The notes under the pieces are model-generated. The model was not told where the DNA came from. It saw only the letters and a program-made list of their open reading frames with translations, and did no database searches. The position numbers were made by a program, and so were the translations under genes. A stretch of 63,915 nucleotides of DNA, the filler included, from Sphacelaria rigidula (Eukaryota), in NCBI GenBank assembly GCA_964200075.2. It is 6 parts of 6 records of this genome, joined end to end, with 100 filler letters (N's around TTAATTAATTAA, not from the genome) between each part and the next. Parts side by side here need not be neighbours in the genome. Positions count along the whole stretch, not along the records: positions 32,015 to 42,582 come from CAXNAA020006262.1; 5 more parts are not named here. The stretch is one strand, 5' to 3'. Within the stretch, counting starts at the first letter, position 1; each line of letters starts with the position of its first letter. Below, in pieces: positions 1 to 63,915 of this stretch.

Positions 1-339
1 CCTAGCCCCGCATTCTTCTCGGGGCCCCCCCGGGTGGCGTGGGTGGTCCCGCGCCCCGGGGGGGGGGGGGGGGGGGGGGGCAACGGTCCGGGGCCTCCTT
101 CTTAGCTATCTATACCATTGTGTATACGAGTAATAATTGACGTCTTTTTTTCTTGGTCTAGTTTATTGCCTTTTCGGGTCGTACGTATATTTTTCTTGTG
201 TATTTCATCTTCCGCCATTTGTCATATTTCGTGTATAGAACCCCGGCCTTCGGGACGCCGTGTTTTCCTGTTCGTGGGTGTATTATGTGATTCATGGCTT
301 CGTGGCCGCGGGCGCTAGCTTTCTGCGAACGGGCTAATA

Positions 340-418
340 ACGTGATAAACCACAACCACAACCACCAGCAGCAGCACAACAGCAACAACAACAGAACAGC
401 AACAACGGCAACAACATT
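340..418. repeat. Imperfect (CAA/CAG/CAC)n microsatellite
   Basis: Run of aac/cac/cag triplets, e.g. caacagcaacaacaacagaacagcaacaac. Confidence 0.8.
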
Positions 419-492
419 ATGCGTCAGATAGATGCAGTCCAAGAAGAGTATAACAAAAACTGAATAAGAACAAGATGCTGATGAACACAGTA

Positions 493-1297
493 CAGTGCTG
501 GGCTCTCAGTAGTGCCGGTATGTGCCCACCACGGACACCGGCACTACTCAGAGAGCCCGGCACTACTCTGAAAAATGCCAAAACAGGTGCAATTGAGGGC
601 TCTGAATACCTCAGTGGTGCCGGTTCTGGCACTACTGACGACCGTCCGTTCGTACAGAGCTACGCTTGCCCTTCGTGTGACCAACGGAAGCACAAAACGG
701 ACGAAGACCTTTGTTTCGATAGGATACGCCACGTAAGGTTTCGGGGTAGCAGGACTAAACCCGATGCTTTTTTGTTTTTCACATTCAACTTGATTGATCC
801 TGTCCACAGGTTGACCATTTCCTTCCCTACTGGCACAACAGCAGTAGTACGGCCACAAAAGTTGTTCATGCCGAAAGACCTTCCCGACAAGAAAAACAAG
901 GACACATCTGCACCCGACGCAACTATGAAGGCGGGGCATCTGGTGTGGAAAAAAACAACCGTGGCCATGACGGCCTTCTGGAGTCGTGGCCTGCACCAGG
1001 CACAGTTCACCTTCCGCACAAGGCATGTTGTGTCCCTACGTTGCAAGGTCTGCACGAGCACGTACCCTGCTGTACCCCTACTGGTGCTTGGTTGGTGAGG
1101 GGTAAGGCGTGCGTGACTGTGTCCGGAACCGGCACTGTTGAGGGTACAAAACCGTTCAAACCGGCACTACTGAGGGTCATCTATCAGTAGTGCCGAGCGG
1201 CACTACTGCGAGCACTGGCTGTGCCCGGAGATTTTACCAGCATTCTAAAGGTCGTTGTTGGCACTATTGAACCGGCACTACTGAGAGCCCCCCACGG
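493..1297. mobile_element. Tc1/mariner-type MITE, 27-bp TIRs, TA target duplication
   Basis: Left TA|CAGTGCTGGGCTCTCAGTAGTGCCGGT (493-519) is the reverse complement of ACCGGCACTACTGAGAGCCCCCCACGG|TA (1271-1297) with 3 mismatches; the GGCACTACTG motif recurs internally. Confidence 0.85.
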
Positions 1298-2513
1298 TAT
1301 AAATATTATTGTGATTTGGTCCAAGTATTAACAGCAACTAACTGTTGTGTGACAGTAGCATCATGATTGTAGAGAACGGAGGAGAAACATACGATGTTTT
1401 TTTCCTGCAGGTTTTACGAGCAACGAGCGCTTCAAGTAAGACGCAATACTAGCAGTATAACGACAAGAAGACAACATGTACGTCGTATAGTCGTCGTCCT
1501 CAACAACCCCTCCAGAGAGATCGGCACTCATCCTCCTCTTCAAAAAAAATAAATGATGATTGTCCATCATTCGATCATATAGGATAGATTGTATAGGTGG
1601 GCATACAGGCTCGAACAAAACAGGCACAGCCAGATGCAATCACTCTCACAGCAATTCTGTCACTACTAAAGTACAGCAGCAGTGCTGCCGCTGTGCGAGA
1701 TGTTTCACTATAATTTAGTATCACAACGATTGTAAATATATACATGACGTAGAAGCAACGGGTCGTAAAGTAGAATTGGGTAAATATAGATACGTAAAAC
1801 AGCAGTATATCTCGTTGGATCCGGCTGCGCGTGTACCCCCGTTTGGATACATGCCTGTGTCATTCCGCCCGCCAGATGGAGTGAAAGCGTCGCAGCCTCA
1901 AATAAGTTGACGGGAATATAGGTGAGATGGTGGGACCTGCGTTCAACTGTAGGTAGATGCAATGTTAGGGTCATTCATCAGTAGGGGTATGTATCTTTCC
2001 ACCGGCTGAATTATAGAACAGTTCTCCCACTCCACCTCACGGCGACATAATGGCTCAGCTTTTCACGCTTCACATCAGACGCTGAAGTGCCACCCCCGAG
2101 TGAGCTATATCAAAGATCATCTTTTGAAACTTTCATCTATCGGTGACATTAACTCGGCGGATGGATGGCGGCGTTGCACCTGTGCTCATACAACACAGGG
2201 AACTAGGCAGATCTTGACATTTTTGACTACAACAATCAGTACCCGCAGATACCTCGAGAACGCACTGGGAAAACGGACTTCTGTCGAGCACTGCGGCGGA
2301 TTCCACAGCATTGCGCTAAGAGATGGGCCTCAGATTTTTTCTTGTCAAAGACGTACATTTCGTCCAGCAGCATCGTAGTTGCCGGTGAATATAATCGTAC
2401 ATAAAAACGCCGCACCTCTAGGTGCCATGTCGGGGGTTTTACAATGAACCGAAGACTAGCGTGTTGAATGTGTTTGGCATAAAATATACTGTATGGACGG
2501 TCAATCGATTATA

Positions 2514-2718
2514 CAAGGGTAGGTCGAGTAGCATATACTCAATTGCGTGGTATTTTGAAAGATTTACTTGAGGTACTCAAATCAGGGTAGATTGTTGGAA
2601 GTTGTATCCAAAGAATAACTGGAAAGCGATCCCTACAACCCTACCCCCAATGTGTGTACTTCAAGCACAACTTTCGAAATACTCCGCAATTGAGTATATT
2701 CTACTCGACCTGCCCTTG
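2514..2718. mobile_element. ~205-bp MITE with ~48-bp TIRs
   Basis: caagggtaggtcgagtagcatatactcaattgcg... pairs with ...cgcaattgagtatattctactcgacctgcccttg. Confidence 0.75.
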
Positions 2719-3838
2719 GATTGTATACGAAGTATTTGTTTTTAGTGTTATGGCAGGATAACAAGGGGTGGGTACGAGTAGAGGAAAGTAATTTTAATTT
2801 TTTTATTCCGTAGCCTTCTTGAGTTGAGCATTCGCGGCAGTCTACACAACAATTCTCTGCGTTTCGGGTCGTCGCTTGACACCAGTAGAGAGGTGTCGCA
2901 TACAAGCTGGATCCAGCACGAGAGCCTTTCATGTGCCAACACCCTCAACGCTGCGGGTCTCATTGCTCATTCGCCGCCCCTGCACGCGAAGCAATATCAC
3001 CATCACCCAAAATGCGCAACCCACGCTGTTCATGCCTGCTGATTGCAAAGCTCCCCCTTGCGTGAATGCCCACAATAATTGTAGTCTAAATGCGCACCTA
3101 GCCGTATCAACGAGTGGAAATCCCCTCATCCCGAAGATACAACTCGAAAACTCTAAATCAGAAGCACCTACGACTGCACATGTTTTTACGAACATCTGTT
3201 CGGAATAGGTCACCAAGGGCAGATCGTTTCGTAAAGACGCATGGTGTGATGAATTAACTCGCGCTCGTACTGTGTTCGCTATTTATGCGCAGATAAGCCG
3301 GATCCAATTACGCGGAAGCGCACACGATAACGAAATGCCCGACGCTCGGAAAGGCTTTGTGGCAAATGTTATCGCCGGACTCAGCGCAAAGGTTTGACCT
3401 CCGTGCCATCCATGGCAGAAATGGAGTGCGTGGCAAGCAAGAGAGAGGGAGAGAGAGAGAGTCATTGTTGCCCAATCAGTTTGTGTCGGTGTTTCTCAGG
3501 AGGCCCGTTTGCCAACCCATTCTCGTCGAGATCGAATTAGCAATAACCAGTCAGTGGGGTATTGGCAAAAGTGAATCGGGCACTCTGGAAATGGTACAAA
3601 CAACATTCTCCGGCTTAAAACCAGCGGCATTCACCGGTAACTCTGATGATAAACGTTAGCTGAAATGGCTAACTTTATTTTCCCCAGCCTGTCGTATGAC
3701 AGCCCAGCTAACAGTGCATTTAGCTTGTCTGCCTCTGTTTCCCCCTCTATCTCAATCTCTCAGTCGCCTCAACGTTCGCGTCCCCCCCTCCTGCAGAGAT
3801 TGCGGCTGAGAGTCCCTGACCGAATGATGTACAGTAAA

Positions 3839-4256
3839 CACGGGGGTTTTACAACTTGAGGATGCATTGTGTTTTTGAGGATGAACCTTGGAGACATTCA
3901 TAAGCATCGAAATATTTTCGACATAAAAAATGCGAATGCACGATCTGGCAGTGATGCTTGGCCTCACTCATCCTAACAAACGGATATCCGCAATTTTTAA
4001 GATCCCGTGTTGACGGAGATTCTCACAAATTTAAACAATTTCTTGTACGGCAGTGAACGGAGGTCGGAATTGTTCGGGATGAACACGGGATTTCACAAAT
4101 TGTGGATGGATTTTTGTGAGGATGAGCGAGACCACACATCACCGCCGGAGAGTGCATTCGCATTTATGTTTAGATAGTATTTTATTTCGAGGCTTATGAA
4201 GGTTCCCAAGGTTCATTCTTGAAAAAGAATCCATCGTCAATTTGCAGAATCCCGTG
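3839..4256. mobile_element. Foldback MITE (CACGGG...CCCGTG) with ~170-bp imperfect inverted arms
   Basis: Arms are reverse complements (gatgaaccttgg/ccaaggttcatt; tgcgaatgcac/gtgcattcgca); second copy at 50777-51200 shares the central gtgaacggaggtcg. Confidence 0.75.
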
Positions 4257-5113
4257 GCAGTAAGCATCTGTGTTGGGCGATTGTTTGAACTATTCCGTCG
4301 AGGAGGATTTTTCGTTTTTTCACGCTTGGCAGCACCTATTGCAGTGAATAATTGATTCCAAAATTTCGGAGTTGGAAGATTCTAGTATCCGCTCCACGTT
4401 CCGAATAGAATATAGCTCGGTACTTTTTCCTCTCGCATACTACTTTTCACTGGTACTTTCGAACTAGAGTCGGTTGATACGGGGAAAATAATTGGGTTGA
4501 GCTCAGAGCATAATTCCCAAGTTGGTGTTATCGGGACAACAAATAGTAAAAGCCCTGTTTATCAGGGGGTGCTATTGACCGTGATCGCTCCGAAAAACAC
4601 ACTTTTTCGGCTTCAATGCAGTGGGTATGTCGAAATTCTAAGAATCTGTTTTATATACTTGTGCGCGGAAACGATCGGGATTGGCTCAATCAAGCGAAAA
4701 TACGCAAGAGTCACAATCTAGGGTTGTGTAGGCGGAGGACCCCCGAGGATCCGTCAGCCCGTTAGTCGTTCAATATTGACTGCAAAACTGCCTTTTTCTG
4801 GGGATGTGGAGCCGATACTAGAATCTCCCGATCCCCAACATTTTGGGATCAAAGCTTCGCTGTGAAAACGGTGGAAAGCGAATGAACTTGAAAACATCGT
4901 CAATACAAATATTTACTCCTTGTTTCTCTTGTATTTCTCTCTTTTCTCGAGTTTCCTTTCGCGAGCCTTCCCGTTCACTTACCGTGGGTATATCTATTTT
5001 TTTTTTTATCACGAGTGGATGCGTAGCGAGTCAGGTAATGTGCGATGATCAACCAATCACTCAATCACTGGTCTCCGAAGCACAGGACCAGCTTGGAATT
5101 CTCTACGGGCTAG

Positions 5114-5375
5114 ATGCTAAAATCATACGCTGTCCCACACGTAGTGGCGAAAGGATCCAACGACACATATTTCGCGCGCATTGTTTCTGCTTGCTGGGAA
5201 CCCTTCGAAACCTTGCTTCAGACAACGCGAGAAGATGCTTTGAGAGAAGTCAACGAACGGGAGGAGCTCCAGCTATTTTTAGATGATCCTAGCGTGGCTG
5301 TGCTCTATGTACATGCAGCAGAAACAGGAGGGCTACAACTGAGCAACCGCCTGAGCATCTCCGAAGAACAGAAAG
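5114..5375 (+). CDS. DYNC2H1: Cytoplasmic dynein-2 (IFT dynein) heavy chain, first coding exon seen
   Basis: ELQLFLDDPSVAVLYV...GLQLSN resembles the dynein-2 HC N-terminus (EINNFLDD..G.SFSN); donor AAAG|GTCAGC at 5376, phase 1, matches the next exon. The start ATG at 5114 is provisional. Confidence 0.75.
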
Positions 5376-6718
5376 GTCAGCGCCGCACCGCGTCGAGACA
5401 GTTTTGAAGGACGTCAGACGATACGACACATTATACGGCACAAAAACAAACGACACACCCGGAAATCCGGTGTGCGTAAAACGTACAATACTGAAACGCC
5501 AACCGAAGCGCGGGCCCTGGAGGTCTGATGAATAGTTGATGTTTCAGTTGCCCTGTCAGCGTTGTCAGTCCCGTCGAAAAGGATATCGGATCCGCTCTTA
5601 TCTCCGCTTGTCAATTTCATATCCTCACCAAGCGTCTGGGATCGAAACAACGGTGGAGTGCAACTCCGCAGATGCCTCCTCTTTACACTGAGAATGCCTG
5701 CACCCGTTTTCATTTAGCTCTAGTATCATAATGTTTCGGCAATCTTGCCCACCTGTGAACGACGCGATCCCATTGTGCATGAAAGTACAGTACGTGCTAC
5801 ACGGCACTCTACGCAACACAATGGGCAGAGCACCGTGCGTACTAATGCACAGCACAGTGTTCTCTACTAGCGCGGATAGGATGGATACCCCGTTGACTGT
5901 GCTGCTCACGCTAGGGTCAGGGTCGGGCCACCTATACGGTTGAATTGGGCTAGTGCATGCGGGGATCCAATTGTGAAGAAGACGCCTCAGCGGTTAGTAG
6001 GGCTCAATCGCGAGTTGAAGACGCACTGGGAGGTGGTGCTTTTTACGCCTGGCTTAACATGCAATGGTCTCCGCTATTTGCCCTCTTCAGACACATGCAC
6101 CTCCCAGCTATTTGTTCCGCGCGAGATACGCAACCTTACGTGATACAAAATATGCCCAAGCCCTAGCACGTTCAATGGTGAGCCTAGTGTAATTAATCTA
6201 TGAGGCGCTATCTGAAAAGAATAATCATTCTGTCGATGAACTGATGCTGTGTAGTCATGGGTGTAATTTATCCGTGAACTAAAAGAGAGTAATGCGAAAT
6301 ACCGTGATCGTGTGGGTCTTCGCACATGTCGGGGTCTGCGTCATGGCCCAGGGGTGCGTATAAAAAGCCAGATCCCGTTAACATGATTCGATTACCGTAC
6401 AGGTATTAGGGTCATCGCACAGGGGTGCGATGAACCCCGAAAAACTCCAACTTCGGGCGTGGGTTTGAGTACAGCGTGGTTCCGGGGCACTTACTGCGGT
6501 GCAAGGGATGTCAGCGCTGGTATCCACCGTAGGCTCCACTGCTGTGTTGTGGGACCGTGGCGATCCACTCATAATAATGGGTAAAACACATGAAGAATTT
6601 CCTATATCATTGCTGTCGTTTTTTTCAGCATCACATATATCGGAGTCATCACACATGGCTGTGCGTTGGATGGCAGAACCAGACGATTTAGTTCGGTTCC
6701 TGCACAGGTATCTGGGCT

Positions 6719-6800
6719 ATCACACATGTCGGAATCACCGCATATATCAGAGTCATTACACGTATCGGAGTTATCGCACATGGCGGAGTCATCGCGCAGG
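6719..6800. repeat. 18-bp degenerate tandem repeat (ATCRCACATRTCGGAGTC), further copies at ~6320, 6410 and 6629-6658
   Basis: 4.5 consecutive 18-bp units visible, within the dynein intron. Confidence 0.7.
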
Positions 6801-7670
6801 GGCGCGAAAAAAGTGAAGAACGCAAAAAATTGAAAAACCACCGCACAAGAGTGTCAAGACTCGCATTTTCACGCTAGTCCTCGATTAGATAGACCCAGCG
6901 ACATGAATGAGACTATGTCGATGCTCCTCTGTTGAACGTGTTCACATTGTAGAGAGCAAAGGACTGAAGGTAGACGTACGGCTGTTGAGTGCTTCAGACA
7001 CATGCAAACCCCGTTCGGTTATTTTCTGAGACTGCAGAATCCGAAAAGGCCAGACGATATGCAAGTATTGTTTATCCAGACTTTCTGAGAAATCGACATA
7101 CCTGGAGCAAGTTGACGGTGATGATGTTCCGTGTTGTCCGGAACGTCATGCTCATGTAATTCTGGCTTGTATTGTATGCGTTTTTGCTTTTCACATGATC
7201 CATCCACTTCTCTTTTTGGGTTAGTTGCTATACCTGCAATAATTTCTCGACAATAAAACTGTTTTGCGCGTTTTGTGTTTTTTTTTCTGATTGGTACATA
7301 TTCACCCCCCCCTCCCCTCCTCGGGAAGAATCCCTGGTCTCAAGAGAAACAATGTACATCTCTCCCGGTACACGTCTCGCAGTTTGGTACTGCGGATGGG
7401 GTTAGTACTCACTGCCGCACCGCGTCGACTGTCGTCAAATATACTCCACTGCTTATCCCTACCTCCTCACGTTTTCAAAGACGAAAATGTGTCAATTAAT
7501 AAAAAATAATAAATAAGGAGGCGGGGATGTGCACATGGCGCCCTCCACCACATACAGAGGTAGCACACCTCCTTCGAGATTGTCTCGCGAAATAACTTAT
7601 GTTATACACAGCATTGGTCAACAGCCTGGTATTGCTTCTTTTTTCTTCCTATCACTCTGCCCCGCGCCAG

Positions 7671-7789
7671 GAGAAGGTAAGGGCGATGACAGCGATGAAC
7701 AGGCGACGACAAAAATGGAAGTGGGACTGCATTTTGTGAAGCTCAGACCGGAGCCCGTGACGGCGGACAATATGCGGAATTTGGTCCAG
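7671..7789 (+). CDS. DYNC2H1: Cytoplasmic dynein-2 heavy chain, second coding exon
   Basis: Polypyrimidine tract then CAG acceptor at 7670; donor CAG|GTGAG at 7790; LHFVKLRPEPVTADNMRNLVQ matches dynein-2 HC LVFFKLRPEVITDENLHDNILV; joins exon 1 in frame (G|GA = Gly). Confidence 0.85.
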
Positions 7790-7800
7790 GTGAGCTGTCA

Positions 7801-8325
7801 TCAAACACACAATTTTTAGTTGTTTTGTAGGTGCTGTGGTCAGGTCTATCGTTCGGGCTTGATCAGCGTTTAGCCAGGACGTGTGCCCATGTGGGCCAGT
7901 TGGATACGCCGCGGGCCAGAGTACACAATTCAGGAAGTGCAAATTGAATACCATTCATTCGGTTGCCGTCTGAAACAAACACAATTTTTAGTTGTTTTGT
8001 AGGTGCTGTGGTCAGATCTATCGTTCGGGCTTGATCAGCGTTTAGCTGGGACGTGCGCCCGTGTGGGCCAGTTGGATACACCGCGGGTCAGAGCACACAG
8101 TTCAGGAAGTGCGAATTGAATTTCATTCACTCGGTTGCCGTCCGAAACAAACACAATTTTTGGTTGTTTTGTAAGTGCTATGGTCAGGTCTATGGTTCTC
8201 GCTTGATGATAATTTTAGCTAGGGCGTGTGCCGACATTGGTCAGTTGATATACCGCGCTTCAGAACACACAGTTTAGGAGTAACAAATTGAGTATCATTC
8301 ATTCGGTTGCCGTCTGAAACAACTG
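7801..8325 (+). repeat. 172-bp tandem repeat, 3 copies, intronic
   Basis: acaattttt(a/g)gttgttttgta at 7809, 7981 and 8153. Confidence 0.9.
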
Positions 8326-9219
8326 TAATGGAGTTGTCCCGGAACTTGCAAGCTATGTTTAACTGGTTTCACAGCAGAGCTTTACTCACCTGTCCCTGTA
8401 CTTTGTGCAATGCGTACCTATTACTAGTCGGGGATATATGGTCGTAATGTGACGTTGACAGGGCTGTTGTGTTGAGGAGCATGCGATAAAACTCAAGGTA
8501 GCTCCAATATTTATCCAACAGCAGCAGTTGGCATAGGTATGCCTAAATATTACAAGCTCAGAATGGATTCATGCAGGCAATTGCCATGACAAAAACTACA
8601 CCTATGAACCCTCCGCACATTCTATGTTCATTCCATGTAGACAGCAATAATGCAGCATTGCTCAACGTGCTCATCAATCTGACAGACGTCAGGAAAACCC
8701 CGCAAGTTGAGAGTGGGGCGGAAAAAGTGGTTAGGGACTTGTAAACGAAGTAATTTTTTCCATAGTACTTTTACTGATCCACGGGCGCAACGAGGTACAC
8801 CACGCGTAGCATTTTCACCCGCTCGTAGTTTGAGTAAGACAATATTCTGAGGTGCTCAGAGGACGCCCACAGGATGAATATGCTGCGCGTTCCGTGCTCT
8901 ATTCGATGTAGATGCCAAAATGACCACACGTATGCTTCTTCGAGAATCGCACGTGTTCACGCTCTCCACGTTTGCAGAACAGTTGAGCTCATTTCGCGCG
9001 AACGTAGGGCTTAGCGGGGCGTTCGTCGTTTGGCGCTCGAGACACGTATGTATTTGACTTGGATATCATATATGAGTTGCTTGAACTCGTAGTAAGCGAT
9101 GATGCCCTTCGTTGTGTCACTGGAAACGGTGTACTATGAGTGCCGGGGGAGCTCATCGCGTGGGGAATAAGATTTCGAGCCGGTTCAACAAACATCGAGC
9201 ACCTTAGCAAACCACAGAG

Positions 9220-9519
9220 AACAATGTTTTCGTGAGATTGAGAGTAGAGGATACGATTGAGAGTGAAAAGCGGTCAACTAGTGAATGAGCCGTTTCAGCT
9301 CCGAAATGCGCCTTCACGAGCCCCGATATTCTTTCCGTAGTAGCTTGCCACTGGGGCCCATGCTATCCCTGAGTAGGATATCGACGTGTAGCTGTAAGCA
9401 CACGGCAGTGATGGAGGCGAAAAAAAGCACGCACGGAATGAAAAAATGGCTAAGTTAGCGCGAATGATCAAAGCCGCTCTCAATCCGCGCTGTACTCTCA
9501 ATCTCACGAAAAAGTTGTT
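9220..9519. mobile_element. ~300-bp MITE, TIR AACAAYGTTTTCGTGAGATTGAGAG
   Basis: Inverted termini; full copy at 32780-33077, partial copy at 38641-38750. Confidence 0.8.
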
Positions 9520-10572
9520 GGAGGTGACCACGTCACACGTTCGACATGCGTTCGTCGCTGCAGGTTTCTTCGATGACCGGACCTCCACTGAGCAGCCTCT
9601 ACCACTCAGTGCACTCGGTTTACGCTCCAGCGCTTTTGACGAATGAGTCCGATCGACAGGGTCTTAGCGGCAAGGTTCAGGTGAGATAACTGCAGGACGT
9701 TCAAGACGGCAGCACGAAATCGCGTGAAACCCAATCCCGTCGTGATGGCCGGGTGCCCGAAGCAAGACCATGCTTCTGGAAGGTGACCACAGTTATGAAA
9801 AACTCGGAGTAGCGCGATTCAGATTGCGCAGGGCAAGATCAATGTTCGTGTGATAAAACACCCGAAAAAGCGCGCAATTACAACAAAATACTTTGTTCCG
9901 GGCACAATCCTCATCACGCATGCAATTTTAGAAGCATGAGCATAGGAGCTGGGTTACATCGTTACTGCGGCATTCATGTGCAAGGGATCCCGGGTACAAC
10001 GACTGGAAGTGATTGGCTTCGGTACCTGTATCCATTCTATCACGCGTTGGGTGCATTATTCGCGTTCATCCGTCGACGTTGAAGGGGACGGCGGTGTGCT
10101 CCGCCCTACCCTGCAGCGCAATATCTACCCTTCCGCAGGTCATTTCGAAAAAGAAATCCTGCGAAGGTAAGGATCTAACCGTGGATTTCACGACGGATGA
10201 ACTGTGAACCGGTCTGTCTCATGGGACATTTGTGTGGAAAGGGTTGATACCTGCCGTCTTGTACTCTGAACTCAAGACGTTTCGGCTAATATATATGATT
10301 TGAACCTGCCACACTGTATTCAAGTGGTAAATAACGGACATACCCAGTCCGAGTGGTTCTATAGACTATAATGACTTCGAGTCATTCGAGTCGGGGTACT
10401 CCAAGTCATTAGAGTACTGTAATTGAAATTCAAGTCATGTCAGCTCTTATGTCTTCATAAACAACATAATGTGACCGAAGAATAAAATGACGTAATCAAT
10501 TTTTAATATGGGTCTATTTTGTTTCTTTGTCTTTTTGCTAGCCTGTGACCACGGAAGGCGTCCGCATCAGAT

Positions 10573-10672
10573 NNNNNNNNNNNNNNNNNNNNNNNNNNNN
10601 NNNNNNNNNNNNNNNNTTAATTAATTAANNNNNNNNNNNNNNNNNNNNNNNNNNNNNNNNNNNNNNNNNNNN
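10573..10672. other. Artificial contig linker N44-TTAATTAATTAA-N44
   Basis: Six-frame stop linker, identical at five positions. Confidence 0.98.
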
Positions 10673-10866
10673 ATACCCCCCCCCCTATCGTAGGATGACT
10701 CTACTCTACTTTGGTGTACCTCCGTACATAAAATTCTGTAGTCTTTACTGCTTAATATTGTTTTGATACCTCCAATCTCCTGCCGAGTCTACACCACCTG
10801 CTATTATTATTCCAGAACTTTTGTACTCTGGTGTCTGGCGTCCATTTCCCCCTCTTCAATTTAATA

Positions 10867-10880
10867 TGGCGCAACCGCAG
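10867..10880 (+). promoter_or_regulatory. Candidate tRNA primer-binding site TGGCGCAACCGCAG
   Basis: Starts with TGG (complement of tRNA CCA), follows an AT-rich LTR-like stretch and precedes the ORFs; tRNA match not verified. Confidence 0.35.
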
Positions 10881-11077
10881 AAAGTATTCTCCCCTCGACC
10901 CTGCCTACTTACAAATCTTCACGTCGTCAGCGTTTTCTTTCATCACTTCCTTCAAAACCAATAACTCTTACTTCCCCCGTACACGAAGAAGTAAAATCCG
11001 ACTGAGCTTCGGCCCTCCACTCTGGCGACTCCACGTCTCAAGACTTGGCTGCTAGTGGCGACCACGACCACCATTTG

Positions 11078-11450
11078 TCCAAGACTTCCAACATGATCGT
11101 CGAGTCGCTACGCGCTCGCTCTGTTGCGAAACGCACACCGTCCAAGACTCCCGATATGATCGACGAGACGCTACGCGCTCTCTCTGTCGCGGACCGACTA
11201 CTGTCCAAGACTCCCGACATGATTGACGAGCCGCTACGCGCTCGCTCTGTCGCGGATCGACCACTATCCAAGACTTCCAACATGATCGACGAGCCGCTAC
11301 GCGCTCGCTCTGTTGTGAAACGCACACCGTCTAGGAGTTCCTACATGTCTCACGAGTCGCCACGCGTTGCCGCTGTTGTGAAACGCAAACCGCTTCAGGA
11401 TTCTGCCGCGGTTATTGACTCACCCCGCACTCGCGCTGTTGATGAACGGC
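11078..11450 (+). repeat. 63-bp tandem repeat (4 good + 2 degenerate units) within ORF 11045-11773
   Basis: tccaagact at 11078, 11141, 11204, 11267; encodes 21-aa units SKTxxMIDEPLRARSVxxRxx. Confidence 0.9.
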
Positions 11451-11958
11451 ATCCGTCTATGCCTTCCGACGTTTTCGGTACGTCGCACAAGGGTTCCGAT
11501 GCCTTACAGCGCCCGCGACGATACGTCATGTATCGTGAGGACACTTCTGTTCACCAGCCCTCGCGCCGAACATCCTCCTGGCGTCTTGGTCGCTCCGAAG
11601 AGTCTTCCACAGGGCACTTGCCACGGCTCTTGAGCACTTGCTTTGTTCATGACCGGCTGTCATTTCTGACGGTCCGGCGACAACTGCCCTTTCACAAGCG
11701 CTTGCCGCCGCGTTTCACACAACCGTTCAACATTCAACGTCCTCAGATCATGTTCACTTTGACAGTAATGTGAATCATCAGGCCTCTGTACCAGTGGCTG
11801 CAGCCCATGATGACGAACGTTCATCCTCAGATGTTCCTTATGGATGGTGATGCCACTGTCCACCATGGTGATCATACCACTCATGTTCATGATGTACGTG
11901 CATTGCTATCGGGATTATCATCGACCACGGGATCCTCACGACTGTTGATCGGACCCAT

Positions 11959-14900
11959 GTGCGTTCACGATTGCCCATAGATGCCTCGTTGATTGACATT
12001 CCCGCATCTTTGCGAAGCGGGCGCAGCACTAACCGTACCCATTCGCCCTACCCTGATGCTGCCACTGTACGTGCGGTGGAACGACAAACTGCAGATCTTC
12101 GTCGATACCTGCGATCTGTTTCAACAATCGCTCACACCCAGGCACCTTCCACCACCTCCCCTATCGCGGCCACTCCAGCTCCTGCGGCTGCAGACATCGA
12201 CACATATGCGGAAAGCACCCGTGTCACGCCCCCCGCCCCCAGCGCGGCGGCGACTGCCGCTCCCGCTGCGGCGGCCGCGGATGAAACCGCCATCACGGCC
12301 ACTGATGAGAAATCGGCCACTTCGCCGCAGGCATCTACTGCCACGGGCTCGGCTCCGGCGCCTGCCCCCGGATCTATCACGGACGACCGCCCCCTGTTGG
12401 GCGTCGAGCATTGCCCGCCGGGCCTCCTGCCCCGGCTCTGGTTGCGAGGTCCCCGCTCCGATCAGGAGCAAAGCCTCGAGGATTACCGCGCCATGCAATC
12501 GGCCACGCACCCTGCGCCACCTTCGCCCCGCCAAACGGCGGACGACGCTGCCCACCGTCTTCTTCATGACGACCTCCCGGCACGTCTCACGCGCCAACGT
12601 CGAACCGTCGACTCGGCGACCAGCCGCCAGCAGGTGGCCCAGGAGACTCTGAATGAGCGTTTCGCGGCCTTTGACAAGATGCGCAACACCATCCGGCGCG
12701 ATGAACACCGCCTGCGCCAATACACCGCGGCCACGGCCACCGCTACCTCGGCTCTCCGATCTTTGGAACAGGAGCGACACCTTCCTCTTCTGAGGACAAC
12801 GCCGACCGCGTCAGCGCCTGCGCCCACCTCTGCACATCCAAGCTCTTCGGAGAACCGTCGGCCCTCGCGCCCATACGCTGCTGCTACCGCTTCTACGGCC
12901 TCGCCTACGTGCACCCCGCCTGCACCACCGCAGGTCCCTCAGGCCTCGGCGCCCCCTGCCCTCACACCTTGACTCCGCCTACAGGGCAGCGACCGTTGTT
13001 GGCTTTCTTGGACGCTATACGCCAACTTTTAGGGAAGTATAACCGCAACAATGTTCTCCGCTCCTCTGAGCAGGCTTGGCGCTCACTAACTCTGCCCATG
13101 AATAGTGTGATCGTCTCCTTCCTTCAGCAAGGGGGACAGCTGCCGCACAACAACCCGGGAGCTCTCACCATTGAACGGATTGTCCTCTACCTTACAATTG
13201 GTACCGGGGACAGTCACCCCGCTTATGAGGCCGCCGTCGCCGTCCTCTTCGCTGCTATGCGGGCAGCCCACAACACGCTGCCGCCCAACGATGATGGGGC
13301 CTGGATCACACCCCACCCCCCTCGCCACCGTCGTGATGACGACGACTTCGACGACGACCAACCCGGTGCCGAACAGCGCCGCGGTCAGGGCACCACCCGT
13401 AACCACAAAAATGGTCGCCGCACAACCCGGGGCACCCATAAACGCTCCGGCAACCACTCTTCAAGCTCGTCTACAACCAGACATCGTCAGCACACCTTGA
13501 CGCGATCCACGCGGCCCTCACCGGCCGTCAGGCAAGTAACGCCTCCTTTAGCAGCTGCGTCTGCTCGCCTTTTAGGTCTCACGGATAGTGATAGTGACAA
13601 TTTGGCTTGCCCATTGTCTTCAAACTCGGCTCGGTCACTAGCTGCCACCGCCGCAGCCAAACAACAAGCCGCCGCTGACAAAGTCGCTTCCGATGCTCGT
13701 AGAGAAGCGTCTCGTGTCGCTGCAATCAAGCGTGAGTACTTGCAGATGGATGTAAAGAAACTCTGGCATATCAAAACCATGCCTGCTGCAGACAATGAGG
13801 ACTCTGGTCAGTTTACGTCCGCTCTCATTTCCTCAATGCGTCGAACGATGCGCAACTTCCTCGAGTTGGCCGATGCAACTGGTCAACAACGTTTCGAAGA
13901 CTCTGATTGGATTGATGGATGGCAAACACCGTTGCATAAGGCTTTGCACCGCTCAATCAGCCGTCGCTCCCCTGACGTTGTTGCTTCCTTAACGCAGATT
14001 CTCGACGCCTTCTTCGCCGCCATGGATCAAGATTGTGCCGGCGGGCAAACAGCGCCGCTATTATTTGGCAATTTGGAAAGGCGCATCATAAGTTATTTCG
14101 ATAAGTCTGATCAGGCAGGCGCCATCAAGCGCCTCAGTTCCTTCGCCGTGGCAACAGACGTACCCTTTGCTGACTACCTACGCGAATTCAAGCTTTTGGT
14201 GTCTAGCGTAACTGGTACTGGCCGACAAAAAGGCCATAGTAATGCTATGTGTCAGACGTATGTTCGCAATAGCATCTCTAAGCAGTTTCCGACGCTGATG
14301 CCGTCTCTATTTCCGGGCGCTTTGGCGCACAAAGAGGTGCCCTACGCCTCCGTAGACGCGATGTGGAATGCGTTTGTTGACCAAGAACATAATTTAACGC
14401 CTGCCATTCGTGGCACACAGTGTTCTTCTGGGTGTTCGCAGACCTTGCGTGCCGCATCCACGAGTACCTCCGGGTCTCGTGAACGCACTCAGACTTTGTC
14501 CAGAAATACTTGGACACCCAACTCTGCCCGTGGATCGGTCATGTCTGTTCGTAGCAACAAAGACCCGTTCCGTGCAAGCTTCAACGCTTGGCCTTTTTCG
14601 GTAGGCACTTTTGATGACGTTTATGTCGTTTCCACAATTGCTTTCATCACCGATGACCCACATTTGTGGACCCCCTTGCTATCGCCTTCGGCTCGCGAGG
14701 ATGATTTTCGTCGCCATGCTAACACATGCATCAACTGCAATGGTACTGGCCACAGTATGCGTGACTGCCCTGAACCTTGCATCAATACGTTTTCGCTCAT
14801 GAGCCTTGAACTTCAGAGCAACAGGCAGGCGTGGCGCCGATGGCAAAAACGCATGCGCGAGTATCGTCCACCTTCTCGCCACCATCGCCAGCCTTACCAC

Positions 14901-15098
14901 AGTCATAGCGACTCTCGCTCAAATCGCGACCGCCGCCACACCACCAACACCGTCTCAGGTAGTCGTCATAAAGATAGTTCTTTCAGCCCTTCTGAGTCTT
15001 CGCATGGTCATCACCAGCGAACGGGGCCGACTCACGACAACTCCAACCCAAATGCCAAAAGCCCTGGTTCTTTCATGAAGGATCGCAACGATTCATGA
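11959..15098 (+). pseudogene. gag: Gypsy gag-like ORF split by a frameshift near 12965
   Basis: ORFs 11959-12972 and 12909-15098; zinc knuckle CINCNGTGHSMRDC; FADYLREFKLL capsid-like segment. Confidence 0.8.
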
Positions 15099-15891
15099 CA
15101 CGCCGACGACAGCGTGAAGTCTTCGGTGCCGCCGATAGCAACATCGAAGACTCATCCAACACACACTCGGGTGACGAAACGTTCTCACCCAACACTATGT
15201 AGGAGATCTGAAGACGGCCGTTCTTCTCGACCCCCGTCTTTATCTTCATACACACAGCGTAACCGTTGTGTTGACTCACGACCCAGCTCTATGCTTGGCT
15301 CCAGAATTGGTCCTCCGGAACTAAGTATAAATCTGAGGTGTGGGAAGACCGATCGCGGACCCTTGAGGCACAGGCTTCCCTCAACGACCGCACGCACCGG
15401 TTGTAGCAGACTTCCTTCAACTGGTTCTGATGTTGATGGTTCGAAACTGACTACTTCAAACCCTTCGACTCCTACCCAGCCTGATCGTTGTCGTTTTTCG
15501 CGCCACTCTTCTTCCGCGAAACTACCCCGACATACAGTGGACAACACTCGTCCCCTTTCACATTAAGCAGTGCCCCTTGTACCGAGCTTGCCAGCGGACA
15601 GTCCACAAGTTTCGGCCAAGCATGCCTCGATGCTGACAACGTCACCTCAACTGGACGCAGTTGCAGTTTCCCAAGAGGTCTTGGAAGTTCCCAGCCATTT
15701 GTCACGGCACGAGGGGAAGCCTCGTCGTCATGCCCCTAAGGAAGCGCGAGCATTGACACGCCCCCTTCTCGTCAGCGGAAAATTCCGACCTCATTCTCCC
15801 CAAAAAGCGGCGACTTTGAGCTCGATGGCATTGCCAGGCATCCAAGAGGAATCCAAATCGGACCTTTCAGACGGTACCGCATCCTCCACCG

Positions 15892-18800
15892 ATGACCCCC
15901 GTAGCACTTCGCAGCAATCTCTATTCAATGATGATCCTTGTACTTCCAAGCCAGTCATCTACGAGATTGATCAAAATCCTGATTCACGCTGCCCTTCACG
16001 ATCGGATCAGACCCCCGCGCTGTCTACCGATACCTTCGCACCCCCCCGCGGATCACCCGCCATCCGTTTTCACGGTCAGTCCGACTAATCCTGACCAATT
16101 CACGTTATCTGAACATGGCCCTGACCTTGTAGGTGGTAAGGTGTCCGTTGATCCTGCCACCTTCACTACCCGCGTAGCATTGCACTGTGGCCCTTACGCC
16201 ACCACGCGCGCCAAGTGCGTCTCGTTGCTAGACAGCGGTAGTCCACAGACATTCATCAAAGAATCCATGTGGCATCACATGAAGCAGACTAGCTCTGCTT
16301 CCGATGTTTGCGAAATCACAACCCAACCTCGCGTTTGGGGCGGTTTCGGCGACTCCGAAACACCCTTGACGACAGGCAAATCTGTTCGTCTTAGTGTACA
16401 ATTTTTCCACAATGATACACGTTCGGCTAGTTTCGCAGTGTGCGCTTACATCGTCCCTGATTGCACCATGCATCATGCTCTCCTTCTTGGCAGAGATAGC
16501 TACATGCGGTTCGGCCAACGTACGTACCGCACCCTCCAACCATTATCGCCTCAGTCGGTGCCTCGTGGAGAACTCCAACTAGAACACTTTGGTACCCTCA
16601 ATGGTGCCTTAGCCTAGGAAAAGAATGAGCAGGCTACCGGAGCGGCTTACCATCTTCGGTACAATGGCAGTTCTGGCGTCACCCTTTCCGACGAGCCTCA
16701 ACTCTTGGAAGTTTTGCTTGTTCGCCGCAACGGCATGCCTGCCCTCACCGGTCACTACCTTGCGGAACTGCTGCCTAAAGTTGGCGCGCCCGCTGACACT
16801 GAGCATTTTGTCTCGTACGGCGAATTACTCGTGCCTCTCACAGGCCATGCTAATTTGGAACCCGGCGATGTCTTGGGCATCGCCGCGGCTCCTCTTATGC
16901 ATATTCCTCTGGAAACCTGTGTAGCCGCCCCTCCGGCGCCTCATCTCACGCCGCCGACTGATAGTTTTGTTCACTGCGTCGATGAGCCATACTTCAATCT
17001 ATCCGCCTCACCCCCGACTCGGATTTCTGCGGTGGAATCCGACCGACCTCCTGCTGAACCTCCTGATGAAGTGCTTCAACGCTATCGGTCGAGTCTCGGG
17101 AACATTTCCTGCAAATGTGGAACCAACTTCCACCCCATTTGCGTGATATCCATTTTGACCTACATGGTCCGGGCTGGGAGCCCGCCGTCATCGAAGAGAT
17201 ACAAGATGTTCTCCTGGAATACCAGGACAGATTTTCACGATCCAAGACGGATCCCGGGCATTGTAAAACATTGCCATTCGAGATCACTCTGCTACCTGGC
17301 GTTTCGCCAATCTCATCTCGACCATATCAAACGAATCCCCTCCTCACCAAAAAAGTCAATGGTATTTTGGATGCATACTTAGGAACTGGTCTGATTCAAC
17401 ACTCGTCTTCGCCATGGGCCTCACCCCTCGTGCTCGTCCCAAAACAAAGATGGCAACATACGCATCACCGTGAACTACAAACCGCTGAACCGTGTCACTG
17501 TCGTGGGAAAACTCCCCATACTTCGCATCGACGAAGTCTTCGACTCTCTCGGCGAAGGAAAACATTCAGCACTTTCGATTTGGCCTCTGGATTTTTCCAA
17601 AATACCATTCACCCCGATACCGTTCCCTTAACAGCGTTCTGTACATCTTCAGGGCTTTATGGATGGCTTCGTATGCCACAAGGCGCTGCCACCGCACCTG
17701 GCTGATTTCAACGCCTCATGCAACGCATTACGGACGGTCTCGAGCATGTTATCATGTATCTAGACGATGCTATCGCTTTTGATGCCTCCCCCAAGGCGCA
17801 TGTTCGCACTCTACGGGAATTTCTCTCCCGCTTGCGAACACACGACTTGAAATTGTCTCCATCCAAAGCTCGGCTCGGAGCCACTGAATTGGATTCTTTG
17901 GGACACTCTATCTCTCCTGCTGGATTGCACCCAGACATGGACAAGGTCAAGGCTATGACTGATATGCCCATGCCCACCAATATTTCGCGGCTTCGCTCGC
18001 TGTTGGGTGGACTTTCATATTATCGCAAATATTTGCCCAACTTGTCCAAGCGGATCCGGCCTATCACAAATTTACTGAAGAAAAACGTCCCGTTTATCTT
18101 CACTGAAGAAACGGAAGCCACCGTCCGCGAACTGCTCAAAATACTGACCGAAAAACCGGTTCTTTGTTCTCCGGATTGGGATGCGGTACAAGACGGCTTA
18201 CGTCTTTTCCGACTACACACCGATGCTAGCACAGATGGGTTCGGTGCCGTTTTGAATCAGCCTCAACTGGATGGCTCTGTCCGATATGTTTTGTACATCA
18301 GCCACGCAACCCTCCCAAATGAGGCAAGCTGGAGTGCACTCGAAGTAGAAGGCGGAGTCATAACTTGGGCTATTAAACGGCTTCGACAGTACTTGTTCCA
18401 CGTGCCTTTCCACATCTATACAGATCACGGAGCTCTTGAACAACTCGCCAAGGTTGGAGAACATAACCCCCGCGTGCAACGGTGGGTGGAGCTCTTGACT
18501 GCCTACAAGTACACTGTTAAACATCGTCCGGGCAAAACCAACGGCGATGCTGACCTTCTATCGCGATTGCCTCTGCCCCCTACAGCGGTAGATTTCAGTC
18601 ACGCTTGCCGCTTGACTGAATCTGATGAACCAGACATCTTCCCCACTCGGCGTTTTTCTACGCACATCTACGCGCTTGACCTGCAATGCCCTGAAACAGG
18701 TCTGCACATGGGGAGCCCCCGCCCTCTGCCCCCTGATACAGTTTTGGACGGCTTAGCGCCCACAGCTGCTGATTTTGCCGACTTCCGCACTTTCGGCCCT

Positions 18801-21209
18801 CGCGCGAACATCTCGGCGCCGCCACCACCAACTGTTCACCTCATTTCCGACAACACGCGCTCTCGGTCGGCAGCTCGTGCAAATTCTTCGCGTGCTGTGA
18901 TGCCACCACCGCTGCCGGCCGCTTCTAGCAATGCGTCGCCGCCGTCGCCTCGTGCCCCCACGGGCCGTACCACGCCTCCAACAACCGGCCGCGTGCCCAG
19001 TGTTGTATCAACACCGCCCGCGCCCCTTGTGCGCCCAACGCGCCGATCGCGTTCACCAGTTCGCGCTACCCCCACGCCGCCTTCTGGGAATCTCCTAGCA
19101 CCTGCGCCATTGACTCGTGATACACATGCGTCAGATCCGCTCCCGGATCAAAATTTTGACGTCGGCACCCCTGCTTCTTCACCTGTGTCACCCCCTCCTG
19201 AGCCACCATGTTTGGTTGGCTCTCCGGCTGAAGGACAACTTCGAGAATTTCTCGCTAGCTACTCTCACCGCGATTAGGCTCGCGACCAACAACAGGAACC
19301 ACTCTGTCGTGCAACAATGCGGTGCTTACGGCTTAACCGCCCCACCCCTTAGCCGGCTGAGATCCTGACTCCCGTGGGCACTCTACCCACCCCCACCGCC
19401 TCTGAAGGTCTATGGTCTGATGACTATGGCATGCATGATCATGAATACACCGCCTCCGAAGTGCTCGAGCTGGCACGCAAAGGTACTATCTTCGCGACTG
19501 ACGACGACGTCCATTTGCTTGTTCGCCGACCCAACTCCCATTTGGGCACGGCTGCCGCAGTGACAACTGCCGCTCCGGCACGTACTCGTCATGACACCCC
19601 TATCCGCATCTATGTCCCTATCATGATGCGTCCGTGGGTCATGAAGGGCTGTCACTCTGATTTGTCCTGCTACTTAGGCGTCACGCGCACATTAGCGTTC
19701 CTTGAACGCTTTTATTAATGAATTGGCATGGAAGCATCCATGCGTTTTTGGGTCCGACGATGTTTCAAATGTCAGACTCGCAAAACCTCTGGACAGACTG
19801 TGCGATGGCCAGTGATTTCCATGGAGCTTCCAAAACGCTCCTGGTCACTTGGTATCGTTTGACTGCTTCGGCCCTTTACCCCCAACTGACCGAGGCAATA
19901 CTGCTAGCGATTTCACTGCTGCCGGCACAGCGGACATTCTCGTTCATGACTACATTAAGCACTGTGGCTGCCCGAAACGGCTTCTCTCCGACAATGGTCA
20001 ACAGGTTTGCTCCGAACTCTCGGATGCTTTGTACAAGCTCCTAGGCATTCGCAAACTTGCCACGAGCGCGTATCACCCTAACGGTAACGGTGAGACTGAA
20101 CGTGTGAACCACACGATGGCTCAAATGCTCTCCATGATCGTAAACGACCGACAAAATGACTGAGACCTTCATCTTTTGCATGCCATGCTGTCTTACAACA
20201 GCTCGGTTAACGCGGCTACGGGCCTCTCGCCCAACGAGCTATATCTTGGACGCTACCCTCGTCTACCCATCACCGATTGCGAAATACATACTGTCGATGG
20301 TCACCAAGGTCTGGACCAGGATCAGCTGTCCTACCACGACCTCGCCCGCGCTCGTCAGCGCAAGGTTTTCTCTTTGGTGCGCGAACAAGACGCTATCAAC
20401 GCCTCACGCCTTGAAAGATCCAATGCCGCCCTCTACAACTTGATGCACAAACACCCTAGTTGGAAGATCGGCGATTGGGTCTGGATCTACAACAGTTTGT
20501 CCACCATCCGTAAAGGCGCTGACCGTACTGCCCAGGCAACAGTCTTGAAGACGAAACTGTCCCTCAATTGGACGGGCCCATTCAAGATTCTCATAGTCGG
20601 ACCCTCGTCGACGTCTCCTGACGGCAAGCCTGTTGGCGACAAACTCTTCTACCTCGATTTACCTCGTGACCTTCAGGGGCACGATGCTAAATCTCGCGTC
20701 TCTGTGCATTGTTGCAAGCCTTGCACGAACCCACATGACACGACGGACATGCCTCAATACCTGCCTGCAGGTCTCACTCAATACGTGCTCAACAGCTACT
20801 CAACACAATCTCCACCGTACCACGTTACCACCGATGACGTGACTGAACAACCTCTCCGCTTGGCCGTGTCCCACATTTCCGGCCACCACATCACTCGAGG
20901 CCCTGGCGGCAAAACTGCCGTTATGTACAAGATACACTGACAAGGTCTTCGGCGTGCGTCTTGGGAACGCGAGTCCGACCTTCAACTGCACCGTCGTGGT
21001 ATCCTTCTCTATTGGACACAATCCCCACAGCAACAGCTCGCTGACAACAACGGATATCGCAACATGAGACGCGGCGCCGCAGCCCGCGAACTCCACCGCG
21101 ACAAAGGACTACGTTTTGTAGCCGATGGATACGAACTGGTACCCACCAAACAATGGGACGAAAAGATTCGCGCAAAACAACAACCGCTCCCTAAAGGTGC
21201 CTACTTGTA
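15892..21209 (+). pseudogene. pol: Gypsy pol: aspartic protease, RT, RNase H, integrase, chromodomain (disrupted)
   Basis: LLDSGS; SSPWASPLVLVPK, FDLASGFFQ, RMPQG, YLDD; LHTDAS, IYTDH, DADLLSR; CFKC, LLSDNG, YHPNGNGETERVN; WTGPF; YKIH*QGL..SWERESDL. Confidence 0.93.
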
Positions 21210-21244
21210 ACAACAAATTGTGCGAATTGAGGTTTAACTCCGAG

Positions 21245-21344
21245 NNNNNNNNNNNNNNNNNNNNNNNNNNNNNNNNNNNNNNNNNNNNTTAATTAATTAA
21301 NNNNNNNNNNNNNNNNNNNNNNNNNNNNNNNNNNNNNNNNNNNN
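21245..21344. other. Artificial contig linker
   Basis: N44-TTAATTAATTAA-N44. Confidence 0.98.
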
Positions 21345-21479
21345 AACATGTCCCAGTCTATAGGCGGGTGACTCCCCTGTAGACTGGAACATGTTTTGTT
21401 TCGAACCTGTCCATGCTGTGCGAATGCTCTTCAGCTGTCCACCTAATCCGCGGACCTTACCAAATGTGGATAAGGTCCC

Positions 21480-22480
21480 AAAAAGGCCAGGTTACAGACC
21501 CCAGTGGCCACCCGTGAGTGCCTATTGCTGTGAGCGTGCAAACGCCGTGGGGCGCTGTGGAGATGTCGCCAATCACTTTCGCGGTCATGCCTGGCAACGA
21601 TGACGTGGTGTTGTTTGGCATGGCGACTATGAAGGAACTCGCGGTAGATCTGTATCCGCTGGCTTTGGAAAACTTACGCCCGCGTGCTGTACCGGTGCCG
21701 GTCGGCGTGAACAACCCTAGTTATCTTTCGGCTAGGCGGGTGATCGTCCCTGAGTGGTCGTTTCAAAGTAACAGCAAAAATGATAGAGATGAAAAGGAAG
21801 AGGAAGCTCCTGAGAGTGGAGCCGTGCAGCCTATGAGGGTGCAGCCCCAGTCACAGGCGACGGCTGCGAAGGCCCAGCCCCATTGCAGCGATGCGGTGAA
21901 GGCCGGGTGGCTAGCTTCATGCAGTGCAGTTTTGGTTGAGTTTGGGTTACTATACTGCAGTTTTCAGTTAAGCTTGGAGAGAGCGGCGATGGAAATGCCG
22001 GAAAAATTCTGCTCCCGACGGGTGAGCGAATCCAAGGTGGGGGCGCACATTCCCCCTTCTCACGAGGATATGGTGCATGGTGGGGATAAGGTGCATGGTA
22101 TTCGCCCGGAGGAGGTGATGAAATTCAATTTCCTCAGCGATGGAGCGAGTGGTCAGCTGGAAAATGGTGGGTTGGACGACGGAGATCCAAGATAATTTGG
22201 TGATCAAAGACGATGTGAGCAACTTCGTGTGGTTGGAGCCCGCGGAGTCTAGTGTGGAGGCGAAGATGGTGGAGCATTTCCTGACATGGTTCAAAGCAAA
22301 AGCGATGGGGTCGCCGGAAGTATGGGTCGGCGATACGGGATGGCATGTGAAGAATTGTGCGGTGAGAGCGTTTAATAAGGTGCTGATGAATCGTTGATTT
22401 AGGATGGTCAATTCGCCGTTGTCACATCGTAAATGTAAGCGAATGATGCGTGATATGGCTCATATGATGTCAGGTCAGGT
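21480..22480 (+). pseudogene. Highly decayed Gypsy relic (protease C-terminus and integrase core)
   Basis: VQTPWGAV..FAVMPGNDDVVLFG; LVIKDDVSNFVWLEPA...WVGDTGWHVKN. Confidence 0.7.
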
Positions 22481-23299
22481 GCTTAATGAGGATGGTGTGG
22501 TGTCCTCGAGAGCTGTTGCTATGCGGGACTGTATGGTTGTTCCCGTTTCACCTCTCGTTTCGCCTAAAAAACGATTGAAACAGGAGAAATAATCGATGCG
22601 CAAGCTTCTGTGGAGGCAGAGTGTTTTTCGCATTGGTTCTGCAGTAAGGATATTATGCTGTTTGGTGGCATGCTGAGATGCACCATGGAGGTGCTACATG
22701 TGGCTGCTAGGAGCTACCGTACGAGAGGAATTGTTGTTGCTCTATGGTGTGCAGAAGGTAGTGGTTCCAGTGCTGCTACTTCGCAGGAGCGGACTGGAAG
22801 CCTACAAAGCGGGCATCACCTGAGATGAGTGATATAGTGGTGACCTCCGCATTGAATATTGTTGAGGAGCAAGTACTTGTGAGGGTGCTTGTTGAGCATG
22901 AGGACACACATGGTGACTGGTATTTCCGAATCGTTTTCTGACTATTAAAGGTTGTTATGGTGTGCTTTTGGGTCATGTTTGTGTTGATGTTTGCGCATGA
23001 AGCATGACAGTAGAGCGGGTGTGCTCGGGTTGCGTTCGCTGGAAAATGACGGTGTACGCGTGGAGTTTGGTATGCGTGTCTTGTGCTGCTCTTAATAGCA
23101 TGCATTATGCATGGTTTGGGCAACACGGGTTGCATTGCAGGTCCTGAGTCAAATATTGCCATGCATGTACGAACTTTCGTATGCTGCGTGGGATCTTGGC
23201 ATGCATGTGTGGAATTTTCGCTCGAATGCTACTAATGTGCATGGTGTCTGATGACCGTCAGGGTGAGGCAGTTAACGAAACACTGCTGAATGATGAATG

Positions 23300-23900
23300 A
23301 AAGGAAAATTGTACTGACTGTCGTAGACGGTGACTGCTGCTGATGACGTGAAAATGGGCTGAAACTACGAAATACGTAGGCTCGTTGTCTGTGAGCAGAG
23401 ATCACACAAGTTTTCGTGTGTTGCAGGATCAAAGAAATTATGCATGTATGAAACTGATCCTTGCCCGTGGCACGTTTTTGGCCATACTGTTCAAGGCATT
23501 GCGCCAGGTGAGGGTGTTCAATTTGATTTTTGTACGTCGGAAGTAGCAAACTTGATGGGGCTAACTGCCTGATGGTTTGCTGCACGTTGTTTATCCTGGA
23601 TGATTCGTGGAATTTCGTTTGGTTGGAACCAACCGAGGCTTGCACTGCCAAGGTTACAGCTAAGTATTTGTTGCAATGGTGCAAGATTTTGGGGGTGCGG
23701 TGTGTGTGGGTTAGTTATACCGCCACGCACTTCAAGAACCAAGTACAAGAATCGCGCAGCAGATCGACGCGCTGGAGGTGCAACACCCATTTGATGTTGT
23801 GTATACCCATTGGTCGAATGGTTCTGAAGCAATGGTCATGCTATTGTTGTGGTCGATTGAGATGCGTTCGATGCTGAAGAAAGTACGTAGAAGTCTCTTC
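23300..23900 (+). pseudogene. Second decayed Gypsy integrase core fragment
   Basis: ILDDSWNFVWLEPTEACTAKVTAKYLLQWCKILGV..WVSYTATHFKN, paralogous to the fragment at 22190-22390. Confidence 0.7.
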
Positions 23901-24354
23901 GGAATATCATTTTTTCTGCGCCTGAATTTCTTACGCAGGAATTGCGTAAACTGAGGTTGACTCGGGCGCTGACAAGTGAATTAGCGTCGGAGTATGGTAT
24001 TTCTTTGTGATTTGGAGCATGCGAAATCGCCTTGGTTTTTTGTCGGTTGTCAAGCTCGTTCGTTTGTCTTGAACTCGCTTTGGGGGTGCTGTAGCCCAAA
24101 TATACCAAGGCGTAGTAAATGTAGCATCTAGGATCCTGGGAGATGGCCAGGGGACAAAGGCATCGTGCGGATGATGACCCTTGCTGTGTAGCCCATGCCT
24201 GATGGTACGGGCCACAGCTGCTTACTCCGTGAATATAACAAGTGAAAAGAAAGGACGTGTTGAGCACGAGGCCAGTGCTACTGGAGGAGTCCCTCGTGGA
24301 TAGCCCTCTTGCCCAGATCGTCTGGCAGAAGCTACAAAACGTATATTCTTCGTT

Positions 24355-24922
24355 CAACTTTGGATCGTTTTCGATGAAATTTTGACACGATGTACAGGCA
24401 ATATGTGCGAATATCGAACCCTTCTTCCCTTAGTGTTTTCTTCTTCGTGAGTTATTGGCAATTTTGTTCCCGGAAAACATCTGTCCTGAAATGTTCCGTC
24501 GCCAATGACTCACGAAGAAAATAAAAAACACACACGGGAGGAACGAAGGGGTGTTTGAACATACATCCTGTACATCATCACAAAATTTCATGGGAAACGA
24601 CTGAATATTGAGCTCGGGAAGTGTGCTACAGCTTGTGCGACACCACGCGGAACAAAACTGACTGTAACCGAAAATTCAATCTCAGTCGTTTTCTTTTGAC
24701 TAATCCCGCCGCACACAGCACCCTCAACTCTGTACACTTTCGCCCTTGACTACAGTTTGGGATTTCGTTTGATGAGACCTTGCCGGACCGCAGTGCTACA
24801 TGGATTTGAAGACGCGCGCTGATTTGCCGATTACCACGATTTGTCATAGTAGGCACGACTCGTGATACATCGTCAGTTAGAACGTGCTGAAGGAAAGTGA
24901 GCTTCTTGGGCAGTCCAGCCTG
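24355..24922 (+). mobile_element. Truncated copy of the CAGGCTGGG MITE (right end retained)
   Basis: Ends ...cagtccagcctg|TA; shares blocks with 39193-40304. Confidence 0.75.
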
Positions 24923-26036
24923 TATGTATCACCCGCTGTTCACAGATTGAACCATGCAAACCCCACAACACTTATCCCCAGCTACCACCACAACCCTGCA
25001 GCAAAGAGCACGAGTTGGGCACAGCGATATAGATACACACTGCCGTAGTTGGGTATGATGTATTTCTTATTGGTGAAATTTTAAACTTGAGCATCTTCTT
25101 CCATGGTCACGAAATCGCGCGGCGCCGGAATCACGCGGGGCAGGGTGCGAGCAACAAGCGGCGGCTTATTGCATACACACTCATGGACAGTGCAGGCCGT
25201 ACAAAGCTGCGCACACTGTTCAAGTCCTTTCACATCGCACTGTCAGCATAAAACATAATATAGTCCTGCCCTATTTGTACAGTACTTTGCCCGCTTCCCT
25301 TTCACGTCCTGCTGACTGCAGTTGTGCGTGCGTTGCAAGAACGGGCGTCGTGATGTATGCTGCTGTAGCTGGCGGTATTTAACACCCCCATGCACCCAAA
25401 GTTACAGGCATCCACTTTGATTAGCCATACGTAGCGCATGTGCCGCGCTAACTCTGCAGTAAATTGCACCGCACGTAGATAAGCACGATATGGTACTGTC
25501 TTGCACAGTATTGTACAGTTCAGTACAGCACCAAACGGTGCTTATTGTTGTGATTGTCATATCCTCATCAACCTACAGGATAAACCGCGATCATAATGTT
25601 TTGAGTGTTCAATCCAAAAAATACTTTGGTATTGATATGGTAGATTCGCGACGACGGGGTTCTCGGGACCTGTATGTATACAGTTGTGAGGTTCGTACAG
25701 ATATCATACCATAATCACCAGCTAAAGCTCTGTACCGCAGCCGTGTAGGCATACACTCGCATCAGTGAATGGGATTTGAACACAGCCGAGGCTGTTGAAG
25801 AATTCTATCCCCTTGCCCAACTGATTTATGAATCGGGGGGCAAGAGGATGAATTTTCAACACTTTCTTTCTGCTGCCTCTCAAATCTCATCCGCTGATAC
25901 GGTGCAGTATGTGGGACTTGAACAGCATAAGCTGCTCGCAAATGAGTTCTTTTTTCGCCCGATTTCGGGTATTGGCAGGCAAAATGTGGATTAATTTCGA
26001 ACAGTTTCTGGTGTACAAATTTCATCTGCCAGTGTA

Positions 26037-26780
26037 CAGGCCGGGCCGCCTAAGAAGCGGACTTGCCTTCAGCCGGGTTCTCACTGACGATCTCTCGCGA
26101 GTTGTGCCTACTATGACACATCGTGGTAATCTGCATATCAACGTGCGTCTTTCACTTCACGTAGCACTGCGATCTGACAAGTTCCCATCAAACGAAATAT
26201 CACACTGTAGTCAGCTGCGAAGTGTGGAGAGTTGAGGGTGGCATGTATGTGCGGCGAGATAAAGGCGGGAAACGACTGAAATCGCATTTACGGTTACAGT
26301 CGGTTGTGCCGCGGCCGCAACGTGATGGTGCTGCACTAGGTGTGGTTGTACAACAAGGCATGTCGTACGGTAGGCGCACAGTGTCTGAGATGGCACGCAG
26401 ACGAGACCTCCAGCGCACCAACGTGTCGCGCTTGTAGAAAACGTCGAAGTTCCGGCTGAGGTTATTGAACTCTAAAAGCAAGGGAACCTGCTTCGACAGA
26501 TAAACGCGATTACACTGCCCAATTCCAAGTCGTTTTCCATGAAATTTTGACACGATATGCATGAGGTATATGCAAAGCCCCTGCCGTTTCCCCCTTTCTT
26601 TTTTTTTCTCGTGGGTTATTGGTGAACTAGGTTTCGGAACAACGTTTCCTGGTACAAAAGCGTCGACCACTCATTAACAAAAACAAACGTCAAGGGGGGA
26701 CAGTAGGGACTTCACAACATACCTCGTGCGCATTCTGAAATAAAATGTGGGAAAATACGTGAAATTGTTGATAGCACCGC
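26037..26780 (-). mobile_element. Truncated inverted copy of the CAGGCTGGG MITE
   Basis: TA|caggccgggccgcctaagaagcggac...; reverse complement of ~39600-40304. Confidence 0.85.
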
Positions 26781-28243
26781 GACTAGTTTAGGCGCCGTGC
26801 TCGTCCTTTGAGGGTTCTTTTTTGTTACAGGGAGTTGGGGAAGGCACGACACGGGTGTAATTCGTGCGCAAAAAATATGGCACGGGCACGTTTCATCTCA
26901 ATTCCCACCGGCAGGGTACTGTCATCTTCGATGTTCAGAGCTCACGTCACATTAGTTCAATTCTTTCACTACATGAGTTTTGATCTCCGACCCGTGGTCA
27001 CGGGGTGCAAGGAACTCACCACCGATGACCATAAAACCAAGAGTCGACAGAGGATGTCTTTGCACAAAAAACTGTACACGAAAACAATCACCCCGCCAAA
27101 ACCGATCGAGCAACGAGGAACACACTGCAAGCCAGCAAATTACCGGCGTGCGATCTAGACGACCAACTTACCACCCCCTGCTGCATGTACATGTAGGAAC
27201 AGCAAACGCAGGAATCGACATGTCGCAGGCAGCGAGAACCACCGCGAGAAAGACTTGATAATATTGAAAAATGTCCCAGGTTCAAGGAAATTCGGTGATG
27301 GCTTCATCGAAGAAACATCAACTGACTTGGCTCGGCATCAACATCAAGTGAGTTGATCACCCTAGTATTAGTCCGGTGTAATTACCTAGATAGAGCTAAT
27401 CCAAGTTCGAGTACCTCAAATCTATCTGCCCTTTTGTTTTTCCCCTCACACTTTCAACCCCCCCCTCCCTCGGAATGAGTCCGTGGTCTCGAGGGATCAA
27501 CTCACCTCTCCCCCGGTACGCGCCTTTCGTTTCGCTCTTGCGGATTGGGTCAGCACTTCCGCACCGCGTCAACCCACGTCACACAAACCCAGTCGACTAA
27601 TATTGTTTACCCACGTACTCATGTTTTCCACGGTGGAAATCGTACATAACGAAGAAGAAATCCAACCAATCGGGAATCAAACCCCCGTTCTCTCCGCCCC
27701 AATGACAACAGTCGGATCAAAAAACCACCGGGGCGCTGGAAGCAGATATTTCCGTGATGTGTCGGGAGCAGTTTAGAACGAAGGCAATATAAAACTGAGG
27801 ACACACCCAATGCCCCCCAATCCTGGCCCCCGAAAAGTACTGGAAAAAGAAGTTGGTTTGACGACGTTACTGTAAGACTACACAACGCCGAAAAAACCGG
27901 AGCCCAAAACGAGAAGAAACGACGCCGCTAAAAAGTCACAGAGACTGACGGAAGCTGACGTGGACGATGTCGGATCTGACGAAGTTTGTCACGTCCCGAG
28001 TGTAGACATCTGGGTTTGGAACGCAGCATGGCATCAACAAAGGTAGACAAGGGGAAGGTGAATGAACGAAGAGACGTGCAGGCTGAAGATTGCACTGAGG
28101 CATGTTGGACGAGATGAAGAAAGAAACGTCTAGCACCGACGAGAGCAACCATTGAAGGTGTGAGAGAGCAGGATGAAAATACGACTACACATAGTTGAGA
28201 GGGCATTGAACAGGGACAAGGAATGGCCACTTGTGGTACTTAC

Positions 28244-28702
28244 CGTCAGCGGCGGTTTAACTTCCAACTCCACTCCTGGTGGCCGTGGGTCGGCTACCTT
28301 GTCGGATCGTACTGTTTTTATTCTATTCGAGGGGAGGAGAGATCTTAGTTGGTGGCGTGATGGGTTGGTTTCCGGGAGGGGACAGGGAGTTATCACTGAC
28401 CCGCGGTGCTTTGCGCGGTGTCGAATCGTCGTTTCTTGACGAATATGACGCTTTCTCAACAAGTGCCGTTGGAAATCAGACAGGAGCGTGGCACGCGCGT
28501 CGTAGAAACAGAGGTCACACCTTATGAAAGCTGGTTCGCCATCCCCCGCCAAGAGATCATAGAGTGCTTTTTGGGACAGGGTTGCTGTACACTCGTAACA
28601 CGGATGAGTGCACTCCTCGGCTGCTTTCACGAGGGTTTTTACGCACGCGCGGCCGTCCGCGTGGGCGTATACCCTGTCTTTACCGCCGGTAGGATCGGAC
28701 AT
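28244..28702 (-). CDS. Putative exon or ORF fragment with a C2H2-like zinc finger, function unknown
   Basis: MSDPTGG...CDLCFYDARATLLSDFQRHLLRKRH (C-x2-C-x14-H-x5-H); ends at ACG|GTAAGT donor. Confidence 0.4.
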
Positions 28703-30436
28703 GCAGTGGTACGGGGTGCTGACCCCGATCTCGCCGCCACACGCTAAGTAGAGGAAGGGCAGCTGTTTTCTGGAGCCCTTCGGGACTGGTTTTGTATCCT
28801 GCGAGATAGAGATGTGGGTCTTGCCGGTGGAGCACCTGTCAATGCCGAACGAGTTGGAAGGAGGACGAAGCGACGGTTGCGGAACGTTCAGCGAAAACAT
28901 AGTGCGGAAGGAAAGATAGTTGTACTGTGAGCGAATGCGCGACGAACGGGTGTTGAAAGCAACGGTGTCGAGTAGGTTGAAAAGGGAGGAAGTGGGATAA
29001 GAAGTTGCCTTCGGTTATCAGGATACTTCTCGATGAACCTGCACTGAGGAAACCACGGCCTCCACGTAAGTGTGGCATTCTGTACAAGCAAGTCTAGCAT
29101 GTAGGAGTGTATTATCAAAAAGAAGGTGGGAGGTCCCCCCCTAGCGTCCCGTTCCTAATGTGTGTCGAATCGTGGGCTTGCAATGGTTGGCGCCAACTCC
29201 GGCGGGAAAGTACACCGAGAGCATCGAAGAAATGGGCTGGGGGGTGAGCCAGTTAAAATTCGATATCTTCACTGCTATTACTGGAGTTCAACTGGAAATG
29301 GGTACGAGAGCGCCAGTTGTCCAGTTCATGTGGAGGTGTTGCGCCGCTGATCTATGCTGAGTAATTTTTATAGTAGTTCAATCATGGGGAGTTTATACGA
29401 AGGAAATACTGTGCACGATTAGACTGTAAGGTTGAAGTCAGCAGTCTACAGCAGTTCAGATCCCACAAGCGTCGGTGGTACCCCGTTGTTCTGCAGTTTT
29501 TTTTATCGCCGACATCGGGTCGGTCGAAGGCTGGTCAGTCAAATGAGATAAACGAAGACATGAAGAGGTGAGTCTCAGTTATGGTGGGACGCTTGGTGCT
29601 GAAGTGCCGAACTCCATACCCCAATTCAAAATTACATGAAGATCGATGTGAACATGAAGCAGGAGATACTCACAATACCTCGAAGTAATGTAGAAGGTAT
29701 GTACCTCATCCCAAAACAAAATCCGGTCATGGGCGATCACAAAACACACAAGCATTCTATCGAATGAGCTGCGGTGAGAACCTGTTTACTTCAATTGCCC
29801 AAGGTACTGCCAGGGTGTGGCATGTTTGTTCCGATCCCCAGGTCCCCAAGAAGAGGGTCTGCTGCAGAATGGTGTATAGAAATGATGTTCGAATCGCTAC
29901 TACATACCGAAGATATGTTATAGCAGTACGAGGCTCGTATCAGCTCGAAGTGAGTGGTTACATTATTCACAACCAATTACGGTTACCGCAGGAAAAAAGG
30001 TCAAACACGAGAAAATGTTCTGACTTGGGCGACGCTCCTGAGCGGGACCTCCTACCAGCCGGGAGGGGCGATTAGCTGGAAAAAGTGGATGGAGTGGCAA
30101 CTGGCGCGGCAAGTGTTGACGGAACTGAACAGAGCTGATTGTTCACAGCCCCGATAATAAATTTGAGGTTTTGTAGCGTTAAGGTGCACTGGGTAGGGTA
30201 CGAGAGTTTTCGTGGATCATACAGAAATAGGGAATACCGATAAAAAATCGCTAGGAGGCCACGAAACTTGTCGGGTAGGGATAGGAGGCTTACTAAGAAT
30301 CCACTGGTGGTATTGTGATGAAAAAGGATTGCATAGAAAATAGAACACGCATCCGGATATTTGTACAAGGGTATAGGGTTAAACCGTGTGTACAGAAAGA
30401 ACACAACTATCTTGGAAGGGTATGGTGGATCACAAC

Positions 30437-30700
30437 AGTCACGCAACTGTCGTGGACCGGCAGGACAGTCTTCGACAAGTCACAGAACTGTCGAAGGATT
30501 AGGAAAGCGTTACTGACATCAAAGATCTGTCGAGTAAGGGTGTGCAAGTGACACTGAAGTCATAGAGCTGTCAAGTTGGGCAACGAAAGCCTTACAGCTT
30601 TCACTAGAAAAATCGGGTAGGCCAACCACAGTCCAAGAGAAGCTACAGAACTGTCGGTTACGGGGATGAAAGTTTTCCAGAAGTCACCGAACTGTCATAT
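30437..30700 (+). repeat. Degenerate ~41-bp minisatellite, core AGTCACAGAACTGTCG
   Basis: Core at 30437, 30478, 30517, 30558, (30599), 30641, 30682; scattered copies at ~30260 and ~31690. Confidence 0.75.
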
Positions 30701-31760
30701 AGGGATAATATCTGCAAAGATACCCCGTGTATGCAACAATCCGGCCCCTATACGAGATCGGGTTGGACACCATAGACCGATACCTTGCAAATTGATACCG
30801 ATGGCGGCGCAGATGAAGGCCCCCCAGTCGGTTCGATACCTGTTGATTATCATGTTTCGCCTTCCCTTTCAACTCGTACCCTATGACCCGTCTGTTCCCC
30901 GAACAGGACAAATTATCTTGAAGGGTGTACGGAGTTGAATACCAAGGGATGTTAGATGGATGGAGGTTGGGGAACAAGTGCGAGATTTCAGAACAAAGGT
31001 AGGGATTGAGAGTAAATCTCCACCCTTCCCAGGTAATACCCGCACTCTGCCTACATCGCATATACGCACAATGGTACATATGTTGAATCCGGGCCGGGAT
31101 TACGGGAGGCTTACAGAACCTTGCAGAGTCGTCGACCAGGGGTATGAGGCAGTTTCAGATAATAACAAACTGGCGAGTAAAGTTAAGAAAGGTCTTACAC
31201 AGCCGCTGTGTACCGGTTTGACAGTTTTACACGGTTGAAAGGACTGGACAAAAGACAGCAGGAGCCAATCGCCCTGGCGAAAACGCGATTTTCTTGTTTT
31301 GCCATATCATGCCGACAAGGTGTAGGTTCGTGTGAACCATACGTCGGACGACAAAACACACAGCTTGTTGGCAGCACTGATGGCAGCACGCCGGAATTTG
31401 TGTATCAGCGCGGAGCGATGGCACGATAAGCTGCGTCTTGCCGTTGATCCCAGTAAAGGAAAATAGCGCACATACATACCAGCTCTGCACGCAATTGGCT
31501 GCAGGGTCAAACTCAGTTACAGGTTCCCCGGGATAATTCCCATCCATATGACAAATATCGACGTGTTCATGAAAAGTATCTCGCGTAGCGAGAGAAGAGT
31601 AGTTTTAAATCTCAAATGTTGCGTCGTCGAACTCGATCCACTCACAGGGTTGTCGTTGTAGACCAGGGGTGTGGTGGACTTACAGAACATACAAAACTGT
31701 CGGGTCCCGGTATAAAAGTTTCACAGGGGTGACAGGATTGAGGAACACACAGCAGTAGCC

Positions 31761-31856
31761 GGTCGCCCCGGTGGCTCAGATGGTAACCTCGAAACCTTCT
31801 GACGGTTGGGACGTGGATTGAAATCTCGGGAAGACCTGAGATTTTCTCTCACACCA
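31761..31856 (+). mobile_element. tRNA-derived SINE head
   Basis: A box TGGCTCAGATGG and degenerate B box GATTGAAATC; homolog at 52428-52524. Confidence 0.65.
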
Positions 31857-31914
31857 CGCCACGGTTAGGACAAATCATCACGACTCAAAATCACCAAATT
31901 CACGATTTCTTCTG

Positions 31915-32014
31915 NNNNNNNNNNNNNNNNNNNNNNNNNNNNNNNNNNNNNNNNNNNNTTAATTAATTAANNNNNNNNNNNNNNNNNNNNNNNNNNNNNN
32001 NNNNNNNNNNNNNN
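31915..32014. other. Artificial contig linker
   Basis: N44-TTAATTAATTAA-N44. Confidence 0.98.
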
Positions 32015-32779
32015 CCCTAATTTTTCTTATTTTTTGCCCCCGGGTCCCGCCCCCGGCGGGCCCCCCTCCCCCGGCGGGGGGGGGGGGGGGGGGGCTCGCT
32101 GCGCTCGCCAATATTGATATCGATATCGTATCGATTCGATTATTGGTTCGATATGCAACACTACTAGAAAACGGATTTAGGCTCTCAAAGCAATATCTCA
32201 TCGACACAGACGACTCGGGTCATGATCCGGATATTGTATTAATTGTTCAATCAAGAGAAAGGTGCCCATTTGCTTCAAAGTCCGGGCCAATATTTTCTCG
32301 TTGATCAAATCCCCATGTATAGTACTTCCTTTACCTAACGGAGATAGCGTCCATACAAAAATGTATATGAAACCCCAATCGATGCAATCAGCGGATGGCA
32401 ACCGTTTTCAGTCTGGACATTCCCTGGAGCACTGGGAGACGATAGATATCCTCACGTTCACCTCATTCATCATCTATCTCGAGATATGGCGCACATAAGG
32501 CTCTATATTAACATCGATATATTAAGAGCAGAGGCACTAGATGCTATAAATCAGGATATCGCGTCTCAGTTTTCGAGAGTTGTGCTTTAAAATTTTACAT
32601 GGAGAGCCGCTAGTGCATGATGAAGCAAAAAAAAAAACTATTTTATTTATTCTTTCATTTCTTTCGGGTTTTTAGGGCAGTTTTGAGGAGGAATGAACAC
32701 TGCTCTCCGGCCTTATCTCACTTTTTCAGCTTAATTTTTTTTCAGAATAGTGATTTGAAACTTAGCATGAGGGATCACA

Positions 32780-33077
32780 AACAACGTTTTCGTGAAATTG
32801 AGAGGTGAACGTACGACTGAGAGTGGAAAGCGATCAATTAGTCCGAAATGCACCTCCACCAGGCCCAATAATATTCTCTCTGTAGTAGCTTACCACTGAG
32901 GCCTTCGATACCCCTGAGTAGGATATCAACGTGTAGCTGTAAGCACATGGCAGTGNNNNNNNNNNCAGTGATGAGACGACGAAAAGCACACACGGAATGA
33001 AAAATTGGCCAAGTCAAAGCGAATGATCAAAGCCACTCTCAATCGCACCCAGCTCTCAATCTCACGAAAACCTTGTT
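32780..33077. mobile_element. MITE, same family as 9220-9519
   Basis: Same TIRs and internal ccctgagtaggatatc..cgtgtagctgtaagcaca. Confidence 0.8.
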
Positions 33078-34457
33078 CACAGAGGTATGCTGAATGAAAA
33101 AAATGGCCCTTCGTTTTTCTTGGAGGGGAGAGGTTAGGACGTTCTCGCAAAAAGACGGTCGTTCTCAAACTAAAGCGCCCTACTTAACCAGTGAAAAATA
33201 AATAAATACCAACCTGACTCATTTTATTGGTTCATTATCCCCTAGCGAGTTCCCACACAAAGTTTCAACACACAAACACCAAACGTGGGCCGGTAAGTGG
33301 CCTGCAGAATACTGTTCCGAATTTCCACCGACCCCGACACTAAACCGCTCACTTGCAGACCAATATTTTGAGTTGGCCCCTGAAATTTGGTATGGACAAT
33401 GCACAGGGCACATGAAAAAAATTACGCAGGTATCCTACGATTTTTTTATTCTCATGAATCAAGGGCAATTATCAGTTTTCAGGTAACAGTAAAATGTCCT
33501 CAACTCATGTAAAAAAAGAAAAATGGGTACATCGTAAGTTTTTTCCATGTGCCCTGTTTATTGTCCATACCAAAAAATTTCAGGGTCCAACTCAAAATAT
33601 TGGCCGACGAATGGGCGTGCAAACTACAAATCCGCCCTTAGGCTGGCCCAGCTCGTATGGTGACAGATGTCCCGGGAGCAGGATATGAAGAAGAGGTTCA
33701 TTGATGTATAATCGTACCTGCAGGAACGGGTAAACGACAACCTCCACCGTCGAAGATTACACACGGAGACACGCATTCACGTTCTCCACACACAGCACGA
33801 ATAGGAAACATCGTCCACCGTCGACGAACACACACCCGGGGACACTCGTACCATTAGACAAAATAGTATTGCGCCGCCCGATCACCCTAGGACACAACGA
33901 CTTGTGACGGACACACGCCAGTGTTCGCAACCATGAGTCCAGCACTATTGCACCGCAAAAACGCCCGTAGCCGCAGTGACTTTGTATCGACATTTTCAAT
34001 CCCACGTCACAACAAGCAGGCGATACCCACAACGTGATGGATATATATTTGAGAAACAGAACATGCAACGTACACAATCGACGAACAACTAACAGTGGGG
34101 ACCGTGGAAAGCAGTGTAAAAAATGTGTTTCAAGTTGAGAAACGACTCGAAAAATATGTTTGGGAAATACATGATGAAAAGTGGCATCGGAAACTTCGCG
34201 GTTCATGATGAAAAGAGATTTTGACAAAAACACAGCGAACGGATATATTCGAGAGAACGATGAAAAATGGGATCGGAAACTTTGCGGCTGCTGCAGCACG
34301 GAAAAAAAAAAGGATCAAGCAGAGACGACGATGATGTGCGCGCGATTCGGTGATGAAAGCAAAAGTGGCATCGGAAACTCCGCCGGTGATAATTGCGTGC
34401 TTTGGTACTTCGAAGAAACGCCATAGCTGCTCATCAGCTGTGTACGTTGTTCTCCCT

Positions 34458-34735
34458 CGAGGGTAGGCCATCTGGTCATGTACTGATTGTTGAATTAAAA
34501 CTGATGCCGGTTCGACAGACTATCAATGGTCGCTGTCAAACAGCTAACAGTTAACAGTTAACAGTTACCATGTCGCCCAAATCTGTTCAGAATCCAATGC
34601 GAAAATAGAGGCCGTTTGTTCTCCCTTAGAGCTAGTGCGCGAGGGTAGGTCATCTGGTCATGCAGTGATTTTTCAAGTAAAACTGATGCCGATTCCACAG
34701 ACTATCCACGGTCGCGGTCAAACAGTCACCATGTC
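34458..34735 (+). repeat. ~95-bp direct repeat, two copies 182 bp apart
   Basis: cgagggtagg(c/t)catctggtcatg...aaaactgatgccg at 34458 and 34640. Confidence 0.8.
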
Positions 34736-35077
34736 ATCTCGGACGCCAAAAGGATCCACCGATACATCAGCGAGAAAATCCATCAAATTGAACGCATCAC
34801 GTCAAAACACCATGCAGAACACACACAGCCCGGAAAGCAAAACCCAAGCAGAACCGGAAGGCACTAATATGTCTAGCGAAATGAAAGCGGAGAGGCTAAT
34901 ATGTATAATCAGCGAAAACGTATACTCTAAAATCAAGTAAGAGGTCATGGTGCGTTCTCAGAGCTCCTGGGTGGAAGGAAATGCCCGGAAAGGTATATTC
35001 TCTAATATCAAGTGAAAAAGTACACCTGCATCCAAGCTCGTCAACGGCCAAAAAGATTAAATGTATCACGTGTATAT

Positions 35078-36759
35078 CACCCTGGACAATACAATATGTA
35101 ATATATTTTGCCCGCACAATATGTCGACGCGTCGGGTGGTCAATATATATATTGGGCGAGCAATATGATGGTACGACAGAGGGTCAATATATATATATTG
35201 TGCCATCAATATGGCAAGGCTCGCGATATGCAATATATATCGACGGAACAATATATCACGACACGCGCCACCTCAATATATATTGGCCGAATAATATGTT
35301 GTTGCGAGAAAGCACCAATATATATTTGCCGAGTAATATACTCCCCGCCACACGAGGTCAATACATGTTGATGATTCAATATACTCAACACCCGAGGCGT
35401 CAATATATATTGCCGCCCCAATATGTCGTGCGTCAATGCGTCCAATATGTATTGGGCAGACGATACACGAGGGAACCGACGGTCACGATACATATTGGTG
35501 TAGTAATCTATTTTAATTTACAACATGTATATTGGAAATTGTATTGGAATTATTATAGTATAGTGAGCAACTCTATGTTCGCTGGCGCCATTGAAAGATG
35601 TGTCACCACATGCCGAAAACGCTTAATATTTTCCTCCGCAAGCGTGTTCAATAGATACTGGCTGCACAATAGCTATGCGATGAACGTGCGCAACATATAT
35701 TGGCAAAACAATACTTTTGCACGGTTTGCGTTCAATATATATTATGGTAACAATATGCGACGCATCGCTTCGACTCAATATATATATTGACACTTCAATA
35801 CATACACGGCCGGCATGCACAAAATATATTAAATGTTTCATTCCCGGAGCAAATTCATGTCCAACATATATATATATTGTCATACATTTCTTCATGACCA
35901 TGACACGAGCAATATATGTTGTTGCTTTAATGTCTCCAAGGACATCTCAACACAATACATACTGAAAGAACAATATTTGCGCTGGCTCCAACACAAAGTA
36001 TTGGTATCATATTGGAACATATTGTGTTGTCCAGGGTATAAGCAACACAGCACCGGTGACCACAGGGGTACCAAAAGGCACATATCAACCCGCGTTTTTT
36101 TATCATCGTGATGCTCAGCCAAGATATATCAATTACATGCTGTGAAGGGTATGGGCGGTCTCGCACCGGTGGCCAGATAGGTATCAGGAGGCGTACATAC
36201 CGGGTCGCCTCTTACGTCACCATATTTTCTGACCAGTATATATGTATATATATATACATATATATCAGCGCATTCGAATAAACTCTCCGTAGTAATGCAC
36301 GCGGACTTCTGCGGCTCCCTTTAAAGCTTTTCCCAACCTGGACGGGCTCCGGCATCCATCGCGTCTGGACCTTCCTTGAAGCGTACACCATACTTATAAT
36401 ATCCGATATATATTGACCGGCCAATACATTAGCACCCACGCAGGCCCAATATATTTTGACCGGTCGAAATGTTTTCATCAGTACTACCCCAATATATATA
36501 TTGGTCGTCCAATATGCTGTCGCCCACGCTACCCCAATATATATATATATATTGATAGGACCATATGTGTTCAACCCTACAGTACCCATATATATTGGGC
36601 AGGCAATATGTATGCAGTCCCACGACATCAATATATATATTGGGCGCGCAATACGTTTGCAGTCCAGGGGTATCAGCATATATTACGCCGGCAATATATC
36701 GCAAAATTCCAGTATGATCGACAAATATATATTGGAAACATTTTGTATTGTCCAGGGTG
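35078..36759. mobile_element. Non-autonomous TIR element (CACCCTGGACAATACAATATG) with one left and two right termini
   Basis: 35078-35098 is the reverse complement of 36018-36038 (2 mismatches) and 36739-36759 (1 mismatch). Confidence 0.7.
35099..36735 (+). repeat. Regularly interspaced array CAATATATATTG-N6-CAATAT-N18/19, ~28 units in three blocks
   Basis: Unit starts 35141, 35185, 35231, 35274, 35316, 35359, 35401, 35443, 35486; 35649, 35691, 35733, 35776...; 36404, 36447, 36490...; spacer sequences differ. Confidence 0.9.
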
Positions 36760-37212
36760 TGTATATATATACATATATCTAAAACTCCAGATGCGTCGAA
36801 GCAGAAACGTTCGTTTTTCCTTTCTTTTTTCCAACGGTGTCTGGGACATGTCGTTGAAATCATGAGGACGTGAGTACTCGTGGCAAAAAGGGGTATGTAT
36901 CGTCTTGACGCGAGCTTTTGTTAGACGACAGTCAACGCGGTGCGGGAGTGCTGATCCAATCCGCTATACAGTACCAAAATGCGAGAACGCAAACAGCGTT
37001 CAAGGGAGGATACACGATATGATACGAGCCACGAACGAGCTTTCAAGGTGAGGGGCGAGTACAACGAGTGAACCTTCGACACGTTCCAGTCAAGGTACAC
37101 GATCTTCCACACTACAGCGCGTACACTCTGGCTCAATGAATGAAAACATACGCATGAGGTTTGGAAATGTAAAGATATACAAAAAGGGGGTACATCCCCC
37201 AAAATCTCTGCC

Positions 37213-37216
<4 letters not shown>

Positions 37217-37251
<35 letters not shown>
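37217..37251. repeat. (TG)n microsatellite
   Basis: Pure dinucleotide run. Confidence 0.95.
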
Positions 37252-37252
<1 letters not shown>

Positions 37253-39192
37253 GGGGAGGGGGGGGTACACCCCAAACGAAAGGACTCAGCGCACTGAAAA
37301 AAGGAAACATATCGGGGGGAAGGGGGGGAAGGGGGTGTTGCCACTGGGTCCTCTGGGATCCCGAACAACGGTGTTTTGAAGGAAAAACGCACCTGTAGAG
37401 ACAAAAACTGGCAATTAGAAGGTGGGCTCCTGCTTGAGGTTGCAGTGTACCCCATTTTTGCCGCGTGGCGCATGCAGTCTAGCTCCTACAACTATTTTAG
37501 TAACCCCCTTTTTGCTTCGACGGGTGCCCCTTTTTTTTTCCAAGTCGCCTGAACATAACGACCCCCTTTGTGTCTGTTCCTCGGCGAAAAGCTGGGCACG
37601 CGACACGGCAGCGGTCCTTTAATCTTGACTCTAACGCGCAAGTTGCGACCGAGTCATGAAAGCTAATGGAAAACGACGCGCTTGTGGCATTCGAGATCCA
37701 AACGAGATCCATCGCGACGATCCAAACGGGGTCCGGGGTCCCATCGTGTTTGATGTTCCATCCATATTCAAATGACGCCATATCTTTTGCACGGACGCCA
37801 TGTGGCATAGGCGGGCCGGGCCGACCATGTCTAATTTTTTTTTTTTCTTCGTTTTTTCTGTTAATTCTCATATTCCCTTTTGTTTATCAAGTCTGACCTA
37901 TTTTGCCTTGTGCTTCCTTCACTTTTCTACAGCGAGTGTTGCAAAATATATATTCCCCCCGGGCCGTGATATGTAGAAGCTGGATAAGAATTTTCCGAAT
38001 ATGAGGGCGGTTTGTCGTTGAAGGTGTTAAGGTGTTACACGAGGTGCTTTTGCGCCATCTTGTTTTCATCATGCTCCCATCGGTAGTACGACTGAAGAAA
38101 TCGCTTAAAGCAGGGGATGAGAACTAATCATCCCCTCCCCTGGGAAAAAATGTCTCTCCAAGTGGGGTTTTCAAGATCTGACCAGTAAGAAAAACTGGGT
38201 GTTGTATTTTTTTCTCGTGCGGAACGAGGAAAAGCATTTTTCCGCATTTCCTGTTAGTGGAATCTTGGGTATATAGAGAGCGTGTTATAGACCCGACACT
38301 CTGAGAAGAAAAAAATATGTACACAAAGTTCCCCTCCGGGGGGTTGGTACGGGCCTCCCGGGGGTGACGCAAGTCGAAAGTAAAAAATATACTTCCTACA
38401 AGTATGCCTTTTCAACGCGCTGCAAAAAAAAGCGTGGGGGAAAAATGCCTTGCTGGCAGAGAAAACTCGGCAAAAGTGGCGAACATGTGAAGTGATGCAT
38501 GTACATAATACACATGGATTGAATGAAGGGAGAAAAAGCGCGCGAGTCATCGCTTTGTCCGCTTCGATCGAGCAAGTATATATTGCCCTCCGCGGAAAAA
38601 TCAACAGACACAACTGATGAGGGAGTCTCCAATTACATAGAACGATGTTTTCGTGAGATTGAGAGTAAAGGATACGGTTGAGAAGGAAAAGCGGTCAATT
38701 ATATAGTGATTTAATCGTTTCAGTTCCGAAAATATCCCTCCGCGAGGCCCTTACCGAAGCAGCGGGCTAACTCACAGTTATTAACCTGCGAAGCACCGGC
38801 ACAGAGATGATCCTGTGAAGTCAATGTTGCACCAAAAGCAAAAAACGTTTTTTCGGAACAAAATCTTACCGTTTTGCCTTCTACTGCGCACTGCTGCAGC
38901 GCACAGCACCAGATATAGCGACTTGGAACTGTTGCCTGTGGTTTGCACAGCTTATGAGCGATGATTCAGCGCCTCGCAGCGGCTGCAGCGCGCTTAGGGC
39001 CGTACGCCATGAAGTGCGCAGCTCAACAGAGTGTATGCCGATCGGTGCACTACAGATGGTCATGATCCAGAAAGGACCCCAGTACAGACCGGTGCCAGTT
39101 TGCTACCGCGTCGGCCGTCCAGTCGCTCAACATGTCCAAGTTCATGTATCTGCGCATGCATATGTGCATTCGCCTGTAGTGCGATACAAGTA

Positions 39193-40304
39193 CAGGCTGG
39201 GCCGCCTAAGACGCGGACAGGGATGTGAACACGCGATTTAACAGCTGAGTTTCAGGTCGTTTTCTATGACATTTTGACACGATGTACAGGATGTATGTAC
39301 CAAGACACCACATTTCCCCCCGTATGTTTTTTCTTTATTTTCTTCAAGTTATTCACGATTTTGTTCCGAAAAAACTGTTCTGAAATGTTTGGTTGCCGAT
39401 ATCTCACGGGGAAAGATAAAATAATATAGAGGGGGAAAGGTGGCGTCTTGGTACATACCTCCTGTACATCGTGTCAAAATTTCATTGAAAACGACCTGAA
39501 ATTGAGCTGTTAAATCGCGTGTTCGTGTCCAAGACTGGTTCCTATGTGGAGATGAAACAGCCACGAAATAAATGAAACGCGGTTATGCTGTTGAATTTAA
39601 AGTATTTTTTCACGAAATTTCGACACGATACGCATGACGTATGTGTTGAACTCCCCATTGTTCCCTCTTGACATTGTTTTTTTTTAAGAGTTGTCGACGC
39701 TTTTGCACGAGAAAAAAATGTTCCGAAAAGTAGATCACCAATAACATACGAGGAGAAAAAAAAAGAGTGGGCAAACGGTAGGGGCTTCACATATGCCCCA
39801 TGTATACCGTGTGAAAAATTGATGAAAAACAACTTCAGACTGAGCAGTGAAATCGCGTTCTTCTGCCGAGAACCGGTTCACTTGCTTTTAGAGTACAATA
39901 ACCTCAGCCGGAACTTTGACGTTTTCAACAAGCGCGACGCCTTGGCGCGCTGGAGGTCTGGTCTGCGTGCCATCTCAGACACTGCGAACCTACAGTACGA
40001 CATACCTTGTTGTACAACCACAACTAGTGCAGCACCATCACTTTGCGACCGCGGCACAACTGACTGTAACCGTATTCCCCCCGTAATTCCGCCGCACATC
40101 CCAGCCTCAACTCTCTACATTTCGCAGCTGACTGCAGTTCGGTATTTCGTTTGATGGGAACTTGTCAGATCGCAGTGCTACGTGAAGTGAAAAATGCGCG
40201 TTGATTTGCAAGTTACCACGATGTGTCGTAGTAGGCACGTCTCGCGATAGATCATCAGTTAGGACCGGCTGAAGGAAAGTCCGCTTCTTAAGCGGCCCAG
40301 CCTG
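39193..40304. mobile_element. Complete 1112-bp Tc1/mariner-pogo-type MITE, 26-bp TIRs, TA duplication
   Basis: TA|CAGGCTGGGCCGCCTAAGACGCGGAC ... GTCCGCTTCTTAAGCGGCCCAGCCTG|TA; internal inverted pair ~39257-39495. Confidence 0.9.
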
Positions 40305-40306
40305 TA

Positions 40307-40896
40307 CTGCTGGCCTTCCCCTTGTCTACATCGAGTCTAGTGTGGACCTTTCCTGTCTCATCCGTGTTCCACAGGTGGTCCGCTTCGACATCGTGCTCTT
40401 TGGTGAAGTCCTCCCATGACTTGTAAAAAGATCGAAGGCGTTCGTCGTCATTGGCCACAACTCTGTTCGCCTCGTAGATACGGTTGGAGCGCTCCGACAG
40501 CTGCGGGTGCCTCTGGAGGAAGCCCCTGACCCACTTTGGCCCTGGGCCTTCGTCTGCCTTCCAAGGGATGTTGCGCCCGTCGTTGCACAGCTGTCTAACG
40601 GCTTCAACCAAGTCCGACCGAGTCAACCCCAAGTGGTGGTGCGCAGCATACACCAGTGTGTCCACGATCGAATTCTCCTTTTCCTGGCTCAAAACTGTCG
40701 CAGCACCGGCCTTAGCATCCATCGCACAGTCACCCTTCAGGCGGCGCAGAATCGACTTCCTGCTGATGCCGAAGGCCTTCTGGGCCCCCAGAACTGTTAT
40801 CTGCTTGCTGCGAACAGCCTCACAGGCCTGTTTGACCACGCTGGGATCCACCTTTTGCCGCACGTTTTGCGCCATCCTTAGCAGCGAGATCGACAA
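40307..40896 (-). pseudogene. pogo/Fot1/Tigger-like transposase N-terminal part (pipsqueak HTH, CENP-B HTH, first DDE motif)
   Basis: AQKAFGISRKSILRRL; TVLSQEKENSIV; PGPKWVRGFLQRHPQLS; LWNTDETG; rest not found. Confidence 0.85.
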
Positions 40897-41815
40897 AATC
40901 TCGAAATGGCGCGAGACACCAGACGATGCGGTTGCCGGTGCTGTAACTCGCGAGTGGCACAGCTGACAGACACGCTGAAGAGTGCAAACGAAAGCTACAG
41001 GTCTCTCCGCATTTTTTTTTTTTTAGGAGTTCTGTGTATGTTGGCGTCATNNNNNNNNNNCCACACGAGTGGAGGGGACAAAAGAAGCCCTGACGGGGGC
41101 AACGGAAGGCTACGGGTCCCCCGGCTTTTTTTTTTTTTTTAGGAGTTCTGTGTATGTTGGCGTCATTTCGTAACCGTTTGATATAGTGTCCTTATTATGA
41201 CACTGTGCCTATAAGAACACTTTACTCTAATAGTTGGGCACACGCAAAGAAAAGGGCTTGTTTGATTTGTTGCAATATTCGGGGGGGGGGTTTTCATCAG
41301 CCTGCCCCCAACAACAGAAGAGGAAGAGAGAGAGAGGCAATCGTCTGGGAAAAAATCTGTGTTCTTCTGTCGACGGTTTACTTACTGTAGACGATCATGT
41401 ATTTCTGTGTGCGTAATTTTTTACTCTTCCTACTCTGTGTGTGTACTTCCGTTAATTTGGAGTTTAGTGCGAGTATCGATTTGATAGAGAGAAGGCCCAA
41501 AGTAGAAACGAAAAAAAAGGTATCAATTAATGTAGGCCAATGAACAGCACACACACACTAGAGTATGACGTGCACTAGAGTATGACACACTGGAGTATGA
41601 CTTATCCGGCGACCCTAAGGGTCGTCGAGGGTGCAACCCTACCCCCGCCAAAAGTACCCAAACACGAGAGTCGTCCACAAGATCGAAAACACCACCGACG
41701 GTTACCCCAGACCGCCAATCGACCAATATTGGGTAAAAAGCTATCTCACCCCGTCGCCGCACCTGGGGATCGCTTTCCCCCCCCTCCGCACCCCCGTCGA
41801 CCACGCGCCACGAAG

Positions 41816-41983
41816 GTCGACAACCACGGGACATGGAACGCGTCGGTTGTGTACGGCGACACGGACTCGCTCTTCATCGAGCTCCCCGGCCGCAGCCTGG
41901 AGGAGGCCCACCGAATCGGACGGGAGATGGCCGCTGCTGTAACGCGATCGTGTCCGCCGGATGTTGTTCTCAAATTCGAAAAA
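41816..41983 (+). CDS. REV3: Internal exon of DNA polymerase zeta catalytic subunit (family B)
   Basis: WNASVVYGDTDSLFIELPGRSLEEAHRIGREMAAAVTRSCPPDVVLKFEK matches the REV3 pattern VVYGDTDS.F...IG.E.A..VT...P..V.LKFEKV; AAG acceptor and GTGAGC donor, 168 bp, phase 0/0. Confidence 0.88.
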
Positions 41984-42041
41984 GTGAGCGATGGCCAGGG
42001 GGGTGAAAGGGCGTGTCCTCATTATTCTATTGGCCGTAGTC

Positions 42042-42250
42042 GTAAGACCATTGACCTTGCATCCCTACAAGGCGTGACGGACGGAGCACGCCGGGTTTTG
42101 GCCGGATCAGACTCGCTATCACCGAGAAAAATAAAAACAAACTATTGAGGGGATTCATGATCTTGTATGCCGTCGTCATAAGACCATTGACCTTGCATCC
42201 TTACCAAGCCAGGGCGGAGCACGCTGGATTTTCGCCGGACCAGGCTCGCA
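42042..42250 (+). repeat. Dispersed repeat taagaccattgacct(t/c)gcatc..., two copies here and one at ~57499-57566
   Basis: Direct sequence similarity. Confidence 0.7.
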
Positions 42251-42582
42251 ATCAATCACCAAGCGCGAAGCGCCGTGGTGTGTTTGGCGAGTCGCATGAA
42301 GGGGTGAGCTGCATCCTGCTAAGACTGTTCGGCCCGAAGCCCGCAATAATCTTGCATTCGGATGACAACCTACAATGAGTTGCTTCATTTGCTGGTATCG
42401 TCACTTTCAGAGAATACGACGGCTTACACGCTGCCTCATGGGTATCTTACCATGGGGGGGGGGGGCGTACTCATTTGTTGCTTGCCTTAGTCATTTGACC
42501 ATTGACCACGCATCCCTTTCGAGACGGACCATGGGGGGGGGGGGGGGACTCATTTGTTGCTTGCCTTGGTTATTTGACCATT

Positions 42583-42682
42583 NNNNNNNNNNNNNNNNNN
42601 NNNNNNNNNNNNNNNNNNNNNNNNNNTTAATTAATTAANNNNNNNNNNNNNNNNNNNNNNNNNNNNNNNNNNNNNNNNNNNN
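42583..42682. other. Artificial contig linker
   Basis: N44-TTAATTAATTAA-N44. Confidence 0.98.
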
Positions 42683-44542
42683 GTAAATGGTATCCCCATC
42701 GTATTTCGGGGGGGGATAAGACTGTCTTATCCCCGCGTGTAGGGAGGGGAAGGCGGGCGGGGGATGATACGTAGACGGGGTGCAGTGTACGTTTTATCGA
42801 CGCGTTCGTGTCTTTCAGTATCGCTATTCGTGTATCACGGGTCAAGAAGGTAGAAGAGATACCTATGCGATCATGATCGGCGGGGGGAGGTTCGTTGATT
42901 GAACCCCCAGGTGAGACGCTTTTCATCGCTTATCCCTACTTTTCCTTGTTCAAATATCCTAACACTACTATTTTATACCATCATAGGTTATTGCCATTCG
43001 TATGTTATAGGAAGGAAAAAACGGTGGATACCACCCTCAAGCTTACCGTACATACAAGTGATGCCGCGATACCTCCCCCGAAACCAGCCTCAAAACTGTC
43101 GCGAAGCAAATGGCCATGCAGCGCATGATCGCTGGTTTCAACCTTCATGAAGCCCCTAATATGAGCGGCTTTGGCAAATACGATCCGAAGCATGGAAGTT
43201 CCCAGCTGCTCGGTGTGCTCGGCTTTCGTCATTCTCCTCCACATGTAGACGTTGCGTTCTCGAACCAGTCAGTTTTCTGGGGGGGATATAGCGGAATCGC
43301 ACATACCGTCCTTTTCCCTTGTCTCATGCGCTATCATGCACCCCTCACCCACGTGCAACTTGACAAAAGTCTTTCGCATACTCTAGTGCGCCATCTATCA
43401 AATTTTGGGTTTTTCGTGAGCCATGTAATGCATTGAACCCGAAAAGCTCGAAAATGTGGCCTGGGCGACCTCGGATGTGCTCCTCAAGTCCTTCTCTATT
43501 TTCCCGGAAAACGCCATCGTTTTGTCCAAATTTCCCCAATTTTTCAGGGAACTTTATCTCGTGGATTATTTTTCCCCTCGTTTTTACCAACGGTCCCGCC
43601 GATCTCGAAGATTGCCCAGCACGCTACCGGAGGATTAACCGGGCCTTGTGGGCGGCAGGGTCTTTATCGATCTTGTTTTTCTCACAAGCATGGTAATGCC
43701 GCCACACCCTGAAACTGCGAATTTGGTTGACAGCGCCAGTCCACGGAACATTGTTTTTTCGTTGAGTAACCTGGATGCACATAAAGCGGATCGGCGTTAC
43801 CTCTGCACAACGTGAAGTCATCACTGCAACTCGCATGTGGTATGAGCACGAAATATCTGTTCGTCTCAGCATGCAATGTTTCACAACTCCGACCGCTCGG
43901 AAAGTCTTGCGGTCTGTGCATATGGTATTGTATCGACCAGCGTCGTGCCGCACGCCGTCGTGTTGGATAGAGGCACTAGAACACACTAAACACCCCCGCC
44001 TTTGATGCTACAAGCAACGACTAGTGAAGAAATCAACGTTCGACATTTCGGTGCTCGCAGCAACACCCTGGCCTACCAGAAAGACCATCAAGCTGGAGAA
44101 ACTGCATACTCACTCCTACATAACGGTGGTGCTTTTGTTACCCTCTCTGATGAGACCCAGTTTTCAGAAGTTGCATTGTCCACCGAAGTGGCATGCTCGC
44201 GCTCACTGGTTCCCTGTCTCGAGCAATGCCACAATAAGGGTGTTCCTATTTTCCTTCGAGGTTCTTTGCCGTTAGAGCCCCTCGATGACAAATATATGGG
44301 ACTCAGTGTGCAGCTTCAGACAAGTTTCGGCCTCAAACGTGCATCCCTATCGTCGCATTACTCTCTTGTCTATATGCTACCTTGACTCGACGTGCCTTCC
44401 AACACCGAGCATTGTCAATCGTGCGGAATGCAACCTCTGCCGGTTACGGCACTTATGCTGATTTGAGATTCGTTGATATTTTAGCGAATCACCGCCGCTC
44501 CTCTTGTGGACATGCTGTTGGTAAACTCATGACTTCTGGAGA

Positions 44543-44966
44543 TGTTGTATTATTGAGACCTTGGTCCGGAGAGACAGGTCCGGAAAGTGGAGTGAACACG
44601 GTAGGCGAGCTCGTGTCATCTACATCCCAGAAACTCTAGAAATCAAAGAACCAAAGACAGGTTCCGGAAACGGTCCGGAACCTCAGCAACGTTCTACATG
44701 GTTCTAGCAACGGAAGTCGGACCAACGCACTTCTTTACGTACCACAAAACCTCGGGTTGTTCCCCTTTACCGCAAATACCATGCACGGACTAATGCAGTA
44801 CCACAAGGAGTACTCCTACATAAGCTACAGAAAGGACCGCGAACGTTCCTCGCAACTCTCAACTATGTGACAGCTCAGCAACCTACAGATCGACAGTTCC
44901 GTTATTCAAATAATCCAATCAGATGTTCTCGCAAATCAGTCGATACTACGGCCGCTATCACGAACA
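44543..44966 (-). repeat. Candidate Copia 3' LTR (TGTT...AACA, 424 bp) preceded by PPT AAGGGAAGG at 44967-44975
   Basis: Purine tract directly abuts TGTT downstream of the RNase H stop; distal boundary inferred from AACA only. Confidence 0.55.
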
Positions 44967-45039
44967 CCTTCCCTTGGGGCTGTTGTATCTACCAGACCAC
45001 ATACATATATTACGAAACCAAATTACGTCTCAGACTTCT

Positions 45040-48000
45040 ACTTCTCATCTCGAGCCAAGGGCAAAGCCATGGTGAATTTCAAAAAGATCTCTCGGCAGAG
45101 CCCTCGTGAGGATGTCCGCATGCTGTTCTTCGCTGGGAAGATGCGTGATCTCGGTCACACCCTCCTCAGTCAAATTCCATAAGAAAATGGTGCCTCACGT
45201 CAATGTGCTTACTCCTGCACGAGCTGGGCGGATTCTCTGCAAGCGCAATCGCATCTTCGTTGTCCTCAAGTACCTCAATCTTACGAGGCTTCATGCTAGA
45301 CCTCAAGAACTGAAGCATTCCGTTCACAAACAGAGCCTCCTTCACACCATAACCCATCGCAAGATACTCTGCTTCAGATGTCGATTGTGAAACGCATTTC
45401 TGCGTCCTAGAAATGCAAACTACAAGCATGGCAGCCATGAAAACCAACGCTCGCGAAACTGATCTACGGCCAGTGGCCTTGCTTGCAAAGTCGACATCTA
45501 CGTACACCAAGGTGCCCACGTCTACCGTACTGTCCTGTTTAAACTTCAGCGTAAGATGCGCCGTTTCCGGATGATAATTCAGAATCTTCTTGGCTGCCTT
45601 CCAGTGGCTCTTCTTTGGCTCGTGAGAGTGCCTCGCCACCGCCCGCACTGCATTTGAGATGCCGGGCCTTGTCTAGTTGGCGATCCACATCAGGCTTCCT
45701 ACCACCTATCGGAACGGCACATCTCCTGCCCCCTCATCCTCCATCAAGGGCCTGTTATCGTCGGCAAGGGAAGCAGGGATCGAGTCGGTGCGACAAGTAT
45801 CGTATCTCTCGAGAACACTCTTGATGTAACTCTCTTAAGAAATCTCAATCATGCCAGCCTCACGGTCGCGGATAAATGTAGGAAGAGAGTCACCTAGCGC
45901 TTCCACAACCACCTTGGCAAGACTCTTTGTTCCTGCATATAGGACGCCATCCACGTGAATCGCGACCATACCCACCACCTCGTCTCCCATCATGAAACGC
46001 AGGACACAGGGGTCAGACAGAGACTGCTCGAAACCAATCCTCTTCCGGTCCGACACTATCCTTTTGTAAAATGTTCTAGACGCCTGCTTCAACCCGTACA
46101 AACTCTTGTTCAAACGGACAACCTTTCCTGACATCGATTCGCAGCCAGGAGGCAACTTCATGAACACCTCGTGATCCAATTACGACTGAACAAACGCTTG
46201 CTCAATATACCAGTGGAGAAATTCCAAGTTGTACTTGCACGCGGACGCTACTAGCAATCGCATCGATGCAGCATTTGCAGTAGGCGAGAAAGTCTCAAGG
46301 TAGTCCACACAATACTTCTGCTTGAAGCCCTTCGCTGCAAGCCTAGCCTTGGCCTTTACTGTCTTTCCTGTTTCGTCTGCTTTCCATTTGAAAACCCATC
46401 TAGCATCAATCACATTACAGGCTACTGGGATCTTTACTGCTAACGTGAACGTTCCTGCTCCTATCAAGCCTTCAACTTCTGCAGACATGGCTCCATCCCA
46501 AATCTTCGCGTGCTTCGATTGCCAGGCTTCTTGATAGATACCAGGCTCTGACTCAACATTCTGAACGAGTTCTTTCAGCAATTCCACGGCGTCACCTGCT
46601 CTCTGTTCCGTTAAGAGTGCATACGGTATCTCTGATGCGGAGATGAGTCCTAGGGTGGTCCCAAGGCCAGACACTCTCCGCTGATTAATTGCACGAGTTT
46701 GCGCACGAGTTCCACCTTCTCTTACCTCATCATTGTCACGCGCAGCAGTATTAAAATCGGCAAGCTCAGCGACATGCCGCGGACGACGAGCGGCTGAAGG
46801 AGGTGCCTCCGCCTCTACTTCCTGCCCTCCCGGCCCATTCGACTCTACCTCATCATCTCCTCCCGGATCCGCCGTCTCTACTCCCCCTGTTCCCTGCCCT
46901 CCCTGCCCCTCCCCATCTATCTCAAGTGCTGGAGAAGACACAGAAGAAGCCGCTCTACTAGAGGGGTTGTTCACGGGCAAAGACGGTACAGAGGGGGAGG
47001 ATGGAACAGAAGGGGACTGGCCTACACTGCTTGCATCAACAGTGCCAACCTCATCAATTCCTGCAACATAGGGTTCACGATTCTCATCAAGTCACACAGC
47101 GAAGCACTTGCCTCAGCCCAGAGTCTGTCAGTCTTGGTAACTGCACATACCCAAACAGAACGTTCGCCTGAATACGAGCCGCCATAGCTGCCTCCTCAAT
47201 CAATCCCAATACACGCTCTGCAACAACGTTATATTGGGGACTGTAAGCTGGAGTGAACTCTGGTTTGATCAAAAGTTCATGGCACACGGATGCAACCCCC
47301 CCCCAAAACAAACTCCCCTCCATTGTCAGATATAATAATCTCAACCAACGATGGGATTCCATCAGCACGCACACTAGCAAGAAAACTTCCGAAACCACTC
47401 CCAGCGTCTGACTTACTTTTCAGGAAATACATCCATGCACGCCTTGTGAAATCGTCCTTCACAATCATGGGGTAATGCTTACCCCCTACGGACGCAACGT
47501 CCTTCCTCCCTCCCAGGTCAACAAAACCTCTGCCCAAGTTTTTATCCGATCTACGTTTAGTTTCATGAGCAATGATTTTCCTAATAGCCTTCGACATTGA
47601 ACATCCCGTACAAGCATGCCTGTCACCGGTCAACTTGGTACTTAGTCGCTTTGCAGTAGTACGAAGCAATCCCTCGTGTGAATGAGCATAAATGTTATGA
47701 AACTCATTCACATCCATCTTCTATTCATGCTTGGGGTTCGAAGGAGTGAGGGCAGCCAACACCAAACCAGCAGAGTCGTCTCCCAGACGATACGCAGTCG
47801 CAATTAGCATGCCATCAAAGTTCTGAAAAATAAGATGTCCGTCGTAAGCAGCCATTACACCATCAGTACCACCAAGACCATTCCATGACTTGCCATCAAA
47901 CTCTGCGCTGGGAAAAAAGAGGTTATACCCCAAGTTGGGAGAGTAACAACAACACGTTCTCCAGCTTTACGGAGAATTCGCTGTCAGCAGTCACAAACAC

Positions 48001-49668
48001 CAACTCCAGTGTTCCAGAGAGTGCTACCTCACAAGTTACACCACCAACCTCTTTTACGTTCTTGTGGCAAGGCTTCACATCCTTCATACGATAGAGAGAG
48101 TCAGTCATGTGGAAAGCAGTACCCATGCCTGCATACCCATCTTCGACACACCAATCCTTTCTTACAAGAGAAGAGTATTCGCGAGCAGCATCATCACTGA
48201 ACAAGAACTCACGCAGCATGGCATCGTAAAATGCTACCAGACACGTCAGATCACTCGAGTTGTTCAAGCTGGTTTGAGAGAGCAACAACACCAAGCTAGA
48301 CTTCTCACCGTTCTCATCCTCGTCGTCCTCGAATCTCCCCGTCTGGGTAGGATGAGCGATCACACGAGCCAGGCAGTCCTTCCTCAAGTGACCCTTTTCT
48401 CCACACTTGAAACACTTCCCCTGAAACATCTTTTTCTTGGACGAATCAGATTCAGAGCTAGACTTCGACTTGTTGTTCGGCTTCTTGGTACTCTTTCTCT
48501 CTGCCCTAGACAAAAGAGCAACACTACTATGCTTCTTCGGACCAGCTTGTGTCTGCAAGTCTAGATACCGCTCACGCACTTTCGTCTCTATGAACGATGG
48601 GTCACTTGGACAGAACACCACAAGAGCTTCACGTAAAGTCGTGTACTTGAGCGACAGTCCCTCAAGCATCAGGTTACACACCTCTCTGTCATCTTTCTTG
48701 ACTTCAAGCATTTGTAAAACACCAAGCGCCTCTCTCATGGATGCAAAGAAGGTTGCGGGATTCTCATTCGCACGCATGTGTAGCGACTTCAGTTTCTCCT
48801 CCACCTACGTGAGTACAGTACGCTACTCACAAACAATAGCAGCACACTGTCGTATCCTACGAGCTTACGCGGCTCAGCTTAGAAGATATCTACCATCAAG
48901 GATCCACATAAAACGGTACTGCACCCAGGGTCATTGCTGGGGCACTTTATGAACTGGAACCTATTGTACCGCTAATTTGCTACACCCAAAAACCTAGAAC
49001 GAAACGAACAGCTAGAGTACTGGCTGTATAAAATTTCAATAACAGTATCATGTTGGTGAGTCGAGACCAATGTCTGCAATCGGAATCTCAGCCTCAGAAA
49101 CAAACGCCTCATACAGATTGTTGTGTCGAGCACTCGACAGAAAGTTCTGCGACCATGAGGGACACGACACGCCGTTACCGTCAAAAACAGGAGCTTTGGG
49201 AACTTTGAAAGGACCCCTACCCAACTTCTCTCCTGTGCCAAAAATGTCAGCCCCAGGAATCAATGTGTTTCCACTGGCGACGTTTTCCCACCACTTACTC
49301 GACAGAGTAGGAGCGAGCGGAACAGAGGACTGGCCCAAAGCCCCACCTACAGTCCCGATCGAAGCAAAGTTTACTGCAGCAACATAGGAACGATTTACAG
49401 CAGATACATGAGGGTTTAAGCCTGAGTCTGCAAGACTACTACTCCCAACCCGCATGCTGGACACGCCTAAGCCTTGGGCATCGCCGCCCGTACCTCCCGC
49501 GGTCCCACCAGTAGCATCCTCAGAAGGACGCGTACTAGTGTCTGGTCCGGCACCTCCCGGCGCGGCAGCTACAAAACCAGAGGACTCCACTTTCTCTCCC
49601 TGTAGCATATTAACAGCGATGAATTCGACACGTAGTGACGAAACCCTGTGAAGCGCCCTGTGTGGCAC
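45040..49668 (-). pseudogene. Copia gag-pol polyprotein, with frameshifts
   Basis: CFKCGEKGHLRKDC; AFHMT; H-x4-H...CTGC; SDNGGEF; WVFKWK..KARLAAKGFKQ..DYLETFSP; LNKSLYGLKQA; HVDG (degenerate YVDD); STSEAEY; SKHIDVRHHF. Confidence 0.93.
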
Positions 49669-50082
49669 AAAATAATACCCTAGAGGGGGCTATCGCGGCA
49701 CCCCTCCGATGTTGAACCCCATCTTCGTGGAGACCCTCTTGAATCTGCATTTCGCGTCTCCGTTTTGAGAGCTGTATCTTGATAGTGTGGAGTATCGCAA
49801 GGGCAAGGTACAAGCAAACCGTTCGCAACCTTGCGTTTTTTCATGGGTGAGGGAGGTTCTGGGAATGATGCACGCTATTTTTTACCCTTAACCCATTTAT
49901 GTGCTAACCTCGGTTTTAGACTTGTACTTCGAAATCACGTGTGGAGCATCGCAAGGGCATACTACACGCAAAACTGTCGGGGCCTTGACTTTTGTTCGTG
50001 ACTCAAGGGCGTTCTGATGAAACGTTTTTCGTTTGTAAACTGGAGCGTCTTCAGCTAACGAAAAAGCAGCATCTCGCAGATT

Positions 50083-50278
50083 CATCATCATTGTTATCTT
50101 GATCACTGCTACCTTTATCATCATTGTTATCATTATCATCGTTGTCATCGTTACCATAATTGCTATCGTTATCATCATTATTATCGTTATCACCATCGTT
50201 ATCGTTGTCACCCTTGTCATTGTTATTTTAAACATTGATTTTATTATGATCGTTATCACTAGTACTACCATTATTATC
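50083..50278. repeat. Degenerate (ATC/ATT/GTT)n trinucleotide tract
   Basis: atcatcattgttatcattatcatcgttgtcatcgtt... Confidence 0.9.
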
Positions 50279-50776
50279 AGGCCCTTGCGGTTCTCCCCAC
50301 AGAATATCAGAGCACAAGGAGGGGTCCACGATGAAAGGCATCTCCGCACACCTACCTACCCCCCATCCGTCGGGGGGCCGAATTATTTACATAGATAATC
50401 TGTTTACGTGTTTCCCCTTTGCTTCTCCCCTCTCAATTCACGTGTTCATAGCACATTACCCCTCACAGATGTACTAGTACGTACTTGTTGGGAACACCTC
50501 CATGCTCCTGTTGGTAAGCTTGTCGTATTCGATTGTCGTGGTTGGAGACGATACCAACCGAAGATCACCCCCTGCGACAGCCTTGACAAACATGACAACA
50601 AACAAAAACCACAACTTACATCTGAGCTTGCGCAATAGGTAATCACGGAAGAATTCATGATGAGCCTCCACCAGTGACTGGTAGTGTGTAGAGTGTTCCG
50701 ACACAACATATCACCCACAACACCAGCAACAACATTCACTCTGTGTGTGTCCGTTTTGTACCCCTCCATCCAATAA

Positions 50777-51200
50777 CACGAGGTTTTGCAAACTGCGGAT
50801 GGACTCTGTTCTGGGGATGAGCCTCGGGAACATTGATGTGAATCAAAGTATTTCCGAAGTGAACCGCAAAGGCACTCTCCGGTCGTGATGTATGATATCA
50901 CTCACCCTAGAAGTTAATCATCCCATCCGCAATTTGTACAACTCCCGTGTTAACAGGGGATCTGACAACTAAGAAAATGGCGAGTGTTCTGTACGGGAGT
51001 GAACGGAGGTCGAAATTGTAAGCATGAGGTTTTACAAAATAAATGCGGATGCATTTTCTTGAGCATGAGCGAGGCTACACATCACGACCGGGGAGGGCAT
51101 TTGCATCTTTTTCCGAGAACAGTTTCTTGGTGTTCATGCAGGTTCCCAGGCAGGGCTCATCCTTAAAAACGACTCCACCCGCCATATGTAAAACCCCGTG
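50777..51200. mobile_element. Foldback MITE, same family as 3839-4256
   Basis: cacgaggttttgca ... tgtaaaaccccgtg termini; shared core. Confidence 0.7.
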
Positions 51201-51959
51201 TCAAATGATCACCATGACCAATCGGAATTACTGTCACCATCCTACCCGTTACCAAGCAAACCGAGTTCTCCCGTTCCCATGTAGATCGTTACCGAGTAAG
51301 TCCTCACTCCCCATTTCCATTCAAGTGATAACCGCGCAAATACTGGCATTCCTGTGGCTTCTCATTACCACCCAAACAAATACCGCACAATAAATAGACT
51401 GCCCCCAATGACTGCACGATCAAGCAAAATGAACTCACCACTGCTCAGTTTACACTTCGTTCACGAGTAGGCCACTGGTATGCGGAAAAAGCTTGTATGA
51501 TGGATAGGCCGGAGTCTCAGTCCCCACCGGACCCCCCTTACATTGCATTTCTCTTTTTTCTTCTTCCATCTATCTCTTTGTATCTTATTGGGTGACGTTT
51601 GTTTTGTCGAGTTGCTTTGTCAGGGGCTTCACCCTAAGAGGATCCTACAGGCATTTAGTCGGTGAACACAGTCCTTCGGCCAATGGTAGTAGTAGTACTT
51701 ACGATGCAGCCACATCTGCTGACGGCCGTGCTGTGCCCCCAGCCTCCTTGAGTCTGCCCACTGCGTTCAGCAGGCTAAGCCCGCATTTACTATCTTCCAT
51801 TCGAGTTTTGTGTATACAATAGGTCCACCCTGGGTCCATGTACGACTTCGTGCTGTTCCGATGTTCAAGCATAAGTTATGACCGTGGGTTGCCGCGCGCT
51901 GAAGAAACTCGCACGAAAACAAAAACAACACCATCATCACCGCGGTGGCTAGTTCCCGT

Positions 51960-52180
51960 ACCAGTAAGTACCAGGGTGGCACGTTGCCATCCGAAAATTG
52001 CCGTGCCGGACCAAGATGAGGCTAGTACCTGCACCAATGAGTACCAGGTTGCCCAGTTACCATCCGAACATTACCGCGTATTACCAATAGGGTGACTGGT
52101 TTCTGTACCGATGAGTACCAGGGTGGTTAGCTACCATCCGAACATTACCGTGCATTACCGTGATGACTGGACATACCGTG
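51960..52180 (+). repeat. ~75-bp degenerate tandem repeat (gagtaccagg...taccatccgaacattaccg), ~3 copies
   Basis: Repeated blocks at ~51967, 52039, 52113. Confidence 0.7.
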
Positions 52181-52321
52181 GTGAACGCTACCCCGCAAAA
52201 AGACATATATCACAGTGAGCCTTAGTTTTTGGTTTTGTTCATTTACTCTTTATTATCTTGATTTTATGTGTACCTTTTTTTTCATTTCTTTCTCTTTTCT
52301 TCGTATAATTTCTTCTATTAG

Positions 52322-53210
52322 CAGCCGATCATCAAGATTGAGAACAGGGCTTTTCATTAAGGGTGATAACCCGGAAAACTCGACTCTTCGCATCCATACC
52401 GGATTTTCGAAATACCGTTGCATCACCGGTCGCCCTTGTGGCTCAGTTGGTAACCTCGACACCTTCTGACTGTTGGGGTCGTGGGTCCAAATCTCGGAGC
52501 GATCTGGGATTTTTCCTCACACCATACCCGCCAACAGTGGAGAGCGACTATGTCGCGGGTACAAACAATTCGACTTGACGGTCGACGAGGAAAAGGGACT
52601 GCCGAACCCCTCTCGCGATAAAAAATCAATGCAAGCACCGCAGAAGGAAGATGGAGAACTAAAACAAACAAAAACGCAAATAAAAACTCCTGTGTTGACC
52701 TTCCTCTTGTGTGACCCCGGCCGGTGCGCCCACACATACCGGAAGGTGGAGACCGCAGCGTCCAGAACATATATTATAGAACGACAACACACACAAACAC
52801 ACCTTCCTCCACCTCCTGCTGGTAGCTATTAACAATTACTACTCGTCATAAAAAATTGGATATCGATGACCCAAATGTTGGGGTTGTAGGTGAAAACAAT
52901 ATCTGAGAAATCTAGGTGATCTAAACGGACCGCCCGGTTTCCCCAGAATCTCTTCTTCACCTAGGACCCCAAAACTTTAGGTGTCGAAATTCAAATTTAT
53001 AGGGCGAGTAGTAGTTGTCGATAGCTACCAGAAGGTGAAGGAATGGGACCATATTTCGGAGAATTGGTTGTGGATACGAAGATTTTCATTTTTCGGGAAC
53101 CCGTCATCATCCTCAATGAAAAGCTCCGTCCTCCATTTTTATGATCGGCTGTTTACGGTTTCAGTTCACTTATTTTATTTGAGCCATCCTACGATAGGGG
53201 TGGGGGTATT
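52322..53210. repeat. Inverted pair of a dispersed repeat (cagccgatcat...gcttttcatt.agg.tga); also at 63850-63903, with a related segment at 10673-10700
   Basis: 52322-52375 (+) versus ~53105-53151 (-); 53183-53209 is the reverse complement of the contig 2 start. Confidence 0.6.
52428..52524 (+). mobile_element. tRNA-derived SINE head; body probably continues 3'
   Basis: A box TGGCTCAGTTGG, B box GGTCCAAATC; homolog at 31761-31856. Confidence 0.65.
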
Positions 53211-53249
53211 TTGGGCCATTTGTTGCTCGAAATTTCGAGTCAGATCGTC

Positions 53250-53349
53250 NNNNNNNNNNNNNNNNNNNNNNNNNNNNNNNNNNNNNNNNNNNNTTAATTA
53301 ATTAANNNNNNNNNNNNNNNNNNNNNNNNNNNNNNNNNNNNNNNNNNNN
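53250..53349. other. Artificial contig linker
   Basis: N44-TTAATTAATTAA-N44. Confidence 0.98.
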
Positions 53350-56300
53350 CACACACCACAAACCCGCAAAAGCGCACACAAGGGGGGGGGCCCCTGGGGC
53401 ACGGAGCTTTTGACGTGGGTTTGGGGGGGGGGGGGGGGGGGTGTATCCGCGAGAGCATCCACTCATGCACGCATGTTGGGGTTCATGTGGCACCTTTTCC
53501 CTTTTCTACTGCGAGCAGAAGTCCAAAGGTAAGATCTACGAGTGAACTATCCGCGAGTGATAACGTTGGTGAAATCCAAATATTCCTACATCGATGCAAC
53601 ACTATCCATCTATGATAATCTGTCGGCATTACAAGTGTCTTCATTATCCATATTTAAAAAAACTCGTGACCCTCTCATTCATCGATGGGCAAAATCAACT
53701 CACCCGAAGTGCGCGAGTCTGTTGTGCTTGGGTTCCTCGCGCCCTTCAGCCCCCCTAGCCCCCCTATGGGCGAGTCGGTAATCTCGAATGCACCGGCCCC
53801 TTTCTGCACAGGTAACTGCTGCTCACCCTAGTAGCAGTCGGCAGTGGATCAGCACTACGCAGCTAGTTGATATCGGACGAATCATTCCGCCAGCTAACGT
53901 AAAATAGGGAGCACACTGCACAGTGTGGGTTCTCAGCAACATGATGCGAAAACTAGTAGATCACAAATCGGTACTTACTCGGCAACGGGGGTGGCCCCAG
54001 GCTCAGTCGAGATAATGCGGATGGGTCGGATGAAGAGGTTATTCTCAGCAGGGTCTGTCTGAAGGTCAGGGTTCACGATCCTGGCGCCGGCGGCACCTTC
54101 AGCTGTTTGAACGCGATACACAGCAGCAGTGGTGGCAGCAGCACGTCGGCTGTGTGATGTGCGGGTCTAGTTGCTTCATGTACCACTGTCCGTCGTGAAC
54201 TACGCGAGCAGCCGCTACTCCTGAGTGCGATAAATCACACTCCAATACCCACACCACGGTATGATGTGTCTCAAGTGAGAAAAAAAAAAAGAGTTAGGGG
54301 AGGGGGAGTGATAACGAGTGTATTGACGATAATGAAAATCCCGTGATGTGTGCATGGATGTGCGATGTCGACATGTATCCACGTAGGGACATTTGATTCT
54401 CTTCTGGTGCATTTCCGCAGTTGCTTGACCATCTATGGACATCAGGAGAGGTTAGTCGTGTAAGTACACCTCTTGCCAACTCTAGGCAACAAGTTCTGAT
54501 TCTGCCCCTGTCAAATGACAAGTATTGTCATGCTTCAATAATGTGATATTTTGGTGTACGATGGAATGCCCACAAGAAGTACCGATGGCTTCATCGTATC
54601 TCATCACACGTGAAAAAGGTAAATATATTACGCCAACCGTGGCCGCGAATCAAGCAAAATCATCCGAAAGAGGGAGCCAGTACTGCTTTCTTACCCGTTA
54701 GCCCGATGTTGGAAGGGGACAATAAGTCTCCTTCGAAGTATGCCTGAATACCAAGCTTGGGAGTGAAGTCAGGATGCTCCGACGTCTCGGCAACGTCGAA
54801 GTACACGATGCGAACCTTGAAGGTGGCGGAGTACTCAGAGAGAGCAGCGAACTGAGCGATAGTCGCCGGCAACCCCACGTAGACGGCATTACACTTCCCG
54901 TGACCAACATCAATTACCAACTCCGTTAGTAGATCGTCACCAGGATCAACAATAATGACCTGCTTTTTGTAGCGCACGCCAATGTCCGATCACCGTGAGC
55001 GAGAACAGTTCACACCAACATTGGGCATGATGGCACATTGCGAGAAAGGAATGGAGGGGGGGGGGTGGAAGAGTCAGTGGTACTGAGGCAAGCATCGTGT
55101 TCCACGGTGCACGTTTTGAAGTCGTGGAGACCAATGATATATATGTATATATATATGTATATGTTGACTCCTGAATAAAGTGGCGTGGGAAACAATATAT
55201 CGTTGAGCAGAACGTGTGATAATGTTCGCTTCGTTCAAGATAATAAATTGCCCGTTGCGACGCCGGATACTGGACTGCATCGTTTGCTCTTTACCTATAC
55301 ACTCTGCCACATTGTGAATCTTCAGATTATTCCTATACTGAATGGATTACCAATCTCGTGTACAACGCCGGTGTGTCTGGTCTCGGTTCTCACCGGACTG
55401 CCGGACCAATATCCCTTGTAGAAGATATCCATCATGTACGGTCCCGCCGTGTTCTCGGTCTAGCGATGTTTTGTATCAAGATTCATAGGTGGGATAATCA
55501 CACGGCGTACGAAGGGGGATAAGGCGGGGAGACGTTACGGAGGCAGAGGGAGGAGCAAGTGGGAAGCGGGCAGATATCACCCCTGCAATAGATATCAAGC
55601 AGTACTTCGAAACACCAAGAATCTCATAGTTCAGAGCATAGCACCTGTCGTCGAGTATACCAAGAGCCATGTACAGATGTATATACGGCGGAACTTATAG
55701 CGTTTAATCTGTTCAGGAATAAAGACGTGGGACACACACAAGACCCTTTACCTGCATTGTCATACAGAGCGAGTAGGACTCGTAGAACCGTTCGAGATAC
55801 GTGGGAATATCCGCAGCACCACACGACATTCACACTCAATGTCGAACCCGAATCATCAACCCACGCACGAGCATAACCTTTCCACTTACCTAGGACAAGT
55901 GTGCTGTCACCTAAGCGTAACGGTCGGTATTGCACGTACAAAAGGCTCCCGATGTTTGATGGAGAATATCGCGCGGTCCAGGCTCTTTCAAACCACCATA
56001 CAAAGTGCCTGATGGACCATCTTCAAGCCGGCCGTGGCATTTATCGCATGATGACTACATCAGTCGTCGAAGCGATCGACATATCTCACATGATCGATCT
56101 CCGAACCATTCAAGCGGCACGAACGAGAGTCTTGGATGTACCACGCATGGGTTCCCCGTGGAGAGGAACCTAATTTCATCTCAAGAAGGCAACGCGGGCG
56201 CAACATATGTTACATGTTTGTAAATGTGTTCGTGTGTACTTACGATTGAAGCAGGCGTGAGGATGCAAGGCACCAGGTCCACGAGGACTTCACTAGCGGG

Positions 56301-56912
56301 AAGCTCAGCCGATGAAGAGGAGATCACGTTGACCTCTGTGGTGAGCGGCGTTGTTGCTGATTCAACATTGCACACGGGATGGCGGTAGGCACGAGCGGGC
56401 AGGGGGGGGGGAAGGAGTAATCGCGCGGTCATTGGGTGTGCACGCAGAGTATGTGGCCGGGTGGCCGGTACAGCCGATGTAAACGTGTTGGGCCCTGTAC
56501 AAGGTACAAATGCTTTCCATGCTACAGGTGGTGCCTAATACCTTTTGTTTTGTACCGCCATTTTTTGCGGTGGGGCATGCAAGATAGGAATTTCGGTGCA
56601 GAGACGAGCGAAAAGGGAGGGCGACAGGGATGCGTATAGTGTATTGAGTTTTGCTCCTCCTCGTATGGCTGTGGTTATGCGGCAGACGTCGCTCTACATT
56701 TATCATGCACATCATATTTCGAAAAACGCTTGGTTCTGTGACAATATCGGCACAAACTAATCCAGGGGGAATCGCTCCCTTCTTTCGAAAATAGCCATGT
56801 GTGCGCGTGTAGCACCGAGCACAAAGGTTTAGTCATCTGCTGCACCTGCTGAATGCGTCTACCCCACCGTAGCTTTCACTGGTGTCCCCACCGCGAAACG
56901 ATTGCGTTTCAG

Positions 56913-57252
56913 TAATTTCATCCACCACTCGGGAGACGACCGGAACTGTGGCCCGAAACCATTTCCAGCTTCATCAAGTCTTCACAGTAAGACTCCCTAT
57001 ATTTTTCCCGAGGACGTTGTGAAACTTCCCGCTATCTCTGACCAGACTTTCCGTCAACGACTTGGTATTTCCTGTCATATCCGGCAGGAGTCCGTCACCG
57101 AAATGATACTTTCCGTCAAATATGGTGAGAACCTCAACAAATCAGAGTACTTCCAGGCTTGTCGCGTGGTCGCACGTGGGAGCATGCTCTTGCTTTTCAC
57201 GCATGAAATTCAGGCTCTTCTCGCGGTCCGCTCTCGCATTTCAACGGAAAAG
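56913..57252 (+). CDS. Possible exon of an unknown protein
   Basis: TTTCAG acceptor, open frame, AAG|GTAAGC donor; no recognised motif. Confidence 0.25.
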
Positions 57253-58726
57253 GTAAGCTCACACTAGCATTATCATGAGGTATTTGTCGAGCACTATAAA
57301 CAGAAGTAGCTCGCAACGGAGTATGGGTGGGTATTTTCGCTTGATTGATTTGATTCAGTTGTTTCGACCGCGTGCCATGCTAGAGCGGCTCATTATTGGT
57401 TCTTCGTGAATGTGTCTGATTTTACTTCACTACGCTGTGGCCAGAGATCGTCTGTTACAGGGGGTGGGGTGTACTTATGATCTTGCACGCCCTAATCATA
57501 AGACCATTGACCTCGCATCTCTGTAAAGCCAGGACGAAGCACGCCAGGGTTTCGCCAGACCAGGCTGAAAACCACCAAGCGGAAAGGGGGGGACTGTGAA
57601 CATGTTGGAATGACGGACAAAACCAGGTGGGAGTTCCTGCCCCATTTCGTCCAACCCTTACAGCCTTCAAACCCTCCTGTCTTGCCGCGTAATCGTTTCG
57701 GTCGTGGGCAAACGTTCCCGTCCCATCTCGTCGGTTCTCAAGCCAATCGTTCCCATCTCACGTTTTGTTCGGCGATGGGAATTCCCGCTCCGAAGTCCCG
57801 TGATAGGCCCTGGGATACAAAGTGTTTTACACAAACCTCGTCTAGATTCAGAACACAGCAGCCGCCTTTGCCACGACAGATATGCCCTACCTCTTGTTAT
57901 CAAATATGTATAGGGGATATTTCTTTGTCATCACCAACCCACCTCGTACAGTGCCAAGTGCCGCAATAAATATTGATGAAATTGCCGCCTTCATCGTGAT
58001 TGCACTGTCGTCCTCTTCGGTGTTGGTGCTGCTTGTGAGGCTTCCTGCAAACAGGCACGTAAACGACAAAGAGGTGGTTTAGAGTAAAACGGCACGAGAA
58101 CCGCGAAACGTTGAGGGTAAAATGACATGAGGGGGGAACAAGAATGTACAAAATTGTCGATGGAACGGATTGTGAGGAGTGAAGGGTGGTATATCATTCC
58201 AACAAACAACAGTTGCAAGGAAAGTTTCATTTTCCGCTGAAATGGGTCGCCATGATATAGCGCAGCTGTACCCTGCGCCAACGTTTTGTACAGCGAGGAA
58301 CAATCGAAGGTTTGGCGCCACCAGCGAAACATCATAGAATCAGATTGAGCTTACATCGTGTATACACTTCGCGGATTATCCCGCTACGCAAAAGTCCTTC
58401 CAACAACGGTACCTTCTTCTGTCCAGCCCTGATCGGCTTTCAGCCGTGTCCTGTGATAGACCGTTATGGGTGTGCCCGTTGAAGTGATGCACGGAATACG
58501 AAACAAGAGACACCACGTATGTGAAACATCGACACTGCGCTTCAAGAACTTCGATAGCCTGAGCATTGCCCACCACGAAGTTCAACTGCGGACAGTTGGC
58601 TTCCTCTTTGATACAGCGTCGTGCTGGAGACAACCAAATGTAAGCATATGCTTAGACCAACGTCAGCATGGGTCAACTCTAATTCGCCAGGACCCTTGTC
58701 CGGCAGGACGAAACACGTCGTTCGAA

Positions 58727-58908
58727 GCGCATGATTTTCGGACGATTTGCCACGCAAGGGCTCAGCGAAGCTGACCAGCCTTCCAAACACAGGGAAGGCC
58801 CTTCAAGTGTACCTACCGTTGTCTGGCAGGGTGAAATACATCTTTCGACGCGCATGATTTTCGGACGATTCGCCACGCAAGGGCTCAGCGAAGCTGACCA
58901 GCTTTCCC
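58727..58908 (+). repeat. Near-identical ~58-bp direct repeat, copies 123 bp apart
   Basis: gcgcatgattttcggacgatt(t/c)gccacgcaagggctcagcgaagctgaccagc at 58727 and 58850. Confidence 0.9.
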
Positions 58909-59302
58909 ACGCAGGGGACGTAACTTGAGGACAACCTGCATGCGCTAATGGCTATCGCGCGCAAAGGAGCACGAAATATTTTGTTCCTGTACGGTAGGGT
59001 GGCCAAATACTCACAAAATCGGGTCACTGACGCGAAGAGCGTGTGCAGATGACATCTTCGGGTCGAGGAAGGGCGGAAAAGTTTGAGGATGCTGCGAATT
59101 CAGACGACACAGAGTCTATTCTCATTTGAATGTCGACTCTGGAGCAAATGGCGGTACAAATTGTAACGGCTCAATGAACCGTGAAACCGTTTCACGATAT
59201 ATACACATCTTTTCGTTACATTGGATATTTCCAGGGCACTTATCGTTACACGTCATAAGTTATCGTTACAAGTCACAAGTTAAGCGTCGGGGGAGGCAAG
59301 TA

Positions 59303-59389
59303 CTACGGCGGGGGACCACGTGGAAAGCCCTGGTGCTGTCCTTCAAAGTTAAGTTAAATCGGGGTTCCCCATATGGTCCCCCACCGTAG
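59303..59389. mobile_element. 87-bp mini-MITE/hairpin flanked by TA
   Basis: TA|ctacggcgggggacca ... tggtcccccaccgtag|TA. Confidence 0.65.
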
Positions 59390-59894
59390 TACTAGCCTGG
59401 CCCAACGACGCTCAACTAGGCCTTAGCTCCGTAAGCCCGGTTTTCGAAAAAACTAAGTTTTATTATTTATTATATAAGCTCTCCCCCCTTGTTTTATGGC
59501 CCACCTTCAGCTTTTTTCAGCGAAAATTTGCGTACTTTATGCGCCCCCTTCGCGTCCTTGTTGTGGCGTTGTGGCCGTATCTCCTCACGAGGCGCGCCTT
59601 CTAGCATAAGGAGAAGACGACAATTTGGGTATTCAAAGTTTTAAAAAATGTTTTTGATTGAAAAATGGGACTTTTCTCCGATCATTGAGTTCGAATGCCA
59701 CCCCAAACAACCTATCGAGACAACGTGTACGTACTACGTACACTCATGATACATGATGCAGCAGTGGGTCATGGCAGCCTCTGGACACAGAGTACTGCAG
59801 CATTTGGCCTCTCGCCTGGCAAGCTTCAAGCTACAAGCTATCGCCCCCGCCCCCCCCCCATCATCTACCATCAGTCGACATGAAAAATCGTGTT

Positions 59895-60240
59895 AAACTT
59901 CCGGCTCCGATTGTACTTGAGCATGACCGCGGCTTCGATCTGTTCACCTAACTAACGCCCTCTCCTGGCGGAATCTAAACACCCCCTCAAAATGGAAAAT
60001 ATCCCCTCCATAAACGCGGACGATGGCTGAATAAGTACGATGTCCATCGCCACGAGATACCAAGTGGGAAGCCTTGTTTTGTTATCGTCCCAGAACGACA
60101 GCAAACCGTAATTTGAGTGCGCGCCCGAGGCCGCGACCAAAAAGTCATCCTTCTCGGACAAAAGGCCCGCCATGACCTCAGGGGTCACGAGGAAGGGGAA
60201 AACAGCAAGCTGGCGGACCTCCTCCCCGGTGTAGCCTGTA
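59895..60240 (-). pseudogene. hAT-type transposase C-terminal dimerisation domain relic
   Basis: LSFWDDNKTRLPTWYLVAMDIVLIQPSSAFMEGIFSIL ... EQIEAAVMLKYN. Confidence 0.75.
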
Positions 60241-63200
60241 CGCTGCTTAATACACACGGAGTATATAAGCTAAAGCTGTAGGTTGCAAGCTGGGCAATAT
60301 ACAATGGGCCCCATAGCACAACTAGTGTACAAAATATTGATAACATTTTCAATTTAACATTGTATCAAACATATAAGACACAAACGGAAACGTTTTTCGG
60401 ATCAGACCCGCAACCATGGCAGTTTGGAGTATTGATTATTGAAGCCTGTCAAGTGACGAGTAACGAGTGACGAGTCACGCCATAGGCCTTACGGAGCACT
60501 TTCAAGCAGCTGATACACTGGCTGCAGGAGGCGCATGGAAAAATATCGCAATTTTATGCGCGTTTCGATCACATTTTAAGCTTTTCAAACTTTTCAAGCT
60601 CTCTTCAAGCTTTTCCGAAAAAACCTTATTTAAGCCCGAAAACCTCAAATTAAGCTTAACCTTGAGCGCGCTTACGGAGCCAATGCCCACACTCAACTTG
60701 GGACATGTACAGTGCCTTGTAATTTATATTACAGTTTTTCAGGGAATATCTTACACCGGATAGAGGAGCTTGTTACAGTAGGGCACGATGGCAAAGGGAT
60801 GATAATGCTCTGAATCAAAGTTATCACACTACCAGACGTGGTTAACGTTTTGAAAATCAACTCGGTTCACGCCTTGAACGTGTCGGAGCAAGGATTCACC
60901 AAGTTTTCGAGATTCGGTAAAAGTTGACCGAGAGTGGGAAAGGTCCGACTGAGTTGGTGGTTCAAAAATATCACTCAGGCGACTAAGGTTTGGGGTTTCC
61001 GGACTCCGCAGCACACTCTTTAAGGCGGCGCACGAGAATATCAGCTCGTAGTATCCCTCCTGAAGCTGATGTGCAGCGTGTCGAGGCCTTCATACCGCTT
61101 GAATAGTACGGTGCTGTCGTTTCTTTTCAACAATATGAAGGCGGTATATCGAAGGACCAGGCGCCCAGACACAGCGCACCAGCGTCGGAGGATGCTGAAT
61201 GTTCACATCTGTGTAGGTCAAGGCCACAGGTAGGTCTTGACGTAGCAGTATCGGTGAACGAAGGCGTTTTGCTTGCCGAGTGGGTTGAAAGGATGATTAT
61301 GCACCACCCTGCCACTTCTTTCGGAACATTTTTCACTTTCTAGTTGCAGCTATAGCGGGAACGAAATCAGATCGGCGTGGAGGCCGCGGCAGATCTTGCC
61401 AGTATAGCTGAACTCTGCCCGCGTATCGATCGATGATGCTCGCCGCAACGTAGATGATAACCACGACTCAGTCTTCCTTATGCCTTCAAGGTTGCTACCG
61501 TTTGTGGTTTTTGCGTCGTCTTGCGCGCAAGACGCGGCCGTACAACCGACTCGAAGAAAACTGTGTCTTCAGCCAAGAACCACTGTGAAGGTGTTCGGGA
61601 ATGGGGGAGCGTCCTCTTACAGACAGTACCAGAGCTTGCCCACCCGGCATCAAGCTCAAGACTGACCACAGCGAGAGCGACTTCTCTTGGCCTCCTTCTA
61701 TCGGGATCAACCAATAATTCACGAAGGTGCTCCCACGTGAATACATTGATCTTCATTCCGGCATCACGCGCAGGCAGTAAGTACCGTATACAGTATACCA
61801 CCCGCGGTCAGAGCACATTTAACTGAACTCCTGAAAGAAACGTTTGTACATGTAACTGCCCCCAAGCCCCGTCTTGACGTGAAAGACAATTGAGAATCAG
61901 ATTTTGAGGAGGAGAATGACTTGTGGCGTTCAACTTCTCTTCTGTCCTCACGATTGCTCGGCTGGAACTCTACAATCATCACTCGCGAAGTCACTCTAAA
62001 AACGATCAAGATAATGAGATAATTAGTTTTCAAAATATTAGTGTACAAACGGGTGGGCGATGACCGAACGATAATTTGTTGCCCAGAAGGCCGCAGCAGC
62101 TGTGTAACCAGTGGCACCGGGACCATGTGTATGCGTATTGTTTCCTCCTCATTTTCATTTTTTTGCCCTCGAATAGGACAGTCAGGTGTGTAATGTGTGA
62201 GAGGGTCGCGGGCGTAGAGGACCGCATCGGAATTTGAACATCCCTATGGTCAGGGTTAGGGTCAGGGTTAGTGTTGGGGTTATAGTCAGGGGCGTCGTAC
62301 CTGCAGGTACTGGCCCGATTGATTTTGAAAAACGTCGATCCTAAGGTGTTTCGAACTACGGCGCGGTCCTCTAAGCACGCAGTCCTCTCACGCATTACAG
62401 GGTGGATGGTTTCTCGTGATTGAGACAAGCTCTATTGGGAGCCGTCCAAAAACTTCTGTGGAAAACTGGATATAGGGCCCTTCTCAGTCGCCCGCAAGGG
62501 AGGCTAGGCGGATGTTGACATCTTTGAATGACTTGCTCCATCCGTCGAGACCGTTCCACGGCAACTTCGCAGTCCCCTTGGTTGCAACGCTGAAAACAAA
62601 GGCTCGGGATTGATTCGTACGATTCGAATCAGCTGTGATAAACTGAGTGATTTCCAGACGAATCATCATTTGTCCGATCCTTGAATCTTTCCAAATTGTC
62701 ATGATTTTTCACGTTTTTTTGTGTTTGATTTTTCGTGATTGTTTTTGTGATTGTTTTTGAACAAATTGATCAACAAACACTATCAAAACCGAAAATTCTG
62801 GCGAGCTTTTCCGAGGTTCAGATATTTGCTTCTGCTCCTTACCCGCACTGTCCCGATGACCTCGGATGCCTGCAACGCTCACACAGTCATGTACAATACA
62901 CGAGCGCACGATATACCGACAGCCTGTAGCCAAAGTGGCAACATTATCTCACGCCTCGCCAAATTTTCCCGGAATACCAGTGGTAGGTAGTCGAGGCATA
63001 CGACACGGAAGATGATCCCATAAATGTAATCATGGTAGGTGATGAGCTTAGAGGGGCGGTGTGTCGTCATCTGAGCGGTCTCCATGCCAAAGATCTCTGT
63101 ACACGGCAGCTGACCGCACCCGCCAACGCTTCGGTATTTGACTAGGGGACAGCAGGCTGGCGTTTCCCCCCCCCCCCCCTCAAACACTCGAATTTTCGAT

Positions 63201-63915
63201 CTTGGGGCCTACGTGTCCCGAAATGCATTTTTGGCAGACCCTTGGGTGGGAAATAAAATTCCGATCTGATACATCTCGAGAACAACGATGTAATAGTCGA
63301 AATCACGACCTATCAGGTCGGAGTTTTCCTTTTCCACCACATATTTTCGACCAACAAATAGTGACTAAGACACGCCCCGAGCTTTGATCCAAGATGACAT
63401 TGGATGGAAATTGAGTCGGAAAATCTCTCATTTGAATTTCAGAATGACTTAAAGGCCCCTGATTGGTCCAGAAACATTTTTGCCACCACCAGTGCCGCGG
63501 CAGTGGGCGCAAGAAATAATCTGGTCATGTCACACTGTTGGCTCGATTGCTTGTGTGGGTCGTTATGACACCAATACGTTTATATCGGACAAGTTTCATC
63601 TCCTGTATTCGCGGGAAATGATGATTACACAGGCACCGTAAGTAAGGTACCGTGCCGAGCGTACCCCCGGTTTTTACCGGAATCCCATACCGTGGTATGC
63701 GTAGGTATCGTGGGTATTAAGAAGGTATTGAAATCTCGAGATACGCTGGTATCGTAGGTATCATAGGTGTGACATCTCAAAATAACGGATTGGGCGGGTA
63801 CGGTAGGTATTGAATGATCGAAATACCCTGGTATTATAGCGGGTATCAACAGCCGATCATCTATGTTGAGGATGGTGCTTTTCATTGAGGATGAGAACCC
63901 GGAGGATTAAAATCT

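Follow-up and report, generated by a model that had tools for sequence, protein, structure and literature searches.

A phased array of CAATAT motifs in Sphacelaria rigidula DNA is probably the body of a high-copy, non-autonomous transposon

The segment at 35078–36761 of the analyzed window (the whole stretch of 63,915 bases from Sphacelaria rigidula) is best explained as one decayed copy of a high-copy, non-coding cut-and-paste family in a TE-rich, apparently algal genome. Our preferred reading, to which we give a probability of about 0.6, is that of a non-autonomous transposon with terminal inverted repeats (TIRs) whose body is a phased array of putative transposase binding sites. That the segment belongs to a transposon family is very probable: we observed TIRs, dispersal with differing flanks, spacers common to the copies, and units lost or gained between them. 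Binding of a protein to the CAATAT sites is what we infer from the sequence, and we lean only a little towards the array being a selected protein-binding lattice. The preliminary description of this DNA had already called the transposon reading more parsimonious than a guide array, and this is now supported by the TIRs, by thousands of diverged colinear contigs and by exact breaks at the flanks.

The 1.68-kb element is filled by the array and ends in 22-nt TIRs (35078–35099 and 36738–36759). The left TIR, CACCCTGGACAATACAATATGT (35078–35099, + strand), is 95% complementary to 36738–36759 and consists of a unique outer part of 9 nt and an inner part that already contains CAATAC/CAATAT half-sites; half-sites of the CAATAT type lie in the inner part of both TIRs. 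On the right (36738–36761, − strand), the TIR proper stops at 36759 and is followed by a TG that the family consensus places inside the element, which gives this copy a length of 1,684 bp. The TIR pattern has three matches in the window against 0.00 expected. A third copy, of the right-end type, lies inside the element at 36017–36038 (− strand, 2 mismatches out of 21) and had not been mentioned before. It is no boundary of the family, as diverged contigs run colinearly across it (e.g., 35809–36179 and 35940–36206).

The array was described as about 28 co-oriented units, each a palindrome followed by two variable spacers of fixed length around a further CAATAT. Co-oriented units in three blocks are indeed present at 35099–36697, but the count was slightly high. 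Counting a unit when it had at most 4 mismatches across the 18 motif positions, we recognized 23, of which 4 are perfect, 11 have at most one mismatch and 17 at most two. The unit formula is CAATAT(AT)nATTG-N6-CAATAT-N18/19. Most units are 42–46 nt long, with single units of 47, 49, and 51 nt, and length beyond 42–43 nt mostly comes from extra AT steps in the palindrome. The statement that spacer lengths are held proved correct: the first spacer is exactly 6 nt wherever both flanking half-sites are intact (nine ATATTG-to-CAATAT/C distances of 12), and the second is kept at 18 or 19 nt. Searching for CAATATATATTG-N6-CAATAT with up to 2 mismatches returned 14 matches in the window, all on the + strand and all within 35099–36609, whereas 0.02 were expected (100 shuffles). 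Likewise, of 80 CAATAT/ATATTG hexamers in the window, 43 fall in 35050–36800; the two bins of the element contain 28 and 15, and the rest of the window at most 5 per kb. Tandem Repeats Finder did not report the array.

Block A (35099–35509, +) holds 10 units of the form palindrome-N6-CAATAT-N18/19, with a pairwise identity of 0.84 in the motif and 0.29 in the spacers. It is closed at 35525–35546 (+) by a degenerate right-end-like sequence, ATATTGGAAAT TGTATTG, without the outer TCCAGGGTG. Block B (35649–35976, +) is the most decayed, with 6 recognizable units and two degenerate slots (at about 35819 and 35861) in which the phase is held and the motif is lost; its motif identity is 0.57 with these two slots counted. 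The 7 units of block C (36404–36697, +) have second spacers that are all 19 nt long, a motif identity of 0.84 and a spacer identity of 0.38. These spacers are visibly related, with 11–16 of 24 positions alike (16/24 for C5–C6). A last palindrome, CAAATATATATATTG (36721–36735, +), lies just inside the right TIR.

We then considered public assemblies of the same organism, aligned to 34800–37000 at a likeness of at least 80% (DNA runs X1, X3, and X4). Matching contigs numbered 9012 in X1, 8821 in X3, and 7607 in X4, and those of X1 were distributed over identity bands of 99% and more (730), 95–99% (1623), 90–95% (3636), and under 90% (3023). They were colinear over 250–370 nt with about 13–16% differences, and diverged overlapping pieces follow the order of the window copy through the blocks, the linker, and the non-array segment. 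The summed depth in X1 was about 24,000–209,000 in the bins of the element as against 72.8 in the flanking bin 36798–36871. The ratio of summed contig depths, which is not a copy number and gives an order of magnitude at best, corresponds to a dispersed family of very roughly 10^3 copies; the family would also represent a highly abundant repeat in the genome of this alga. Likeness stops precisely at 35078 and at 36761, and no loose ends on the element are better supported than these two. Before 35078, 89 (X1), 93 (X3), and 63 (X4) contigs pass into unlike sequence, and behind 36761, 121, 127, and 108 contigs do so, respectively. The flanks outside these loose ends agree poorly with one another (0.40–0.44 over 30 letters).

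Next to the element, the window carries a 7-nt direct repeat, TGTATAT, whose left copy (35071–35077) abuts the element and whose right copy (36760–36766), read directly, begins with the TG that falls inside the element by the family consensus. This pair is possibly the target-site duplication (TSD) of the window copy. Beyond CA...TG, the flanks of the family have the consensus AAATATTT on either side, which points to a preferred target, AAATATTT, that is duplicated over 8 bp; since AAATATTT is palindromic, it could equally be 8–10 more bases of TIR. In the family consensus, the left and right sides do not carry the same 3 nt beyond either candidate end (TTT and AAA, or TCA and TGA). If AAATATTT is the true target, the family would be strongly site-selective. 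CACTA/EnSpm elements have CACTA or CACTG termini and a 3-bp TSD; here, the termini read CAC(AC)CCTGG and a 3-bp TSD misfits the flank consensus, so we rejected membership of this superfamily. The hAT superfamily is characterized by an 8-bp TSD, short TIRs and a hAT transposase. The 8-nt AAATATTT on both sides equals the hAT TSD length, with a terminus unlike the usual hAT 5′ end. By convention, MITEs are below about 800 bp, a length that this copy exceeds, though shorter derivatives exist.

A comparison of spacer content and order between copies had been proposed as a check, and it showed that the family copies share both their spacers and the order of these. This is the first of three outcomes that the preliminary description had named as jointly speaking against a guide array. 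Pieces that are colinear and 83–87% alike over at least six units imply that the spacers themselves are about 70% or more identical. Among 34 listed differences inside the element between the family majority and the window copy, 18 are single bases in spacers, and all 5 of the listed majority differences at motif positions restore CAATAT. In other copies, palindromes show gaps of AT steps (2 or 4 nt left out) at 35143, 35187, 35778, and 36631. The palindrome thus differs in length from copy to copy by AT steps, and the distance between its half-sites is not kept strictly. At joints in other copies, 48, 86–88, or 128 nt are skipped or unit-like strings are inserted, and one joint, from 35167 to 36607, between two CAATAT sites, implies a derivative of about 245 bp.

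These data bear on the CRISPR/TIGR-like architecture claimed in the preliminary description, according to which the array would be transcribed and cut into RNAs of about 42 nt whose 6-nt and 18–19-nt parts guide a nuclease. The alternation of constant and variable segments of fixed length speaks for it, and ATATTG-N6-CAATAT is an inverted repeat that would allow each unit to form an A/T hairpin with the 6-nt spacer as the loop. However, the hairpins are predicted to be of low stability (−4.1 to −12.5 kcal/mol, z −0.15 to −1.9), and a dispersed repeat of roughly a thousand copies that agree in spacers and spacer order is not what a guide array would be. The 18-mers of the spacers have no match at up to 2 mismatches in the rest of the window. 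At 3 mismatches there are 4 window matches against 0.8 expected, the largest number in 20 shuffles being 3; these four 15/18 matches are isolated and lack the motif context, and we take them as chance or composition. The unit pattern had no match in public viral, metagenome and prokaryote genome contig collections, where no related array was found, and the TIR pattern had none in viral and genome contig collections. Four metagenome-contig loci that match the TIR pattern are unrelated low-GC DNA without arrays and were taken as chance.

The geometry also differs. A CRISPR array has near-identical direct repeats of about 23–47 nt and unique spacers of similar length. Here, the constant parts measure 12–20 nt plus 6 nt at an identity of 0.75, the spacers are unequal (6 and 18–19 nt), their set is not locus-specific but common to thousands of diverged colinear contigs, and the window ORFs contain no Cas domain. 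TIGR arrays have a 36-nt unit with two repeats of 8–12 nt and spacers of 9 nt (up to 12), box C/D-like UG...CCA motifs and an adjacent Tas gene with a Nop domain, and occur in prokaryotes and their viruses (PMC12045711). The S. rigidula units resemble them in that two constant and two variable segments of fixed length alternate. They differ from TIGR arrays in combining a 12–20-nt palindrome with a 6-nt half-site, in spacers of 6 and 18–19 nt, in a unit of 42–43 nt, in the absence of a Nop domain from the window and in belonging to a dispersed eukaryotic repeat family with common spacers. The CRISPR/TIGR-like claim was therefore not borne out, and we consider a guide array highly improbable. 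A TE-carried eukaryotic variant, in which the hairpin with its 18–19-nt tail would be cut out as an RNA of about 42 nt for an element-encoded or host nuclease, is just as improbable. A tempting false positive is thereby removed: the seemingly CRISPR/TIGR-like eukaryotic array forms the body of a transposon family that is abundant.

Coding content was analyzed on 91 ORFs of at least 110 aa in the 64-kb window. As reported before for cas, Tas and nuclease genes, none of these ORFs has a Nop, Cas or other nuclease domain, bearing in mind that intron-split genes could escape an ORF-based domain search; TnpB/Fanzor-type domains were likewise absent from them. No transposase gene, and none with matching TIRs, was found in the window, nor any protein that might bind the motif. 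A pogo-like HTH fragment (40291–41022, −) was rejected as partner, being a DNA-binding fragment only, with no shared TIR. Other TE fragments neighbor the element in the window. A stop-free frame of 293 codons (34909–35787, +) raises the question of repetitive protein-coding sequence, and long open frames do cross the array on both strands. In block A, however, stop triplets number 9 (+) and 14 (−) against 27 expected, a depletion on both strands that composition alone explains; units of 42, 43, and 44 nt do not keep to one frame; and the element has no Pfam domain and no homologue was found (homologue search of 161–513 aa only). We therefore rejected the coding reading of the long ORF, which we regard as scarcely credible.

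Spacers of different units had been called almost all unrelated. Their identity is indeed near random, but a residual likeness persists (28% pairwise compared to 25% at random, and 38% in block C). Motif pairwise identity is 0.75 overall and 0.84 in blocks A and C, compared to 0.28 for the spacers and 0.25 at random. For the 18-mer spacers, the mean identity was 5.23/18 as against 4.57 when shuffled, a difference of 5.5 sd reached by none of 1000 shuffles, and 9 spacer pairs had an identity of at least 55% where 1.3 were expected. Among blocks A, B, and C, no clear colinear homology was found at the spacer level, and blastn self-comparison gave only shifted matches, of 67–68%, within blocks A and C. 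Residual spacer likeness, kept motifs and fixed spacing together indicate that tandem duplication built the array and that motifs and phase were then retained. We accept the earlier argument that plain satellite decay does not leave the spacing fixed while spacers diverge; here, the motifs are kept at 75–84% and the spacing is fixed.

A neutral minisatellite, expanded inside the transposon and now decaying, whose A/T palindromes persist by slippage or conversion and bind nothing, would account for the residual spacer likeness graded by block, for unit numbers that differ between copies and for the polymorphic (AT)n length in the palindrome. It also has a precedent in DTC84 of Donax trunculus, a MITE with an ordered array of up to five core repeats, whose variants carry diagnostic changes, and with a palindrome per repeat (PMC3879986). 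Like DTC84 and pearl-like MITEs, the S. rigidula family is high-copy and non-autonomous, with a fixed-order repeat core, a palindrome per repeat and a variable copy number of repeats; unlike in DTC84, the spacers are near random identity, and nothing but the spacing and 18 nt of motif persists. The DTC84 repeats are reportedly much longer than the units here. The termini differ as well, DTC84 ending in short inverted repeats with a putative duplication of AA, compared to 22-nt TIRs and an AT-rich 7–8-nt flank repeat here. Several features run against a neutral minisatellite. Units of the same age keep their motifs at 0.84 and their spacers at only 0.29–0.38; slippage cannot hold the non-repetitive C, A...T, and G edges or the separate third CAATAT; nor can it keep N6 and N18/19 exact while substitutions are near saturation; and the same half-sites recur in both TIRs. 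We thus regard this explanation as unlikely.

Under the transposase-site reading, one unit would have been tandemly duplicated in the master lineage of the family, and afterwards only half-sites and spacing would have been kept, presumably because the DNA-binding transposase of the family, or a TNPA-like accessory protein, docks there. Each unit of about 43 bp would offer three CAATAT half-sites ordered forward, reverse, N6, forward. With a period of 42–43 bp, or about four turns of the DNA helix, consecutive sites would lie on the same side, so that numerous protein subunits might cover the element and bring its ends together; it would then be a good substrate for transposase supplied in trans. 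That some 25 phased tripartite sites make the whole element such a lattice for protein coating, a design not described for TIR transposons in the searched literature, is put forward tentatively and at somewhat below even odds. Alternatively, a host factor (a silencing, chromatin or replication protein) might bind the CAATAT palindromes, the family spreading its sites through the genome. The evidence of constraint would be identical, and the motif is not tied to a transposase, none having been found; but the motif lies inside both TIRs, where a transposase must act, and the window shows no enrichment of the motif outside the element, which leaves a host factor improbable. If transposase-type binding is correct, some two dozen tripartite CAATAT sites with a period of about four helical turns and spacers drifted almost to randomness would form an unusually clean natural record of a transposition machinery that reads motif and phase and ignores spacers. 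The partner protein, if found, would provide a good system for cooperative coating of transposon DNA.

Reiterated motifs of this kind are known inside the ends of other elements. In Spm/En, TNPA binds reiterated subterminal motifs, which act as cis-determinants of transposition (PMC2613891), and the Hermes octamer contacts the left end through several BED domains (PMC10368747). Motifs of the Spm/En type are cis-requirements bound by an element-encoded protein and are kept in non-autonomous deletion derivatives. The S. rigidula element is like Spm/En (CACTA), Ac and Hermes in having short TIRs and a short motif repeated many times inside the ends, and its TIR also starts with CAC, as in Spm/En. 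It is unlike the Spm/En type in that its sites are tripartite, strictly phased at 42–43 bp and co-oriented and fill most of the 1.68-kb element rather than about 200 bp per end, and in that no TNPA-like or transposase gene is seen in the window. The co-orientation of the units along the whole element, not mirrored at two ends as in classical subterminal sites, is a feature that counts against the lattice reading, as does the variable distance between half-sites in the palindrome.

Foldback arms are long inverted arrays, whereas the units here all run in one direction and only 22 nt are inverted. Tetris of Drosophila virilis, a foldback-type element with arms of short tandem repeats that seeds satellite-like arrays, shares with our element the build of a DNA transposon from short tandem repeats (PMC4079207). 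The MULE-related Rehavkus, reported only from arthropods and annelids, is also a TIR element with a minisatellite, placed there just before the 3′ TIR (PMC6446971). What sets Rehavkus apart, besides its hosts, is a 9-bp TSD and a PHD-finger transposase.

The 12-nt palindrome and the 13-nt TIR string had no occurrence in the searched literature. Rfam, searched over 34500–37500 with E up to 1, gave only a far sub-threshold match to SCARNA7, outside the element. None of the listed runs that contain the sequence is recorded as RNA; family contigs were present at low depth in run X6, which is RNA by guess only. The non-array internal segment (36039–36403, +) is as high-copy as the arrays, with a depth of 26,000–136,000 in X1. 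An old tandem duplication of about 115 nt is recognizable in this internal part (36010–36135 compared to 36125–36250, 74 of 129 columns invariant), and a TA-rich palindrome at 36233–36270, with (TA)n at 36237–36265, lies within the non-array segment.

The array lies within an element of 1.68 kb (35078–36761), which it fills between 22-nt terminal inverted repeats (TIRs) at 35078–35099 and 36738–36759. Three blocks of units, all on the + strand, extend over 35099–36697 (A, 35099–35509; B, 35649–35976; C, 36404–36697), each unit being composed of the palindrome CAATAT(AT)nATTG, 6 variable nt, CAATAT and 18–19 variable nt. The window contains 14 matches to CAATATATATTG-N6-CAATAT (at most 2 mismatches), none of them outside the array, while shuffles predict 0.02, which bears out the array reported in the preliminary description. 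Moreover, 43 of the 80 CAATAT/ATATTG hexamers of the window fall within 35050–36800. Twenty-three units carry at most 4 mismatches over the 18 motif positions, and 2 additional slots keep the phase alone but not the motif. Unit length is 42–46 nt (47, 49 and 51 once each), the excess being mostly due to additional AT steps. The first spacer measures exactly 6 nt wherever both adjacent half-sites are intact, and the second 18 or 19 nt. The array is not reported by Tandem Repeats Finder, indicating that its units are strongly diverged.

Mean pairwise identity is 0.75 for motifs and 0.28 for spacers, compared to 0.25 for random sequence. In blocks A and C, motif identity rises to 0.84, and block C spacers (0.38) are alike at 11–16 of 24 positions. 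On average, two spacer 18-mers agree at 5.23 of 18 positions, versus 4.57 in shuffles (reached by 0 of 1000), and 9 spacer pairs are at least 55% identical where 1.3 are expected. The spacers, first described as almost all unrelated, are thus strongly divergent, but not unrelated. The difference between motif and spacer identity bears the signature of a tandem duplication followed by long divergence, with only motif and spacing held.

We compared four public sequencing runs (same organism; "algae metagenome") with 34800–37000, at a likeness of at least 80%. The three DNA-type runs gave 9012, 8821 and 7607 matching contigs, most of them 80–95% alike. In X1, one of these runs, summed depth was 24,000–209,000 in the bins of the element versus 72.8 in the flanking bin 36798–36871, a ratio of the order of 10^3, although such a ratio of contig depths does not count copies. 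Within the element, the loose ends with most support are located directly before 35078 (89, 93 and 63 contigs) and directly behind 36761 (121, 127 and 108 contigs), and beyond these points the flanks agree poorly among contigs. Together with the TIRs, these ends uphold the transposon reading put forward earlier.

Colinear pieces of 250–370 nt, with about 13–16% differences, run across blocks, linker, internal TIR and non-array segment. Since only about 42% of a unit is motif, an identity of 83–87% over six units cannot be reached unless the spacers themselves are about 70% or more identical. Among the 34 listed differences between the family majority and the window copy inside the element, 18 are single spacer bases, 11 are non-array and 5 fall on motif positions, all five restoring CAATAT. 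Spacers and their order are therefore common to the copies. Judged by its sequence, the window copy is a somewhat decayed family member. A guide-RNA array, the CRISPR/TIGR-like architecture of the preliminary description, is highly improbable given these shared, identically ordered spacers. Its geometry is also at odds with the TIGR definition in an excerpt of PMC12045711, its hairpins are weak, and the window holds no convincing spacer targets; nor was a Cas, Nop or other nuclease domain, as expected of an effector, found in its 91 ORFs of at least 110 aa, in agreement with the initial statement that no cas, Tas or nuclease gene is visible. With the CRISPR/TIGR-like appeal gone, the architecture of the element would still neatly illustrate selection acting on motif and phase.

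Whole units were lost or gained in other copies, with joints that skip 48, 86–88 or 128 nt and insertions that in some cases resemble units. Distant CAATAT sites are also joined, and a joint from 35167 to 36607 implies a derivative of about 245 bp. The element thus belongs to a dispersed, TIR-bounded, non-coding family with unit turnover, in which motif and phase are conserved while spacers drift. A neutral minisatellite inside a transposable element would account for this turnover and for the origin of the array, but we consider it unlikely, since it explains neither the exact spacing nor the contrast between motifs (0.84) and spacers (0.29–0.38).

A third TIR copy, of right-end type, lies internally at 36017–36038, right-end-like sequence closes every block, and the non-array stretch downstream of the internal copy contains an old tandem duplication of about 115 nt. 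The 1.68-kb unit consequently has the appearance of a composite, built from three partial copies of one shorter ancestor. Within it, a TA-rich near-palindrome (36233–36270) closely matches 36756–36781, just outside the right end (95% over 21 nt); either an earlier AT-rich target may have left this trace when the composite formed, or the likeness may reflect low complexity alone.

A 7-nt direct repeat, TGTATAT, adjoins both ends of the window copy. In the flank consensus of the family, AAATATTT-CA precedes CACCCTGG on the left and TG-AAATATTT follows CCAGGGTG on the right. The simplest reading, which we somewhat favor because on both sides the window copy has AT-rich flanks other than those of the consensus, puts the termini at CACACCCTGG...CCAGGGTGTG and explains the flanks by duplication of a preferred 8-bp target that is AT-rich and palindromic. 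Since the 8-mer is palindromic, it could instead be the TIR extended outward, a less probable but serious alternative. Duplications of 7–9 bp are made by hAT, P, Novosib, Zisupton and Merlin elements. A CACTA-type 3-bp target duplication does not fit the flank consensus.

CAATAC/CAATAT half-sites of the array are also present in the inner half of each TIR. We infer that the half-sites may be docking sites for the family's putative transposase or an accessory DNA-binding protein. Excerpts of two papers provide precedents: TNPA on the Spm/En subterminal repeats (PMC2613891) and the Hermes octamer, with several BED domains on its left end (PMC10368747). The period of 42–43 bp, about four turns, would place the sites on one helix face, so that proteins could coat the DNA cooperatively and pair its ends. 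Competition could explain why the array expanded: the more good sites an element has, the better its access would be to a transposase provided in trans. Against docking sites, the units are co-oriented, not mirrored, and the number of AT steps in the palindrome differs between copies. No transposase with the element's TIRs was found in the window. Binding of the sites by a host factor, separable from transposase docking only by the protein, appears rather improbable.

The element would work like other non-autonomous TIR transposons with reiterated binding motifs. As far as excerpts of the sources describe them, it resembles the tandem-repeat-containing MITEs DTC84, with their ordered repeat array (PMC3879986), and Rehavkus, whose minisatellite precedes the 3' TIR (PMC6446971). 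Unlike these, it has a strict phase, a tripartite site and spacers at near random identity. Its motif and TIR strings are absent from the literature searched; the family may already have an entry in a repeat library such as Repbase or Dfam.

Stop-free frames of 121–293 codons cross the arrays at 34909–35787 (+) and 36215–36920 (both strands). With A and T locked in (AT)n and GC-rich spacers, stop triplets fall to about a third of expectation. That the repeat codes for protein is the least credible reading, as this stop-poor composition on both strands accounts for the long frames, for which no homologue was found. In copies of this family, gene callers could be misled into predicting proteins.

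A second very high-copy repeat begins about 110 nt right of the element (36872–37000 and beyond), with depths of 98,000–165,000 in X1 and 3,700–5,700 in X6, a run guessed to be RNA, and loose ends at 36917/36924 and 36964/36969; a (TG)17 microsatellite follows (37217–37251). The left flank is moderately repeated (depth 2,000–5,000 versus about 73 in the single-copy bin, X1). Just left of the element are a 44-nt direct repeat (34500–34543 and 34682–34725, the copies 89% identical and offset by 182 nt) and an (AACAGTT)4 microrepeat (34539–34567). Pairs of 44-N runs (10573–10616/10629–10672, 21245–21288/21301–21344, 31915–31958/31971–32014, 42583–42626/42639–42682 and 53250–53293/53306–53349) recur every ~10,670 bases and look like regular masking or withheld sequence, not assembly gaps, while the 10-N runs at 32956–32965 and 41051–41060 look like ordinary gaps.

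The window is littered with decayed eukaryotic TEs. A Ty3/gypsy-like LTR-retrotransposon remnant (11000–21000, +) retains zinc knuckle, RVT_1 and RT_RNaseH, with RT-RNase H at about 17–19 kb; strong negative GC skew runs across 11–21 kb. A copia-like remnant (45100–49700, −) shows gag, zinc knuckle, rve and RVT_2, with RT and integrase fragments. The open frame at 40291–41022 (−) has weak HTH_psq/Tc5 DNA-binding matches and CENP-B/pogo-type DNA-binding proteins as protein atlas neighbors. It probably represents a fragment of a pogo/Tigger-like transposase, with no DDE domain found alongside and no TIR in common with the CAATAT element. Finally, a 189-aa open frame at 41579–42145 (+) matches family-B DNA polymerase (PF00136, E 3e-11), an isolated fragment possibly derived from an endogenous large DNA virus or a Polinton-like element.
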